Shown piece after piece: positions 1-64,000 of a DNA stretch of 64,000 nucleotides. Numbering within the stretch: the first letter of the stretch is position 1; the number at the start of each line of letters is the position of its first letter. This DNA is from Raillietiella orientalis (Eukaryota). The stretch covers positions 2,046,001-2,110,000 of the forward strand of contig JAYWIR010000005.1 in the NCBI GenBank assembly GCA_036172245.1. The letters run 5' to 3'. The position numbers and the translations under genes were made by a program. The notes beneath the pieces were generated by a model, which saw nothing but the letters and a program-made list of their open reading frames with translations, was not told the DNA's origin and searched no databases.

Positions 1-1163
1 CAGTGTTGGATGTTCAGCGTTACTATGAAATTACTCACCTCACCGGACAACGCAGTAAAAGGTTAGCGTACGAAACTCGAGGCGAAGTGGTTCAGAAAAG
101 AATCCACGAAGCCCTGACAGATGAAAATCTCGGGGAATTTATGTTTGGGATTTCATGCAGGAGAACACACAATCTGGAAGCGATATAGAGAGCCTTTAGT
201 CAAAAGGAACGAAGGCCTCTAGAAGAGAAGAAGCTCGCTGGAATTTTCGAGATGGAGAACCGAGTATGACGGTCGACAACGTCATCTTCACCAGCAGCAC
301 AAGAAGCAAGCTTATCTCCGGCGCGAGAACACTGCAAAGGGAGCACATATGGTAATCCCTAATCCAAAATCAGATTAGTCAAGGGAAAGTCATGCAGTGT
401 GTGGGCATGCATCGCTCTTCGAGCTTTTTCCACACTAATGGATACCACCTGAGACTCCCGGATTACAAGTTCATTCACGCAGCAAGGCTAAACCTATTGC
501 CAATCCACTCTGGGCCAACAAAAAAACCAGAAGGCATCTTTCGGCATTGCAGGACAGAGGACGAAACGCTGTCTCATGTGTTAAATGGATGCAAGAAACA
601 CGGTACTCTGTCCATGGCACGCCACGACGCGATTCAAGAAATAATCAGGAAGGCCGCAGTGGATGAAGCAAGATGGAGTCTTGTGTCAGGAAACCAGAGA
701 GTGCCAGGAACAACTCCCGCCCTAAAGCCAGACCTGGTCATGCAAAAACGAGGTTTTCGTGCTAGACGTCTCCTGCCCATAGGAAAATGGAAAGGAGACG
801 TTCAGCACAACCAGGAAGAACAAGGAAGAGAAATACAAGGACGTAGCAATGCAACTGGGAAAAGGTGGAAAACAAAGCAAAGTACACGCGTTCATCGTCG
901 GCTCTCTAGGAGTATGGGATCTTGATAACGAAGAAGTATTACAAGATATAGGAATACCAAAGAAGAAGCTGGTGGAACTGAGGCACCGGATGGTGGCTGC
1001 GTGTATCCGATACTCAAGTGATATCTATGCAGCCCACGTCAAAAGGAAAACCGATAGCCAGATGGAGAACCCAGACAATCTTTTCCCACCGGAAGAGAGG
1101 AGACACCATAAAGATGGGGTGAAGGGCGCCACAGAGGAACAAAATAATAACTGCGAAAGATAG
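1..1163 (+). mobile_element. 3' part of an RLE-type (R2 group, Utopia/NeSL-like) non-LTR retrotransposon, frameshifted
   Basis: Translation gives YKFIHAARLNLLP, a degenerate CCHC knuckle (RHCRTEDETLSHVLNGC), RHDAI and KPDLV. After a frameshift it reads LDVSCP*ENG..F...RKNKEEKY and VHAFIVGSLGVWD.DNEEVL...CIRYSSDIY..H, which is the PD-(D/E)xK restriction-like endonuclease C-terminus of Utopia/NeSL-type elements. Confidence 0.85.
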
Positions 1164-1699
1164 TCCAGAGCATCCTGAAACAAGCTATGTAATTGCACAC
1201 ATCAAAAACAACAAAGTTACCAGAACAAACAGAGCTAATGATTTCTGATTTGGGAGTCACTCTTAGGGGCGTTGCGTATGTTTGTTCTGATTCTGATTTG
1301 TTCTGATCTCCAGCCAGTCTGACAACCCTCGATGAGGCGCGATGTGGGAACCAAAAGTTCCAATTGACAAGAACGCTCCATCTATCCGACCATCGAAGAA
1401 ATCTCCGCTGTGAGACGAAATGACAAACTGGGGGCCGATTTCAAAAGGAGATTCTGAGCGTTCAGCCCTGGAGACTTCGCCAGTGTACCACTGATGATGA
1501 AGTCTGAGCCTTTAAGAAAGACTCGACGAGACCAGGGGACACTCGTATCGCCTCCATAAAAGCAACCGACGCCCTTTCAGCTACGAAGCACCAAACACCA
1601 TGTGGCATCTCAAGAAAAGCGGAATCTTTCTCCTAGGAGATAGTCGGAACTATCCATAAGGACTTAGTTCATTCCAATCCCACGTTGGAGATTTTTTCA

Positions 1700-2382
1700 A
1701 GATAGGGGGTGGTATCCCGGGTGAAGACCACCCTATGAATCCAGGAAGGGCTTCGGAAAAGGGAGTGCGTTCCTCTGACGACTGAGGGGGAACCCCCGAA
1801 GGAAACACCCCCAACCTGGTTTTCTCCGGAGGGACCCCCGGCTGGGTACGCTCCATTTTTCTTCTTTAAAGAGAACTCGGAAAGGATTCGCTAGTAGAAA
1901 CTCCTTCTCCAGAGGGAACCCCGCAAGAGAGCCGCTCCTGTTTATTCCTCCTCTGATGAGGACCCGAAGGGACACTTCCGAAATTCAGAAGGGCGCTGCT
2001 TCCCCGAAGGGAGCGGCTCGCTTCTCTGAACTCTCTGAAGAGGTGACAACACGCCTACTCCATGGTATGACATGCAATGTCCCCCCTCCTAAGGCGGAGG
2101 GACGGCTCCTTTGCAAAACCAGGTACGAACTCACACTCCATAATTCCTGGAAGGACCCTGAGGCGGACTTCCATTGTCCTGGTCACTCATCGGAAGGCAT
2201 CCGGTTTTAGCCACCACCAGTGTCGCACCCAAATGAATGGAGGTCAACCAGCTTCATCTTGCGGAAGGAACTCGAACCTGCGACGCAATCCCCATCTCTC
2301 GGTGTCGATTCTTGCCGCGTATTCGAACCCACAACGCCTGGTGATGCCACGCACGGAGACCACAGCCACGTGGCCTCCAACG
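1700..2382 (-). mobile_element. tRNA-headed SINE-like repeat, copy (3' tail missing)
   Basis: Reverse complement aligns by eye with the 12123 and 50507 copies. The head has GGTTCGAATAC and a second GGTTCGAGTTCC B-box-like motif. Confidence 0.7.
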
Positions 2383-2789
2383 TGAGCTCGAAGCATTCGG
2401 ATACGCTGCGAATTTCAGTAGTTCTTTGCTTCCAAGCAACGTATTAGCCGCAAGCAAACCAATTTAGGAGGAATGAGGGATGTCCTGGATGGGATTTTTC
2501 CAAGGCTTCTTTGAGCAATCCACCAGTCCTCTCAGCAGAGTCAGTTTTAGAATTGAGATCGAATTTTCCAGATCACAAGGCTGACCTTCCGCCAGCTTGA
2601 ATAAAGGAGTCTCCCCACATCTCGTCACTACTACAGCAGAAGGAACCCGGAGGATCAGAGTTCAGACCAGCAGCTTGGCTTCATTGGTTTCACCCCTAGG
2701 GATTTCCCCCGATGCGAACACATACCTGGAAAAAGCTCTTGGAGGAAAATTGGTTCCATTCGGAATCTCCTAGAGACCAGCAGCCATCA

Positions 2790-3578
2790 TATCGATCACC
2801 AGTCTTTCTCTTCTGCTTTCTCTGCTTTTTTTTTTTCCGGGTTTTGTTTTTTGGTTCGCCAAGTATTGAAGAACAGTTTACCTACCTTGGGGGAACCAAC
2901 AGAGCTCTTTAGCACTGCCCAAGCCGCCAGAGGGGCTGCGGTTAGGGGGAGGTAACCGAAAAGGGCCACCCTATGATTCCAGGAAGGCTTCGGAGGAAGG
3001 AGATCGTTCATCTTACGCTTGAGAGGAAACCTTGAAGAGAGCCCTCGTCCTGGTGATCTTTGAAGAGATCCTCGAAGGGAAGCCACATCTTGGTTGTCTC
3101 CAAAACCTCTTTTTCATTTTCTTTGGAAGGAGTCCACCGAAGAGAACTGCTCCTCCTGGATCCTCTCCTGAATTTCTTCTCCGGAGAACCGATCCTTGTT
3201 GGTGCTCCTCTGATAAGAACCCCCAAGGGACGCTTCCAAAGTTGTCTGAAGAACTCTTCCGGAAGGAAGCATAGCACTTCTTTACACTCTGGAGAGGCAT
3301 CAACCAGCTACATGGTATTCTATGGAAGTTCCATTTTCCCATTAGTAAGAAAACCGGCTCCTTGATTCCCGGAATGACCCTAGATGGTCAACTTCCAATC
3401 CCGGACAGTCAGCGGGGGCATTTAGTTTCCGGCTGCTTCTACCGCTGCCGCACCCGGAGAGGCCAACCAGAGTCTTCCTCGTCAACGTACCATCCATTCT
3501 CGATGTCTGTCCTTCCTCGGATGGGATTCGAACTCGCTTTGTACCATGCGAGGAGGCCACAGTCACAAGGCCATCGGC
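2790..3578 (-). mobile_element. tRNA-headed SINE-like repeat, diverged copy
   Basis: Minus strand has the head GAGTTCGAATCCC, body motifs (GGAATCAAGGAG, CTTCCTGGAATCATAGGG) and the tail CTTGGCGAACC followed by an A-rich tract. Confidence 0.7.
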
Positions 3579-4487
3579 GAAGGTAATTCTTTCTCTTTGG
3601 CAAAGTCTAGATGTCATGAAGGCACTCTGATCTCACCTCGTCTGCATCGAGGAGATTGGTCGACATTGCAAGGCAGACTGGACTTTCAAAAAATCCCTCA
3701 TTTCTCAGTCATCAGGAAATGTGTTGATCTTCCGGGAAGAGCAGCAAGCGGATGTGTCGACAACTCAAAGGTCTCATTCATTTATTTGGCGAGACCGACG
3801 ACTTCGTCATCGTAATAGCCGTCTCAAACACCCAGTTCTCTGGATCGTGTCCTCACGAAACTCTCCGGGGTCGTACTGCGCGCGGTGATCGCCAGATGAC
3901 TTTGGTGGACACCGTGAAACTCGTATCGGGGATGCTCATCTCTGCCATTCCATCTGAAGAGATGACGAAACAGAGCGACGATGCGCGCACAGCGTGTGGG
4001 TAGTCAGGAGCAGAGCATCCGGGACAGTCACTGTCTTTCTCTGGAACTTTGGGACGCTGGATCCGGAATGTCACTCAGAGATCCCAATTCTGATAGACGT
4101 GCAAGGTCAAAACCTCTCCTCGGCGGTACGCATGCTCTAACGCAAGGGAATGCTTGCGTTTCCTCAGGAACCTCTGCATCTACGTGGAGATGTTTATCGG
4201 CACGCATCGTTGATCCCTTCCTTTCGAAATTCCAAATTCATTGCTAAGTGACATGACCTTGGTCAACTCCATCGAGGAAGAAACCTGAGGGAAGTGCCCA
4301 GAGCTGTAGCCCACCATCCCTGAGACACGGCTCGAAACTCTGACATGCAAGAATGCTCCAGAACAAGAGTCGATTTTGTTGCCCGTGGAAGAACGCAGCA
4401 ACAACATCGCAAGAAGCACAGCAGAAAGAGATCGCAAGTGTGGCAAACCATCCTTCATGTCTGCTGACTTCGTGAGCACACCAAGCA

Positions 4488-6217
4488 AGCAGCGGTCGAA
4501 GATTTCTTCGAGCTATTAAGCTGTGGAGCAGGACTGGAGGTGAACAAGGAGAAATCCTTCTTGGTAGCAGTCCATCAGGCATAGATAGGACAGCTGGACT
4601 GGATATGCTTGGGGATTCCCACGATTCGATACTTTAAGTACTTCGGTGTATCTCTGGGGGGCTATTATCCGGCGGAGTCATGGTCCGGCTGCCTCCAGAA
4701 GGCAGAGTTGTCTATTGGCCCTTTTCGGGATGGCAAGTTTCTCATGCCGGAACGGGTCGCGTTGTGGAATGCGTTTGTAACCTTCCTCTTCATCCTCTGC
4801 TTTTTGTTTGCCCCTCACCAAGTAGCATTTAAAGGCGGACGAAGGACCTCCTGAGAGTCTCTCTCTGGGGTACAGGGTCCGCCTGATGGACTTGTGCGCT
4901 CCACGTCGCGATGGAGGCCTCGGCCTTCTGACGCTCGAGCGCCTGGAGTGGCAGCTCTAATGAACACTTGCCCTAGTGGCGAAGCTTTGAAGCGCGAACG
5001 GGTGCGAATCCGCACGATACCTGGTCAAGCAAGCCACCGACTACGCGGGACTGTCTTCGTTCCTGACGCGACAGTGCAGACGCGTACCTATGCAGACTGG
5101 AGCTCCGGCGACCAGGACCAACAACTGGATCTTTTGCCGGCCTGCGAACGGTAGTACCTGGTTGCAGGAAACCATTCGCACGTGGGCCAAGAACCCAACG
5201 AAACGAGACCAGAGATGGGGCGGCGACTGCTGCACTCTTTCTACGACGACCGCTGGCTGCAGAAAGCCATCTTGCAGCCCACCACGTGTGCTTGGGCGCA
5301 AACACCCTAGCCACCTAGCCGCGGCATTGCCCTACCTCAGGGAGCACCTGGACAGTCACTAGCCGGCCAATGGGAGGTCAGTTGCCAAGACCTATTTGCG
5401 GACGAAGAAATTAGGTGATTAGACCACAGGCCAGCTCACGGACGCTGCGACTCCAAGTTCCCAACCGAAAGGACTATTGCGCTGGGGTGAGCTGCTGGAA
5501 ATCCCACAGGAAGACCGAGTGGCCCTCAGCGCTGAAGAACCACATCCCCTTAAGTGGCAGTATTCCGGACTTCTGATATTGCACTGGGGCCTCCCGTGCA
5601 ACGCCCGCCGGCCCAACTGAACCCGGGGGACTGTGGACCCAACTGTTGCAAGTGCAGGAACGGGAATCCCTCCCACATCTGCTCGTAGACTGTGTTGTTC
5701 TCCGGCCCCTGTGATTGCATTACACAACGATCCTTGGTGCACCGACGGACAATCCCAGGGACGCCTCTTCTTGCGAGATGGCCCTTCGCCTGCCGCATCC
5801 CCAGCTGCTCTTTGCTGCTGCCTACGCGGGAGTGCGGCGACCTGGAGCAACGCGAGAGGAGGACGGCAAGATAAGGAGGCTATCTGCCCTTCGCTCTGCG
5901 CTTCCTGCGGACGGCAGCAAGATGGCTCCTCCTGGGGCACACTCGGATGGAACTTGTCAGCATCCAGGAAAGGATGCAGAGGACGCCCTCCAGGAACAGA
6001 ATCCTCTTTCCCGTATCCCTCAGAGTTTTTTTCTTCTTATTATTATTGATTTTAATTTTATTTTTATTCTTGTTTGCCCGTCCGCTGCCGAGGCGGACCT
6101 CGCCGGCCTGTGCGCCGGCTACTCGTCAGGTTCCAAACATTTTCGGACGATGTAGGGCCGATGGCCCTACACTTATATGTTTATTTTTTATAATAAACGT
6201 CTCGGCGTGACCGGGTG
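4488..6217 (+). mobile_element. 5'-truncated degenerate L1/Tx1-clade LINE (end of RT, C-terminal zinc knuckle, 3' UTR)
   Basis: FKYFGV (end of RT), WLQETIRTWAK, an LHWGLPC..C..C..E...HLLVDC region, and the family terminus AATAAACGTCTCGGCGTGACCGGGTG. Possible short TSD ACCAAGCA at ~4480 and ~6222. Confidence 0.8.
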
Positions 6218-7411
6218 ATGAACCAAGCAGCTCACGCCACATGGGGATCTTGCTGCTCACCTGAGGAGCGCGTAAAGCGGGAGAAGGTGGAGCTAGGAAG
6301 TTGCGTAATTCCTAATGAAAAAAACATCGCATGCGGTCCTCTCCCAGTTACTAGCTCCTACTAAGCCTACCATCCAGCTGCAGACGCGAGTGTGTCCTGC
6401 CGGATGCACACCCAAGTCAACAACTACCAAATCCTGATTCCAATGAAAAACTATGGCTTCGTTTCTTCTCCCTCGCAATTCATGGTACAGCATCCGTTGT
6501 ACTCAGTCCATCTGTAAAAGGCAAATCTTTAGGTCAGTGGAATCGTTTTCACTTCCGTGATTTGATTCCATCTCACTGAAACCTGCAACCGGACTACCAT
6601 CGTTCATCCTGCTCAACCCTGGCAAACAGCTTCATGGAAGGTCATTCCATTCGACACGCAGACGAAATTCATTTTTTATTTTCAGCGCTTTCCCAGTAGA
6701 TAGTCAGTGGATGAGGAAGTCCTTTTTGTCTGCTTCCGAGAGGAGCTTTTGAATTCCAGAACATTCCAAACGAACCGTTTCTCTCAGGACGAAGAAGACC
6801 TTTTTGAATCTCTCACAGATGAGGTTGTTTAGTACCTTCACATCAATTCACGTGATCACGAGATGCCCACCTGCATCAAACGGAGGTGCCTTTGAGACAC
6901 GCAATACCCACGGCAGAGGACCCGCTTCTTCGTGTGTGTGTGTTTTTTCCGTCTTGCAATCTGTAAGGAACTTCAAGGACAAAGGAACTGATTCTCTGCG
7001 GCTCCTGTGAAACCTGGTCTTCCCATGTACCTCACAGACCAAAAGAAAAGTGACAGTTCTGGGAGGCGTCATGGATCAGTTGATCAGTTGCCATGCCGTC
7101 TTTGTATTCACATTTCGATCCTGTCGTAGCCGGAAATTCTATCGCTGTTTTGCAGCGTTCACTAGCTATAGAAGGACACACGCGTGGAAAGCAGTCGTTA
7201 CCGGAACAGATCCAAAGAATCCAAACTTCCCAAAGGGAGCATGCGGGAAAAAGTGCTTTCTGGCAGTTTGGCCTTTATCAAGGAGCCCTCCTTCAGACCC
7301 GGGACCGAAAAGTCGGATTTTAAATTATTTTTTCATTCTCTCTCCTCAAGTCCAAAAAATATCGTTCTCCGATTCACTCTTGTCTGCAACTAAGGAGTCC
7401 TCATGAGTGGC

Positions 7412-7960
7412 CGATGTGGAAATCCTTTTGGTTTCTTGTTTCCGCTGCTTCCTTCCAGTTTTTTTTTTTTTTTTCGGGATTTCTTTTTTTTTGGTTCGCA
7501 AGGTGCTGAGGAATGCGCCCCCGCCTCCTCAGGTGGTACTCGCGGAGCTCTTCAACGCTATCCACGTCTTCCTGGGGTGGAAGGAACTGTTCAAGTCAGG
7601 GGACAACCTTGGAGGGACCAACTTATGAATCCAGAAAGGAGGAAGGAGTCTGTTCCTCCTACTCTGGGGAGGGAGCCCCGAAGGGAACCTCTTCCTTCTT
7701 CTCTCTGGAGATACTCTGGAGAGCTCGCTCGTAGAAACACTCGGGGGGATCAACCCGTTCCATGGTAATCCATGGGGGGTTCCCCTGCCCGGTGAAGACG
7801 GCTCCGTGATTCCTGGAAGCATCCCAGGGGTCGACTTCCAGTCCTGGCCAGTCAGCGGGCACATTTGTTTTCCGGCTGCTTCTACCAGCCATGTACCCGA
7901 ATAGGCCTACAAGCGTCGTCCTGAGAGGAGACTCGAAACTCACGCACACCCATCTCTCGG
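7412..7960 (-). mobile_element. SINE-like repeat, internally deleted copy
   Basis: Minus strand ends GCGAACC-A(n)...AAGGATTTCCACATCG like the other copies; body motifs are shared. Confidence 0.65.
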
Positions 7961-9369
7961 CGCCCATCCACTCGGTGGATCCTTAGTCATACAGCCGCCA
8001 ATGCCTGACTTCATGAGAGAGGGGATAAGGAAGATTCATGTCTGGGAATTGAGACTTCACCTATTTGGTAAACCCAGAATTTCAGGAATTCCTGAGGGTG
8101 CTGTCCACATGATAGCATCTTCCCTCCCATTCTCCTCGCTCGATTTGTTCCGCTCCTTTTTAACTTGGCGGTTTTGCATTTGACCGTTGAACAGATTCTG
8201 TCTGTCCCGACAGCGCGAATATTCGGAGAGGCTCCATCAATGGGAGGATTCCGAAAATGGCGAAATTCCTTCCTCCGCTGCCAGTTGGTTGCCGCAGACT
8301 CGATAACTGATCTTTCCTGGAAGTACGGTCGGCGGTTTGACCTTCAAGTTGCCCGTCCCCGGTCGCGAAATTTGCCATCCGGCTCAGACTACGCGAGGAC
8401 GCAGCAGGCCAGAGAGGTCGATGCCTGCAACCCTGGAGGTTGAGCGCCTTCCTGCTGAGCTCGCGTGTCCGGGGTTTCCGGTCGGAACGGAGGGCTGCCA
8501 CTCGTGCAGTCGGTCGTATTTGGCACTCCTGCTGGATATTTTTTGCGAGCTGCTTCGGTGGGGCGCTCTCAGGATGTTTGCATTTGAAAGCTGATAGCTG
8601 TGTTTTCATCGATTGGTTTCGTGAGTTTGCAAGAGTCTGTCATGTTCCTGCAATTTCCTAATCCCTTGGCAGATCCGAGCCGCATCTTCTGATTGCTCGA
8701 AGTCCTACTTTTCCTGCTGGAGCGGATTCTGAGGATGTCAAAGGCATTCTTTCCCGTGCTTCTCTTGTTTCTTGACCCATTTCTTACCCTTTGCTGCATT
8801 TCTTCCTGTTTTTGTCGGTACTCTTGAAAAATCAAACGCTTCCTTTCAATTCACCAGCTCATTTCGCAATGCACATGATTTCTGATTCATGATCAGGCTC
8901 CGCTTTTCATCCTCCTAATTTGCGAGATCCCGTTTTGGTGATAGGTACATCTGGAAGAAGAGAGAGCATTCGTATTCAGAAAGCTGTCGCGCACTATCAC
9001 AAGGGACCTCCCTTTCGAATGTCTGCGCCACTTGGAGCCGAATCAGAGACCGCGTTTCTCATCGGTCACCTCTACCTTAAACCAGACCTGAGGCCATATC
9101 ACTCTGAAATGGGAGATGCTCTTTGTGTGCCGTGCTTTCCCCTAAAAAAGACTCATCATTCCCTTCTCCCTAGACCGGACGCCGCCAGTTGTGATGATCC
9201 ATCACCGAGTTCTCTTCCATGAACACCCAGGTGTTCATGGAGACAACTGGAGACTTGGAGCCTTCTGTCCATAATTTCCCCAAAAATCCCGGAAACCAGA
9301 CCATCACCCAAATCGCGGATATCAAAATACGCCATTTATCAACAATAGTGCTGAAGTACGACTTTCTAT

Positions 9370-10990
9370 TTGCCTCTTGAATCAGCGCTGCATTTCAAGA
9401 CCTCCCATCCCATGCCAACTACGTTACTCCCGTTACCTCTCGCCCTTGCTGAAGTGCGCCAGCAGCCAGCGACAAATTCAGGATAGACTATCCAAACTAA
9501 GGGTGATCTGCGTTGGCGGCCGTATGTCTGCGTTGTCCGCACGTGGCACCAAGCGCTGAGTATTCGAGTGCCCGTAACGCCCTGGTCCGGTTGCCTCCAA
9601 AAGGTATCATCGGCGTTCAGTCCGATGTATGAGTTTCTCTTGCCAGAACGAGCTGTCCTGTGGAACACGTTCGTGGCTCCCTCCTCCGACCCCTGCTTTT
9701 TGCTGGCCCTTCCCGAAGATGTAAAAAAGCGAACTGATGAACTTCTGCGAAGGTAACTCAGAAGTCCCGGGTTTGCCTGAAGGACTTGTAGGCGCGGCGT
9801 CGGCACAAGGATTCGGCGTCTTGATGTTGGAGAGGATGGAGCGTCAGATCAGCCCTAGAGGCGAGGACCTGGACCACCGATTGTTGCGTCCCAGCCAGAT
9901 TTCCGGCTAAGCGTTGCCGAGAGGCTCGACACGTTCCTCGTGCTTGGCCACCGACAGTTGCCTGGCCGCGGGTACCAGCCCCGACACACGGTTGACGTGG
10001 TCAACAGTTGGATTTCCTGCCGCCCTGACAACTGTGGTGCCTGGGAACAAGAAGCAGCTCAGGCGTGGGCGAAAAGAAGCGGCGCAAGTCCGGAGCAATC
10101 GCTTTGCCTGAGATTTTCGAACAGCGCTCGCTGCGGGGGATCGTGGACTGCCCGAGAAAGGAGGTCAGCTGGGCACGGAACACGCCACTTGCAACCACGC
10201 TGGGCACCACGCGACAATGTGGAAATGGCGATGCGCCCGCAAGATAGGAAGTATGCTGCGAAATCGCGGGAAAAAAGAAGCAGCTGAGATGCTGGAAGGC
10301 GCGTCAACATTTCCGGCTGACGCATGTAACCCTGCTGTCCCCCCCAGAGGAACTCCTCTCCGGGAGGAACTTCTAAACATTCCTTCAGGAGAGGTGCGGA
10401 CTTGCCAGTGTTTGTAGACAGCTGCACGCTTCCCCTGAAGCGCTCGGCATTGCAGTTGTTGCACTGGGAGATCCCATGCAACGCACGAGTCTCCAACAGC
10501 ACAAGTGGGAGTGCAGCACCAGACTGTGCCAGGTGCGGGCAAACGGGAATGATTCCCTCACTGGGTGATCAATTGCGTTGCCCCCCTGAGCGTCTGGAAC
10601 GCGTCGCTGCAGCCCTCCCACTGCCGATGGACATGGCAGGCAGAGAGGCAGACAGCTCAACGGCAGGCAATGTTGCCGCAGCGCCTCTTCAAGCGCGACT
10701 CCACGTCGCCTGCAGCTTCCTTTGCAGCTGCGCGCTGCTTTCCTGGGATGGCGGCGGCGAGAAGCCGTGCCGAAAGCGGCTGGTCGAACGGTGGGGTCAT
10801 CCCGATCGTCTGCTCCTCCGTGAGGAAGGCGACAAAATGGCCACGTTTCTGCCAGTAGAAGGCGAAGGTTGCCCACATCCTCCGGAGGATGCTGAGGACG
10901 CCCGCAAGGAATCTGTGATCTCTTTCCTTCTCTCCCCAAGCATGTTAAAACTGAACCTTTGTGGTTTTTCCTTTTGTTTATGTTTTCCCC
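9370..10990 (+). mobile_element. Degenerate L1/Tx1-clade LINE 3' half
   Basis: WSGCLQK...LPERAVLWNTFVAP and LPLKRSALQLLHWEIPCNARV...CARCG are collinear with the 4488 copy; many stops and frameshifts. Confidence 0.7.
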
Positions 10991-12122
10991 TTCCAATCCA
11001 AACGCGGAAAAAAAAAAAAAAAAAAGAAGGAAAACCGGGAAACAAAAAAGTGGGAAGGAAAGCAGAGTGGTCCCGGTTGAAATGAGCTTGAAACCTCCGT
11101 TCAACGCCGAAGGCATTTTTCTTTTCGATTTTTATGCTTTGCCATTTGTAGGGAAGTGGGAAACCCTGCCTTTGACGGATTCCTCACTCCAGCGATCTGG
11201 AATTTTTTAAGGGAAGAATGCAACGAATGTTCCCCGACTGTTCACTAGGACAACTGATTGCTCAACTGCTCCTCTTTTCTGTAGTTCTGAAAATGGGTCT
11301 AGTTCTGATTTCCAGACTCGAGTGTTCTTCTCGCTGCTAAGATGTTAAGCTCCAACGTTGACTTTAAGAGACCCTCGACCCAGTGCGTTGCCAAGATTTC
11401 TTAATCTTCCTCTTTTAATCTTGCCGAAATTTGGGAATCGCAATTCCTTTTTTCTTTTCAGAGACGATGCATTCGTTTCAGATGCTGCGCATTTGGCTTC
11501 TCGCTCCTAGGGTGATGAGACCGGTATGCATGAGCTTGCAAATATGCTTTCTGATTCTCTTGAAAGTTCTTTCAATCTCATGCACAGTGAGTGGCTGCAT
11601 ATGGACCAACACGGACAGCAGGAAAGGCATCCCAAACGGAAAAGCTGCCTATCTATAATGTGAAAAACGTGAACCTATATTGATAATCCTGAAAGACATT
11701 ATTTCACCAATCGGTGCCATGCAACACCGATTACACGAATGGGGTACGCGGATCACGTGCCCTTGGGGCTCTATGCCGTCCATAGCCGAGTGGGTGCCTC
11801 TCCTCCAGCGGGAAGAATCCGCCCCTGCGTGCGGGGAAACGCCGTGCCGGATGCGGACGTAAATGAGGAGTCACGGAGGTTGCGCAGTCCCGGCGGAGGA
11901 CAGGAAAGCGCCGCCGCGGAGAGGGAGGGGGAGGACGGTCGCGGAGGCGTCCCCGGTGCTCTCCGTACGACGCCGACGGTGCTGCAAGCGAAGCGCGTGT
12001 CGGTGCGGCCGCTCCGCAGTAGCCTCTGCGAGTGGTCATCCTCGCGAAGACTGTAGGCGCGAAGCCTCCCGTCGCGACGGGACGCGGCCGACAGCGCTTC
12101 CTGTCTCACCGGAGTCTTCCTT

Positions 12123-13068
12123 CCGCGTCGGAGGCTTTGTGGTTAAGGCTTTCGCGTGTGGCACCATGCGTCGGGGGTTCGAATACTGCGGCAGAAACTG
12201 ACGCCACTGCGTCGTTGGGTTCCGGGTTTCTCCTGCAATGGCACTGGTTGGCCTAATCATTCGGGCTGGCACCGGCGGTGGATTAAGCCGGAGGATCCCG
12301 ATGAAGACCGGAACAATGGGAGTTGGCCTTCGGGCCCTTCCAGGAATCAAGGAGTGGAGAGTTCCCCCTCCAGTCGTACAACGGAGAGCAGACCCCCACC
12401 CCGGGGGACACCTCCGATTTCAAAGTGTATCAGGAGCCTTCACAAGCACCTCTCCGGTTCTTTAAAGGAGCGGACCCCCTCTGTTGCGGGGGGCCCCTCC
12501 GAGTCGCTGCCTCTTCAGAAGAGTGCAAGGAAGCAAGCGAGAGCCATCCCTCTGCGGGAAGCTGCAGAGCCCCTTCTGAATTTCGGAAACGTCCCTTCGG
12601 GGTTCTCTTCAGAGAAGTGAACAGGAGCGGTTCCCTCCGGAGAAGTTGAAATTGAAAGGACAGCCCCTCTCCATTAGGGGGGGGGGTCCCTCCAGAGAGA
12701 ATGAGGAAGGAGATTCCCTTCGGGGTTCCCGTTCGGAGACAACCAAGGTGGGAGGTGCTATTTCCCCCGTCCGGGGGGATCCCTCCCCAAGCGTGGGAGG
12801 AACGGACTCCGAGCCCTTCCTGGATTCATAGGGCGGACCCCATCCCAAGATGCCCCCTATCCTGATAAATTACACTGAAAAATTACCACGCCCCCCTGCG
12901 GGGTTGTCGCAGGGGAGAGGCGTGGAAACAAAACAGTGTTTAAAGAGCCACGTGCGCCGCGAGGCACGCGTCCGGCTCTGAGGTACTTTGCGAACCAAAA
13001 AAAAAGAAAACCCTTCAAAAAAAAAGCTGGAAGGAAAACAGCGAAGACAGAAGAAAAGGATTTCCATC
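12123..13068 (+). mobile_element. tRNA-headed SINE-like repeat, near full length
   Basis: Head GGAGGCTTTGTGGTTAAGGC...GGTTCGAATAC (A/B-box-like). Near-identical over its whole length to 50507-51504. A-rich tract followed by GGATTTCCATCG. Confidence 0.8.
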
Positions 13069-14129
13069 GTGATCTGCTTCCATGTATCTGGCGCTTACAT
13101 GTTCTATTCGGAAATTCTGGTTTTGTTAATTGAATCACCTGATGGTCATGAACAGATATGCGTGCGCATTGAACTGATTAAATATATTCCATAATCCATG
13201 TCTGCTGTGATGAAATGTGTGTGAAACATAAACAAGATATGTGAACAAGTATTTAATTAAAGAGTATTGCACCTGCTTACTTCGTTCACCCTCGGTTGAA
13301 GTCACCAGCAGTCATCACAAATGCATCGAGATTTCCATACTCCTTTCGCTTTGCACGATATTCCCTGGTTTATAACAGCTGGTCACCTTGAAAACTGGTC
13401 ACACATATTGCAGAAATGAGAATAAGCTTTTGATTCCGGCAAGCTGTACCCTGAAACAGCTCAACTGAAAATTTTCCATCGACCACGGGCTCCACTCCTA
13501 AGTAACCGACTGCGTTCATTTTTCCTCTTGCTCTTTGACTCCGTTGAGGAGTCGCCCTGAAATCTTTTTGAAAAATTAAAACTGAACGCCTATAAGGATA
13601 CGTGAAAACTGTGGAACATTATTTTGCTCAAGAAAAAGAAGGAATTGAGCTTTGAAATTGAGTGAAATGCGAGCGCAGATTTTGGAAATATGCATCTGTC
13701 ATGGAACTTTTTCCAGGTCCTCATGTGGTAACAGTGTGGAGTTTCCCGAAGAGATTCTTTTATGGAAAAATAGCAGTTTATTAGGAAAATAAGCTACCTG
13801 AGTTTTGAGGATCAATTTTGAAATGAGCGTAAGGACTCCAAGTGTTTAACTTTGTTGCAGAAGCATAGATAAAACGAACGGCATCTTTTCAGGAATCCGA
13901 AATTTTATTCTCAGGAAAGAAACCTCATTCCACTATATCTACAATTTCGTTTCCAGAATTTGATTACTTTCTTAGGAACCTCAAACTCTACTGGAAGATT
14001 TCTAAAGAAAAAAAAAAAAAATTACTCACGAATGTTAATCTGGACTTTTCGTATATAGCTCCAAAAAAATGACGCAAGTAATCGCAAAAAAAATTCTCAA
14101 ACACCGCAGATCAGGTAAATTGAAGCCAG

Positions 14130-14736
14130 CTTACAATTTTCACGATGATGCAAGAAAATTCTGCTGAGCTTTGGTCAACTCCGATGGACGTACGAAACAT
14201 CGACGAGACCCCTTGTATAACACTGCGTTGCAGCTACTTGCCTCGAGTCTGCATACTCTACACCTCGTTTACATATCCAGTGCATTTCGACGCTAAAAGA
14301 TGTTCTTGGGAATCCTCCGACTGGCATGCTCAACGTCCTCAGGATCACGCACCTCAACGGTCTTCCAACGCCCTCAGGATTTAAAGGAAAGCCTTAGCTC
14401 TAAAGGCAGAATCCCAAACTGGATAAAATTAATAGAGACGGTGTGATACAGTGGAATCACTTTCTATTCCTTCAGGTTTTGGGGTCCGCCAGCAAGGATT
14501 CTATTGAATGACAGTAATGATGGGTAAATTGATTCTCGGCATCAGCATGAAATGGCCCATGGTCGAAAGCAAGTGAAAAAGGAATCATCGTAATCGTTTA
14601 CTCATTCCCGCAAATAGGTCATATGTAGGGAACATAAACTCGGTACGATCAGTGATTCTTTCGTTCACACGACCTTGATACTTGAGGCTCCGGAAACCGA
14701 TTTCCATGCCCCGTAGTTAGAAAGCTCCGAAGACAT
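14130..14736 (-). pseudogene. Decayed exon of a multi-pass membrane protein family (possibly gustatory/odorant receptor-like), paralog 1
   Basis: Nucleotide similarity to 20540-21104, including a shared acceptor context TTCAG|ATGTCTTC, and to ~53240-53820 (GGAGGATTCCCAAGA). Many stops. Confidence 0.3.
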
Positions 14737-15694
14737 CTGAAAGTCAAATTAGCAGACGGTGGTCACCAACTACCGCAACGCGCAAACAGCTTTAGTTTTT
14801 CTTCGACCTTTTGAAAGACGAGTAAATTGTCAGATTTTTGCTGAGGTTAAGAGGAATTCATCCAACAGAGGGTTTCCTGCTAGTCTCACTCCCTACTTCT
14901 GTTATGTGTTAAGTGTAGGAATGGGCACGGCAACAGGATGGAGCAGGGGAAACGATCCTCTTGATGAAAAAAATGAGCCTCCTCATCATGCACCATGGAA
15001 GATTCAAAGAAGTGTATTCCCTCGCTGCAGGTCCAATGCCTCGATCAAGGTGTTACCCGAGAAACCTTCGCCATTGCCGTGTGCTCCTGAAATGAAAGTA
15101 CTGTACCGAGGTTCTGTTCTGAAACGTGGGGCATTTCGAAGGCAGAGGACGAGTTTGCTGAATCTATCACCATGCTGATTCCTGGAGCACTCTCACAGCA
15201 TTCTGAAATTAGTTCTCCAGCTACACATCTGGTTGTCTCTTTCTTTTTTTGGCATCGATTTATCTTGGGGTGGAGTAAATAATTGGTTATTAATGAAATT
15301 GTGTGTGGACTCTGGGGGGGGGGTACTTGTCTGCAAACTGGATTCGCGTTAAAATTCATTTTCAGGTCAAGGTCATCAACTCTGATGAACTGAATTCGTC
15401 CGAAAAAGCAATTTCTATCTCGTGAAATTAGAAGCAGCGTGCGAGCACATTTTCTTGCATCACATTTAGACTCGAATTCAATCTAAGTTTTAATAATTCA
15501 CCTTCCTCCTAGAGGAAAATCTAAATTCTGTGTATACATATATATGTATATATAGTGAGAGAGCGACAGAAATGTGAACAAATGCTCACCATATGTTCTA
15601 TAGAGAGAATATATGAGAGAAGATGAAGACTAATAGAGAGGAGAGATAGCTGAATAGAGGATTGGTAAGCTGTTTACTATTTTAGCAAGATGGC

Positions 15695-15714
15695 TTAGGT
15701 TAGGTAAGGCTAGG
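15695..15714 (+). repeat. Short degenerate (TTAGG)n tract
   Basis: TTAGG TTAGG TAAGG CTAGG; TTAGG is the arthropod-type telomeric unit. Confidence 0.5.
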
Positions 15715-16140
15715 TTCCTAAAAGAAATAATGAGTTTTTCTTCGCCTTTATGGTCACTCCGTAATGTCTGTTTTCTCAGCTGACATTTTCCTTCAGAGTG
15801 AGGTCAGCTGTCCTTTCTCTACTTCGGGCTTTGTGATTTCCGCCAGTTCCCTCCGCTTCAATCTGTCGCGGTTATCTCAACACCAGCGGCCTGCAATTCC
15901 CAATCTCATTCCCTCTTGAAAACTCGTGAAATTTCGTTTTCCTGGTTGCGCCGATCTCGGCATTCCTGGAGTGAATAATTGATAGGGCATCTCTCGAAAC
16001 GCATTTCTTGCATTTTCCCTACGGTTTTTCCCTTTCTTTCTGTACGGAGGAAAGCATCCCTACGTGGAATCCTTCAGCCGCAATCCCAGCAGCAGGCACT
16101 ATCGCCTTTCCAAATTTTCCACTTGACTCAGAAGTTTTTC

Positions 16141-18700
16141 TCCTGGTCACGCCCGGGGGTGTTTAATTAATAAAAAATAAAGCAGTTGGTTACACGCAGC
16201 TCCCAACCAAGGACAAAAGAAATTAAAGAGGAGGATCCACCGACACGAAGGTCGAGACAATTAAAAATAGGGAACAGAAGGGAGGGAACGACACATAAAT
16301 ACAAAAATATGAGAGGGATAGGGAAAGGGTCTTTGGTTTGCTCCTTTCTGGAAAGAAGAAAAATAACCACGAAAAGTTCGGAATGGGTGGAAGGGGACAA
16401 TAAATAAATAAATGAGTGATGGGTGGGGCAGAGGTTACTGGGTTACTGGCCTCTGCCATTCCTTTGCTTCAAGACCGGCACTGGATGCAGACGATCTCCA
16501 CTTCCTCCTACAAGTGAGGCCACTCGCAGCCCTGGTCATGTAGAGGCTGCTACGCGAGTGACCCATTTCGCTGCTCCTAAGCCTTGCAGACTCCGCTGCA
16601 CTTTAGTCTGCAAGACTTGGAGGGCCGTGACTGCGACGCGGACGCAGAGAACCGTCGCCATCACTGCACCACCCGAGAGACTCCGCACCGCGCGCGAAGA
16701 ACCGCCTCAGCAGGTCACGAGCGGTGTCTTCCCGTCTCTGGAGCGCCGAAGTCAGCCTTCTCCACAGTTCGTTGGGGCGCCGCAGTCAGAAAACAGGCGA
16801 TGGGCGGCAGAGTCAATGCCGCACCTGACCCACATAGTTTGGGGATGCAACCCTTCCGAAGGAGATGTGCCAGCGCTGATTACACTAAAATCTCCGCAGT
16901 GCAGGAGCAGCAGAGCATCCTGCTTCCAGCTTAAGGGGAATATGGAAGTGTTCAAAGACAAGGGAGAGATTACGAGTTCTTCCGGGGACACACTTGACAG
17001 GTCGGATCACCGACGTAGTCACTTTGCCTGCGGCCGAAAAGTGGCACCAACTCGCTCGTTGTCCGGCAGCTAGAGGTTTGGTCACACATACAGTGGAGCA
17101 GAACTCCCACCTCGCAGGTAGCTACTATTGTCACTTGCCTGAAGGGCAGAAGTGTTGCGGCAAGGAATGTGGCGACCAAGATCCCGGAGACGAAGTGCCA
17201 GCGCTGAGTGCATTGGAATCCCCGATGCAGAAACTTCAGCACGTTGTCTTTCCATTTAAGCGAGAGCACCCCCCAATTAACGAACACGAGAGCATTCTGT
17301 CTCCAGCTTAAGAGGGAACACCGACGTGTCCCAGCATGACAGAGGGACCACGAGTTTGGGAGGAGCATTCAGAATTGAATCCACCGACGTAGCCCCATCG
17401 CCATGGTACTCGAGGTGGCATCATCGACCCTAACTCGCGAGTTTTCCAGCCTCCAAGGAATTTCGTCTTTCCAGCAGTGGTGCAGGCGGGCAGAGGAAAG
17501 CTCCCACCCTGCTACTATACAACTGTCATCGTTTGCCCTCAGAGCAGACAGCTCTCATCAAGAGGTGTGGCGGCCAGACTTCGAATCCTGAAGAACATCT
17601 CCCATTAGAAAATCCTTGAAGGAGCTCAAGTGTTCAATATTGCTAGGCTGCTCCCAAAGGTCCAGGACACAACCACCTCTTGCTTCTAGGCATTCAGATT
17701 CAATTGGGTGGCAAGAGACCCACGGATGGGCTTTCGTAAGCGAGGCGAGTTGCCTCAGCGGGAAGTCAAATCTCCACATCCTGCATCAGCAGCTCGGTAG
17801 CAGCAATCAAGGCCCTTCGCTACGGACTGGCTGCTCATGCAGTGGTAGAGGGAAACTACCACCCCGCCAGTTGGCAGCTGGTGTCTGTTCCGAGGGTTGA
17901 CAGCTCTGCGGCAAGGGGTGTGCTGAGGTGCAACACGATAAATATGGTGGAAGCCATTGAGAGAAGCAAGAGGATTGATGCAAAGCGTCTACGGTGGCAA
18001 AGAGATTTTCCACCTGGCCATGCCAAGGCTTTTACTTAATAGAAAATAAACCAGTTGGGAACAGAATTCCCAACCGATGGAAGTCAGAAGCAAGGGAGGG
18101 ATCACAGGTTTCTCGGGACGATACTGATGAAGCTCACTTCGCTGAAGGAGTCCCTTGCCAGGGGCAGAGCCGTTCACCAGATCACTCTTGGCCCAGTAGC
18201 TTTAAAAGTTTCGTCTTCTTTGTGATGGTGCGGGAAGATGGTGAAGAAAAACTCCCGCCCCGTCAATAGACAGCTGTCGTCGCTTGCCCTGAGGACAGAC
18301 AGCGCTGCGTCAAGAGGGGTGACTTCCAGGCTTTCCAACTTCTCCCAGTCCTGCAGTACCTTCAGTAGACCTAAAGGATGGCTGAGGAAGAGTAGCAGGA
18401 GACAAGCCCCACAGGACCACATGAAAAGCAGCCCAGGACACGAGTGCCTCCTGCGAGTAGTGAAGTTCAGAGGGAGGTCGGAAACCCACTGATGGGCTTC
18501 CAGAAGGGAGAGAGTTGTCTCACGGTGGAGCCGAATCGCCGCATCCTGTGAAGGAAGCCCAGCATCCTGCTCGCGTTGCTGCTGCCTTCTCTGCCGACGC
18601 ATCGCCGAAGGACGAGGCGCTCACAGCTTGGCACAGAACACTTGGAACTGCACTTGCTGTCCGATTCTCGCCAGCGCCGGGATGCCATTTCGACGCGGAC
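16141..18700 (-). mobile_element. Several tandem 3' fragments of the L1/Tx1-like LINE (second subfamily)
   Basis: Terminal motif (reverse complement) at 16141-16168. LPLSWKQDALLLLH, FLHRGFQCTQRWHFVSG and AALSVLRASDDSC are homologous to the 31726-32742 ORF, and the C-terminal region is present more than once. Confidence 0.7.
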
Positions 18701-20539
18701 CCCTCAAGTCTTTGAGAAGGATCCTGGACCTCAACAGAGAGTTCCTCAACAGAGGTTGATCACGGAGCTTAGCCAAGCAGGGGGGAGAACGAACAAAAAA
18801 ACAGGGGATGGAGGAGGAGAGCTAGAAGGCGGGACAGAGGAAAGAGGTGACAATGTGCCATTCTTTCTCTGCACGCCAGATCGTGCAAGAGGCACTTCTG
18901 GAGAACACGAGCAAAGTTGGGAAGACTCTCTCACAGATCCCATGTGTGCCAGATTCGAAGATTCCGCAAATGAGGATTGCATCCCAGCTATGTGGAGTGG
19001 ATCCTGGTCACAGGAAAAAGGTGAGATTGAATCGCGGGCTTGAATTTCAGCAAACAGGAGTTTCCAGAGGACAACGGAGCACCGACTTCCATCATCGATC
19101 AACCCGACTTTTGCAGGTAAGGCGTCCATGCCCTCACTGTGATTCGTGTGGTGGCACCGATTCCACGCCAAGAAGGAAACCAGTCTTGCGGTGACCTCGT
19201 TCTTTATGAAACACTCAGAAAACCGATGAACCGAGCGAACACTTTCCGCTTGAAAAAAAATCATTTTTCCTCCCAGTTACGGAATCAAAGGTTCCCTCAA
19301 TGGACACTGTCTTGACCGGTCTCGCCTTGCTACGAACACAGGGCTCCTGGAATCCAGCGACCTTATGGCTTATCCTGCGACCTTATTGAAGTCTGACCTT
19401 ATGGCTGTTTTGATTGTAGTTGGCTTCACCACAAATCGGATCGCTTCCTCTGACAGCCGAAAACACCAAGGGGGATTGCTGCAGTCTTATCCAGGGTGCA
19501 CAATGCAAAGCTTTCTCGACAGAAGAGCGTCCCATGTAAATAGTCACGTGGTCTCCTGCATTTGCGTGGATCCCCACGTTCATTTCGAGCGCCAGCTTCC
19601 TTCAGAAATCTCGGAAATCCATCAGAGGGCTGCCGTGAAGGACGCAATTCAAAAGAACATTCAGGAAGCTTTCGTCTGATCCACATCGGTCCATCCGAGA
19701 AATTTCCAAGCGGAACGAGCTCGCATCCACCGGTCATTTAAGAGCGGTTTACCTGCTTCTGCATGGATGTGTCTGCAAGTGGAGAGACTTTTGTTCGTTC
19801 AGTTTTTATCTTTTTTTGCCTTCACCTCCCCTAAGGCCGTTTCCGCTTGGGCTCCGAAAGATGATCCTAGTAGTCTAGGTATTCTCTATGGTCTCGGCTC
19901 ATGAGCTTTCAGCAGACAAAGCGACGTGAAAAGTGCGACCACTGTGCACCAGCAGTGTTAGTTCAGTCTTGCACGCTTTGCTGACTCTAGTGCAGTTTCC
20001 AGTCCGCCATGCTCGGCTCTTTTCGCTTTGTCGTTCACATACCATGAACGTGAGTTTTCCATGCTTTCCTTCCGCCGCACTGTTTTTCCTGCTTATCCTT
20101 AAGGTGTGGGAATTCTGTGGAACACTTTGCAGATTCTCGGCTTTTTTTTTCCGGTCTGAATCTCGTCCCGTTACCTTGCAGCGGAAGTTCCATTGCTTTG
20201 TGCCCTTGCCCCTTGCCCACCGATGGCGGCTAGCTCGAAGCTTCCGCACGTGCCCGCGACAGCGCGCTTGTTCCGCTCGCAAATCTTTAATTTACTTATT
20301 CCCATTCCGTCCCATAAACTTAATTTTTCGGCACAGTCATTTCACAAAAGAAATGCAGTGCACGTGAGGTTGATCAATGAGCATTAACGTTTTTATTTTT
20401 TTCTTCCGAGTTCAAGGCACTGTCACGTGTCTTCTAATGAAAGATTTCGAGCTGCGACCGCAGTGAGAATTAGACCAGATCGCCCAACTGCATTCGAGGA
20501 TCAATGACACAAACGAAACACGTGCTTGGAACAGATACC

Positions 20540-21104
20540 TGCACCGATATGTGTGATCAGAACGGGCTAAGGGTGGCGTGCTTAGAAGACTGGGAAACGA
20601 GAGAAGGCAAAGACATCTGCACTCTTTCATAGCTTGGAAATTGATTGGGACCTTGAGCAGTCCTGCGTGAAGTGCAAGATTTCGCATGATAGCAGGTAGT
20701 GCAACGTGACCTCTTAATGGAAGCTCTTGAGAGCTCGCTTCATTATCTGCTGCATCATTGTCCTAAAGATGAAGTGACCACCATGAGCAGAAACAAAGAG
20801 ACAATTATTGCTTGCGGTTACCGCACGGATAACAAGTCGCGCATTTCAAACCAAGAAGACGACGCCACCAAGAATTCAAGGACACCAACGACGAATAAAT
20901 TGGCTCTCAGCACCAGCATAGAATAGTCCATGATCAAAGACAAGTCAAAGAGGAATCATCACATTCATCCACTCGGAATAGCAAATAGGTAGGGAACATA
21001 AACAAACTCTGTGCGATCAGTGATTTTCTCTCTCGCATGAGTCTTGAGTCTCGAGAAACAAGCTCTCATGCCGTCCGGTTAGAAAGGCTCGAAGAGGAAG
21101 ACAT
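20540..21104 (-). pseudogene. Decayed exon of a multi-pass membrane protein family (possibly gustatory/odorant receptor-like), paralog 2
   Basis: Hydrophobic stretches (LFVVGVLEFLV, IIVSLFLLMVV) followed by LALHAGLLKVPINFQAM..SFPSLLS. Flanked by AG and GT; contains in-frame stops. Confidence 0.35.
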
Positions 21105-21214
21105 CTGAATGAGGAGATAGAAAGCTAAACCCAAAGATAAACTCCGAGTTCCTGTTCACTCATGAACTTTCTACAGATGAAAAACGGATCAGGTACCACC
21201 GCAGCCACACGGAA

Positions 21215-22302
21215 GCGTTGGCGGCCGCGTGGTGCTGCAGTGCTTGCGCGCGGTACCAAGCATTGAGGGTTCGAATCCCCGCGTCGAGGGCCGACTCCGA
21301 GAACGGGGGATTCGTTGTGGATTTCGAGTCCCCATGCAGAACGACACTGGTCGGCCTGTAGACTACGAATGCAGCTCTGGCGAAAGCCGGGAAACGGATG
21401 CCCTCGCTGACTGGCCGGGATTGGAAGTCGACTCTCATGGGTCCTCCCAAAAGTGAGGGAGCCGGTTCTCTTCGGGTTCCCCTTCTTAGGGAGACCTTCC
21501 ATCCCGTCCCATGGAGCTGGTTGTCATTCCCCTAGGTGTCTGCTTCCCCAGAGGGTTCAGATGAGCACTGCTTCCTTTGGGAAGCTCCCTTTACGGAAAT
21601 TTGGAGGCACCCTTTCAAGGTTCTCTTCAGAGGAGGGAACAAGGAGCGGTTCCCATGCAGATACCCTCCGGAAAAGAAATGTGGAACGGGATGCGGAAGG
21701 GGGTTCCCGTTCCTGCAGCTGGAAACCCCCTTTCGCATCCCGCTCCCTTGAGGAGGCGTGTTAGGGTAGTACGTGGACACGAGGAACGCACGCCTGCACA
21801 TTCGCCGTGCGTTCTCTGTGTTCCCTCTCTCCCTGGAGAGGGAGGAAGCCTGAGTGAAAAAGGCAGTCGAAGCCATCTGTCCCAGGATCCTGCCTGGAGA
21901 AAATGCTCCCGATCCCTTGTTGGGCCCGGCGTGGGAGTCACCTCCCTAAAACTTGTTGCTTCCTCTGGGAAATTCCTCTGGAAAGCATAAGGAAGGGTTC
22001 CCCTTCGTATTCCCCTTCGAAGACAACGGGAGGGTTTCCTTCGAGGTTCCTTTACCAAACGTAAGAGAAACGGACTCCTTCCTCCGGAGCCTTCCTGGAT
22101 TCTATAGGGTGGTCCATGCTGGGTGACCCTCGAACTTGAAGTCACACGATCCTTAGGGAGGAGTAGACAGTGTTGAAAGAGCTTCGTGACTCCCTAGAAT
22201 AACTGTTCATCAGCACTTGGCAAACCAAAAAAGAAAAAAAAAAAAGAAGAAAAGCTGGAAGAAAAACAGGGAATCGAAAGACCCAAAAAGGTTTTGATCG
22301 TC
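21215..22302 (+). mobile_element. tRNA-headed SINE-like repeat, diverged full-length copy
   Basis: GGCCGCGTGG...GGTTCGAATCCC, a second box GATTTCGAGTCC, the shared body, and the tail CTTGGCAAACC-A(n)...GGTTTTGATCG. Confidence 0.7.
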
Positions 22303-24051
22303 ATCTTGGATTAAACCAGTCTTATGATTCATATCGATTTTTATATGTTTCTCCAAAATGGTAGGAAAAACTTTCCTTGCGATTTCTTTTCGAAAAGAGT
22401 GCTCGCGAAGTCACGGCGGCCTGCAGGAAGGAACAGAGCTGCAGTTTCTGGTCCAGAGTTCTGACACCGTGTTTACAAGAATTTGCCAAAGACTGCGTCA
22501 GCTGGAAGGCAAACAGCTAACTGATTTGCTCGATCGCAGGTTTCCTAAGTCAAGTTTGCTCTCAGTTCTTTTCTAGGACAGGCATGAATAAGGACATTAA
22601 AGATGATGGTTGTTTCTTTTGGTAGATGACACTGACCATGCTGAGCAATCTGGAGCATTCGTGACTATGAGCGTCTTATGAAAACTCTGCTCCAGTCAGG
22701 TGCATGAACTTTTCAAGAGTCCAAAACAGAGCACAGTGATTCTTGCTGCTCCTTTCTCTGAGGTCGATCAATGTCCATGACTTGGATGCTCATGAAGCCA
22801 CAACCTACCCATTGTCAAAATTGCTAGTTCAGAGTCGAGACAGAAGGAGGTAGAGTGATGTACCTTGAAAACTTTTGTGGGAAGCTTCTGGATTAAGACG
22901 CGATAGTGGAGCAAAAGAACTTACTAAGTATGCATAAGAGGATGCCGAAGTTGATAATGTTGATGGCAAAGAATGAGCACTACTCTTTATCCTATGTAAT
23001 CCCTCAGTTCAAAGGAGAAGGAAGTTCGACTAAAAAGATTGCAATTTCGCTCAATATCTGTTTCCATAGAGAGATTTTTTTTTTCCCTCTGATAAATAGT
23101 CAGGGCACCGTGGAAATCTCATGGTATCTCATGGTAACAGGCACCCTGAAGTTTCTTTGCTGAGAACTCACCTTTGCTTCTTCCAGCACTGCAAAGAATC
23201 ACAAGGCAATGACACTAAAAGATCACTGAAATTGAAAGACACACATTTTATGAGTGGAATGTACTACTAGAGCATGCAATGATGTGGTCATTCCGCAATG
23301 GTAGATGGAGTGTGCCCTCACGAGGTCGAACGGATCACATCGCCTCATATCTGCTGAACGTGAGGCACGACTGTTCCCCCAAAACTTAGCGACTGAAACT
23401 GCATTCATTTATTAGTCTTTCAGCCCCATTTTCAACGGCACAGGATCTCTCACCTATAGAACGGCCTTCTTGGTTCCATCATATGAGTCAACTGATTTGT
23501 TCACCCATAAATTCCAGATTTCATAACCAGTCACTCATTGCTTGGCAGGACTTCTTTGCCTGATCAGTAGCCTGTAAGGTAACGCAGGAGTCTTTGATTC
23601 AGCAGGATTCGATCAAAGAGCATGCTTCCCTGAGCTTTGTTCATTCTTCTTCCTTTTAGATCTCTGGTGATAAAGATGACACATCTTTTGAGTTCCTGAT
23701 TTGCCGCAGGGGACGTTTCTGAGGATTTCCCACTTGATCTCCAGCCTCAAGTCATCCAAGTTCAGCCGGCTCTGAACTGCCCAGGGAACTCTCTGCAAGA
23801 ACAGCTCCAATCTATAGGTTAGACAAAATGGCTTCTCTATTGCTTTGATCTCCTTGACAACTCTTACATCATGATGTGAAGTTCATTTAGAGCTCTCACA
23901 TCAAGATCTCACACAGACATTGTACCATACTGATCTAGAGTGAACGTCACACATCCTGCCCTGCAGAGTTGTCTGCCTTTCGGGCAAGCAATGACAGCTT
24001 CCCGCCGGCAGTAGAGTCTACTCCTGAGCTGTTGCGGAAGTTTTCATCGAG

Positions 24052-24610
24052 TCACGACGGGAAGTTTATTCTATAGAAAAGAAAAAAAAACAGTTGAGAA
24101 CACGCAGTTTCCAACCGACGACGAAAGACGTTCGTGGAGGGTCTACCGACACGCAGGTCGGGGTATCGAAAAGTTTGAGACGAGAGAGGGGAGGGAAGAC
24201 AACACAAAAAAATGAGGAAATTCAGGGAGAAGACAGAGGTCTTGGGGTCCGCTCGGAATGCAGCGAGATCAATGTACAAGAACCGAAGAAATTACCGAGC
24301 GAAAGAAAGTGGAGAATGAGAAAGCAAAATAAAATGAAGGGGGGCTAGGAACAGGGATCACCAGTGTACGCCGTTCCTTACTTTCAAAACCGACGCTGGA
24401 TGCCGGCTATCTCTTCCTTGTCTTCCCCTTGTAGGTGAGGCCACCATGCAGACGTCCTCATACAGGTGGCTGCCATCCTGGTGACTTCCCTTCGCTGAAT
24501 GACCATCTTTAGCACGTTGCAGGCCGTGACGATGGCACCCATGCAACCGATGGTTGTTATCACCGCGCCGTGTAGGTCGGACGTGCATCTGCGCGCTCCA
24601 CGAGGTGAAT
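24052..24610 (-). mobile_element. LINE 3' end fragment (second subfamily)
   Basis: 3' UTR and C-terminus align with 16141-16710 (e.g. CCGACACG, GTGAGGCCAC). Confidence 0.65.
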
Positions 24611-24763
24611 AACCTGTGCAGTGTGTGGTAGTGTTTGGCGGCTGCCCGATGGCCTCGGAACCTAACTGGCCAGCTGCGACCTCCCTAGGGGGGGCAGAAG
24701 TCTCACCACTCGGCTGTCCCCTCCAAAGAAGAGTCGTCTTCCCCCAGTGGGAAGACCTGGAGC

Positions 24764-25036
24764 ATGGTGGCGTGCATTACCGTCCGCGAAGGGGAAACGC
24801 TACCCCAAAGATTGGACGTCGACGGGGAACCCGTCGACGTCTGGTACGAGGGGAAGTCCCTTGTGTGCGCCCACTGTGGCAAATCGCGGCACCGGAAGAG
24901 AGAGTGCCCCGACATGGAGTGCTACCGTTGCGGCGCGAAGGGACACATCCAGTGCGTGTGCCCCTCTTATGGCCGCCATCCTGTCAAACATACGTCGGTC
25001 ACAAAGAAGAAAAAAGGAGCAAAAACAAAAACATAA
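24764..25036 (+). pseudogene. LINE ORF1 fragment with two gag-like CCHC zinc knuckles
   Basis: CAHCGKSRHRKREC and CYRCGAKGHIQCVC. Confidence 0.85.
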
Positions 25037-26150
25037 AAATAAAAAGAATAGAAAAATATATAAGAAGAACCGAGCGGTCGCAACCGATTCTGGAAGGTGA
25101 CCCGCAACCAACGGCATCCACCACACCTGCACCTGCGGCAAGCAGCCATGTAGAAGCCGATGAGGGGGAAGAAGAAGCAGGCTGGGTGCAGGTCACCTAT
25201 AGGAAAAAACAAAAAGTGGAAAAAAGCAAGGGGAAGAAACTGCAGATCGCTCGCGAAGTCATTCCATGACTCGCGAAAATAAAGAGTGGTAGCTGCGGCT
25301 CAGTGCACCGTCCCACCTCCTACGGAGAGTGACAAGGTCGCACCACCCTTGACCGAAAGCACGGTAGACGGGACCTGCAACATGCAGGTCGTCAAGGTTA
25401 CTGACCTCGACGGCGCACCATCAGCGGGGCCTAGCGGCAGTCCTGAAAACCTCCTGCAGCCTCTGGAAAGCTCCTCAGCGTCATGACGCGCGCAGCCGCG
25501 AGAGGCGCTCGGGACGCTATAAGCGGTCCCACAGAAAGAATCGCTCTGCCCGACCTCCGAAGTAGAGGCGAACGCGGAACTGGCGCCTCTCGTACAGGGA
25601 CCACGCCACACGTCCTCACGCCATGCCGAAGGGGTCCACAGGGAAGTATCCCTGCTAGGAAAGAACGACGCTGGCTCCTCTGGGTCAGCCCAGAGAAGAT
25701 GGAGGAAGGCTCACGGGACTTCTTCGTGGTGACAGTCCCTTTCCGCCGCAAGGTGAGGAGGGCATAGGGCGCGCCACGGAAGTTCGATGAATGCCTTCCC
25801 CCAGCGGGAACGTGCCCCCTGCAAGCCAGAAGGGGGCCGCACTACCAGATTCCCAGCAGTAATACTCTAGTCGCGTCCTCTCGTCGCTTGAGCGTAGCCG
25901 TTTGGAACGGGAACGGCCTGCGCGACCTCGAAAAAAGACGCGACAAAGCCGACTCCCTACGAAACTTCGACTTGATCCTCCCACGATCCTCCAAGAGATC
26001 CACGTGATCTCTGACGAGGATGCCACCGACTTCGAACGGATCGCGGGCGGAAAGCTGCATTGACAGTGTGGCACCCATAAATCGAAAGGGCGGCCTTCCT
26101 GTTGGAGCCAGCCATCATGTGCGCGGTGCATAGCGTACGGTTCGACGTTG

Positions 26151-27474
26151 ACACTCGGTCAAGCCGGGGCATTTATTGAAAAATTCTAGCTGGTACAAGC
26201 TGGTACGAAGCCCCAGTAAGGCCAATCATACAGTGTACCTGCCGGGTCGTCAGTACGCAGACTGACGGGAGTCTCCTCGGCAGCGGAGGGGGATGGGGAG
26301 AGAACAAAAGCCAAAAATAAAATAAAAATGGATACAAAAAAGCACTCTGGAGTGGAAAGGAAGGGATCATGGCCCTCTGGAGGCGGGATCCATCCTTCGC
26401 AGGATCCTGGCGAGGTCCTTCCGGAATAACCTCAGGTGGGGCCATCGGGTGGCTATTCGCAGGAAGCGAACTGCATATTCGACGACGTCCCTTTGGTTGC
26501 TTCCTGCTGCGTCGCCGCCGCTCCAGGAAGCTACAATCCCGCGCATGCAGCAAAGTGCTGCCAAGGCTGCGGCTGGCTGCAGGCCATCCTCACGAAGAGG
26601 AGGCGTATGATGTTCCTGGGGATGCTGCCACCGGGCATTCGGAGGGTCTCGGCAAACCGTTCCCAAAGGGGCCGGAGGGCAACACAGTCTACTAGCAGGT
26701 GCAAGAGGGATTCTTTTTCCCCGCACCTGCTGCAATTCGGGCTCACCCTCCCCAACGTCCACCACTGAACGTTGGGGAAGGTGGGATAGAAGTGTGCAGT
26801 GTGCGGGGATAAGGAATCCCTCCCCACCTGTTAGTGGACTGCGCTGCCCTCCGGCCCTTGTGGGAACGTTTTGCTACGACCCTCCGGATGCCGGTCGGCA
26901 GTACCCCCAGAGACGTTGTGAGACTCCTCTTCGTGCGAGACGCCCTGCCACCAGCCTCAACTCTGGCAGCGCTCTGCTGCCTCCGAGGGATTGTGGCCGC
27001 CTGGAGCGCAGCCAACAGAGGAAGCAGCGACAGGGACCCCATCGTACACGCGGGTCGCTACCTGCGAATCGCGATCGGCTGGTCCCATCTGGGAGCTATG
27101 ACGAGGGACCTCGAGGGCATCCTGGAAAGGATGGTCTCTTTTTCCAGCGGGCCGTGATCCCTTCCCGGCCCTCCAAATAGTTTCTTTTTTTTTTGTTTGT
27201 TTCATTTATTTTTCTTTTTGTTTTACCCCTATCCTCTCCGCTGCCGAGGAGAGTCAAGCCGGTCTGCGAACCGGCTTCCTGGCAGGTCCCATGAACTATT
27301 GGCCGTAGCGGGGCCTAGTACCGCAAATGTAAAGTGTTCATTAATAAACGCCCCGTGGTGACCCGGTGAGAACTCCCTAACGTCCAGTGATGCCAGAATG
27401 CGTTGCAGGGAAGACCCCAGTGCAATATCAGCAGCGCCGACTGCTGCCATTTGAGGGGCAGGGTGGTCATGTTT
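26151..27474 (-). mobile_element. 5'-truncated LINE inserted into the APE domain of host X
   Basis: Perfect 17-bp TSD CGTACGGTTCGACGTTG at 26134-26150 and 27475-27491. Encodes LPLKWQQSALLILHWGLPCNAFWHHWTLG|RVSPNCSRCGEKESLLHLLVDC. Confidence 0.9.
26762..27372 (+). mobile_element. 5'-truncated LINE inserted antisense into the 26151-27474 copy
   Basis: 14-bp TSD with one mismatch, CTCCC(C/T)AACGTCCA, at 26748-26761 and 27373-27386. Contains CAVCGDKESLPHLLVDC and ends with the family motif plus AGAA. Confidence 0.9.
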
Positions 27475-27491
27475 CGTACGGTTCGACGTTG

Positions 27492-27570
27492 CCACCTGGT
27501 CACGCCGGGGCGTTTATTACAAACTGACAACAATTGCAGTATAAGGTCCCGCTGCGGCCAATAAAATAAG
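27492..27570 (-). mobile_element. ~80 bp LINE 3' stub
   Basis: Terminal motif (reverse complement) CACCTGGTCACGCCGGGGCGTTTATT, flanked by GGTTCGACG at 27480 and 27571. Confidence 0.75.
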
Positions 27571-28882
27571 GGTTCGACGCGGAAGGTCGGGTCGGCCAGC
27601 TTGTGCTCAAGTGGTCCGACTCGATCGACCCCGTCGTTACCAACGTCTATACGAGAGTGGCTGCCACCTGCATAGGGAACGGAAAGACTTTTTCGACTCC
27701 CTGAAGCGCGGATGGCTGGATGGCACAAGCGTCTGCAAGGCCCACCTGATTGCAGGCGATTTCAACGAGCGATGCGGATGCGTTTTTCCGTCTCTCTCGT
27801 TGTCAGACTTTCTTGGGCTTCATCTTGGTGTTGTGCGTCCAGAAGACGATGTCAACCCCATCTCAAGCCATAGAAGCTGGAGGAGCCACGCCCGCATCTG
27901 CAGCCGCGGAACCGATGGCCGCATCCACTTCGTCTTTCTCGCCAACGGCGAGAAGTTCTGCTGACGTTGCTGCAGCCGCAGCCTTCAAAGGGGGACACCC
28001 CGATGAAGCGGAGTGGCGGCCCAAGGCTACAAGCCCGCACTCCGTTATCAGGTGAGTGGGTTTCTTTCCGTCCTTTTTAAATAAATGCCCCGGCTTGACT
28101 GGGTGCCAATGTCGGAGAGCAATGCTCCGACTGGGAAAGAGGAATCGCCGGCATCAGCTTTTAAGGCAGGCGCTCAGGCAGCGCCTCAGGCGTCCACGCC
28201 TAAAATCGACGGATCGCTCGCGTGCAAAGGCGCCAGCGAATCGCAAGATCGCGACGGCGGATGGACGGTGGTGGACCGGAGCAAAAGGAAGAGTCTTCCT
28301 AAGAATGCTCCTCAGCCTCCGTCCGTCACGCTTTGCAGGGCGAAAAACTGACGCGCCCTGAAGACTTGCGCGAAGCTTCCAATGGCAAACCACGAAACAA
28401 TCATCCCCGGGAAGGAACGCTCGTCTCCTGGCAGCACCTTGAAGGCCGGTGGCGACCGTGCCCTCCAGCCAGTCGTTCTGCTCACCGTCCGCTCGCCGGA
28501 CAAAAGGAGCAAAAAAACGCCGCCTTCCCAGCTGTGATGCGGGGAATCGCGTCTTCTCGTCGTCTGTCCGTCGCGTGTTGGAACGTGAACGGTCTGCAGA
28601 ACGACGAGAAGAGGCGATTGGTAGCGAACGCCCTGCGCCCCTTCGACCTCGTGCTCCTGCAGGAGATTCACGTAATCTTCGACGAGCAGGCAGAGGAAAT
28701 CGAGGAGCGCGCAGGCGGTGCGGCGACCCACACACGGCGGCGTCGCGTTCCTCTCAAGAGGAAAATTGGCGAGAGCGGTGCGTGGCGTTCGATTCGACGA
28801 TGATGGCCTGGTGGGCCAACTTGTTGTCAAGTGGTCCGAGTCCATCGATCTCGTCGTGACGAACATCTACGCGCCGAGTGGC

Positions 28883-28963
28883 TCCAGCCACCTCATAACA
28901 TCTGCTGTGCTAATTGGCAACCAGACTTCGCCAAACTCTCGACCGATAGGTGGATTATACACA
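28883..28963 (+). repeat. 81-bp inverted duplicate of Rep segment 29782-29862
   Basis: Reverse complement of 29782-29862 with one mismatch (ATAACA vs ATATCA). Encodes QPPHNICCANWQPDFAKLSTDRWIIH on the + strand. Confidence 0.95.
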
Positions 28964-29446
28964 ACTCATCAGAAATATCTACCCCTGACATATGCTTCAT
29001 CACATGGAAGCGATTAAATCCAATGATAGCCTTTGTTTCAAAATCTAAACCACTGCCTCCACCACAATCTACCCAAGGGCACTCCCAATATCTATCTAAC
29101 ACAACTCCATCTACTGCCACTTTTTTCAACAAGTACGCCTTCCCGTCCACACGGACACCCCTTACACCAAAATAACGTGAGAAACAACCAAACGTCTCAT
29201 CATGAGCACCGACACGATTCATCACATCATTATAAGAATGCCCAGCCAAATTTCCAAAATGCTCTCCTTGAGCAGCAGCCTGATACAGTACCATATTTCT
29301 ATACGATGCTTTCATTCCAAACTCCTCCGCCATATTGCCAATCGTCAAATCAAGAGACATTGGCTCCACCTTCGTTGCGCAACCCTTAATCTTCACATAA
29401 CGGTAATAACGCGCATACTGTTCGAGGTTTAATTGCCTCAGTGTTG
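28962..29446 (-). pseudogene. cap: CRESS virus capsid, central part (inverted segment)
   Basis: Open frame with EQYARYYRYVKIKGCATKVEP and CPWVD, resembling the Y.YY.I....K..P and PW(I/V)D motifs of circovirus-like jelly-roll capsids. Confidence 0.7.
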
Positions 29447-29572
29447 AAAGAGGCGTGTCAGTCTGGTGTGTGCCCAAAAAATGGAAGAATGAGTAAGGGT
29501 TTTCCAATATACAAGGTGACCTCAAAGTATTATGTAATGTTTAAACATCTGAGAGATGTTGGTCTGTATTAA
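29447..29572 (+). pseudogene. cap: CRESS virus capsid C-terminus (not in the ORF track)
   Basis: Reads KEACQSGVCPKNGRMSKGFPIYKVTSKYYVMFKHLRDVGLY*. YYVxFK is the typical last beta-strand of CRESS capsids. The stop overlaps ATTAAA and converges on the Rep stop 30 nt away. Confidence 0.7.
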
Positions 29573-29602
29573 AGAGGCAATAACAAAATCAATATAATTG
29601 TT

Positions 29603-30707
29603 TTATCGGTCTACTGCATCGTAAGAGGTGGAGGGTGGTGACAATGTGAAAATGGATGATGGTGCAGGCGAGTCAGAGGCTTCTTCTGGTCTACAGCTTG
29701 AAGAAGAAGGCCATGGGAGAATGCTTCCATCTTCCCCAATCTGCCAAGGCACTTTTTTACTGAGTGAAGAACTGGCAATGCTGTGTATAATCCACCTATC
29801 GGTCGAGAGTTTGGCGAAGTCTGGTTGCCAATTAGCACAGCAGATGATATGAGGTGGCTGGAAGTATTTTAAACTCCCTTGATACTTTGAATCAAAGATG
29901 ATGCCGTTCTTCAAGGATTCGATGAAGCCGCACTGCACGTGCTCCATGTTGTCTTTGGTGAAGTCAACCATGATTATTCTTTCTCCATTATAAGGATGGG
30001 CCGCATCGGCTTTGCGGCGGGAATGCATGTAAATTGCGTCCTTCTTGAGAAATAGAAATTTTGCCATCGTCGTTTTGCCGATGTTGCCACGGGTATCGTA
30101 ATACCAGTGGATTTTTCGTTGGCTTGGCTTGCGGCGGATGATGTCCAATATATCCATCTGCCATTGCTTGAGTTGGAGATGTGCTATGGGGTTGGGGTGT
30201 TGTCTGGTCCGGGAGAGGCGGAAACATTCTTTAATAAAATTGATATTTTTAGAGTAGAACTGTGTATGGTTCTCAAGTATGTAAAGTTTATCCGCTACAT
30301 TCTTATTAATTGAAGTATCTAGGAGAGAAATAGTATTTGATTTTGTTGTCAGTGATTTTCGTTACGTACCTGCTCTTGATAAGACTTTGGTTCGACTGTC
30401 TCATTGAGTGCTCCGAAGGTCCATGGGTTTTTATCTTCTTTGCTGCAGTACCGTATGTTGCTCTGCGGCGTGCCCTTGGCTCGCTCGAGATGCGTCTTGT
30501 GGAAGGGTTTGCGGTGCAAACCTGGCAGCGTGCGAGGCTCTTTCAGTTGCATGTAGCCTTGCAAGTGCAGTGTTCCTGCTTCCGCAGTTTCTCAGCCGAA
30601 GCGTGCGAAGAGGCAGTTAAGTCGACACCCTTGTTTTATCTCTTTAAATTCGTCTCCTGTGTAGTTACAGAATGTGACGCACCAGTGGAAGTTAGAGCGT
30701 AAGGCAT
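29603..30707 (-). pseudogene. rep: CRESS virus replication initiator (HUH endonuclease + SF3 helicase), ~368 codons, three lesions
   Basis: Motif I WCVTFCN, motif II LHLQG, motif III YCSKE, LKQWQ, Walker A region YDTRGNIGKT, Walker B IMVDF, ESLKNGIIFDSKY, and motif C ICCAN. Lesions: frameshift just after the ATG (30707), in-frame TGA at 30592-30594, and a frameshift at ~30360. Confidence 0.95.
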
Positions 30708-30759
30708 GATTATCAGAAATTCACTGAAGGTGAGACTACGGTTCGGATGTAATCGATGG

Positions 30760-30767
30760 TTTATATA
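30760..30767 (-). promoter_or_regulatory. Putative rep TATA box
   Basis: TATATAAA on the minus strand, about 53 nt upstream of the rep ATG. Confidence 0.6.
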
Positions 30768-30802
30768 CTGGCTAACTGCGCAGTATTTTTAATTTTTTGT
30801 GA

Positions 30803-30834
30803 GCACAATCTGGTCAGTATTACCTAGATTGCGC
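30803..30834 (+). promoter_or_regulatory. Rolling-circle origin stem-loop with nonanucleotide CAGTATTAC
   Basis: GCACAATCTGG-T-CAGTATTAC-CTAGATTGCGC forms an 11-bp stem with one G-T and one A-C pair. The nonamer at 30815-30823 fits NAGTATTAC. Confidence 0.92.
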
Positions 30835-30875
30835 AGTAATCATCCGACGCCGTGGGAAATTGTTGTGTAAGCAGA

Positions 30876-30883
30876 TATTTAAA
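30876..30883 (+). promoter_or_regulatory. Putative cap TATA box
   Basis: TATTTAAA about 46 nt upstream of ATG 30922 (MRKAISFSAVVSGETRPRGRL), on the opposite side of the origin from rep. Confidence 0.4.
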
Positions 30884-31417
30884 GTGTCTGGTTTGTGTCC
30901 GCAGTCGTGGAAGACTTAGGAATGCGGAAGGCGATAAGCTTTTCAGCTGTCGTGTCTGGCGAAACCCGACCTCGTGGAAGACTCGTCTGCTTGCACTCTT
31001 CGAGCAAGTGTAGAGCCACTGGCTCAACACCACCGGCCCCCAAGTGGCGCACCTCGTCGCAGGGGACTTCAATGTCCACCTGCTCTCTGACGAATGGAGC
31101 TGCCGAGGGAGCGCTCGCTGGACATCGAGATGTGCGCGTCAGTGCGCTCTGCCAACTTGATGGTAGGCGTACCTGAGATGCCAAGATCGCCGGATCACAT
31201 CTTCCTCGATGACAACCTGCATTATCGTGTGGGGAGGAGAGGAAGATTGCCGTCCGGACTTTCTGACCATCACAGGTTGAAGTTCGAGCTCCTTTTGCAA
31301 GGCAAGGGACCTCCGTTGAACAACTGGAGGATGCCGGCGGACTGGCTTAGCCATCCGGAGGCGGCGGAACATCTCCCTCAGCACCTTCGGGGCTTCGTCA
31401 TTTGGGAGCTCGCTTCT

Positions 31418-31720
31418 CACTCGGCGCCGGGGCGTTTATTCCTTCGAATGAAACAAGGAGAATCTGTAGCTTAACCAGTGGTCCAGCCACGCGCGAACAA
31501 ACAATAGAGAGCCTGCTGGGTCACCGGTTCTCAGACCGGTACGGTCCACCACGACAGCACAGAGAGGGGCGGACAAAACAAAAAGAAAAACAAAAAAAAT
31601 AAATAGAAAAAGTATCTGGTGGGCACGGGAAGAAATCATAGTCTGCTGGGGTGCCATTACATCCTTTCTAGGATGCCAGCAAGCTCTTCCTTCATGTGCG
31701 TGTCCAGCTGAGCCTACTTT
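31418..31720 (-). mobile_element. LINE 3' end fragment inserted in Y
   Basis: Terminal motif (reverse complement) CACTCGGCGCCGGGGCGTTTATT plus a T-rich 3' UTR. Confidence 0.65.
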
Positions 31721-31725
31721 AATGT

Positions 31726-32742
31726 GTGCCTGCACGCATTCTACTGCTAAGATGCGCCGGCAGCGGAGGACTGCTCTCGCTGTTACCGGGCACGCAATAC
31801 AGGAAGCGAGGTTTCGGCTATCCATTGCGGCAATCGGTCGCACTTCTGGAAGCCCACTCGTGGATCTCCCCAATGAACTTCGACGCTTGGCGGCAGGAGT
31901 CTGTTGAATCCTGGGCGGCGTTCCAAGGAATGCACCCTGAAGATCTTCGCCCCCTGCGCCATCTTCTTCCGCGACCTTTGGAAGAGGTACTGCAGGACGA
32001 GGTGAAGTTTTCCACCCTGGCCGCCACGCCTCGCGCCGCAGCGCTGTCTGCCCTCAGGGCAAGAAATGATAGTTGCCGACCGGCGAGGTGGGAGGTTTCC
32101 TGCATTATAACAGGAAGAACAAAACACCTCGGCGCCTGGAAGACGACAGAGTTGGCGGACGCCGCCACTCCTCGTGCTACTGCGAAGGGACTCCTTTGTT
32201 GGGGAGCAGAACTTGGTGTCACCCCCGAAGAACTTGTAGTCCCTCCACAGTTTGTTGACAGTTCGCTGCTCCCCCTTGCTTGGAAACAAGCCGTGCTGTT
32301 CTTCGTTCACTGGGGTTTTCAGTGCAACGAGCGTTGGCATCGTATCTCCGGGGGACTTGTATCTGCAAACTGCGTTCGGTGCAGGACGACGGAGTCGATC
32401 CCGCACCTACTTTTGGACTGCGGTGTCCTACAAGGATCCTGGCGGAGGCTGGCAACAGCACTCTTGCATCCCGTGGACACCGCAAGAGACTTGCTGCGAC
32501 GATTCTTCACGCCGAGAAGGCTATCTACAAGCTCAAGGATTGCAACCATCGGTTGCATACGCGCAATGGTTTCAGTCCGTCAGGCGCTGGTGATCAACGG
32601 GCAGCACCAAGAGGTAGCCGGCGAAGCATCCTCCTATATGGAAGCGGCCTTCAGATGGCCTCATTCGACAGAGGAGTCAAGAAGGGATCTCGCCGACATA
32701 CACCGCCGGTTTACACACGCTCCGCAGCGGCGCACCCAGTGA
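31726..32742 (+). pseudogene. Open C-terminal third of LINE ORF2 (post-RT region and zinc knuckle)
   Basis: 338-aa ORF containing WKQAVLFFVHWGFQCNERW and CVRCRTTESIPHLLLDC; homologous to the other LINE C-termini in the window. Confidence 0.85.
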
Positions 32743-33482
32743 CCCTTGCCCCTCACTCCATGTAATTGTTTCTGCATTTTTCGTTTACACTCGCGTCCCC
32801 ATAGGCTCTGGAACATCCCAGGTGCTCCTTGTTCTAATCCTCGTGAGTGTGGAGGCTAACCAAAGAACCGTTACCCTTCCCTCCCTTTTTGTTTTTTTTT
32901 TTGTTATCCCCTAACTCCTCCCATGTTGCGAGCAGTTTGTTTACCCGGCCTGCATATCGGTAACTTCTCTATGTTCTCTGTCGTTGTGTTGGTTGGGGAC
33001 ATTGTCCCTGACCGGGTTATTATCAATAAGCCCCCCCGCGTGACCGGGTGATAAATTTCAACATTCGCCTGCTGTCAGGTGCGGCGAGGATAGAGGCCAC
33101 CCCGATTAACGAGATGTGAGCTGCGGTGCATGCGTCCTACTTGTTAGCCGGGGACACCGGAATGGAGGGGAGCGTGGACCACGCCTTCTTCGACGAGCAC
33201 CTGCGCTCTCGCATGGATAGGCGAGGTAAGATGCCGTCCGATGTCTCCGACCACTCCCGTGTGGAACCCATTATTCGCTTGCACGACAGGGGACCCCCTC
33301 TTGCAGGCGTGGCGTCTACCGGGGGACTGGCCGACCAAGCCAGGCGCAGAGGCACACTTCCGCGCGTTCTTGCGAGGTTTCAGCGTGCAGACGCTCGACG
33401 ACTGGGACGATCTAAAAGTCTCGGTCCGAGAGTTCTGCCAGCAGTTCCCCATGGACCGTCTCCCAAGAGGATTTGGCATTGC

Positions 33483-34780
33483 CATTCGGATACGTCGGGA
33501 CGTTTATTCAAAGTCATTACAAAACGTGGTACAAGGCCCCACCAACGGCCAACACAACGCCGGGCCTGCCGGGACGCCAGGAAGCAGACCAGAGTGACTC
33601 TCCTCGGCAGTGGAAGGAGATGGAGAAAAAACAAAAAGACAAATAAAACAATAAGAAAAAAAAGAGTTTGGAGGGTCGGGAAGGGATAACTGTCCACTGG
33701 GAGGAAGGTCCATTCTTTGCAGGATGCCCTCGAGGTCCTTCTGCATGTGTCCCAGTTGGGGCCATCCAGTTTCTCTCACCAGGAAGCGAACAGCATACGG
33801 GATGATGTCCCTCTCGTTTTGATCTTCATCCTAAACTTCAATCCAAGCCTCCACAATTCCACGGATGCAGCAGAGTGTTTCCAGGGCTGCGGCTGGCTGC
33901 AGGGCGTTCCTGCAGCCAGCACGAAGAGAAACCGGAAAACGTCTCTGGGGGTGCTGACAACCGGCATCCGGAGGGTCGTAGCAAAACATTCCCACAAAAG
34001 CCGGAGGGCAGCGTGCAGTTCACTAACAGATGGGGGAGGGATTCCTTCTCCCCGCACACTGCACAGTTCTGTCCCACCTTCCCCAACGTCCAGTGGTGGC
34101 GGCGCGCGTTGCAGGGAAGACCCCAGTGCAACAACAGCAGCGCCATTTCCTGCCAATTGAGGGGGAGGGTGGATGCGTCTCTAAATAACGGGGGCCACTT
34201 TAGGTCATCCACCGGGATGTCAAGCAGCTCGCCCCATCTCCGTATTCCATGAGGGTGAACGCTTGGGGTTGCGGCGTCTGCCAGTTCCCTCATTGTCCAC
34301 CCGCTTAGATACTTCTCCTTGCCCGCTATCCGGCAGGATACTTGCCATCTCGGCTTCCGGCTATTTTGAAGCGCCTTTCGTAGGAAGGGCAGCGCTGTGG
34401 CCAGTGGGGCCGTCTCCGCCCAAGTGCTTCTGGCGGACACTCGATCATGTTCCGCAGCGTGCAGCGGGTGTAGATGCCGGGACGCAGGCGGTTGCAGGAT
34501 TCTCCACTAGGTTGGTTTAACTTCACCCACGTGCCAACTGTTTCTTCCAGCCATGCACTGAAATTGGCGGGGCTGCAGGCCATACATCCGTTCTCTTTTG
34601 CCAGGGTGGCCAGGCGTCCGAGGAGAAGACTGCATCTTCTTATTTTCTGGCCGGGGCACAGAAGAAAAGACGCGAGTCCTTCGGTCCCGGACACACACCT
34701 GACGAGGAGGCGGGCCGGAACGCACCCGTTCCGGCAGGAGGAAATTGCCTTCCAGGAACGGGCCGAAGTAGGTGCTCAAG
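33483..34780 (-). mobile_element. 5'-truncated LINE inserted in host X between APE and RT
   Basis: Terminal motif at ~33483-33509; LPLNWQEMALLLLHWGLPCNARRHHWTLGKVGQNCAVCGEKESLPHLL and FGPFLEGNFLLPERV. Confidence 0.8.
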
Positions 34781-35269
34781 AGCAGCGGACTTTTGGAAGA
34801 GTATGGGGAATGAGAGGGCTTTCTTGCAGGCGCGATCATGGCAAAGGCGGCCAGACTTACGTCGACTGGCGAAATTTCGAGCGGGGGCCGAGCGTTAGGT
34901 CTGCAGTACGGCTCGTCCACCTTGCGGGAAGAAAGCGGCCTGAAATGCTTGGCCCCACAGCAGGTAAAGCTCATTGTGAGCAATTGCCACTCCTCCGTTT
35001 ACGCAAAGATGCCACTAGAGCGCAACTTCTCACGGTGTTTGCTGCCAGAAGATGCTCCAGTGTTAGGGGGAGGTGTTAGGGGGAGGCACAGCAGTAGCTC
35101 TCAGAGCCTTTCTCGATCGCCGAAATCATCGGCACCGTCGGAAAGCTCCGAAAGAGAAAAGCGAAAGGGGAGGACGGCTGTCCGCAGAGTTTTACAGAGC
35201 TTCCCGGCAGAGCTCACACCCCTGGTGCAGAAGATGGAACTGCTGACTCGGGAAAAGGTTCGTGAAATT

Positions 35270-36090
35270 CCTGCCTCGTTCCGGTCAGCTAAAGTAAAAC
35301 TCCTCCCGAAAATAGGAGACCTACACAACATCGGCAACTGGCGACCCAATACAGACGCTAAGTTGATGGCGAAGCTGTGGTCCAAGAGAATCGGACGGGT
35401 GGCCGAAACGTTCATAAGTCCGTAGCAGACGTACGTTGTTCCCGACCAATCGATGGAAGTCAACTTGTTCCTCTCGCGTAACTGGCTCGCGTTGCAACAC
35501 TGGGGTGACAGCAGTCCCTGGGGATCTCGATTCCCCAAGAGTTAGGGACAGGAAGGCCCTCTGTTGGGGGATGCGTCGGGAGCCGTTGCGATTGTGCAAA
35601 GCGTTCGACTGAGTCGACCAGGAGCTCTTTCTGGAGCTTTTAGAAAGCATGGGATTTCCGGCCGTGTTCCTGACCTACCTGTGCTCCTGCTGGCGCTTCG
35701 CGTTTATGAATATCAGCTTCAGCGGCCGGCACGTGTACAGCGTGCCAGTTCAGCGTGGCATAAGACAGGGTGACAGCCTCAGTCCCCTGCTCTTTAGCAT
35801 CTATTTCGAGTTGGTGCTGGGGGCGTCCAGGGAGACTTTGGCAACCCTACAGAGCTGGTGTCCCGGCACGCCCGCCGTGTCGGCCTACGCAGACGAGCTT
35901 CTGCTGCTGCTCCCCGGGTCAACCCTGGCGTCTGCGCTCGAGGATTTCTTCGAGCTGCCGCGGGACAGGCCTGGAGGTGAACAGGCCGAAGTCGTCAATA
36001 ATATCTACAGATTCGTAGCAGGACGGCCGGACTGGATCCGCTTGAGGATCCCCACGAGAGGGTACTTCAAGTACCTTGGCGTTCCGCTGG
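35270..36090 (+). pseudogene. LINE reverse transcriptase domain of host X (frameshifted)
   Basis: KVKLLPKIGDLHNIGNWRP..NTDAKLMAK, QRGIRQGDSLSPLLF, AYADE and FKYLGV. Confidence 0.92.
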
Positions 36091-37785
36091 AGGACTTCTG
36101 CGTTGCAGAAGCCTGGTCCGACCGCCTCCAAAAGGTGGAGTTGGCGATCGGCCCGTTCCGTTTCCAAGTTTTACTTGCAGGAACGGGCTGAGGTGTGGAA
36201 CGCTTTCGCGGCACCCTTTCTTCGCCCCCAACTTTTTGTTTGTCCCGCCTCACCCCAAATCAGGACAACGACAAGGGGTCTCCTCAGAAAAGCCCTCTGG
36301 GGCAATCGGAGGTCCCACGTCCAAATTAAAGACTTTTGCGCTCCACGCAGGGACGGTGGACTTTGTCTCATGACGTTGGAGCGCATGGAGCGTCAGCTCC
36401 AAATACGCAAAATCGCTCTTGTGGCTAAATACTGGACTGTGCCATGGTGTGCACCCACACGACTCCTCGCCTATAGGGTAAGCGGCTGCTACGGATTGAC
36501 CTCGATCCTAGTGGCTAACGACCGCAGTCTGAACCATTGTGGGTTTCAGCTACGGGATTTGGTTGCCCTGGTGAGTTAAAATACGTCGATCTCCGGCGTC
36601 CCCGAGAACTGGACCATCTGCCTTCAGGAGTCCGTTTCCTCATGGGCAAAATCAACGGCTCCAGCGATGAGGACCACTCCTGCCTTCGTTGAGGCAGGTA
36701 CGCTGGCCAGTCCCTGCGAGAGATCGTTTCCAACCCAAGGAAACTTCTGTGGGCTTCATTCACCCCCCTTGTACCGTGCTGTCTTCCCTGAGAGACGCTA
36801 GGGACAGCCAAGAGGAAGCATAGTGGGAAGTGTTCTGCCTCATCAGAGGCAGGAAAAAACTCTTAAAGGCGTGGACGTCTCGGGAACTAGAGAACGCTGC
36901 AACCCCGAGTATCCCACCTAATGGACTTGTGCTCTGGGGCGAGCTGCTCGATATACCTCCGGAGGAGGCGAAGTGGTCCCCAACGCATTGGGACAATGGT
37001 ACCCTCCCTTTGGATTGGGAGGAGACGGCGCTGCTCGTGTTGCATTGGGGACTCCTTTGCAGAGCACGCCTCTCCCACTGGACATTAGGGAGTATGGATG
37101 CCAATTGTACAGAGTCTGGGGAAAGGAAGAGCTTCCCCCACCAAATAATCGAGTGTTTTGCCCTCCGCTTATGTGAAATCGACTCTCGTCGATTGTGAGC
37201 ATTTCGGTGGGCGACCCAAAAAACATTTTCCGTCGCCTCCTGATGCGGGACGCCCCTCCAGCCGCCGCGGGTGTTACAGCTCTCTGCTGCATACGCGGAA
37301 TCCTGGAGAAGTGGACCGCGTCAAGGAGAGGCCGCAGTAGTCGAAATGCCATTCACTGGGCGGTCATCTATATGGAGAAGGCTTCCCGTTTCGCCGGCTA
37401 ATAAAAATTCTGCCGGCACTTGTCCGCATCCAAAACCGGATGCAGAGGCCTCCTCATGGCGTACCGTGATCCCTTCCCTTCCCTCCCCTCCCCTCCCCAT
37501 AAAATATTGCCCCCCCTGGTGTTTTGGGGTTTTGTTCTTGTTTTTGTGGTTTTTCCCGCCCCCTTCGCCAGTGTAGAGGACCTCACCGTCCTGCGGGTCG
37601 GTGAGGACAAGTGCATCAAGACAGACAGAACCATGTGTTCTGACTGAAAAAATTCAAAAAAGACAAGACTTTATTATGGAATTTCTTGAAAAATTTTAAT
37701 AATTAGAGCCCCGACTTGCCCGGGTGAAAAACCCCCGAAGGATGACGATGGTTGACCTCGAGGCTTACGGTGAGGCATTGGTTGA

Positions 37786-39330
37786 CACCTGGTCATTCTG
37801 GGACATTTATTTATAAAAAATAAACATACACGTCTGTGGCAGGACGTTTGATCCTGCCACGTTACCTAAAACTACGTGAAGGAACCTCCTGGAAGCTGGC
37901 ACTCGTGCCTCGGCAGCACAAGGAAAGTGGAAACAAAAAGCAAAATAAATAAAACAAGAAACATACAGTTAAAAAATGAGGGAGAAGTTCGGGAAGACAT
38001 TACTGTGTGCTGGAGGATGTCCTCTGCATCCTTGTAAGAATGCCGGCAAATTCCTTTTTAAGATTCCCAGATGGGGCCATCTTGACGCTATCCTCATGAT
38101 GAGAGCAGCAAAATAGATGGCGTCCCTGTGGTCCTGGCCTCCTCTAGCGTTGCTCCATGCAGCCACGATTCTGCGTAGGCGGCAAAGTGCTGCTAGGGAA
38201 GAGGCCGGCGTGAGGGCGTCGAGCAGGAGGCACTTGAAAACGTCTCTGGCGTTGCGCCCTTTGGTTCCAAGGGTCGCAGCGAAGAGTCCCCAAAGGGGTC
38301 GGAGGGCAGCACAGTCCATTAGGAGGTGCGGGAGGGACTCCCGTTCCTCAATGGTTGCACAGTTTGGATCCACACACTCCCGTGTCCAATGATGCCGGTT
38401 GGTGATGCACTGGAGACCCCAGTGCAGCAACATCGACTCCGACTCTAGCCACTTTAAGGGGAGAGTGGATGCGTTCATGAGCACTGAACACATCCACTCT
38501 CCCCTTAAAGTCCACTGCACGTATTTTTCCGGAATGCCTAGTAGCACAACCCAGCGCAAAAAGCCACGTGGTCGAGCACTCGGCGTCCAGTGTCGCTGAG
38601 TTGGCCCGTTTCCCAGTCCCTTTCTCCTTCCAGAGATTTCCACAGTGACTTCCCATCTAGCCGTGAGGCTGCTGCGCATGTGTTCTCTAAGGGAGAACAG
38701 CACGATGGCTTGGGGAGGGAGGTTCTGCTTGCCCATGCACTCTTCGTGGGATCTTCCAGGATCTCCGAGTGTGCAGTTGTTATGCGCGCACAGGAAGCGT
38801 CGCACCTGTTTCGCACTTGGCTCCTGGATCCTCGCCCACGTGCGAACGGTTTCCTGCAACCAGGCACCACCGTTCGCGGGACGGCACGAGATCTATCAGT
38901 TTTTTGTCGTCGGAGTGGTCACCTGCCGAAGGTGCAGTCCGCAGTGGATGAGACTGCGTGGAGGGCGCGCAAGGAAGGACGCAAATCCCACTCTGACGGT
39001 GACTCCCTGGACGAGAAGACGTGCAGATTGGCACCAGATGGTGCTTCAGAGGTTTGCCACGACAAGTGTCCGAAACTTGAGCTGCAGCCTTATCCGCTCC
39101 TGTCAGAAGGCCTAGGCCACCGTCCCGGAGCGAAGTACATTAGTGCTTTAGGCGGACTCGGGATCTCCCTTTGTCCGGGAGGGCAATCCTTCCGGATTGC
39201 TCTCTGGGGCGGATCTTTCGTCCGCTCTCTAATACTACATTTGCCAGTCTCTTTGGAACGGGCCGAGAGTCTACAGTGCTTTCTGAAGTCGGCCTGACCA
39301 GGCATCTGCCGAGCAGAAATCCCTCAATGG
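37786..39330 (-). mobile_element. 5'-truncated LINE, tail-to-tail with host X
   Basis: Terminal motif at 37786-37810; a 296-aa ORF with LLHWGLQC..HHWT..ESLPHLLMDC, and RDGGLGL upstream. Confidence 0.85.
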
Positions 39331-39890
39331 AATGCTCAGGTGCTTTGTGCCAGGTACAAGGTGCTGGCTCGTAAGGATCTCCACGAGGATTCAGTCCGGC
39401 TGTCCCTCTCATGCCGCACCAACTGGAACTACGGAATAATTCGCCCTGCTCACCAGCAGGTCCGTCCCACGGCTGAGCATCTCGAAGAAGCCGTTGAGTG
39501 AGGCATGTCAGCGTGGACATGGGGAGCAAATAGCCCCAGACCCAGGTTGCTTCGAGGGAAGGCTTCAAGGCGGCAACTTCCAATCAGAGCCATCTGTTGA
39601 GTGAACTTGCCATTGCAGGAACGGTAAGGAAAGACGGGGAGTCGTTGCGAAAATGCACGGCTCTGAAGGACGTTTCCAACTTGCACGCCGTCGTGCGTAG
39701 CGATACATCCATTCATTTACGTGATCTGAGTGACATCATCTAAGAGTAAACAGCCACGTTAACCATGCTCTTCTTGTGCCCTTTGGAAAACGACGTGAGA
39801 GCAATCGGGATGATCTCATAATAATGCCGTCTCCGATGGAAGTCAGCGTCTTCCAAAAATTGCTTCAGTCCACGTTATAGCATCTGCATT

Positions 39891-40110
39891 CACCTGGTCA
39901 CTGGAGCTAAAGCGTTCTTGTCTTTGAAAAGATAAATAAAAAAGTAACTGCCAGATGGGTTGCCGAAGGAAGCAGAGACGGAGGGTCCTCAGTGGAAGGT
40001 GCACCGACACGCAAGTGGGACAAGTGGGGAGTTCAGAACAAAAAAGAAGGAACAGTAAATAGAAAAAAAAGAGGGAAAGAAAGAAACAAAGGTCACCGGA
40101 GCCTAGCCCG
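39891..40110 (-). mobile_element. LINE 3' UTR remnant (second subfamily)
   Basis: CACCTGGTCA start and CACCGACACGCA shared with the 16141 and 24052 copies. Confidence 0.5.
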
Positions 40111-40224
40111 ATGCGGGCAACTAAAGAACCACCTTAGGGAGGGAAGTTAACGAAACTCTTCCACACCGTCCACGCTACCCAAGGTCGCATGTTGTTCTTC
40201 AAGTTAGAGCGTAATCCCAGAACT

Positions 40225-40400
40225 ACCCAGGAAGGACTACCTTATAAATCCAGAAAGACTCCGGGGAAAGGAGTCCGTTCCTCTTACGCTTGCTTGGTAG
40301 GAAACCCCAAAGGGAACTCTCTTCCTTATTCTCACTGAAAAGATCTTGCAGGAGGCCACTCCAGGAACGAGAAGTCGTTTCTAACGAAAAGAGGCGACTC
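40225..40400 (-). mobile_element. SINE-like body fragment
   Basis: Aligns with 61705-61850 (GGAAGGACTACCTTATAAATCCAG, CCGTTCCTCTTACGC). Confidence 0.55.
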
Positions 40401-43400
40401 GCAAGGCAGCCGCTTCGGAACGACTTTTGCCTGCACGTGGCACACGCAGGAATTCCTGTCGGCCTCACTGTTGTCCTGTTCTTTCCAACAGGACAGTGAC
40501 GAACAGATTCCTTCCGGGAAATGAAAGGACGGCAGCTCTTTTGAAGGATTTCACTGCCATGGAGGGCTCCTCCCTTCTCGGCTTCTTGAGAATCTGAGAG
40601 GAGACGAGATCACAGGAACATCAAAGAGCCATGCTAAGACCCACTCAAGCGATAGATGATGAGAAGATCTTTGGAGCGTCGGATTTGAAAGAGAATCTTC
40701 AGCACTGGCACCTTGGTTGTAGCCATTCCACTGAGTATTCGGTTCTGAATGTCAGTGGGACTGCTCAGAGGATGCGGATGAGCGCTCAGAGTGTCATTAT
40801 TTTTTCAAGTCATTTCCGCAGATGCTGCGGGGATGCTGGACCCCAGGAACTTGCTTCGAAACGTAACAGGGTCATTCCGATTTCATGAGAAACCTTAGTT
40901 ATCCACTGCACACGACACAGTGGCAGGACATAACTCTGGAGACAATCAGGAAGAATGCTGAGATGACCTTGGATCCGAAACGGAGTTGCTGATGCTGCAT
41001 CAATAGTTAATCATATCGATCAAAGTCCTTGGAAAGTCGTTAAAAGAGAGGATGCTAAGAGAGAGATGTCGTCTTGGATCTCATGGAACTCGATAGAAAC
41101 TCGTGCGCATGGGATTCAAAAGATGATTATTTCTGAAAGCTAGAAGCTGTGAAAGGGTTGAATGCCACACAGAACACACCGTGATCACGTCCCAAGTACG
41201 GCCGGAGGATCATTCCTTGCGAACTCTTTTTGGCAAGCCTTCAGGTGAAGTTCCCCAGGACTTTCCGCAGTGACCCCGGACAGCCGTCACATCCCTTGTC
41301 CGCTGCTCTTATCTGCCCCCAGAGCAGACAAAAGCAGCGGTTAATCGGAGGGGTGAGAGCTCTATCGCACCATTGTAGGAATCAAGAAACTCGTTGCTGG
41401 TCGGAAGACGAGAGAGCTGGCGGAGGCCGCCTCTCCTCGTTCCCGGGCTCAGGAGTCCCTTCAGTGTTGCGAGCTGGCTGCGTGTTTCCTGAATAATTCC
41501 CAATCCCTCCCTTGTGTATAGACTCTGCATTGCTCGTACCAAAATGGAAATAGGATATTCTGATGTTTCTGCACGGGGGGTTTCATTCGACCAGCGCACT
41601 CAGCTGGTTTCTCGGGGAGCTGCCTCTCCAAACTCTTCCAGGAGCGAAGGGATCGACTCTTATTGGACACTGTTGTGTCCTGGAGTTCATTTGGCTGCGG
41701 CTCGCTTTGGCGGCAGGCCACCTGGAAGACGACTCCAAAGACTTGAGCGGAGATTATTTACGCACAACGGGATGATGTCAGGCTCTGTGACCACGAAGAG
41801 ATGCTGCATCCACGCCATCGTCGCAGCCTGCTTCGTGATAGAGTCCCGTTCCTGGCGAAGGGAGGCCACTCGCATGGCCTCCTTTCCTTAAGAGGTGGCC
41901 TCACCTGTAGGAGATCTCCAGCGTCCAGTGCAGCTGTAGGAAGAAAGAAGCAGCTGGAAACAAAGACTCCCGCCTTTTTTTTTACTTTATCTATTGTTCT
42001 CTCTCCTGCTTCATACTCCCTTAGGAACCGGCCTGCAAGCTGGTGGTCATCTCCGTGGACTTTCGACGTGATTTATTTATTTTTGAATGAATGTCTTGGC
42101 GTGAGCGGGAACCCCGCTGTGCTGCCGATACAGACATGGCTGAAAAGGATGAGGAGGCCCTCTAGGTTTCCCGAATCGTTTCCTTGTGCTGCACGGCAAA
42201 AGCAGAACACAGAATCCTTCGTCTTATGCACCCCCCCCCCTCAAAGAACAATGCAGGTGCTGAGAGAGAAGCACAGACAAAAGATTCAGGTTTTCTGTGA
42301 GTTTAGTGGACAGTGGCCAAGAGCGCAAAGTTCAACTGTACGTAGAAGGGTGGATCCAGCAGAACATTATGCTGAAGATGCATCTCGTAGCAAACTGATT
42401 TGCAGATGAGCGGTTTTTCGGTCGCCATACCTTACAAACGACCACCAGATAGGTGACAAGGAAAAGTCTGATGATGATCACATCCTCCTTCTCATCGCAT
42501 TGATCCTTTTGCCTGCCTGTGGAGGGACAGTAGAAAAATGCCTCATTCTTGTGGGCACCACTGCTTTGGCGCAGCTTCAGAATCTGCAACCAAACAACAA
42601 ACTTTCAATAGAAACAGTGGAGCTGTGAAAAGCTTGGACAATGGACACGTCAAAGGCAGACTGATCATAATTTTCGGATATGTTGGCGCTCCATTTTTCC
42701 TTTGAGGATAGATAGAAACCCGGGCGGTCCTTTTATCTATGCTGCAGATCAGCACAGGCGTATTGTGGGCGGATACACCAGGTGCTTTTTAACACATTGG
42801 AGATGGATGCGTGGATCTTCTCAAACTTGGCTAGAAAAGCCACATGTCTTTTATGAGAAATGGCGTAAGATTCTCAGCTTTTATGATTGAAAAGAAGAAT
42901 GAAGCGAAATTTTTGGTCTACGGGGAATCGTTTACCAGCTTTGCTGATGAGCGTACTCATACCCTGTACTGTTTGTATTACACCCTGACTTTACTCGTGC
43001 TCTGCCGTATTAAAGATTGAAGGGAATTAACGCAATATTATTAAACAAAACTTATGAAATCAGAGATTAGATGGGATTTCCAAGTTAATAAAATTGGATA
43101 GATAGGATTGAACAGAGTTTCTTAGTGAGAATAATGGAAGATAAACGATATTAAATATAATAAATATGTTCATTAAGTAAAATTTTTGCTCAATTGGAAG
43201 CTCCTTCAATTGAATTTTATTTAATGGAAGAATTCTTGTTGATTCTAGGTTAAATTTCAGAATTCAATTCATCTTGCGGTTTACACGAGAGTTTAAATTT
43301 AAAAGAGTTTAAATTTCCTTCCGGCGGAATGCAGTATTTGTAGAGAAGCTGCAGACAGCGTAGGTCCATCTCTACTCGAATGAAATCAAAATGCACTTTC

Positions 43401-45601
43401 CAACTTCTTCATATCTGTGATCCCGAGAGACATGTTTTCTTCATTTTAGATGTGCTGTTCTATAGCATTTCCTATAGCTTCCGCAACCAGTGAGCACAGA
43501 CCTTTAATGATGCCATTTCTTTTTGGAAGTTTCGTACTCGACGTCACCACATTCACAAAGTGGACAATTTGCTTCTGGATTGCCCATTCTTTAAGGAGTC
43601 CTCAGCAGGTTGCTATTGGTGATCACCTGTCAGATTTACTCTAACGCAATGAACGATAGAGTTGCACTTTTCCTTTCCGTTTCTTGGAAATTCCAAAATC
43701 ATTCCAAACTTAGTTTGGAATTTGCGAGAGCTTCTTTTGGAACCAAAAGGTCATTCTTAGCTGTTGTATAAGGAAGTTGAAATTCACATCATTTGCTGAT
43801 CGACAGTCATCACTTCTCGATCATGATATTTGATAACTGTATTCTTTACCCCTTCGAAACATGCCCCACCACTCTCCTTTAACTCAGATGCTTTCGAGCC
43901 TTTCGTCGCCTTCTTGGTGGAATCAACGCAATATAAACGAGTCATGGATCTTCCTGATACAGGATTGCCCTATTTTCATGTTTTTTTCCTCTGATGTGCT
44001 CCAGCAAGAACATCTCCTTCGGGATCGAGACCAGGGTGAGCACTTGTTTTCTTCGTTTCTTTGCGCAGCCATTTTTCTCGATATGAACCAATCCTCAATT
44101 AGCGTACCATTCAATGCATCCGTTGGTTAGGTGTCGCCGCCATCAGCAATTGACAGTTCACTTGGAAGAAGGGAAATCCCCTAGATGGGTAGCAAGATCC
44201 GTTTTTTTGTCCAACATCATGTGGTTGGGAAGCGAGGGAGAAATCAAAGCTGCTCTTCGCACCCACTCTCTTCTGAGAGAAAACAGGAAAAGAGGAAAAT
44301 ACACACAAGCATGCACTGCTTTGATCTTTTGTCCGAAAGTTTGTTTCTTTTTCCTTAAGAGGCAACATCTCAGTCAAGGCAAATGCATTTATCAAGTGCA
44401 TGTGTGCAGTCTATTTACGTAAAGTAATGCATCCTGTCCATTACGATGTACGTTCTCTTCTCTGTGTATGCAAGCTGTGTGTTAATTTCCAACGGTGAGA
44501 GTGGGCTTAACATGGATTCTCAGAGTGAATTCTGGCTGTCGGGCTGCAGGATTTCCGAGTGCTTGACGATCTAACGAGGATGCGTGCACGAGGACATCCA
44601 AACTGACGGAAGAGCGTGAACTAGTGAGCGTCCCTTGCGGAGTGGACTAAATGTTTAAAGTGGATAGAAAGGAGCGAACTTCCTATAAATCAGTGGGAGC
44701 TGGACCCCTCGTAAAGGTATGTGAAAAGCAGATCCGCTTCGAGTATTACCTTTTGCGCTTACCTCATTAAACCCGCACGAAAAACTGCTGCGAGGAGCAG
44801 CATTACCGATACATCACCTAACAGTTTGGAACAGGGTGACCTTTGAAACGCACCTCCTATTGAGGATTCCAGCTTCCACGAATCTTGTTCCCATAGAGGC
44901 CAGCAGCATGGGCAGGATCTGACAAGTATCATACGAAGAGTCCAAATACTTTGACGTCCAAATGCTTGGTTCCTTCTAGAATGCAGATCCGAGGTAAAGC
45001 CTGTTCGGTGTTTGGAAGTAGGAATCCTTTTCTGGCTCTTTCTCTCTGCAGGAGATCGGGGGTTCATGCTGTGTCTCCAAAAACAATCGAAAATGCAAAG
45101 ACGGAGATGGCAAAAAAGGGGTAACTTCTCTTGGAAGAAATCCCCAAAAGACTAAGCTGACCTGTCTTTGCAAAAGGGGGCTCCTTGGATGGAGTCGCTG
45201 GAAATGGAAAGCTGACGTAGATGAGAGTAAACCAAATGTAAAGAGAGAATACCATTTCAGCATCTCCGTGGAACCACCTCAAGCGCAGAGGTGCAAGCAG
45301 CGCTCTACCGATGGTTTCCCAATCGGCAACTTGAAACCCATTCCACGTAGGCGAAAATAAGGGATGAAAGGTATTCGAAAAACCAGCTAAATAAGGAAGG
45401 AAGTGGAATTTGTTGATATTTAACGGAGCTTCGCTTGTGTGGGCATGGTGCTTGCAAGATCTTCTTCAAGAAACAGCAGCTTTTCTTTGCTTTCCTGGAA
45501 ACGCCTTCAAAAGGAAACAGAAGCAAAATGCGGTTGAGGCGAGATGCTAGTCGAACGCCTCCGGCATTTCGGCGTCATGCTCCCTCTGAGAGGCGAAAAA
45601 G

Positions 45602-46060
45602 TCTCTGCTCGTTCTATGGGTACTTTTCCAGTTTCAGGAAGATGTCCAAGAATACGTGCGGCATTTCGGGTCCTGCAGGAGATGCAGTCTAAGAAGGAAA
45701 AGGGTCATTATGTCCAGTATCTGGCGGAGGCAGTCCGTGAAAGGGAGCCGTCGACACCCATGGCTTTCAGGCTCCGAGTCTGCCCCCCGTAGGAGTGCTG
45801 CAGCTCGAAGGTTCTCAGGAAGACGTTGACGTCCAGGTCCATGCAGCAGTATCAGTGCTTGTTGGCAGTGGGGAGCATGAACCAGACGAAGTCGTCGTAC
45901 GCCATCCGCCCGTTCTTCAAGGCGCTCATCACCGTTCCGGAAAAGATCCGGTCCACTGTCTTTTGAGACAGCGCAAAACCGCCGTATCTGACCAGGTCGT
46001 TTCTGCTTGGGAGCATGTCATAGTCCATGTCCAGCTCCCAGAACTTGCAGATGAGAGGTA
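45602..46060 (-). pseudogene. PPP2R3: Protein phosphatase 2A regulatory subunit B'' (PR72/PR130 family) pseudogene fragment, EF-hand region
   Basis: LICKFWELDMDYD..DLVRYGGFALSQKTVDRIFSG..MAYDDFVWFML..CMDLD..FELQ..LPFTDCLRQILD..LQD..VFLDIFLKLEKY..NEQR matches the conserved B'' core. Contains stops, frameshifts and a deletion of the SEEDK segment. Confidence 0.9.
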
Positions 46061-49000
46061 ACGGAACAAACTTCCATCAAGCAGCGTAGCAACAACAAAT
46101 AGATGGTAGAGCACGATTGAGTGGGAGAAAAACATGCATGATACGCATACGCACCAGTCCACGCAGCATCCAGAAGCTCTCTGATGCTCAGTGATGCAAT
46201 CGCCCAAAGAGCGACGTCAGTGTGTTTGTTTGGATGGCCGTCAGAATGCAAAAGGCATCTTCAGAGTGATGTTTCTTCGCAAGTGTTTCTTCTGGAAACG
46301 TTACGGTTCCTGATTGATGAGTGGAACGGTGGCTGCTATGTAACCTCAAACTCTGCAGCGTTTTTCCGTGCTTCCAAGAACTCGAAGGTTTCTGTTGCTA
46401 AGTACAGGATTAGTAGGTGGGGACTCTTTCGAAAACTCTAAGGACCCAACCACTTGCTGGAAGGAAGACTCGCATTCAGCCCTGCACTTATTGTTTCGCC
46501 TCCACTTGACCTTCCACACCTTTCCTCTCAAGCTGGAACTGGTGATCGGAAAAACAACTGTCCGCAGCTTCCAAGACTTTCTACCGCCTTCTTCTGAGCA
46601 TCTTCCCTCCAGATTACAGTCCACCCCTTTCCCCACTATGGAAATACGCAGATGCTACGCTCATGCAAACCCATCCGCCGCTGCAGACCTCAAGATTCCG
46701 CTTCTTAAGATGCTTCGGCACGAAGTTTGAACTTTCTTCGAGAACTTTCTTCATTTTTCTCAGTGAAGAGCATCCCGTAGATGTCTCGGGTACTAATTAC
46801 AAGCCTCGTGAGAACATCAGTTAACTCTGAGGTGACAGCAGAATTGCGGCAAGCCCATCCATATTTAATGCCATCTTGTGAGCAGAGAGTCTTTCATGGG
46901 GAACGAGAGGGCACGGATGCATGTGGGAGTCCAGGGAATCTAATACTGCCCCCTGAAAAATGGTAAGGGACCGAAAGAACGTGAGGAAAAAGGATCTCCG
47001 CCGAAAGCTATTGCAGGTACACATCGTTCGAACTCTTTTAATCTTCTGATGTCCGTCCGGTTGGCGCTGATGCATTTCCGGGACTACGGAGAGAACGTGG
47101 AAATTCTATTTGCAAGTCTCCTGGTTCCGTTCCGCGGGCCTTTTTTCCCCTTCACGAGGAAAAAGCATTCCTTCCTCTTCCTTCGTTCTCCCATTTGAGC
47201 ATCACCGCGTGAATAGAGTTTCCCAAAGGGCGGATAGTCCAGAGCTCTCCGGCTTCTCGGGAGTGAGTTGACAACCTATCTCTGCGCTCCGGTGATACTT
47301 CTTAAAAAAGGAACGCACGCACTGGCTTGCACACTGCCCTCTATTCCCGGACTGTTTGAACTTTTTGGAATCTTCGTCCGTTCACTTCCAGCGCCGCCTC
47401 ACGATCCCTGAAAGGGTTGCCCTGGCCTTTCGGCAGAACTCCGAAGTCCGAATCCCCGGCTGGCAATAAGTGCGCCACCAATGGAAGCCTTGAGAACTCA
47501 GCCTCCTAGAATCCCTGCCGCTGGTTTCCGCGACGCCATCTACCAGACGACTGAAGCTTACCAACCGACTCGGCTTCACTTTTTCTCCTTTCCTCTTTTC
47601 CAGCTCCATTTGTTTTCGTTTCCGTGCTCCCGTGAATTGCCATGGCATCCGCTGTTTTCTTTTCGCATGGAAAGTGGGTCGTGCAAGCAGGGCCATGGGA
47701 AACGAAGCTGGAAAAACCCAGATGCAAGTCTCATGGTGGATCCGTTCCCGGGATTTCGGAAACTCGGCGGGTCCTCCTGGAATTTCCGTGAAACCCGCTT
47801 TGAAGGTGGGTGCCAAATGAACTCTGGTATTCCCAGTTTGTCACGGTACTCCCGACTCTTCGGGAAAATGGGCCGGCTAATTTGAACACTCTATGAACAA
47901 TTCCCTCATCCGCAGGAGCTGATATAATCAGCACTCCATTAGGAGGTTCCCCGAGGAACTTTATCCTTGGGGACATAAACAGGGAGTCATCAGAAATCCT
48001 CTTCTTAAAAACCACTGAAAGAAGCCTTCGGGTGAATGAGAACGTGGACGCAACAAGCACGCGTTTGTACCTTTAAGGACTCTGAATGACTGCCGAATTT
48101 GGCTCATATCTCACAGATCGACCAGCTTGAGCACTGAGTTCCATGAATCCATCAGGAACTTGGGACGATGACTGCGATCCAGGAGGTCAGTGCAGAGCCT
48201 GCCCGTTCACTAGCACTGAAGAGAATTGTGTGGAAGATCCATTACCAGGATCAGATCTTTCCAGGCAGCATAGAAGGCGCCAGTTTCCAGAGCAGCTACT
48301 CAGAGGAAAAAGGGAACTTCTCCTTCCTAGAGAAGGAAAAATCGTTCCTGTGGAACTGTGAAATTCTAAAGATCGATTCGGCATTTGGTCAGCTTCAGTC
48401 TTCTTTCCGTAGCATGCACTCGTGACCGCTACTTTGATTTTCGAGATCTTTCGCTGTTATGAGGGGTCATCAGGTGAGAAGGTCACATCTATTACATATC
48501 TCAGGGATTCAGACTCTCCCTGCGTGTTTTTACGAGGAGGAATATGCCAGCGTTGAAACGAGCTTCAAGAACGTTTGCACCTGGAAAGCAGACAATCGAT
48601 CGCGGGACTTTGCCACTTTTGCTTTCCAAACTCACCTCGAGGACTCTGAAAATCAAAGAGATGGATGAGAAATGAAATCATCAGACTCAGGATGCAGCAT
48701 GGGAATTGTTTTTTAAGGGAAGCAGGATTCGAAGCTGAGGGTGAAGAGATATAGTCGGTGTTGCACGATCCAAAGTTTGAAAATCTTTTAGAGACGTAAA
48801 GCGCGTCCGCAAAAAGAAGAAGCAGGTCGACCCTCACTTCAGTACAAGGATGGAATGATGTTGCCTTGATGAAAGCAGCTTCTTCCTCCTTTGCCCCTGC
48901 ACCACAGCAGGAATGGTGCTCAGTACCGTTACTTTGATGTACCGTATAACAGGATACTCGTCGTGCTCACCACATCATGAAACACTGTAAGTTACTCTCA

Positions 49001-49129
49001 TCTCATGCAGTTTTCCATGTACCGTTCACTGGAATGGACCATATGGGAGCATCCGACGTCGTGATGCAGCAAGAAACAAACTCTCAGTTTCCACATATCC
49101 AACGCACTTGAAGAGTCAAGTACAGTAGG

Positions 49130-49430
49130 GGATTTTGGAGTCAGTGGACCTCCGTCATCCCTATTGCAGATATCCCAATTGGGTTTCAAATTTCGCACAT
49201 GCGCGTGAGCAAGAATTCTTTCATTTCTTCTCAGCCACATGATGCAGGGAGATGAATGCCGACGATGGCCACCAGGACTTCAACAAGAAGAGCAAGAACA
49301 AAGATCTCCCAAGCGCACGCCCTGCGGCTCCCAAAACCAGATGGATATCAAGGGGCAGATTCGGCAAGGTAAATTGCGCTGACATTGGGTGACAAGACAG
49401 CATGCTGAGGACGCCCCAGATGATGGGAAA
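49130..49430 (-). pseudogene. Decayed trypsin-family serine protease (or homolog) fragment
   Basis: AVLSPNVSAIYL..SGFG..LVEVLVAIV..C..MC and DICNRDDGGPL occur in the expected order for the C-terminal half of an S1 protease; stops and frameshifts present. Confidence 0.45.
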
Positions 49431-50506
49431 GGCAGGAAGCTGCTCAGTGCATCCCTCTTGGTTCAGGAGGCTCGGTTTGGCGAGAAAGCTCCGTCTCTCG
49501 CCGACAAAGCACCGACCTCCATGAAAATAATGTTCTCTAAATAGAATTTTGCCCTCTTCGCTAAACTGGGGCTAGAGGAGCTAATCAATCTTTTCCCGGA
49601 GGCTGCATCCATCGCGAGAATTATTTGCCCCAGAAAATCATTCTAATGAGCTCAAGAACGCAATTTAGAGAGCAGCTGAATGTCTAATTACGGCGGCTGT
49701 TTATTATGCTGCATTTCGCGCTTCTCCTCGCGGTGTCACGCAAGTCCAAGGAGGCGCATTTCCCTTCCCTCACGCGGAGAGCTTCCAGGAGCCATCTCAT
49801 TTCCTTGCATGGAGACTGGTGAAGCCAACGGCTCCCGCCTCGGACCGTCCGACTGATGCAGCTGACACGAATGTCTCGGCTGGCACACGCGGGTACGCAG
49901 TGACCGATGGGAAAACGACCGATGTCAGGATTCACGCAGCTTGCAGACAGCAGGGGCTCCCACCAAGAGGTTTCTGGAGGAAGCGGCCACTCTGGTGCGT
50001 ACCAGAAGGTCCTCTCGTCGTCACTCCAATGTCTTCATCTTTTCGAAGATTTCCCGTTCTAAAAGGAATATCCACACAGTGCGTGGCTGCAGATCACGTT
50101 CTATCGTTGCATGGCTCAGTAGCGTGTCCCATAAATGCAACCTCAAATCGCATCTGGACAGTCACACTGAGTGTTCCAAATGAGAGACGAACGGATGCTC
50201 AAAACGGTGAACGTGGCTTGTGGAGATGGGCGATCAGCTGCTCGAATAGTGTCCAAGAACGAGGGTGTCTGGCATTCGTAGTCGTGTGCCTGAAGAAACT
50301 GAAGAAAAATTTCTTGAAAAGCACGAAGAAAACGAATGATTCTTCATCTGATAAAGAGGGTAAGAAAATTGTTTGCAGAATCCAGCAAGGGCATAGAAAT
50401 GACATTCTTGTTTGGAGGACCATTGGAGGGCAATATTAATCACCTACTGATGCACTTCCATCGTGACACCATTTCGGATGGTCGCTAGGAGCTTTCTCTA
50501 GTGTGC

Positions 50507-51504
50507 CCGCGTCGGAGGCTTTGCGGTTAAGGCTTCCGCTTGTGCTACCATGCGTCGGGGGTTCGAATACTCCGGCAGAAACTGATGCCACTGCGTCGTT
50601 GGGTTCCGAGTTTCTCCTGCAATGGCGCTGGTTGGCCGAGACATTCGGGCGTGGCACCGGCGGTGGATTAAGCCGGAGGCTTCCGATGAAGGCTGGAACA
50701 ATGAGAGTCCACCTTCGGGTCCTTCCAGGAATCAAGGAGTGGAGAGTTCCCCCTCCGGTCGTACAACGGAGAGCGGACCCCCACACCGGGGGACACCTCC
50801 GATTTCAAAGTGTATCAGGAGCCTTCACAGGCACCTCTCCGGTTCTTAGAAGGAGCGGACCCCCTCTGTTGCGGGGGGCCCCTCCGAGTCGCCGCCTCTT
50901 CAGAAGAGTGCAAGGAAGCAAGCGAGAGCCATCCCTCTGCGGGAAGCTGCAGCGCCCCTTCTGAATTTCGGAAGCGTCCCTTCGGGGTTCTCTTCAGAGG
51001 AGTGAACAGGAGCGATTCCCTCCGGAGAAGAAATTCCTACTAGCGGATCCTTTCCTGGTTCCCTTCGGAGAAGTTGAAATGGAGAGGACGGCCCCTCTCC
51101 ATTAGGGGGGGTCCCTCCGGAGAGAATGAGGAAGGAAGTTCCCCTTCGGAGACAACCAGGGTGGGAGATGCAATCCCCCCCGGATGGGGGGAATCCTTCC
51201 CGAAGCGTGAGAGGAACGGACTCCGAGCCCTTCCTGGATTCATAGGGCGGACCCCCATCCCGGGGTGCCCCCTATCCTGAAGAATTTACACGCCCCCCCT
51301 TGAGGGCTGCCGCAGCTGGAGTGTCGTGTAGACAAAACAGTGTGTTTTAAAGGACCACGTTCGCCGCGAGGCACGCGACCGGCTCTTGAGGCGCACTTAG
51401 CGAACCAAAAAAAAAGAAAACCCGAAGAAAAAAAAAAGAAAACCCGAAGAAAAAAAAAAGAAAACAGCGAAGACAGAAGAAAAAGAAGCCAAGGATTTTC
51501 CATC
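50507..51504 (+). mobile_element. tRNA-headed SINE-like repeat, full length
   Basis: Closest relative of 12123-13068, with the same head, body and tail. Confidence 0.8.
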
Positions 51505-53239
51505 ATCCCAAGACGCCGAGAGTCTCGACGGAACTTTCACATCGCCAGGAACGAATGCTTTCCATTCAACAGCACTGCTGACGAATGAATCCTTCAGTAC
51601 TTTGCTATCAATACGAACACAGTTCAGCAATTTTTTTCGAGCGCATTGACACCACTCGGTAATTTAGTTTTCCCTGGAACAGAAGTTACGACCAGAGTAA
51701 TGGATGTTCCAGACTTGCAACTGAAGGAAAAAAAAAAAAATAGATGGAAAGTAGAAATCCAGTTGGATTATGAATGGGAGGGATACTTATTTGCCTCTTC
51801 ACTATCAGGAAGAAGTAGCGATTTGTATCTTGTTACTGCTGGAGGATCCACGTGGAAGGAAGCCCGGGTACCCGTGTTCATTGTATTTCTAGCAGGCAGA
51901 ACCAAGCCGCCCGCTTTGGTGAACAGCAAAATCGACCGCAGGGAACGTGAGGATTTTACTCTGCACCTGAAAAAATCATTCCTGGAAGGTCAAGAGATTC
52001 CCGGCAATAGAATACACTAAGGTCGGATGTTTAGCAGAATCTCCCGAATAACGCTACATTTTAATCTTCTGGAACCATGGCAAACAGCAAAGTCCTATTC
52101 CCCGTTTTTTTTTTTCTTTTTTCGTAGGCACCATTGCTTTAGGGTGACTGCTAGCTTTAGTGCATTGCTCCGTAATCGGTCCTCCTTTTGTATATTGTCG
52201 ATTCTTCACATTCTCTCTCCTGCCCATCCATCCTGTTTCTCCTGTTCCTGCTGCTGAGGCTTCACGTTGAGCTCCATCTCAAATTATCCATTATTTTCTG
52301 CTTACTGCTTGCGAGCGCTGAATCGATTCCCTTTAGTCCAAAAGAAAAAGCAAACATGATTCATCTTTGGTTTCCCTGCCCCAGAGACCGCTTTTTGTAG
52401 TTGACACGTGGAAAGGAAGGAAAGAGCCCAGGAGAACGGAAAGATTCTATCTTCTATCGCTCAACTAAGGCTTGCTGAATTCACCGTCAGCCTAGTGGTG
52501 TTTCGATGAGGTGTTTGGCATCGGGGCGCGCCTCAGACGGTTCGGTTTTGCAATTCTGTTCCAGACAAATTTTCGGATTTCTTTACTCTTTCGAGGGAAT
52601 CGTGCGTGTTCTTTTTTCCAAACGGCTTGAGGCGAACCCCTGTAATGCTGGGCTCTGATATCGAGAATGCATTGAGAATCAGAGGTCCACAGACATCTCT
52701 ACGGAATCGCATATGGCTCGCCGTTATCGTAGGAAATCGCTACATCTTGAAACTATCCAGGCAACTTTGAATCCGATCAAAGCGAATATGGTACAAGCTG
52801 ATGGTGTTCCTATTTTCCGAAAGACGCTTCTCTCCACCTGGTCGTACGAAATCTTTTTTGAAATCTTTGGAAGCACTCAAGGCAGCGCGAAGTGCATCGT
52901 GGAAGAAAAAAATGGCAACGCAGTTCACCGGTCACGTGGTAAGGAGGAGGACAACTTAGATACACGATAGTGTGCTTGGAGCCCTGTCAGAGATGGGAGA
53001 AATTCTGTGCATCAAGACACCGATCACTATTCTCTCTTAGTAGTAAATCTTTCAAGATCAGTCGGCGATAAACCAAAATTTGCTTTTCTTCCCTTCTCCC
53101 TCGAGCTGAACGCTCACACAGTTCCATGTCGTGCATGGTGGGAGTAGACTAAGGAGAAAACATGGAAGTAAGAAAACAACACATTTTCTGAGTCAACATA
53201 GCGAGCGGACCCGAAGTAGCTGGTGAAAAAGACAGAACG

Positions 53240-53820
53240 CCAAGGTCTCATTCTTCAAAACAAGTACGTGTTGATGGAGATGAGTTGCAGGATTCAGGAT
53301 GTATGGAACTTCGAAGGAGGCACTGCTGCAACAAAAACGATATTTAAAGCAATTGATTGGTCAGCCTGCTTCATTAAACAGCGTACAGCTGAAACCCTTG
53401 TGACCAAGTGCAACTCGTGACCTGTGTGCATCTAGTACCGAATTGGAACGGTGCGAAAGATAAATACATCCTCGACACTGATGCTGCTCATCTCTTGGGA
53501 ATCCTCCAGGCACTGAGGATGCTGATGTGGAAAACTGTGCTGGGAGTCTCCTGTAGCTAACGGACTCCAAACGACGAAGAGAAAAATACGACTGTGTTTG
53601 CCTCCTTTGAGAACCACTGAAGTTCAATCTGCTCATGTTCTGAATGACATAAACCATAATAAGTAATCTGATGATGCATATATTACGAATACTCATAGTA
53701 ATTAATACGATCTTTCGAATACGCTCTGGAACAACGAAAACCAATCCCAGAGAAGAGCATTCAAACAAGAATACAAATTTACGATGACGCCTTATGAGCA
53801 TTGCCAGTCTACTCATTACT
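53240..53820 (-). pseudogene. Decayed membrane-protein exon, paralog 3 (possibly gustatory/odorant receptor-like)
   Basis: Shares AGGTCACG.GTTGCACT and CCAATCAATT with paralog 2. Hydrophobic helices; ends LISINTYLF, resembling the TY motif of the arthropod GR C-terminus. Confidence 0.3.
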
Positions 53821-54317
53821 AGGCATCATGGTAACATGGCGCGTTTTAGTCCTGAGGTTGAGGTGGCCAATTACGGCCAGCCTCCGAACCAGACATGACG
53901 AGCGGCCTAGTGCCAGATTGTAACAGATTGGTGCCACTGAAGTGCGTCAGGTGACGACACGGCTCGCTTGCATACTCAAAATGAGATACAAGAACAGCCG
54001 TGGCTGAAATTTCAGTGTGGAAGGAAGCGCACCACTTGGGTGCAGAGGTGCAGAGAAAAAAGCAAAAGGGACGGAAATGATGCACGAAATGATGCCATCT
54101 TTTTCATTCTTCCTCCTCAACATTATCAGAGCATCAACACAAAGCCTACAAAGAATCTCAACGGAGTTTGATGGACACGTCTCTTTCAAAGCAGATCACT
54201 TTGAGAAAACATCCGGTGTTTCCGACGCTGATTGAAGTGTAAAACAGCTCTATCTCAAGAAAAAGAATCGAACTCTTTATGGATCTTACCTCTTGGCTGG
54301 GAATCTCTTAGAATTCC

Positions 54318-54580
54318 GCGTTGACTGACGTGTGGCTGGGGCCTCCACGCGCGTGAACAAGCGTTGCGGGTTTGAATTCCACCCGGGGAAGGGTCGATGC
54401 CGAGAAATGGGTGGGTGCATCATGGAATTCAAGTCCACCCCCGCAGGACGACGCTACCTGGCCTTAGATAGGTTTCCGGTGCGGCACTGGAGGAAGCTGG
54501 AAACCGGATGCCCCTGATGACGGGCCCGGATTGGAAGCTGACCCTCCGAGGTCCTATCAGGAATCAAGGAGTAGGTTTCT
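54318..54580 (+). mobile_element. SINE-like 5' fragment
   Basis: Degenerate double B-box head and GGATTGGAAG..CAGGAATCAAGGAG body. Confidence 0.6.
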
Positions 54581-55781
54581 TCGCAGTTCCTCTCCGGTTG
54601 TGAAAATGGCGCTGCCTCGCACCGGTGGATAGAAGAGGACAAACTTGAAAACGTGGACACCACTTTCCAATGCCATCCTCGTTGAAGACCACTCATTTTC
54701 GGAATTGAAGACCGTGAATCTGAAGATTTCTTTCGAGAGTACATCGTGTCTCCAACGATGTTTGACTTTGCCAGTTCCTCGAGGTGGAGGCGAAAGCGTT
54801 CCTTCCGGACAGCATCCATGGGAAGGTATAACATTGTAGATTCGAAAGATAAATGCAAAACTGCGAAGTTCTACACTGACAATCGGAATAATCATGAATT
54901 TCGCCAGCACTGTTACTGTCTGTTAGTGTCACGCTAATGATGGGATGAAGCCATCCAGGAGCAGTGAGTTGTCTCGGGTTTTCTATTCTTCACTTGTTAG
55001 GCAGGAGGCCTTCGAAACCATCCCCTCCTCCCCTCCCATCCCGCAAACGCTAGAAGTCTGAGTGAGAACTGTGGATGGGAAATACTCTATCCATTTACAA
55101 AAGTTTTGCATATTTGGACGCGATATTGATGATTCGCATCCATCTCATAGCAGAGCAGTGTCATTTGAAGGGCTGGAGGACTTGGTTTCCGTGCCTTTAG
55201 GTAATTACAGATGAATTGCCTCCTCTAGGCAGAATTCAGAGTTCGGTCTTCTAGCTGACAACGAAGCGAATCGGAGTAAAAGGATGATCTTTGTGGAAAC
55301 GAAAAATAAAACTTTGAACTTTTAACGAAGCTGTGGTTCAACGACATAACGGTACTCCGTCATTCGAAAACTTGGGCCTTCCCGATTAAAGCCTTTCGAG
55401 AACGGTATCTTGAATTCATTTATAGTCCTCGAAGAAAAGTGCAAGAATGGGCGGACTAATTGACCGTGAAATATAAGGGAGGATTTGTACGTTGCAGCGC
55501 AAACGTTACTCATAACGGCCATTTCCTGCGCGCAAATCTCCGTGCTCGGACGAAGCGAAAGGAGTTGATTTGCTTTTTTCCTGTCCGTTCCGACTTTTCC
55601 CTCCCCCGAAAAAAAAGATGCCTTGTCGCAGGAGGAAGAAGAAAGTCAGCTAAAGATTGCCGAAGCTGAGGAATTTTGATTTCGAAGAGCTCCGATGAAA
55701 GTGCCACCAGGTTCCAGGAATTCTGATCTCACTGGTATCGTCGCTCTTCGAGGCCCCTGGTTTGATGGTCACCCCTTAACC

Positions 55782-56034
55782 CAGCGTTTCCCAAATTGGA
55801 ACGCTTCACATAATCCTGAAATTCTGACAGAATACCTTGGTCATCTTGTAGCGTGGCTAGATACGAATAATAAATAAATTATATATTATTATTAATAAAT
55901 AAGTTAAGCAAGTAAACATGAGAGTTAAGAAAACAAAGCAAATATTTATTATCAAATTTTAATCATGTAAAATTTTCATAATTTTTCACGGAACGCTTAC
56001 TGAATTTCCACGAAACACAGTTTGGGAAACACTG
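55782..56034. mobile_element. Non-autonomous hAT (Buster/Charlie-type) MITE
   Basis: TIRs CAGCGTTTCCCAAA / TTTGGGAAACACTG, a perfect 8-bp TSD CCTTAACC (55774-55781, 56035-56042) with central TA, and an AT-rich interior. Confidence 0.92.
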
Positions 56035-56487
56035 CCTTAACCCTAGCATTTGGCAATGATCTGATAGGACATTTGGAGGGGATTTTTTTTCTTTTTTTTC
56101 TTCTTTATAAGTGCTTTCTGTGACGTATTCCGCTAGAGGCAACAACTCGAAGAGAAGAGCTAGCTAGAGGCCAATCCGATCACCGTGTACGCTGATTTCA
56201 GAATGGAGCAGGAAAGAAAAACGACGTCAGTGAGGGCGTCTGGAGGTGGTTCTTGAACGACGCCTTCATAATTCTTCTTCATCACTACCCCTTTGATTTT
56301 GCTAGATGAAGTTTGCACGTAGATCTTGGAAGTATTACGTGCAGCAACTGGCACCGTGCATCTCTAATGAACTTCTATATCAGAGATGCACGAGTGGAAG
56401 AGAAGGGACAGATGGGAAGGGGGACAGTGTTTGGAAAACGAGGTTTCAAGAGTGTTTGCCGAGTCTCAGGTAAGGGTGTGGAATAAG

Positions 56488-56912
56488 ACGGGACGTTGCT
56501 ACGGTGATCTGATCGAAGGGGAGAAGAAACCTTGCACTTCGAGCTCATTGGTGCTTTCCTGGAAGCAAAGCGCGCAGGCGAGTTGGAACCTGAACACTGA
56601 GCTCAGTGTTTCAGTGCTTCCCTCGACTCGATAGACAGTGACGCACCCTGTCTTAAAGCTGCTGCTCCACGAGACGAATTCTCCATGACGTAGCTCGGAG
56701 TGCACGCAGCCTGCATCCAGTTGGATTTTCCGGATCCCCAGTAGGTACGGGGCCTGAGGAGGCAATTGATTTCATGATGGTCGCTCGCGCAAAACTGCGC
56801 GTCATTCAGATGACCACTCGCTTGCAAGCCTTGCTTCCAGGAAAGCACCAATGAGCTCTAAACGCAAGGTGTCTTCTCCCCTTCGATCAGGTCACCGCAG
56901 CAACGTCTCATG
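56488..56912. repeat. Fold-back element with ~110-bp imperfect inverted arms
   Basis: ~56490-56600 is the reverse complement of ~56800-56910 (e.g. GAGCTCATTGGTGCTTTCCTGGAAGCAA / TTGCTTCCAGGAAAGCACCAATGAGCTC). No clear TSD. Confidence 0.85.
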
Positions 56913-59900
56913 TTCTTCGCCAGGTTTTCTTGGATGGATGAACTCAGCGAAGGAAGAGCGCCTAACTTGACACCAAATGCAAGAACAGTTCAGACTTTCT
57001 TCTTCTCATCTCAGAAAGGGAAAGCCGAAGGAACTCGACTAAAAGCTTCGAAAGAACGTAAAGGCTCTTTGAGACCCGAGTCGAGCACTCTCCGGATTCC
57101 GAGAGCTCTTCCTGCCTACCCGAAGGAGCCTCTGAGTCCGAGGCTGGCTTGGGGTTTACTCAAGTAAACTCAAACCGTCATTGCAAACCCCAAGCATGTG
57201 GATGTCTTGGAATGGGTGGATGTCGCTGCCTTCCCAGCGAGACTGTTTTGGAGGGCGACCTCAAGAAGACGACAGTTCGTTCGCAGGTGAAAAGCACGGA
57301 TTTGAAAAAAACAAAAAAATTGTAGAGGACACGCTGATAGAGAGACGTTGACAGCTCCATGGCTCTGAGCAACCAAGGAACAGAAACGATTTCAAACTAC
57401 GCTTTCTTTACGTTAGTCCAGACGCTCAGCAAGCGATCATCTTGTATGGGGAGCATTTCTTCTTTGAGAGCAAACGAATCTGCACGCCTTCTTCCCGATG
57501 ACAGCTTGGAATTAGGAACTGACTCTATTCGGAGCAGAAATGCAAGGCCATGAATGAATTCGGAGCCAGGGTCACATCTGAGGGAGGATGAAGCACGGAC
57601 GAAGGAAAATCCGCGAACTCTACCGTGCCTCCCGGTTATTAGGGAACCCATTTAGGGAAAGCCCGGTTGAAAGAGTGCATTAGAAGAGATCAGTTGAAAA
57701 CTGAGGAAGACGTCGCACGAGCCCTCGTACGTTTCCGGATTCAACAGAAATGCTCCTTCATCCGGACATCACTTCCCAATTGCCGAGGAAGCGACATCAA
57801 ATTGCAAATGCATGTAACGATGCGAAAGGCGCTAACGGTTTCGTTCCATTACGATTTTTTCTTTCCTCTCAACCTCCTTTCTACTCATTTCGGGTCTCTG
57901 CTCTTCTTGGCTGAAAATCGGAAAGCAAAAGGACATCACCATAACCTGAAATGCTCAACCTCTAGGGACTCGGAGATAAAAGAGACAAAAAAAAATAAGA
58001 TTCCTGCGAGTGTCTCCGCTTTTCGTTGCCCGAGCAACAGAGATGCGAATCTGCATGCTAGAGAAATCAATTTGCAAACTTGAAAAAATCCTCAAGCTTC
58101 AGGAAACTGAGTGCTGCAACGTGTGCAGCAGTCGAAGACAAAATGAGCCAACAACTGTGAAGATACAAAAGATTTCTGCTTAAGAGTACATTCCATCTGT
58201 TCGCATCTGACCGCTCGCCCTTTTCCATCAGCATCCCGAAATGTAGCCATTAGATGAGAATCCAGGCCTCTCGTCATCGTTGATTCGTGCCGTTCGTCAT
58301 AGGCGCTCTGAATTCCCATAATTTATCATCTCTTTTTTCGCATAATTCATCCGCCTTGCTCGAATTTTTTCTTCTTCCGTGTTTCCTTTCAATTGCTGCG
58401 CAAATCCAGCTCTCTCGAGGTCAGAGGAGACGATCAGAGGTGGAATGGTCCAGAGCCATTTGAAATCCACCAAGCATGGGATGCAGGAGATCTTCGGAAC
58501 GAAAACAAACCCACAGCTGTCAGAGAAAGGCAGAAACTCAGGCGGATTTTGGGAAGGAATGAAGGAGTCGCCCTATTTTGTGACCTGGACACACCCACCC
58601 GCCTGCACTTGATTGTTTCCTCTGCTTCCTCTTTTTTTGGTGATCTCAGTTTATGAGGCTTTGCCTTGGCGACCGCGTGCACGGAACGGGCGCTTCTTCA
58701 GCGACTTCCGCTTTCTCCCGTTCCCATCCTCGTTGATGCTTTCGGAAATTGGAAGGGAAGCTTCCTGTTGCACCATCCCGGTTGCCTCCTTTTCTCCACG
58801 GCACGAAAACCGGCAGCCAAGCGTTCGCGTGCCCTTTGCGAATTCCATGCTGCCGCCTGCGTTCGGTTCATTCATCCGGACAGCTGCAATTTTTCACGCC
58901 TCATCTTTGACTCTCCACCCGCCTCCGCCTCCGCGATTCTCAGTAGCAGTCCAAGAGCTCGAAAATGCCGATTTCTCTTGTTGGTGTCTTCTCCCTGGCG
59001 CTTAGAAAAACATGGCACTTTCCGCCTCCTGTCCGTATGGATCCGCAGCATGGGATTACCTTATTGGATCTGCCCGTGCCGAATTCTGCCAACAGAACTG
59101 CCAAATTCCTACCACTGAGTAACATTTGGGCGATTCGTTTTCCCACTGATTATTATCCTCATTACGGACTGTTGCTCTGATTAAGAAGAGAAATTTGCAG
59201 TCCGTTCTGGAGAGGGTTTCATTTCACTGAGAAACCGATGGTGCCTGCAGGCAGGAAGGAAGTTTTCAGTAATTCATGACAGTGAGGTACTACATAAACA
59301 CTGCTGCTTTTGTTGGTCCTGTTCATGACTTTTTGCTTCCTCTTTGGAGGTCGGGATAGATTTTCCTGCCGTTTAATTCAGCTAATTGTTTACGACACAT
59401 CCATCTCTTGAATGGTCCGTAGCCGACGCCTGGAGTCCCAAGATTCTTTGCTTTTACATTCTTATTAATCAGGAATCACAATGAAATTTGGGCACTCCTT
59501 GGATCAGGAAAATTCATCCATTTTTTCTTCGATTCAAAATTCCCAGAGCAAATTATTTTCACCCTTCGCACGAAAAACATGTGTGTTGCACGAAGCCTCA
59601 CTTTACGTGGCATCTCTTACCTGGATCTCATGTTCATCTCCATGTATCCGAACAAAAGGATGGAGAACAGCAACTCCATGAGGAAAGCAAGCTGAGGAAG
59701 TTTATCCCATAAGAAGAGATCCTCCGTGCATTGCTGAAATCGAACACCTACAAAATCTTCCATTCCTCAAGTCGAGTGAGCTCTTCGGTGCTGTTGCAAT
59801 GGAATGTCTCTTTCAGTGCTCCCGAAAGCATCACTATAGGGATTTCCACTCGTAGTTACCTGCGGAATCACCATGAAGTCAACGAAAGGTTCCTCATAAG

Positions 59901-61704
59901 ATATTGCAGTTCTTCGCACGCACGGAGAGGTTCTCAGAGGCGGGCGAAGAAAAAGAAAAATAGGTAGATTAAGTTAGTGCAGCCGGTCAGAAATGACGTG
60001 TCTTGCTTCCCTAAAAGTCTAAATCTGTTTTGATATCAAGCCTTTCTAATTTGTCTTCTGCAGTGGGAGGAAGAATTCTGCCTTTCCTTCAGCTTTGTGA
60101 TTTCTTTAAAGTTCCGACGGGTTTTCGCAAAGGAGAATGTTCTCATTCTTCAGAGCTTTCTTTTGAAAGCTCTGATAATTAAATCTCTCTTCATAGATTC
60201 AAAGAGATATGATGACTGTTCTTCCCTTCTTCCCCTTTGTACACTATCCCGACTCAGCTGCTGATTGGAAGAGAGTTATCAACATCTTTTTTTCCCCCGC
60301 AAAATACCAAGTGTTCTTAGCATACTGATGAATGATTGCCTCATGACTGAGTTCATCACTGGAAACGCACCATGGACTCGTTCTTGCCAAAACTATCTTG
60401 TCTATTTCCACATATTTCTGTCGAAGAGTCAGCAAGTTCGATGCCATGGTAACTCCAAACGGATGAGTTTTTTTTTAGTAGTTTTTGGGTACTCGGTACT
60501 CTGCAACAGTTTAATAAAGGAAAAATTGAGACAACAGGGACGGAGCGCGGAACACCGGAGCGATGATGGTGTCTTCGACGGCCATTCCTAAGAAGAGTTC
60601 TATAGGAAGAACCTGGATCAGGAACTGTGCAGAATACTCTCCTGGACATACCGCTACATCTTGAAGATAGCGGATGTTGCCCAATTGAATGGACTGTCCA
60701 CCGGACTCTGGTGACCCTCACAATCCCGAGCATGACCAAAGAAAGTGACACGCAGTGCTTTGAATTTTTTGTGTGCAGAAACACTCGACAGAGTGCCTGC
60801 AGAAATGTGCAAATGGGAGAATTAGTGCGAAAGTTACTTAGCCAATTCACTCCACCGCCGGTCCGGCTGGGGACAACTGAGACAGCAGAGGCGTAGGTTA
60901 ACTGGGTCGTGGGAACAAGAGAGAGCTTCTCTGAGGACAGAGGGAACTATAAGGTTGGATTTGTCCGCTTGCAACCAACGATGCGTTTCTGTCTCCATGT
61001 GTGATTTCCGGTATGAGTGACGGAAGATTCCCGGAGGGATTAGAAGGGGCTGCTTAGATCGTGTGGAACTCCATATTCCCGCAACCCGTGAATGCTGCAA
61101 CATTATCAGGAACCGTGTCGACCTCCTAGGCAGTTGCTGAGAGGTCCCTAGCTGCTAGGCACGAAGACCCTACAGGTTTGTTTCTAAGGACAAATCTGTC
61201 GATTTGTCCTCAGGAAAAATTTGCCTGGAGACTCTTCTGGAAATTCCCTTGAAAGCTCCCGTGATCCCTCCAGTGCACGGTCTGCTCTTTCACTTAACTG
61301 GGAGCAAGCAGTATCGGTGTTTCGGCGTGGAGTCTCCCGCGCACGCTCGACAGCCATCCTCGTCACGAGATCGTGCTGACTTCACTTTCCAAAGAAAAAC
61401 AAACACGCAAGGCAGGTAAATCCCACGGGACTGCTCGGATGCGAGAAGGAGGATCGCGGACTCTCAGTTCCTCGGCACAGAGCACGAGGGGGCAATGTGA
61501 AGAGACAATGAAAAAAATTAATGAATAAGGAAGAAGGGAGCGCCGTCGGAGTCGTGTTCTGCAGCCTGCGTGCGAAGCAGGCGTGACTCTCTTCCATTCT
61601 TTGCCGAAGACGGAACTGTGTTGCCACATTCATCGCAGTTGAGGAGACGAAGCGTGGAAATCAAGACAGGGGTGGCATGAAATTCTTCAAGACAGGGGGT
61701 ACTC

Positions 61705-62456
61705 CGGGAAGGGACCACCTATAAGTCCAGGAAGGGCTCCGGATAAGGGAATCCGTTCCTCTCACGCCTGAGGAGGGATCCCCGAAGCGAACACATCCAC
61801 CCTGGTTGTCTCCGAAGGGAACCCCTAAGGGAATCTTCTTCCTTGTTCTCTCTGGAGAGACCCCGGTTGGGTACGCTCCATTTTTCTTCTCCGAAGGGAA
61901 CCCGGAAAGGATCTACTATTAGGAATTTCTTCTCCGGAGAGAACCTGCAAGAGAGCCACTCTTGTTTATTCCTACTCTGAAGAGGACACGAAGGGACGCT
62001 TCCGAAATTCAGAAGGGCGCTGCTTCCCTGAAGGGATCGGCTCGCTTCTTTGCACTCTCTGAAGAGGTGGCGACACACCTACTCCATGGTACACTTTGAT
62101 CTTAGCCAAAAGGCCGAGAAGCGATGTACGACACGGAGGGTCCTACCCTCCGAGGGGGAGGGAGATATCCTTCACACCACCTTTGAACCATGAAGGGAAC
62201 CGCACTTTTTGATTCTGCTTCCTGGAAGGACCCGGAGGTCGAATCCCATCGCCCCGGCCACTCTTCAAGGGCATCCGGTTTTAACCACTACCAGTGCCGC
62301 ACCCGAACGGATGTAGGCCAACCAGCGTTATCTTGCGGGAGGAAGTCAAACCCGAGACACACCCGGCATCTCTCGGCTTCAATTTTTTCCAAGTATTCGA
62401 ACCCACGACGCCTGGTGGTACCACTCGCGGAGACCGTGACCACATGGCCTCAGACG
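61705..62456 (-). mobile_element. tRNA-headed SINE-like repeat copy
   Basis: Collinear with 1700-2382 (e.g. TTCCGAAATTCAGAAGGGCGCTGCTTCCC). Confidence 0.75.
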
Positions 62457-62780
62457 CCGCCTTCGGTCCTTGCTGGGATGCATTCCGGGACGCCACGATC
62501 CCCCTGACTCAGTGCAGGATCGCCATCGGAGCAGTCTGTCCATGAGTGAAGCACCGCCGCGGCAACCCTTTTTTCTTCTCCAAACGGAACCCGGAAAAGA
62601 TATGAATGACGGTGAGGGCGAAGCGAGGAAGCTCCCAGGCGTTTCTCAAACTGTTCGAAGAGAGCCACTGTCCAAGGAAGTACGGGAACGTTTCCTCTTC
62701 CCCGTGCTAGGAGCTGTTTGCAACGATGAGCGCGTCCTCTCGGTCAGCAGTGTCGTGGCTGATTGCACGGGTCGGAGTCT

Positions 62781-63030
62781 GCGTTCGAGGCCGTGTGGCT
62801 GCGGTCTCGGCGAGCGTGTCAACAGGGTTGCGGGTTCGAATCCCACCCAGGGAAGTGTCTCGAATTCTCCCTACAGGACAACGCTGGTTGGCCTGCAGAC
62901 TTCAAATGCGGAACTGGTGGAAACCAGAAAGCGGATGCTCCCGTTGACCGGCCGGGATAGGAAGCTGAGCTTCTGGTGTTCTTTCAGGAATCAAGGTGCG
63001 CGGGTTTCTTTGGGAGTCCCTTTCGGCTGT
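62781..63030 (+). mobile_element. SINE-like 5' fragment
   Basis: GGCCGTGTGG...GGGTTCGAATCCC head followed by GCTGGTTGGCC and CAGGAATCAAGG. Confidence 0.65.
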
Positions 63031-63682
63031 GAAAATGGAGCCGCCCTTCTCCCTCGAGGTAGGATCCATGGTAAACCTCAGTGCAAGAAGAACAGACAAT
63101 GATGACTGCACGCCTGAGGGAGAACATGAAGTGTCGAGACCGCCGTACGAGTTAGGTGCGGGTAGCTCTGACCTTTTTCTCACCTGCTGATGGACTGCAC
63201 TGCTCCCCTTCGATGGCAGACAAGCGGTTGAGGAGGATCGTCGCGACACTCCCCCATCCGCGGGTAGCTGCCGTCTGCTGCAGGAATTCGCAGCCGCGCG
63301 TGGAAGGCAAGGCGGGGAATGATCCTCACCCAGTTCGCTCCCTGATGGAGAGAAAGGTGGGATGGTCCCACGTGGAACGAGCGAAGGAAGGATTCGTCCA
63401 CCGCTCCATCTAGATGAATAGGGCGCAACTGGTTGTCAGCAGTCCTCATAGACATTTGTCGACCTTTTCCCCTCCTTCTAGCCTTCACTCCTTCTAGCGT
63501 GATGGTCTGCTCCTCCACTTGGCTGACAAAGGCGACCTGAGGGTCCGTGGTGTACTCTTAGTTCTTCAGACCCACTCAAACCCTTCCGTTCCACGCTGTT
63601 TGATTATTATTTTTTTTTTAAAAAAAAAATAAGGCCAGTAGCAGCCTCATGAGAGATTGTTATTATTGGTCCAGTATGATTA

Positions 63683-63920
63683 TCACCCGGTCATTCTGGA
63701 ACATTTATTACATAACGTAATAAAAGTGCATTAATGTGGTAGAACCGTTGATTCTACCACGCGCAATGAACCTACCGAAGAGCGGTGCACAGACCAGCGA
63801 GGTCCGCGTCGGTTGCGTAGGGAAGGGAAAACCGAAACAGGAAAAATAAACAAACAAAACTAGTAAGAAGAATTGTCCACGAAGAGGGGAGGGCACCAAG
63901 GAAAGAATCACAGTACTCTG
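63683..63920 (-). mobile_element. LINE 3' end
   Basis: Terminal motif (reverse complement) CACCCGGTCATTCTGGAACATTTATT, as at 37786. Confidence 0.65.
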
Positions 63921-64000
63921 CTAGACGTCCTCTGTTCCCCGTTCACGATGCTCATAGCAAGTGCTCCAGGTGGAGCCATCTCGAGATAGTCCTCAGGAAA

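Follow-up and report, generated by a model that had tools for sequence, protein, structure and literature searches.

A probable endogenous CRESS-DNA virus, disabled and rearranged, inside a LINE-like retrotransposon of Raillietiella orientalis

The window, that is, the whole stretch of 64,000 nucleotides that was analysed, contains at 28883-30971 a block of low-GC foreign DNA that interrupts a single LINE-like endonuclease ORF (Table 1). The block is most probably (about 85%) what is left of an unclassified CRESS-DNA virus (Cressdnaviricota): a dead endogenous copy, rearranged and captured in the host LINE-like retrotransposon by double-strand-break repair. The element would now be inactive in replication, a fossil tying its Rep lineage to a eukaryotic host. 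It is a fairly ordinary, though good, example of a CRESS viral fossil, a kind already known. Like the known endogenous viral elements (EVEs) of this group, including the circovirus- and cyclovirus-like ones of animals, the geminivirus-like ones of plants, and those of Entamoeba and Giardia, it is a chromosomal viral Rep with stops and frameshifts. It differs from them in sitting inside a LINE with an inverted duplication of 81 nt, and from EVEs that are Rep fragments in keeping Rep entire, along with the hairpin of the origin, the two promoter-like boxes and a second ORF.

Most CRESS-DNA virus genomes are metagenomic and their hosts are not known. With a chromosomal copy, one deep-branching Rep lineage is linked directly to a host. 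Because Rep, the origin and part of the second gene are all preserved, the architecture of the genome is recorded too, as it cannot be in fragments of Rep alone. The use of EVEs to tie virus lineages to hosts is described in several papers (PMC6186406, PMC7493932, PMC5014472, PMC7758297, PMC10193959) and is an established practice, so that the present case adds a data point and not a principle.

Table 1. Features of the insert and its flanks, in window coordinates
Feature	Position	Strand	Basis
LINE-like endonuclease (APE) ORF, 5' part, left flank	28303..28882	+	Pfam Exo_endo_phos, weak
Inverted duplicate of the Rep 3' region (plus strand encodes PPHNICCANWQPDFAKLSTDRWIIH)	28883..28963	+	inverted repeat with 29782-29862
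ORF2, 192 unique codons	28964..29540	-	dinucleotide shuffles
AT-rich spacer, 62 nt, Rep stop to opening of the ORF2 frame	29541..29602	.	sequence, ORF table
Rep C-terminal tail, 60 codons after DRWIIH; stop 29603-29605	29603..29782	-	ORF 29603-30361
Rep SF3 helicase domain with linker	29783..30318	-	family profile
Motif C, ANWQP	29822-29836	-	profile column match
Walker B, IIMVDF	29960-29977	-	profile column match
Walker A, GNIGKT	30071-30088	-	profile column match
Frame change in Rep: candidate 47-nt GT-AG intron (GTAACG ... CTGAC ... TTTCTCTCCTAG, phase 1) or frameshift lesion	30319..30365	-	sequence
Rep HUH endonuclease domain	30366..30720	-	Pfam Viral_Rep, family profile, PDB sequences
Motif III, YCSK	30439-30450	-	profile column match
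Motif II, HLQG	30556-30567	-	profile column match
Motif I, WCVTFCNY	30664-30684	-	profile column match
TATATAA, TATA-like, ~55 nt upstream of the Rep ATG	30761..30767	-	sequence
Origin-like hairpin, 8-bp stem with one-base bulge, CAGTATTAC in the loop (30815-30823)	30803..30834	+	fold
Divergent intergenic side: TATA-like ATATTTAAAG (30875-30884), ATG 30922 starting MRKAISFSAVVSGETRP..., truncated at the host junction	30875..30971	+	sequence
12-nt direct repeat TCGTGGAAGACT at the right junction (copies 30905-30916, 30972-30983)	30905..30983	+	two exact copies
LINE endonuclease ORF, 3' continuation (…AHLVAGDFN…), right flank	30972..31474	+	alignment, tblastn

The Rep gene and its interruptions

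The minus strand carries a CRESS-DNA virus Rep of two domains, an HUH nuclease and an SF3 helicase. HUH motifs I, II (HxQ) and III (YxxK) come in order as WCVTFCNY, HLQGY and YCSKE, and GNIGKTT, IIMVDF and CCANWQP of the helicase lie downstream of the nuclease domain. Each of these motifs, on which the original prediction of a Rep was founded, sits in the matching column of a Rep-family profile built from 99 homologues. The profile scores 75.5 bits on the nuclease piece (profile positions 16-116), 224.9 bits on the helicase piece (positions 117-316), and 311 bits when the breaks in Rep are read through as X. Pfam Viral_Rep matches the N-terminal piece at 3.7e-10 (40.4 bits, cut-off 26), and Pfam RNA_helicase falls below its cut-off on the helicase piece (19.4 vs 21.5 bits), which the ESM Atlas places in Cressdnaviricota clusters at 0.97. 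Eight Rep nuclease-domain sequences in the PDB match the N-terminal piece (5e-10 to 1.1e-6); among them are 2hwt_A, 6h8o_A, 2hw0_A and 7lar_A, which we take to be divided between nanovirus and circovirus Reps. The C-terminal tail adds 4.8 bits to the profile score, against 2.4 if Rep is continued instead into the left arm of the inverted repeat. Homologue tails past the DRW motif, which could be located in 87 of the 99, are 5-127 aa long (median 21). The helicase-coding segment 29782-29862 doubles as the right arm of that repeat.

Rep is disabled and in its present state cannot be translated. Relative to motif I, its ATG (30704-30706) is shifted out of frame by one base, a TGA lies in frame at 30592-30594 within the HUH domain, and even with splicing allowed the gene gives no single translatable frame. 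A further frame change is visible in the reading frames at 30352-30365. The three lesions listed originally are all present as interruptions, but this third one may be an intron, a possibility that had been missed. The alternative, a frameshift, places the break within 30352-30361. When the break is read through with X, the family profile scores 311.2 bits on the spliced model and 304.0 bits on the frameshift model, an edge of 7 bits that is largely insertion penalty. Frame changes inside Rep are seen in just one of 80 relatives (L074); introns interrupting CRESS Reps are reported in a passage of PMC6186406. The odds are roughly even that the candidate is a genuine spliceosomal intron of 47 nt retained from the virus. 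If it is, then DNA was integrated and not a processed transcript.

Relationships of the Rep

Among 1.84 billion proteins, 6511 match the helicase piece at E<=1e-3, and the piece falls in a very large set of metagenomic Reps with KNGxxFSxKY and [AS]N[FW]xP signatures. The top match (2.9e-62) is a protein with two tandem helicase copies, and the next best are at 1e-34 and weaker; with the tandem protein set aside, the helicase piece is 31-47% identical to the best 150 of the 6511 matches. Viral_Rep and/or RNA_helicase (E<=1e-3) was found in 17 of the 18 top matches scanned. IMG/VR yielded 367 relatives, and the 80 that were kept come from contigs 2.0-3.6 kb long. A tree of the window's Rep and 79 IMG/VR relatives puts it on a long branch (1.26) beside a clade of 11 loci that are mixed in genome layout, and this placement is weak (support 0.35). 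Such a position fits an unclassified lineage, which the original prediction had held possible for this endogenous virus. A bolder reading, in which the element represents a new eukaryote-infecting CRESS lineage at family level, its Rep spliced via the 47-nt intron and its ORF2 a structural protein without a relative among ~15 billion proteins, seems to us unlikely. If the lineage were indeed new at that level, diverged second copies in host reads would indicate repeated or ongoing infection.

The closest likeness is to metagenomic CRESS-DNA viruses (IMG/VR L001, L002, L008, L011; Logan P0004-P0152). They have the same two-domain Rep motif set, genomes of ~2.0-2.3 kb, similar in size to the ~2.0-kb copy of the window, and (C/T)AGTATTAC in a hairpin loop, usually opposite to Rep, as here. 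Unlike theirs, the window's copy is integrated, disabled and rearranged, and its second ORF is dissimilar to all of their second ORFs and lacks the basic N-terminal arm.

Nanovirus and alphasatellite Reps carry similar helicase signatures (…KNG…KY…, ANFxP), but the components of these viruses are ~1-1.3 kb with one major ORF each. By that general definition the window's copy, with Rep and a 192-codon ORF in ~2.0 kb, departs from Nanoviridae and Alphasatellitidae. With Circoviridae it shares the Viral_Rep-type HUH domain. The only match in a word index, obtained with the N-terminal piece, is P0002, a 313-aa Rep with Pfam Viral_Rep and RNA_helicase that is 39% identical to that piece and that we take, from its sequence, to be circovirus-like. 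The likeness ends at the helicase, which has 0 matches in the same index and, against P0002, only a 22-residue match at Walker A (BLASTP, E 0.16). Against PDB chains the helicase piece has no match at E<=1, although the library includes the full-length 7lar_A ('ATP-dependent helicase Rep', 314 aa), presumably the porcine circovirus Rep, which does match the N-terminal domain. The helicase half thus fails to align with presumed circovirus Reps, in line with one half of the original lineage claim; an affinity with nanoviruses or alphasatellites, the other half, is possible.

HUH Reps occur in plasmids and transposons too, and the top database match, P0003, is labelled a bacterial MAG protein ('hypothetical protein', the only label among the 10 best Rep matches), either of which could suggest that the insert belongs to a cellular mobile element or is a host gene that was domesticated. 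We regard this as highly improbable. The combination of a Viral_Rep plus SF3 Rep, the CAGTATTAC hairpin and divergent TATA boxes is that of 2-kb viral contigs, and P0003, with its two tandem helicase halves on a 3.9-kb contig, looks like a misbinned fragment of a virus or an EVE. The insert is, moreover, present as a single copy in 64 kb, which speaks against a mobile element, and since its Rep is not translatable it is not a working domesticated gene.

The origin region and the second reading frame

Next to Rep and on the other strand, a stem-loop bears the nonanucleotide CAGTATTAC in its loop. The stem is imperfect and weaker than most of those of the relatives: it folds at -6.1 kcal/mol (z -2.40; 7 of 200 shuffles equally good), and the relatives have a median of -10.8 kcal/mol, with 8 of 56 weaker than the window's. 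The nonanucleotide and the loop layout recur in relatives, for example L001, L003, L004, L011, L019 and L016, in agreement with the origin originally proposed, and the nonanucleotide is opposite to Rep in 38 of 55 informative relatives. Other AGTATTAC sites of the window (935, 25859, 44742, 56331) were rejected as origins, being without hairpin or Rep context. Two direct copies of TGCGCAGTA flank the hairpin (30777-30785, 30830-30838), and there are no other exact copies; with up to one mismatch, this iteron-like 9-mer has 11 matches vs 7.7 expected, which is not above chance. The two divergent TATA-like strings noted originally are both seen and are putative promoter boxes. The plus-strand ATG is 99 nt and the Rep ATG 109 nt from the nonanucleotide. 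By analogy, the divergent side of the intergenic region is a candidate for the 5' end of a virion-strand gene.

ORF2 is, statistically, a real coding sequence: an ORF of at least 192 codons, in any frame, arose in 0 of 2000 dinucleotide shuffles. Beyond these codons the frame stays open for another 23, across the duplicated arm, until a TGA at 28893-28895. At its other end it is without a start codon before codon 52, and a stop (29541-29543) lies directly upstream. Homologues were found neither in Pfam, PHROGs, PDB sequences and a 5.8-billion-protein index nor by an IMG/VR pattern scan; a pattern scan of metagenomes gave 82 pattern matches, of which 0 were confirmed, and the word index gave 0 matches. 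Comparison by phmmer with 552 ORFs of the 80 related loci produced no match, and hhalign against five capsid clusters from relatives gave probabilities of at most 2.2%. The ESM Atlas returned a recognition score of 1908 and only eukaryotic clusters, at 0.90 or below, and a single-sequence AlphaFold model (pLDDT 31.6) was unusable. A second ORF with an R/K-rich N-terminus is present in 67 of the 80 relatives and such an N-terminus is absent from ORF2 (7/60 R/K). What had been called capsid-like sequence is a significant ORF without detectable homologue, capsid hallmark or start, and its naming as a capsid is not supported.

A capsid gene on the plus strand of 28964-29602 was considered and discarded, the three frames holding 5, 11 and 11 stops. 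The 30-nt convergent intergenic region of the original prediction falls with it, since the open frame is on the strand of Rep and the plus-strand frames carry stops. Also discarded was the idea that ORF2 natively runs into the 3' end of Rep. Among 64 relatives, none has a 3' overlap of at least 70 nt between Rep and the second ORF, so an ORF2 that extends into the arm is not native.

Junctions, native order and the host locus

The two arms of the inverted repeat, 28883-28963 and 29782-29862, are 81 nt long and 99% complementary (blastn 98.8%), differing at 1 of 81 positions. The left arm fits the Rep-family profile at positions 282-313 (E 3e-9). This duplication went unmentioned in the original prediction. 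The outer ~15 nt of the left arm (28883-28897) also resemble the LINE target, the other LINE copy aligning through 28897, and a GCCACCT stretch at the left junction is common with that copy. At the right junction, the copies of TCGTGGAAGACT, for which 0.32 matches (<=1 mismatch) are expected by chance in the whole window, bracket the last 55 nt of the insert; LINE homology restarts at the second copy, and the other LINE copy has CGGAAAGACT at the matching place. With one LINE comparator, at 77%, the junction positions are good only to ~10-15 nt and the microhomologies are approximate. The inverted copy at the left end and the 12-nt repeat at the right junction mean that the insert is scrambled and not a clean, near-complete genome. 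To call it near-complete overstated the case for a rearranged copy that has an inverted duplicate of 81 nt and an ORF2 open at both ends.

The GCCACCT microhomology, the 12-nt repeat and the inverted copy of the Rep 3' region point to joining by break repair. A double-stranded replicative form, or fragments of one, would have been joined into a break in the LINE via microhomology or template switching. Rep nicking at the origin would not have been the joining route, as the origin lies inside the insert and is unbroken. The junctions would offer a small worked example of break-repair capture as opposed to Rep nicking.

As to the native order of the genome, we lean towards an ambisense arrangement, in which a virion-strand gene would start from ATG 30922 and ORF2 would be an internal piece of this gene, truncated at both ends and flipped. 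Of 38 relatives whose nonanucleotide is opposite to Rep, 36 have the second ORF on the nonanucleotide strand. The spacer between Rep and ORF2 is possibly a second rearrangement junction. A more doubtful alternative is that the insert is collinear with a native unisense virus, with Rep and then ORF2 on one strand and the origin nonanucleotide opposite. This would take one linearisation of the genome, at a point between ORF2 and the intergenic region, and a fold-back or template switch that added the inverted fragment at the left end. In keeping with this, 28964-30971 is contiguous with no internal junction detected in it, and the Rep tail in its present order fits the profile slightly better (224.3 vs 221.9 bits). 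The layout of the window, both ORFs on one strand and the nonanucleotide opposite, does occur in 2 of the 38 relatives, one of which, L002, gives the helicase piece its best single match, so the orientation of ORF2 may be native; a passage of PMC6186406 describes unisense CRESS genomes. Against collinearity stand the 36 ambisense relatives and ORF2 itself, startless for 51 codons behind its upstream stop and without the basic N-terminus. The TATA-like box and ATG, moreover, point away from Rep where the second gene of relatives begins, and the origin of L002 is between the 3' end of Rep and the 5' end of ORF2, unlike that of the window.

That the insert is embedded in host repeat DNA, as had been claimed, is borne out by a step in GC (0.43-0.46 in the insert vs 0.56-0.58 in the flanks) and by the LINE ORF continuing collinearly across ~2.0 kb of unique viral sequence (28964-30971). 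Pfam Exo_endo_phos matches the left flank at E 1.6e-4 (22 bits, under the 24.5 cut-off), and the short LINE pieces beside the junctions have no Pfam match even at E 10. The second LINE copy matches 28793-28897 with its positions 27573-27674 at 77%, and 27702-27765 of the same neighbouring copy align with the right flank at 31009-31072, collinear with the left-flank alignment and only ~27 nt from it. Host sequence thus lies on either side, collinear with an uninterrupted LINE target, as judged from one comparator at 77% identity. At the protein level the left-flank LINE also matches 27495-27653 and 25849-26051, and the right flank matches 27713-27766 (E 0.001) and 33111-33387 (4e-15) by tblastn. 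The window is without N, and a second Rep-like locus was not found within its 64 kb.

Sequencing libraries are often contaminated with CRESS genomes, and a free, exogenous or contaminating, genome might have been misjoined into the host contig by the assembler. A search of public sequencing runs listed no RNA run and one DNA run (X1, share 0.16), which has exact contigs of 29349-29499, of 29575-29810 and of the flank at 31197-31417. These contigs cover 11 of 30 bins and span neither junction nor Rep (gaps 28836-29002 and 29838-31173), as a misjoin would allow. We nevertheless consider an assembly artefact very unlikely. The same LINE ORF is on both sides, collinear within ~27 nt of the sister copy; Rep is broken by a stop and its start is displaced; less than one full genome is present; and the arms of the inverted duplication differ at 1 of 81 positions. 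At 7-15 nt, the strings common to the two sides of the junctions are probably too short to have led an assembler to a join. In run X1 the insert pieces match the unique flank in having similar low depth (2.5-4), a weak measure. The contig of 29575-29810 breaks off after 29 nt of the repeat arm, which is what two contexts of the arm among the reads would produce. Run X1 may be the sample from which the window was assembled. A diverged second copy of the element was also seen in this run.

A CRESS-type Rep within a LINE-like element

The insert is the fossil of a CRESS-DNA virus replicon, scrambled and dead. Its minus strand codes for a complete two-domain CRESS-type Rep, and the nuclease and helicase frames carry all the RCR and SF3 motifs claimed in the original prediction. 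The nuclease frame scores 40.4 bits with Pfam Viral_Rep, above the cut-off of 26, and matches eight Rep nuclease-domain sequences in the PDB (5e-10 to 1.1e-6). Word-index searches are almost blind to this Rep, with no matches for the helicase piece and one for the N-terminal piece. Exhaustive phmmer with the helicase piece against 1.84 billion representatives returned 6511 proteins at E<=1e-3, 12 of them at E<=1e-30, with identities of 31-47% among the 150 matches listed. Viral_Rep and/or RNA_helicase is found at E<=1e-3 in 17 of the 18 top matches scanned; all but one of the top matches are unnamed, and they lie on contigs of 1.5-5.7 kb. A family profile built from 99 of the phmmer-found proteins scores 75.5 bits on the nuclease frame (positions 16-116) and 224.9 bits on the helicase frame (117-316), and in the ESM Atlas the helicase falls with Cressdnaviricota clusters (0.97). 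Taken together, the motifs and the Pfam, phmmer, profile and ESM Atlas scores argue for a Rep identity far beyond chance. Every Rep and origin feature that marks Cressdnaviricota is present, translatability alone being lost. The best database match of the helicase piece, P0003 (354 aa, labelled a Methylococcales MAG hypothetical protein, on a 3.9-kb contig), is made up of the CRESS Rep helicase half twice in tandem, and more probably represents a viral or endogenous fragment that was misbinned than a gene of a bacterium.

As predicted, the Rep differs from circovirus Reps in its helicase: no PDB chain matches the helicase piece at E<=1, and it matches P0002, a presumably circovirus-like database protein, in Walker A only. 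The full-length chain 7lar_A, which we take to be porcine circovirus Rep, is present in the PDB and matches the N-terminal domain of the insert's Rep but not its helicase piece. The helicase motifs may be nanovirus/alphasatellite-like. Nanovirus and alphasatellite components are structured unlike a roughly 2-kb, two-ORF genome.

The GC content is 0.43-0.46 over 29001-31000, against 0.56-0.58 on both sides. The plus strand of the left flank encodes an apurinic-type endonuclease from a LINE-like retroelement, in its 5' part (…CWNVNGL…LLQEIH…VVTNIYAPSG), for which the Pfam Exo_endo_phos match is weak (E 1.6e-4, under the cut-off), and in the right flank the same endonuclease ORF is resumed (…AHLVAGDFNVHL…). 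A second, uninterrupted LINE copy, one kilobase upstream, is collinear with both flanks, which are separated there by only about 27 nt. Given this collinearity and spacing, the insert is best read as a block of about 2.09 kb (28883-30971) that interrupts a LINE, at a cost of no more than about 20 nt of target. There are no N bases in the window, and no Rep-like sequence besides the insert. Degraded LINE-like copies or fragments with endonuclease and reverse-transcriptase pieces lie at 25849-27766, 28303-28882 plus 30972-31474, 33111-33387 and 35613-36191; the insert sits in one of several such copies, the comparable parts of which are about 77% identical. Other low-GC islands (0.37-0.43) are found at 13001-16000 and 43001-44000, the rest of the window being roughly 0.5-0.6, and on these islands the Rep family profile gave nothing significant (best E 0.61 at 13686-13730).

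Features of the insert and its flanks (window positions)
Feature	Position	Strand	Remarks
Left flank	28793-28897	plus	77% identity to LINE copy 27573-27674
Right flank	31009-31072		aligns with LINE copy 27702-27765
Rep nuclease frame	30720-30366	minus	WCVTFCNY, HLQGY, YCSKE
Rep helicase frame	30318-29783	minus	GNIGKTT, IIMVDF, CCANWQP
Nonanucleotide CAGTATTAC	30815-30823	opposite Rep	between Rep start and right junction
Origin hairpin	30803-30834		8-bp stem, one bulge; CAGTATTAC in loop
TATATAA	about 55 nt upstream of Rep ATG		putative promoter box
TATA-like ATATTTAAAG	30875-30884		side away from Rep, upstream of ATG 30922; putative
ATG	30922		opens MRKAISFSAVVSGETRP…; reading enters host junction
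Run X1 exact contig	29349-29499		depth similarly low in all three, 2.5-4
Run X1 exact contig	29575-29810
Run X1 exact contig, flank	31197-31417

Origin and interruptions of Rep

The predicted origin hairpin is borne out. It folds at -6.1 kcal/mol (z -2.40; as good in 7 of 200 shuffles), and two exact TGCGCAGTA repeats lie either side of its nonanucleotide. In related IMG/VR loci the origin has an identical layout (stem, xxCAGTATTAC, stem) and the stems are stronger (median -10.8 kcal/mol), the stem being weaker than that of the insert in 8 of 56. The nonanucleotide is on the strand opposite Rep in 38 of 55 informative relatives, as in the insert. Both of the divergent TATA boxes of the original prediction are present as strings, with a putative function. 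The octamer AGTATTAC is found at five sites in the window, where 0.34 would be expected, and none of 100 shuffles reaches that number; at its four sites outside the insert (935, 25859(-), 44742 and 56331) neither a flanking stem, by eye, nor Rep-like coding is evident nearby.

Three lesions had been predicted in Rep, two of which stand: the sole ATG (30704-30706) is one base off the frame of motif I, and an in-frame TGA (30592-30594) occupies a position at which homologues encode an amino acid. The third interruption, a frame switch between the nuclease and helicase domains, could with about even odds be a 47-nt intron rather than a frameshift lesion. The two open frames overlap by only about 10 nt (30352-30361), with which a frameshift in that interval would be compatible. 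The minus strand at the switch reads GTAC/GTAACG…CACTGAC…TTTCTCTCCTAG/AT, and the candidate intron is a GT-AG unit (30365-30319) whose phase is correct; it also has a pyrimidine tract, and 29 nt separate its AG from a branch-like CTGAC. Read through with X at the break, Rep matches the profile under either model, scoring 311.2 bits without insertion when spliced and 304.0 bits when frameshifted. Introns in CRESS Reps are recorded in PMC6186406. Against an intron counts that, of the 80 related genomes, L074 alone has a frame change of any kind in Rep.

ORF2 and the native layout

The capsid-like sequence of the original prediction was not recovered as such. The plus-strand frames across 28964-29602 hold 5, 11, and 11 stops. 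On the minus strand, one frame stays open over 192 unique codons, a length attained in no frame of 2000 dinucleotide-preserving shuffles, which argues that ORF2 is a real coding sequence, sharing Rep's strand in the window. It has no match in any library tried, none among 552 ORFs of the 80 related genomes and none, by profile comparison, to five capsid clusters (probability <=2.2%). The ESM Atlas did not recognise it, and single-sequence structure prediction gave an unusable fold. By its position, ORF2 may well be the body of a capsid protein. Its first 51 codons contain no start codon and a stop lies directly upstream; 7 of its 60 N-terminal residues are basic, against at least 20% there in the second ORF of 67 of 80 relatives.

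Where the nonanucleotide is opposite Rep, 36 of 38 relatives are ambisense, with the second ORF on the strand of the nonanucleotide, and two (L002 and L072) have it on the Rep strand, which is the rare layout of the window. The favoured reading, with a probability of about 0.6, is that ORF2 would be an internal fragment of a virion-strand gene, joined in flipped orientation, because TATA and the ATG at 30922 are divergent, ORF2 has neither start nor basic arm, its 3' end is a junction, and the AT-rich spacer 29541-29602 is possibly another. A truly unisense genome with an 81-nt fold-back added is a sizeable but lesser prospect: it requires no unseen junction and is mildly supported by the Rep tail score (224.3 vs 221.9 bits), but it has the layout of only two in 38 relatives and sits poorly with the divergent TATA and ATG and with the lack of a start and basic arm in ORF2. 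The Rep tree does not decide between the flipped and unisense layouts, because the window Rep is on a long branch (1.26) beside an 11-locus clade with a support of only 0.35, and layouts within that clade, read from the per-locus table, are mixed.

Junctions and sequencing-run evidence

At the head of the account of the 81-nt left arm and the insert junctions stands REARRANGEMENT. Positions 28883-28963, the leftmost 81 nt of the insert, duplicate 29782-29862, the Rep segment PPHIICCANWQPDFAKLSTDRWIIH, in inverted orientation (99%), and the ORF2 frame continues through this arm for 23 codons before a stop. Taken as native, this adjacency would give ORF2 and Rep a tail-to-tail overlap exceeding 80 nt that spans motif C of Rep. 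Among the 64 relatives whose second ORF is convergent, no overlap reaches 70 nt (maximum 4 nt), which rules out a native reading of ORF2 into the Rep 3' region and argues that the boundary 28963/28964 is a rearrangement junction at which ORF2 lost its 3' end. The near-complete element of the original prediction does exceed a Rep fragment in completeness, but is scrambled by the inverted copy and the cut in ORF2; assigning CRESS lineages to hosts from elements of this kind is an established approach (PMC6186406, PMC7493932, PMC10193959, PMC5014472 and PMC7758297). The single difference between the arms (28898 vs 29847) alters a residue, Ile in the right arm and Asn in the left, duplicate arm, that corresponds to a conserved hydrophobic site upstream of motif C.

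The arm's outermost 15 nt are also LINE-target-like (GCCACCT is common to both, and the neighbouring LINE copy aligns through 28897), suggesting a microhomology-mediated left join. At the right, two copies of TCGTGGAAGACT lie at 30905 and 30972, a distance of 67 nt, against a chance expectation of 0.32 matches (up to one mismatch) in the whole window, and LINE homology resumes at the second copy. Both ends point to an insertion that would have proceeded by break repair, through microhomology or template switching. Rep nicking at the origin is disfavoured as a route, because the origin is internal and intact.

The contigs of the public DNA sequencing run X1 reach neither insert junction. The 29575-29810 contig breaks off within the repeat arm after 29 nt, the behaviour expected of a k-mer assembler if the arm has two contexts; the support is weak, because X1 may itself be the source of the window assembly. 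Other X1 contigs are about 91-93% identical at 29073-29114 and 29253-29348 and then diverge, so that at least one further related ORF2-like sequence, from a diverged copy of the ORF2-bearing virus, endogenous or free, exists in the X1 material. Beyond these segments the diverged contigs continue into unlike yet loosely similar sequence.

Follow-up and report, generated by a model that had tools for sequence, protein, structure and literature searches.

The viral insert and its host context

The window analyzed here is a 64,000-nucleotide stretch of the Raillietiella orientalis genome (contig JAYWIR010000005.1, positions 2,046,001 to 2,110,000). Its positions ~28883-30980 are an endogenous, decayed CRESS-DNA virus lying within the endonuclease region of a host LINE. 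Over this interval G+C falls from about 58-62% to about 37-47%. The left flank (28303-28894, plus strand) is the endonuclease (APE) region of a LINE copy and matches Pfam Exo_endo_phos at E 1.6e-4, which is under the curated cut-off. A second copy, at 27573-27674, shares 77% similarity with this flank as far as 28897. The right flank of the LINE copy lies at 30981-31346, also on the plus strand. Traces of Exo_endo_phos and RVT_1 in the LINE flanks, all below cut-off, came from two of the 88 ORFs scanned with Pfam. A neighbouring 339-aa ORF adjoins zf-RVT clusters, mostly chordate, in the ESM Atlas (score 0.97), which we regard as a lead only. Rfam returned no match in the window, and by blastn and tblastn no further copies of the insert are present within the window except an 81-nt repeat at its left end.

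One public sequencing run, here called X1, is listed as containing part of the stretch (share 0.14), and no RNA run is listed. A paralogous LINE contig from this run (3755 nt, depth 15) joins 28894 to 31008 with 27 other nucleotides between them and without the viral insert; this empty-site comparator is a LINE paralogue and not an orthologous empty allele. Contigs of X1 at depth 2.5-4 match 29349-29499 and 29575-29810 exactly, compared with a depth of 15 for the LINE flanks. This makes the insert chromosomal and of single-copy depth, and shows that the junction at 29446/7 is present in reads. Host flanks with an empty-site paralogue, loss of coding integrity and a chromosomal copy number are features of an endogenous viral element. 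It should be noted that X1 may be the same sample from which the window was assembled, and that its coverage is low, so that gaps such as 29816-30191 and 30286-30943 are uninformative. Diverged copies occur in the run as well, ~90% identical over 29253-29348, along with more distant pieces that correspond to 29073-29114 and 30215-30261, so that organism carries this virus lineage more than once.

The Rep gene and the origin

The most readily recognized part of the insert is a Rep gene on the minus strand. Its superfamily-3 helicase domain and C-terminal tail occupy 29603-30157 and were identified by phmmer and alignment: the helicase matches the Rep of its closest relative, designated L001, at E 8.9e-31, as well as the Rep ORFs in all other fetched loci, and the Walker A and motif C positions are invariant in the alignment. 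Pfam gives RNA_helicase at E 0.0018 for the same region, below the cut-off. The linker at 30158-30351 has different frames on either side of an intron-like stretch (~30302/30319-30369), where a GT, a branch-like element and an AG can be made out by reading of the sequence alone. Rep may be spliced.

Upstream of the linker lies the HUH endonuclease domain (30352-30705, minus strand), recognized from Pfam, translations and phmmer. Its N-terminal piece (30352-30564) passes the Pfam family Viral_Rep PF02407 with 27.4 bits (cut-off 26; E 4e-6), and by phmmer the HUH part matches the Rep of a second relative, L012, at E 3e-9. This domain has decayed. It contains one in-frame stop (~30592-30594) and has no in-frame start, the sole nearby start codon being out of frame.

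The origin stem-loop was located by DNA folding at 30803-30834 on the plus strand, opposite Rep, with the nonamer CAGTATTAC at 30815-30823 in the loop. The energy of the hairpin alone is not significant (z -1.58), as 12 of 200 shuffles fold equally well. The stem-loop is flanked by two plus-strand copies of TGCGCAGTA (30777-30785 and 30830-30838, together spanning 30777-30838), an iteron-like arrangement; none of 100 shuffles reached two copies. The locus displays three features of a CRESS-DNA virus (Cressdnaviricota) replicon, namely an HUH Rep, a superfamily-3 helicase in the same Rep and an nAnTATTAC nonamer in a stem-loop.

Rep relatives and the native genome layout

Relatives of the Rep helicase are few. 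They amount to one protein in a 5.8-billion index, nine IMG/VR loci at 27-39% identity and nine metagenome loci at 25-38% identity. The initial annotation had described a Rep that is not of circovirus type. This holds in so far as the nearest relatives are unclassified CRESS viruses (25-39% identity), although the match of the N-terminal domain to Viral_Rep qualifies it. The closest relative, L001 (IMG/VR contig IMGVR_UViG_3300030243_000461), is 39% identical over the helicase. It is a 2227-nt circle with a 79-nt terminal redundancy and an ambisense genome. An identical nonamer, CAGTATTAC, sits on an 11-bp stem on the strand opposite its Rep, and an ORF with a basic N-terminus lies on the nonamer strand, convergent with Rep and separated from it by a 3' spacer of ~127 nt.

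Layouts vary among the relatives. A canonical stem-loop could be located in five of the 18 relative loci, on the Rep strand in three and opposite Rep in two (L001 and L012), the same two genomes that best match the N-terminal piece of Rep. Both ORFs lie on one strand in five of the nine IMG/VR relatives. At the locus studied here, Rep is encoded opposite the nonamer, on the complementary strand, a direct observation that depends on no model. A nonamer on the capsid strand is the cyclovirus arrangement by the definitions in the excerpt of PMC8471302 used here. Strand composition, described below, and the layout of L001 make it likely that the native virus was ambisense, with its second ORF (the presumed capsid) on the nonamer strand in a cyclovirus-like layout, even though this copy has the body of that ORF on the same strand as Rep. 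The ambisense, cyclovirus-like layout proposed initially is in agreement with the position of Rep opposite the nonamer, as in L001. Membership in Circoviridae or Cyclovirus is not supported, since neither piece of the presumed capsid matches a Pfam family at E<=1 and the nearest Reps belong to the unclassified contigs mentioned above.

The second ORF

The body of a second viral ORF lies at 28962-29446 on the minus strand. It comprises 161 codons, its 5' part is missing and it lacks a stop of its own; we refer to this fragment, 483-485 nt in size depending on the boundaries, as F2. The 161 codons at 29444-28962 remained open in none of 20,000 shuffles. In an uninterrupted reading of the minus strand F2 forms part of a 210-aa ORF (28893-29525), and the initial annotation was correct in calling this ORF a chimera. 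The terminal 22 codons (28961-28896) read an inverted Rep copy in antisense, and the whole is a three-part chimera which should not be annotated as a gene. The peptide ends that had been quoted for the two supposed capsid pieces were also correct.

The name capsid is presumed. It derives from position, since this is the one long ORF besides Rep in a two-gene replicon, and from a resemblance of motifs. The description of 29446-28962 as capsid-like gained no support from any search. Pfam returned nothing at E<=1 and PDB sequences gave no matches at E<=10. An exhaustive phmmer comparison with 1.84 billion representatives found no credible relative; the two matches it gave (E 1e-4 and 9e-4) fall on repeat units within proteins of 2251 and 4088 aa and were dismissed as spurious. 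Sequence patterns of F2 had no match in IMG/VR. In JGI metagenomes there were 87 pattern matches, none confirmed, and the 5.8-billion index yielded 24 candidates, none of which scored. The best ESM Atlas score was 0.88, with no family. We also compared F2 by phmmer --max with 218 ORFs from the 19 loci carrying Rep relatives and found none at E<=1, and single-sequence hhalign against nine presumed caps gave probabilities of at most 1.6%. Searched in IMG/VR, the L001 cap in turn finds only its own contig. A single-sequence AlphaFold2 fold of 28962-29540 (minus strand), made without an alignment, had a mean pLDDT of 33.5 and is unusable.

To the right of F2, at 29447-29572 on the plus strand, there is an ORF of 41 codons and a stop that converges with Rep. 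Its stop is 30 nt from that of Rep, and the 3' intergenic spacer between the two convergent stops is 29573-29602. The initial annotation had taken this ORF for the capsid C-terminus. The ORF does exist, yet no homologue or fold speaks for its capsid identity: the same 218 ORFs gave one match, at E 0.59, and the 41-aa product has no internal similarity to the 210-aa ORF. It may be where the presumed capsid gene ends, or it may be non-coding DNA of the 3' intergenic region, and we consider the chances roughly even that it is the true C-terminus of the second ORF.

Junctions and fragments

The insert does not join the host directly at F2. Its left end, 28883-28963, is an inverted, 81-nt duplicate of the 3' core of Rep, in which the Rep sense is on the plus strand. 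We refer to it as F1. It is a copy of 29782-29862 and identical to it at 80 of 81 positions, with the sole mismatch at 28898; tblastn with Rep residues 97-126 matches 28876-28965. This repeat was absent from the initial account and enters the segment claimed there as inverted by 2 nt. The first 12-15 nt of F1 also fit the host LINE, which places the left host/virus joint within microhomology: the repeat starts at 28883, host similarity extends to 28894-28897, and the ~12 nt at 28883-28894 fit both the LINE and the Rep copy. At the other end, the last two bases of F1 (28962-63) are the first two of F2.

The remainder of the insert, from 29447 to ~30904 (about 1460 nt, here F3), is in native order, with the convergent 41-codon ORF followed by the spacer, Rep and the origin. 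The overlaps at successive joints are therefore ~12 nt between host and F1, 2 nt between F1 and F2, and up to 4 nt between F2 and F3. Both members of the 4-bp inverted microhomology noted initially were found, CAAC at 28962-28965 and GTTG at 29443-29446. A 4-nt match at fixed positions has a chance of ~1/256, and is less striking given the free choice of boundaries. On the right, a 76-nt junction zone (30905-30980) is bounded by a 12-nt direct repeat (30905-30916 and 30972-30983) and has no counterpart in the empty-site paralogue, which picks up the right LINE flank again at 31008. Among the listed pieces of run X1, only the joint between F2 and F3, of all the viral junctions, is bridged by an independent contig; this 151-nt contig (29349-29499) crosses 29446/7 without a difference.

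Two other origins of this structure were considered and rejected. A flip between the 81-nt arms (28964-29781), proposed as a way to restore colinearity, also leaves two odd junctions. A LINE-mediated cDNA of a viral mRNA is at odds with the presence of the origin, intergenic DNA and the intron-like stretch.

Strand composition and the orientation of F2

The cumulative G-C curve of the plus strand falls from 28960 to 29401, is flat to ~29446 and then rises. A two-segment change-point model trained on 28964-29300 places the switch at 29419, with 2-unit support over 29401-29426. Alternatives at 29447, 29541 and 29603 are worse by 6.7, 17.9 and 21.5 log units, respectively; the last two are where a continuing minus-strand gene would end. 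The breakpoint proposed initially at 29446/7 is crossed by the contig and lies 28 nt from the change-point, but its exact position is not fixed, as frames on both strands are open across 29390-29540.

F2 and Rep also differ in skew. The coding-strand GC skew is +0.41 for F2 and -0.10 to -0.42 for Rep, although both are on the same physical strand. In eight of the nine IMG/VR relatives each physical strand has one skew sign across both genes, and the ninth is near zero. This comparison depends on the assignment, made in this analysis, of the largest non-Rep ORF as cap in each of the nine genomes. G+T richness as a marker of the virion strand was rejected, because the L001 nonamer sits on a C-rich strand; the nonamer strand is G-rich at the locus studied here. 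Since the sign of the skew is not tied to the nonamer strand, we used only its uniformity and made no deamination argument. The composition switch and the opposite skew indicate that F2 is inverted relative to the Rep/origin block. The inversion of 28962-29446 postulated initially is in this respect consistent with the data, F2 being in the wrong orientation relative to Rep and the origin, although a clean inversion is not the simplest description of a segment with an 81-nt Rep copy at its left end.

Alternative explanations

One possibility, which we regard as unlikely although worth serious attention, is that F2 already holds the whole C-terminal part of the capsid, ending at or just past 28964. 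F2 would still be inverted, and the plus ORF would be a chance frame in a 3' intergenic region of ~150 nt. The size of F2 is suggestive here: by eye, 150 of its residues follow a 'YYRYVKI' strand, compared with 152 in the L001 cap from 'LYREFKI' to the stop, and the spacing in a solved circovirus capsid would fit an end near 28964 as well. The weight of this argument is reduced by the capsid lengths of the relatives, which range from 253 to about 600 aa, and by the hhalign probability of 1.0% for the 'LYREFKI' correspondence, which leaves it without statistical support. Counting 28962-63 with the Rep copy does put a stop where F2 meets 29447, the L001 3' intergenic region is about as long (~127 nt), and other frames within 29447-29602 are likewise open for 26-31 codons. 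This reading nevertheless requires the break to lie no more than a few codons from the stop, for which the prior is a few per cent, and leaves the CAAC/GTTG match as a coincidence.

The initial annotation had instead supposed a colinear integrated genome in which one clean two-break inversion of 28962-29446 took place via CAAC/GTTG, so that the capsid gene would be exactly continuous across 28962/29447. Such an inversion may have its break anywhere inside the gene and needs no fine tuning, and CAAC and GTTG are at the places that it demands. The plus ORF would then be coding. It is open for 41 codons, as in 2.5% of shuffles, and ends close to the convergent Rep stop. Under a model trained on F2, the plus frame at 29447-29569 is the best of the six frames (-161.3, against -175.8 for the continuing minus frame) and scores like F2 itself. 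Its three-base periodicity is weak and not significant (p=0.06 for that phase and 0.18 for any phase), and antisense-of-Rep controls are occasionally low too. The in-frame join without a stop that had been claimed is obtained when 28962-63 are counted with F2. However, these two bases also belong to the Rep copy; assigning them to it throws the two frames out of register and creates a stop codon at the joint. A simple inversion also fails to account for the 81-nt inverted Rep duplicate at its left breakpoint, with the 2-nt overlap, since that breakpoint would have had to land precisely on the junction that the Rep fragment had already formed. The composition change-point, finally, favours 29401-29426 over the position at which the inversion should end. 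For these reasons we consider a clean inversion improbable.

It is very unlikely that there is no breakpoint near 29446 at all, in which case the ORF would run on along the minus strand through 29447-29540, the virus would be unisense (Rep, then the second ORF) and only the 81-nt fragment would be rearranged. A single odd junction would then suffice, the minus frame is indeed open to 29540, and a one-strand layout has precedents in the five IMG/VR relatives mentioned above. Against this, a stop is encountered at 29541-43 with no start codon or basic N-terminal region upstream, and the composition turns at 29401-29446 and not at 29541, which costs 17.9 log units. The continuing minus frame is 14.5 log units below the plus frame under the F2-trained model, and the ORF and Rep have opposite skews while sharing a strand, a pattern that four of the five unisense relatives do not show. 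An assembly or amplification chimera, in which the inverted pieces are not so joined in the organism, is the least credible explanation: microhomology-bearing inverted chimeras typically arise as artefacts during amplification and in some long-read assemblies, but contigs of the public run match 29349-29499 (151 nt) and 29575-29810 without a difference, Rep carries decay mutations and the depth is single-copy.

Proposed history of the insert

We favour, as probably correct, the explanation that the almost full-length genome of an orphan CRESS-DNA virus was captured in a LINE break as at least three non-colinear fragments and has been decaying since. The viral cargo would have consisted of an HUH-helicase Rep, the origin stem-loop and one further large ORF. 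Because a Rep segment is present twice, at least two viral molecules would have been involved; pieces of broken replicative-form DNA from more than one molecule may have been linked, each in a random orientation, through microhomology-assisted end joining or template switching. The joining would have occurred at or near integration and not through a later clean inversion, and the right end of the insert may include templated filler. A rearranged defective genome captured afterwards would look the same as joining during insertion, and a single copy does not distinguish the order of events among integration-time joining, a rearranged defective genome and later rearrangement.

The absence of the 5' part of the presumed capsid gene suggests that the virus circle was opened in or near that gene, in keeping with the initial proposal that it was opened inside cap. 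The two Rep copies differ at one of 81 nt and Rep carries two disabling changes, which suggests that the insertion is fairly young.

Significance and comparison with known systems

The element is an endogenous CRESS-DNA virus of an orphan lineage, of an ordinary kind, and is notable for its completeness, its orphan second gene and the anatomy of its junctions. The overlaps of 12, 2 and 4 nt and the inverted 81-nt filler point to microhomology-driven repair, not to a Rep- or LINE-mediated route. Where an endogenous CRESS element retains its origin, its Rep and most of its second gene, it is a useful fossil: it links an uncultivated clade to a host and illustrates the route by which ssDNA viruses that do not integrate come to lie in chromosomes. 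We suggest tentatively, and with some doubt, that the locus preserves almost the whole genome of an otherwise unsampled CRESS lineage, whose second gene has no detectable relative among ~1.8 billion representatives and whose Rep is maybe spliced. If this is true, the locus and the diverged copies in run X1 would provide a host assignment and a fossil series for an L001-like uncultivated clade with the nonamer opposite Rep, as well as a worked example of the capture of ssDNA-virus replicative forms into retrotransposon DNA by template switching or microhomology.

Among the genomes compared, L001 is the most similar. Both are about 2.1-2.2 kb in size, with two ORFs that converge, a Rep with HUH and superfamily-3 helicase domains and the stem-loop nonamer CAGTATTAC on the strand opposite Rep. 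They differ in that the second ORF here is without detectable similarity to the L001 cap or any other, that this copy is chromosomal, rearranged and decayed, and that the L001 Rep is one ORF whereas the Rep described here may carry an intron.

Endogenous circoviral and CRESS elements, as described in the part of PMC6372831 considered here, resemble the insert in that Rep-derived DNA with disabling mutations is fixed in a host chromosome. According to the same part of that source, fixed circovirus sequences of vertebrates mostly derive from rep; by comparison, the insert in this study retains, in addition, the origin and most of the second ORF, lies within a LINE and is internally rearranged. 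For Merkel cell polyomavirus, the joining of defective viral DNA into breaks by NHEJ or MMBIR has been described (PMC7470373, in excerpt), and the likeness extends to defective or linear viral DNA in host breaks, microhomology at the joints and rearranged segments. Merkel cell polyomavirus belongs to the dsDNA class and integrates in somatic tumour cells, whereas here a comparable mechanism is suggested by the junction anatomy.

Results and Discussion

The window is repeat-rich eukaryotic DNA built of decayed LINE copies. Across its 64 kb we found only two ORFs of at least 250 aa, Pfam matches to APE/RT were at trace level and searches against Rfam returned zero matches.

Within the linker of the viral Rep gene, the minus strand carries an intron-like stretch (30302-30369) that starts with GTACGT and contains a branch-like CTGAC motif, a run of pyrimidines and an AG. 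The Rep reading frames on either side of this stretch are unequal; phases are mismatched if the first AG is used and matched if the second AG, 17 nt downstream, is used. Rep is also split over two frames in the relatives at loci L002 and L013. Contigs of the public sequencing run X1 contain diverged copies of both viral genes, at approximately 90% identity and lower, corresponding to 29073-29114, 29253-29348 and 30215-30261. It follows that the organism harbors further insertions or a related virus.

At the right junction zone (30905-30983), a 12-nt direct repeat, TCGTGGAAGACT, is present in copies at 30905 and 30972. The 55 nt between them are G+C-rich and absent from the empty-site paralogue, a LINE contig of run X1 without the insert; they may represent either templated filler or the opening codons of the presumed cap. 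A TATA-like ATATTTAAAG is located at 30875 and an ATG at 30923, approximately 100 nt past the nonamer.

An 11-nt inverted repeat (29381-29391 / 29491-29501, 10 of 11 positions matching) is centered near 29441, roughly symmetric about the junction proposed at 29446/7. This repeat may have arisen by chance, as 2.6 kb of sequence holds 15 pairs of this kind.

The Rep tail (29603-29781) extends approximately 60 residues past the conserved ...DRW core and is rich in S and P. The 81-nt duplicated fragment (28883-28963, an inverted copy of Rep 29782-29862) ends exactly at this core/tail boundary. While most Rep relatives end within approximately 10 residues past the core, Rep at the closest relative locus, L001, has a long tail as well.
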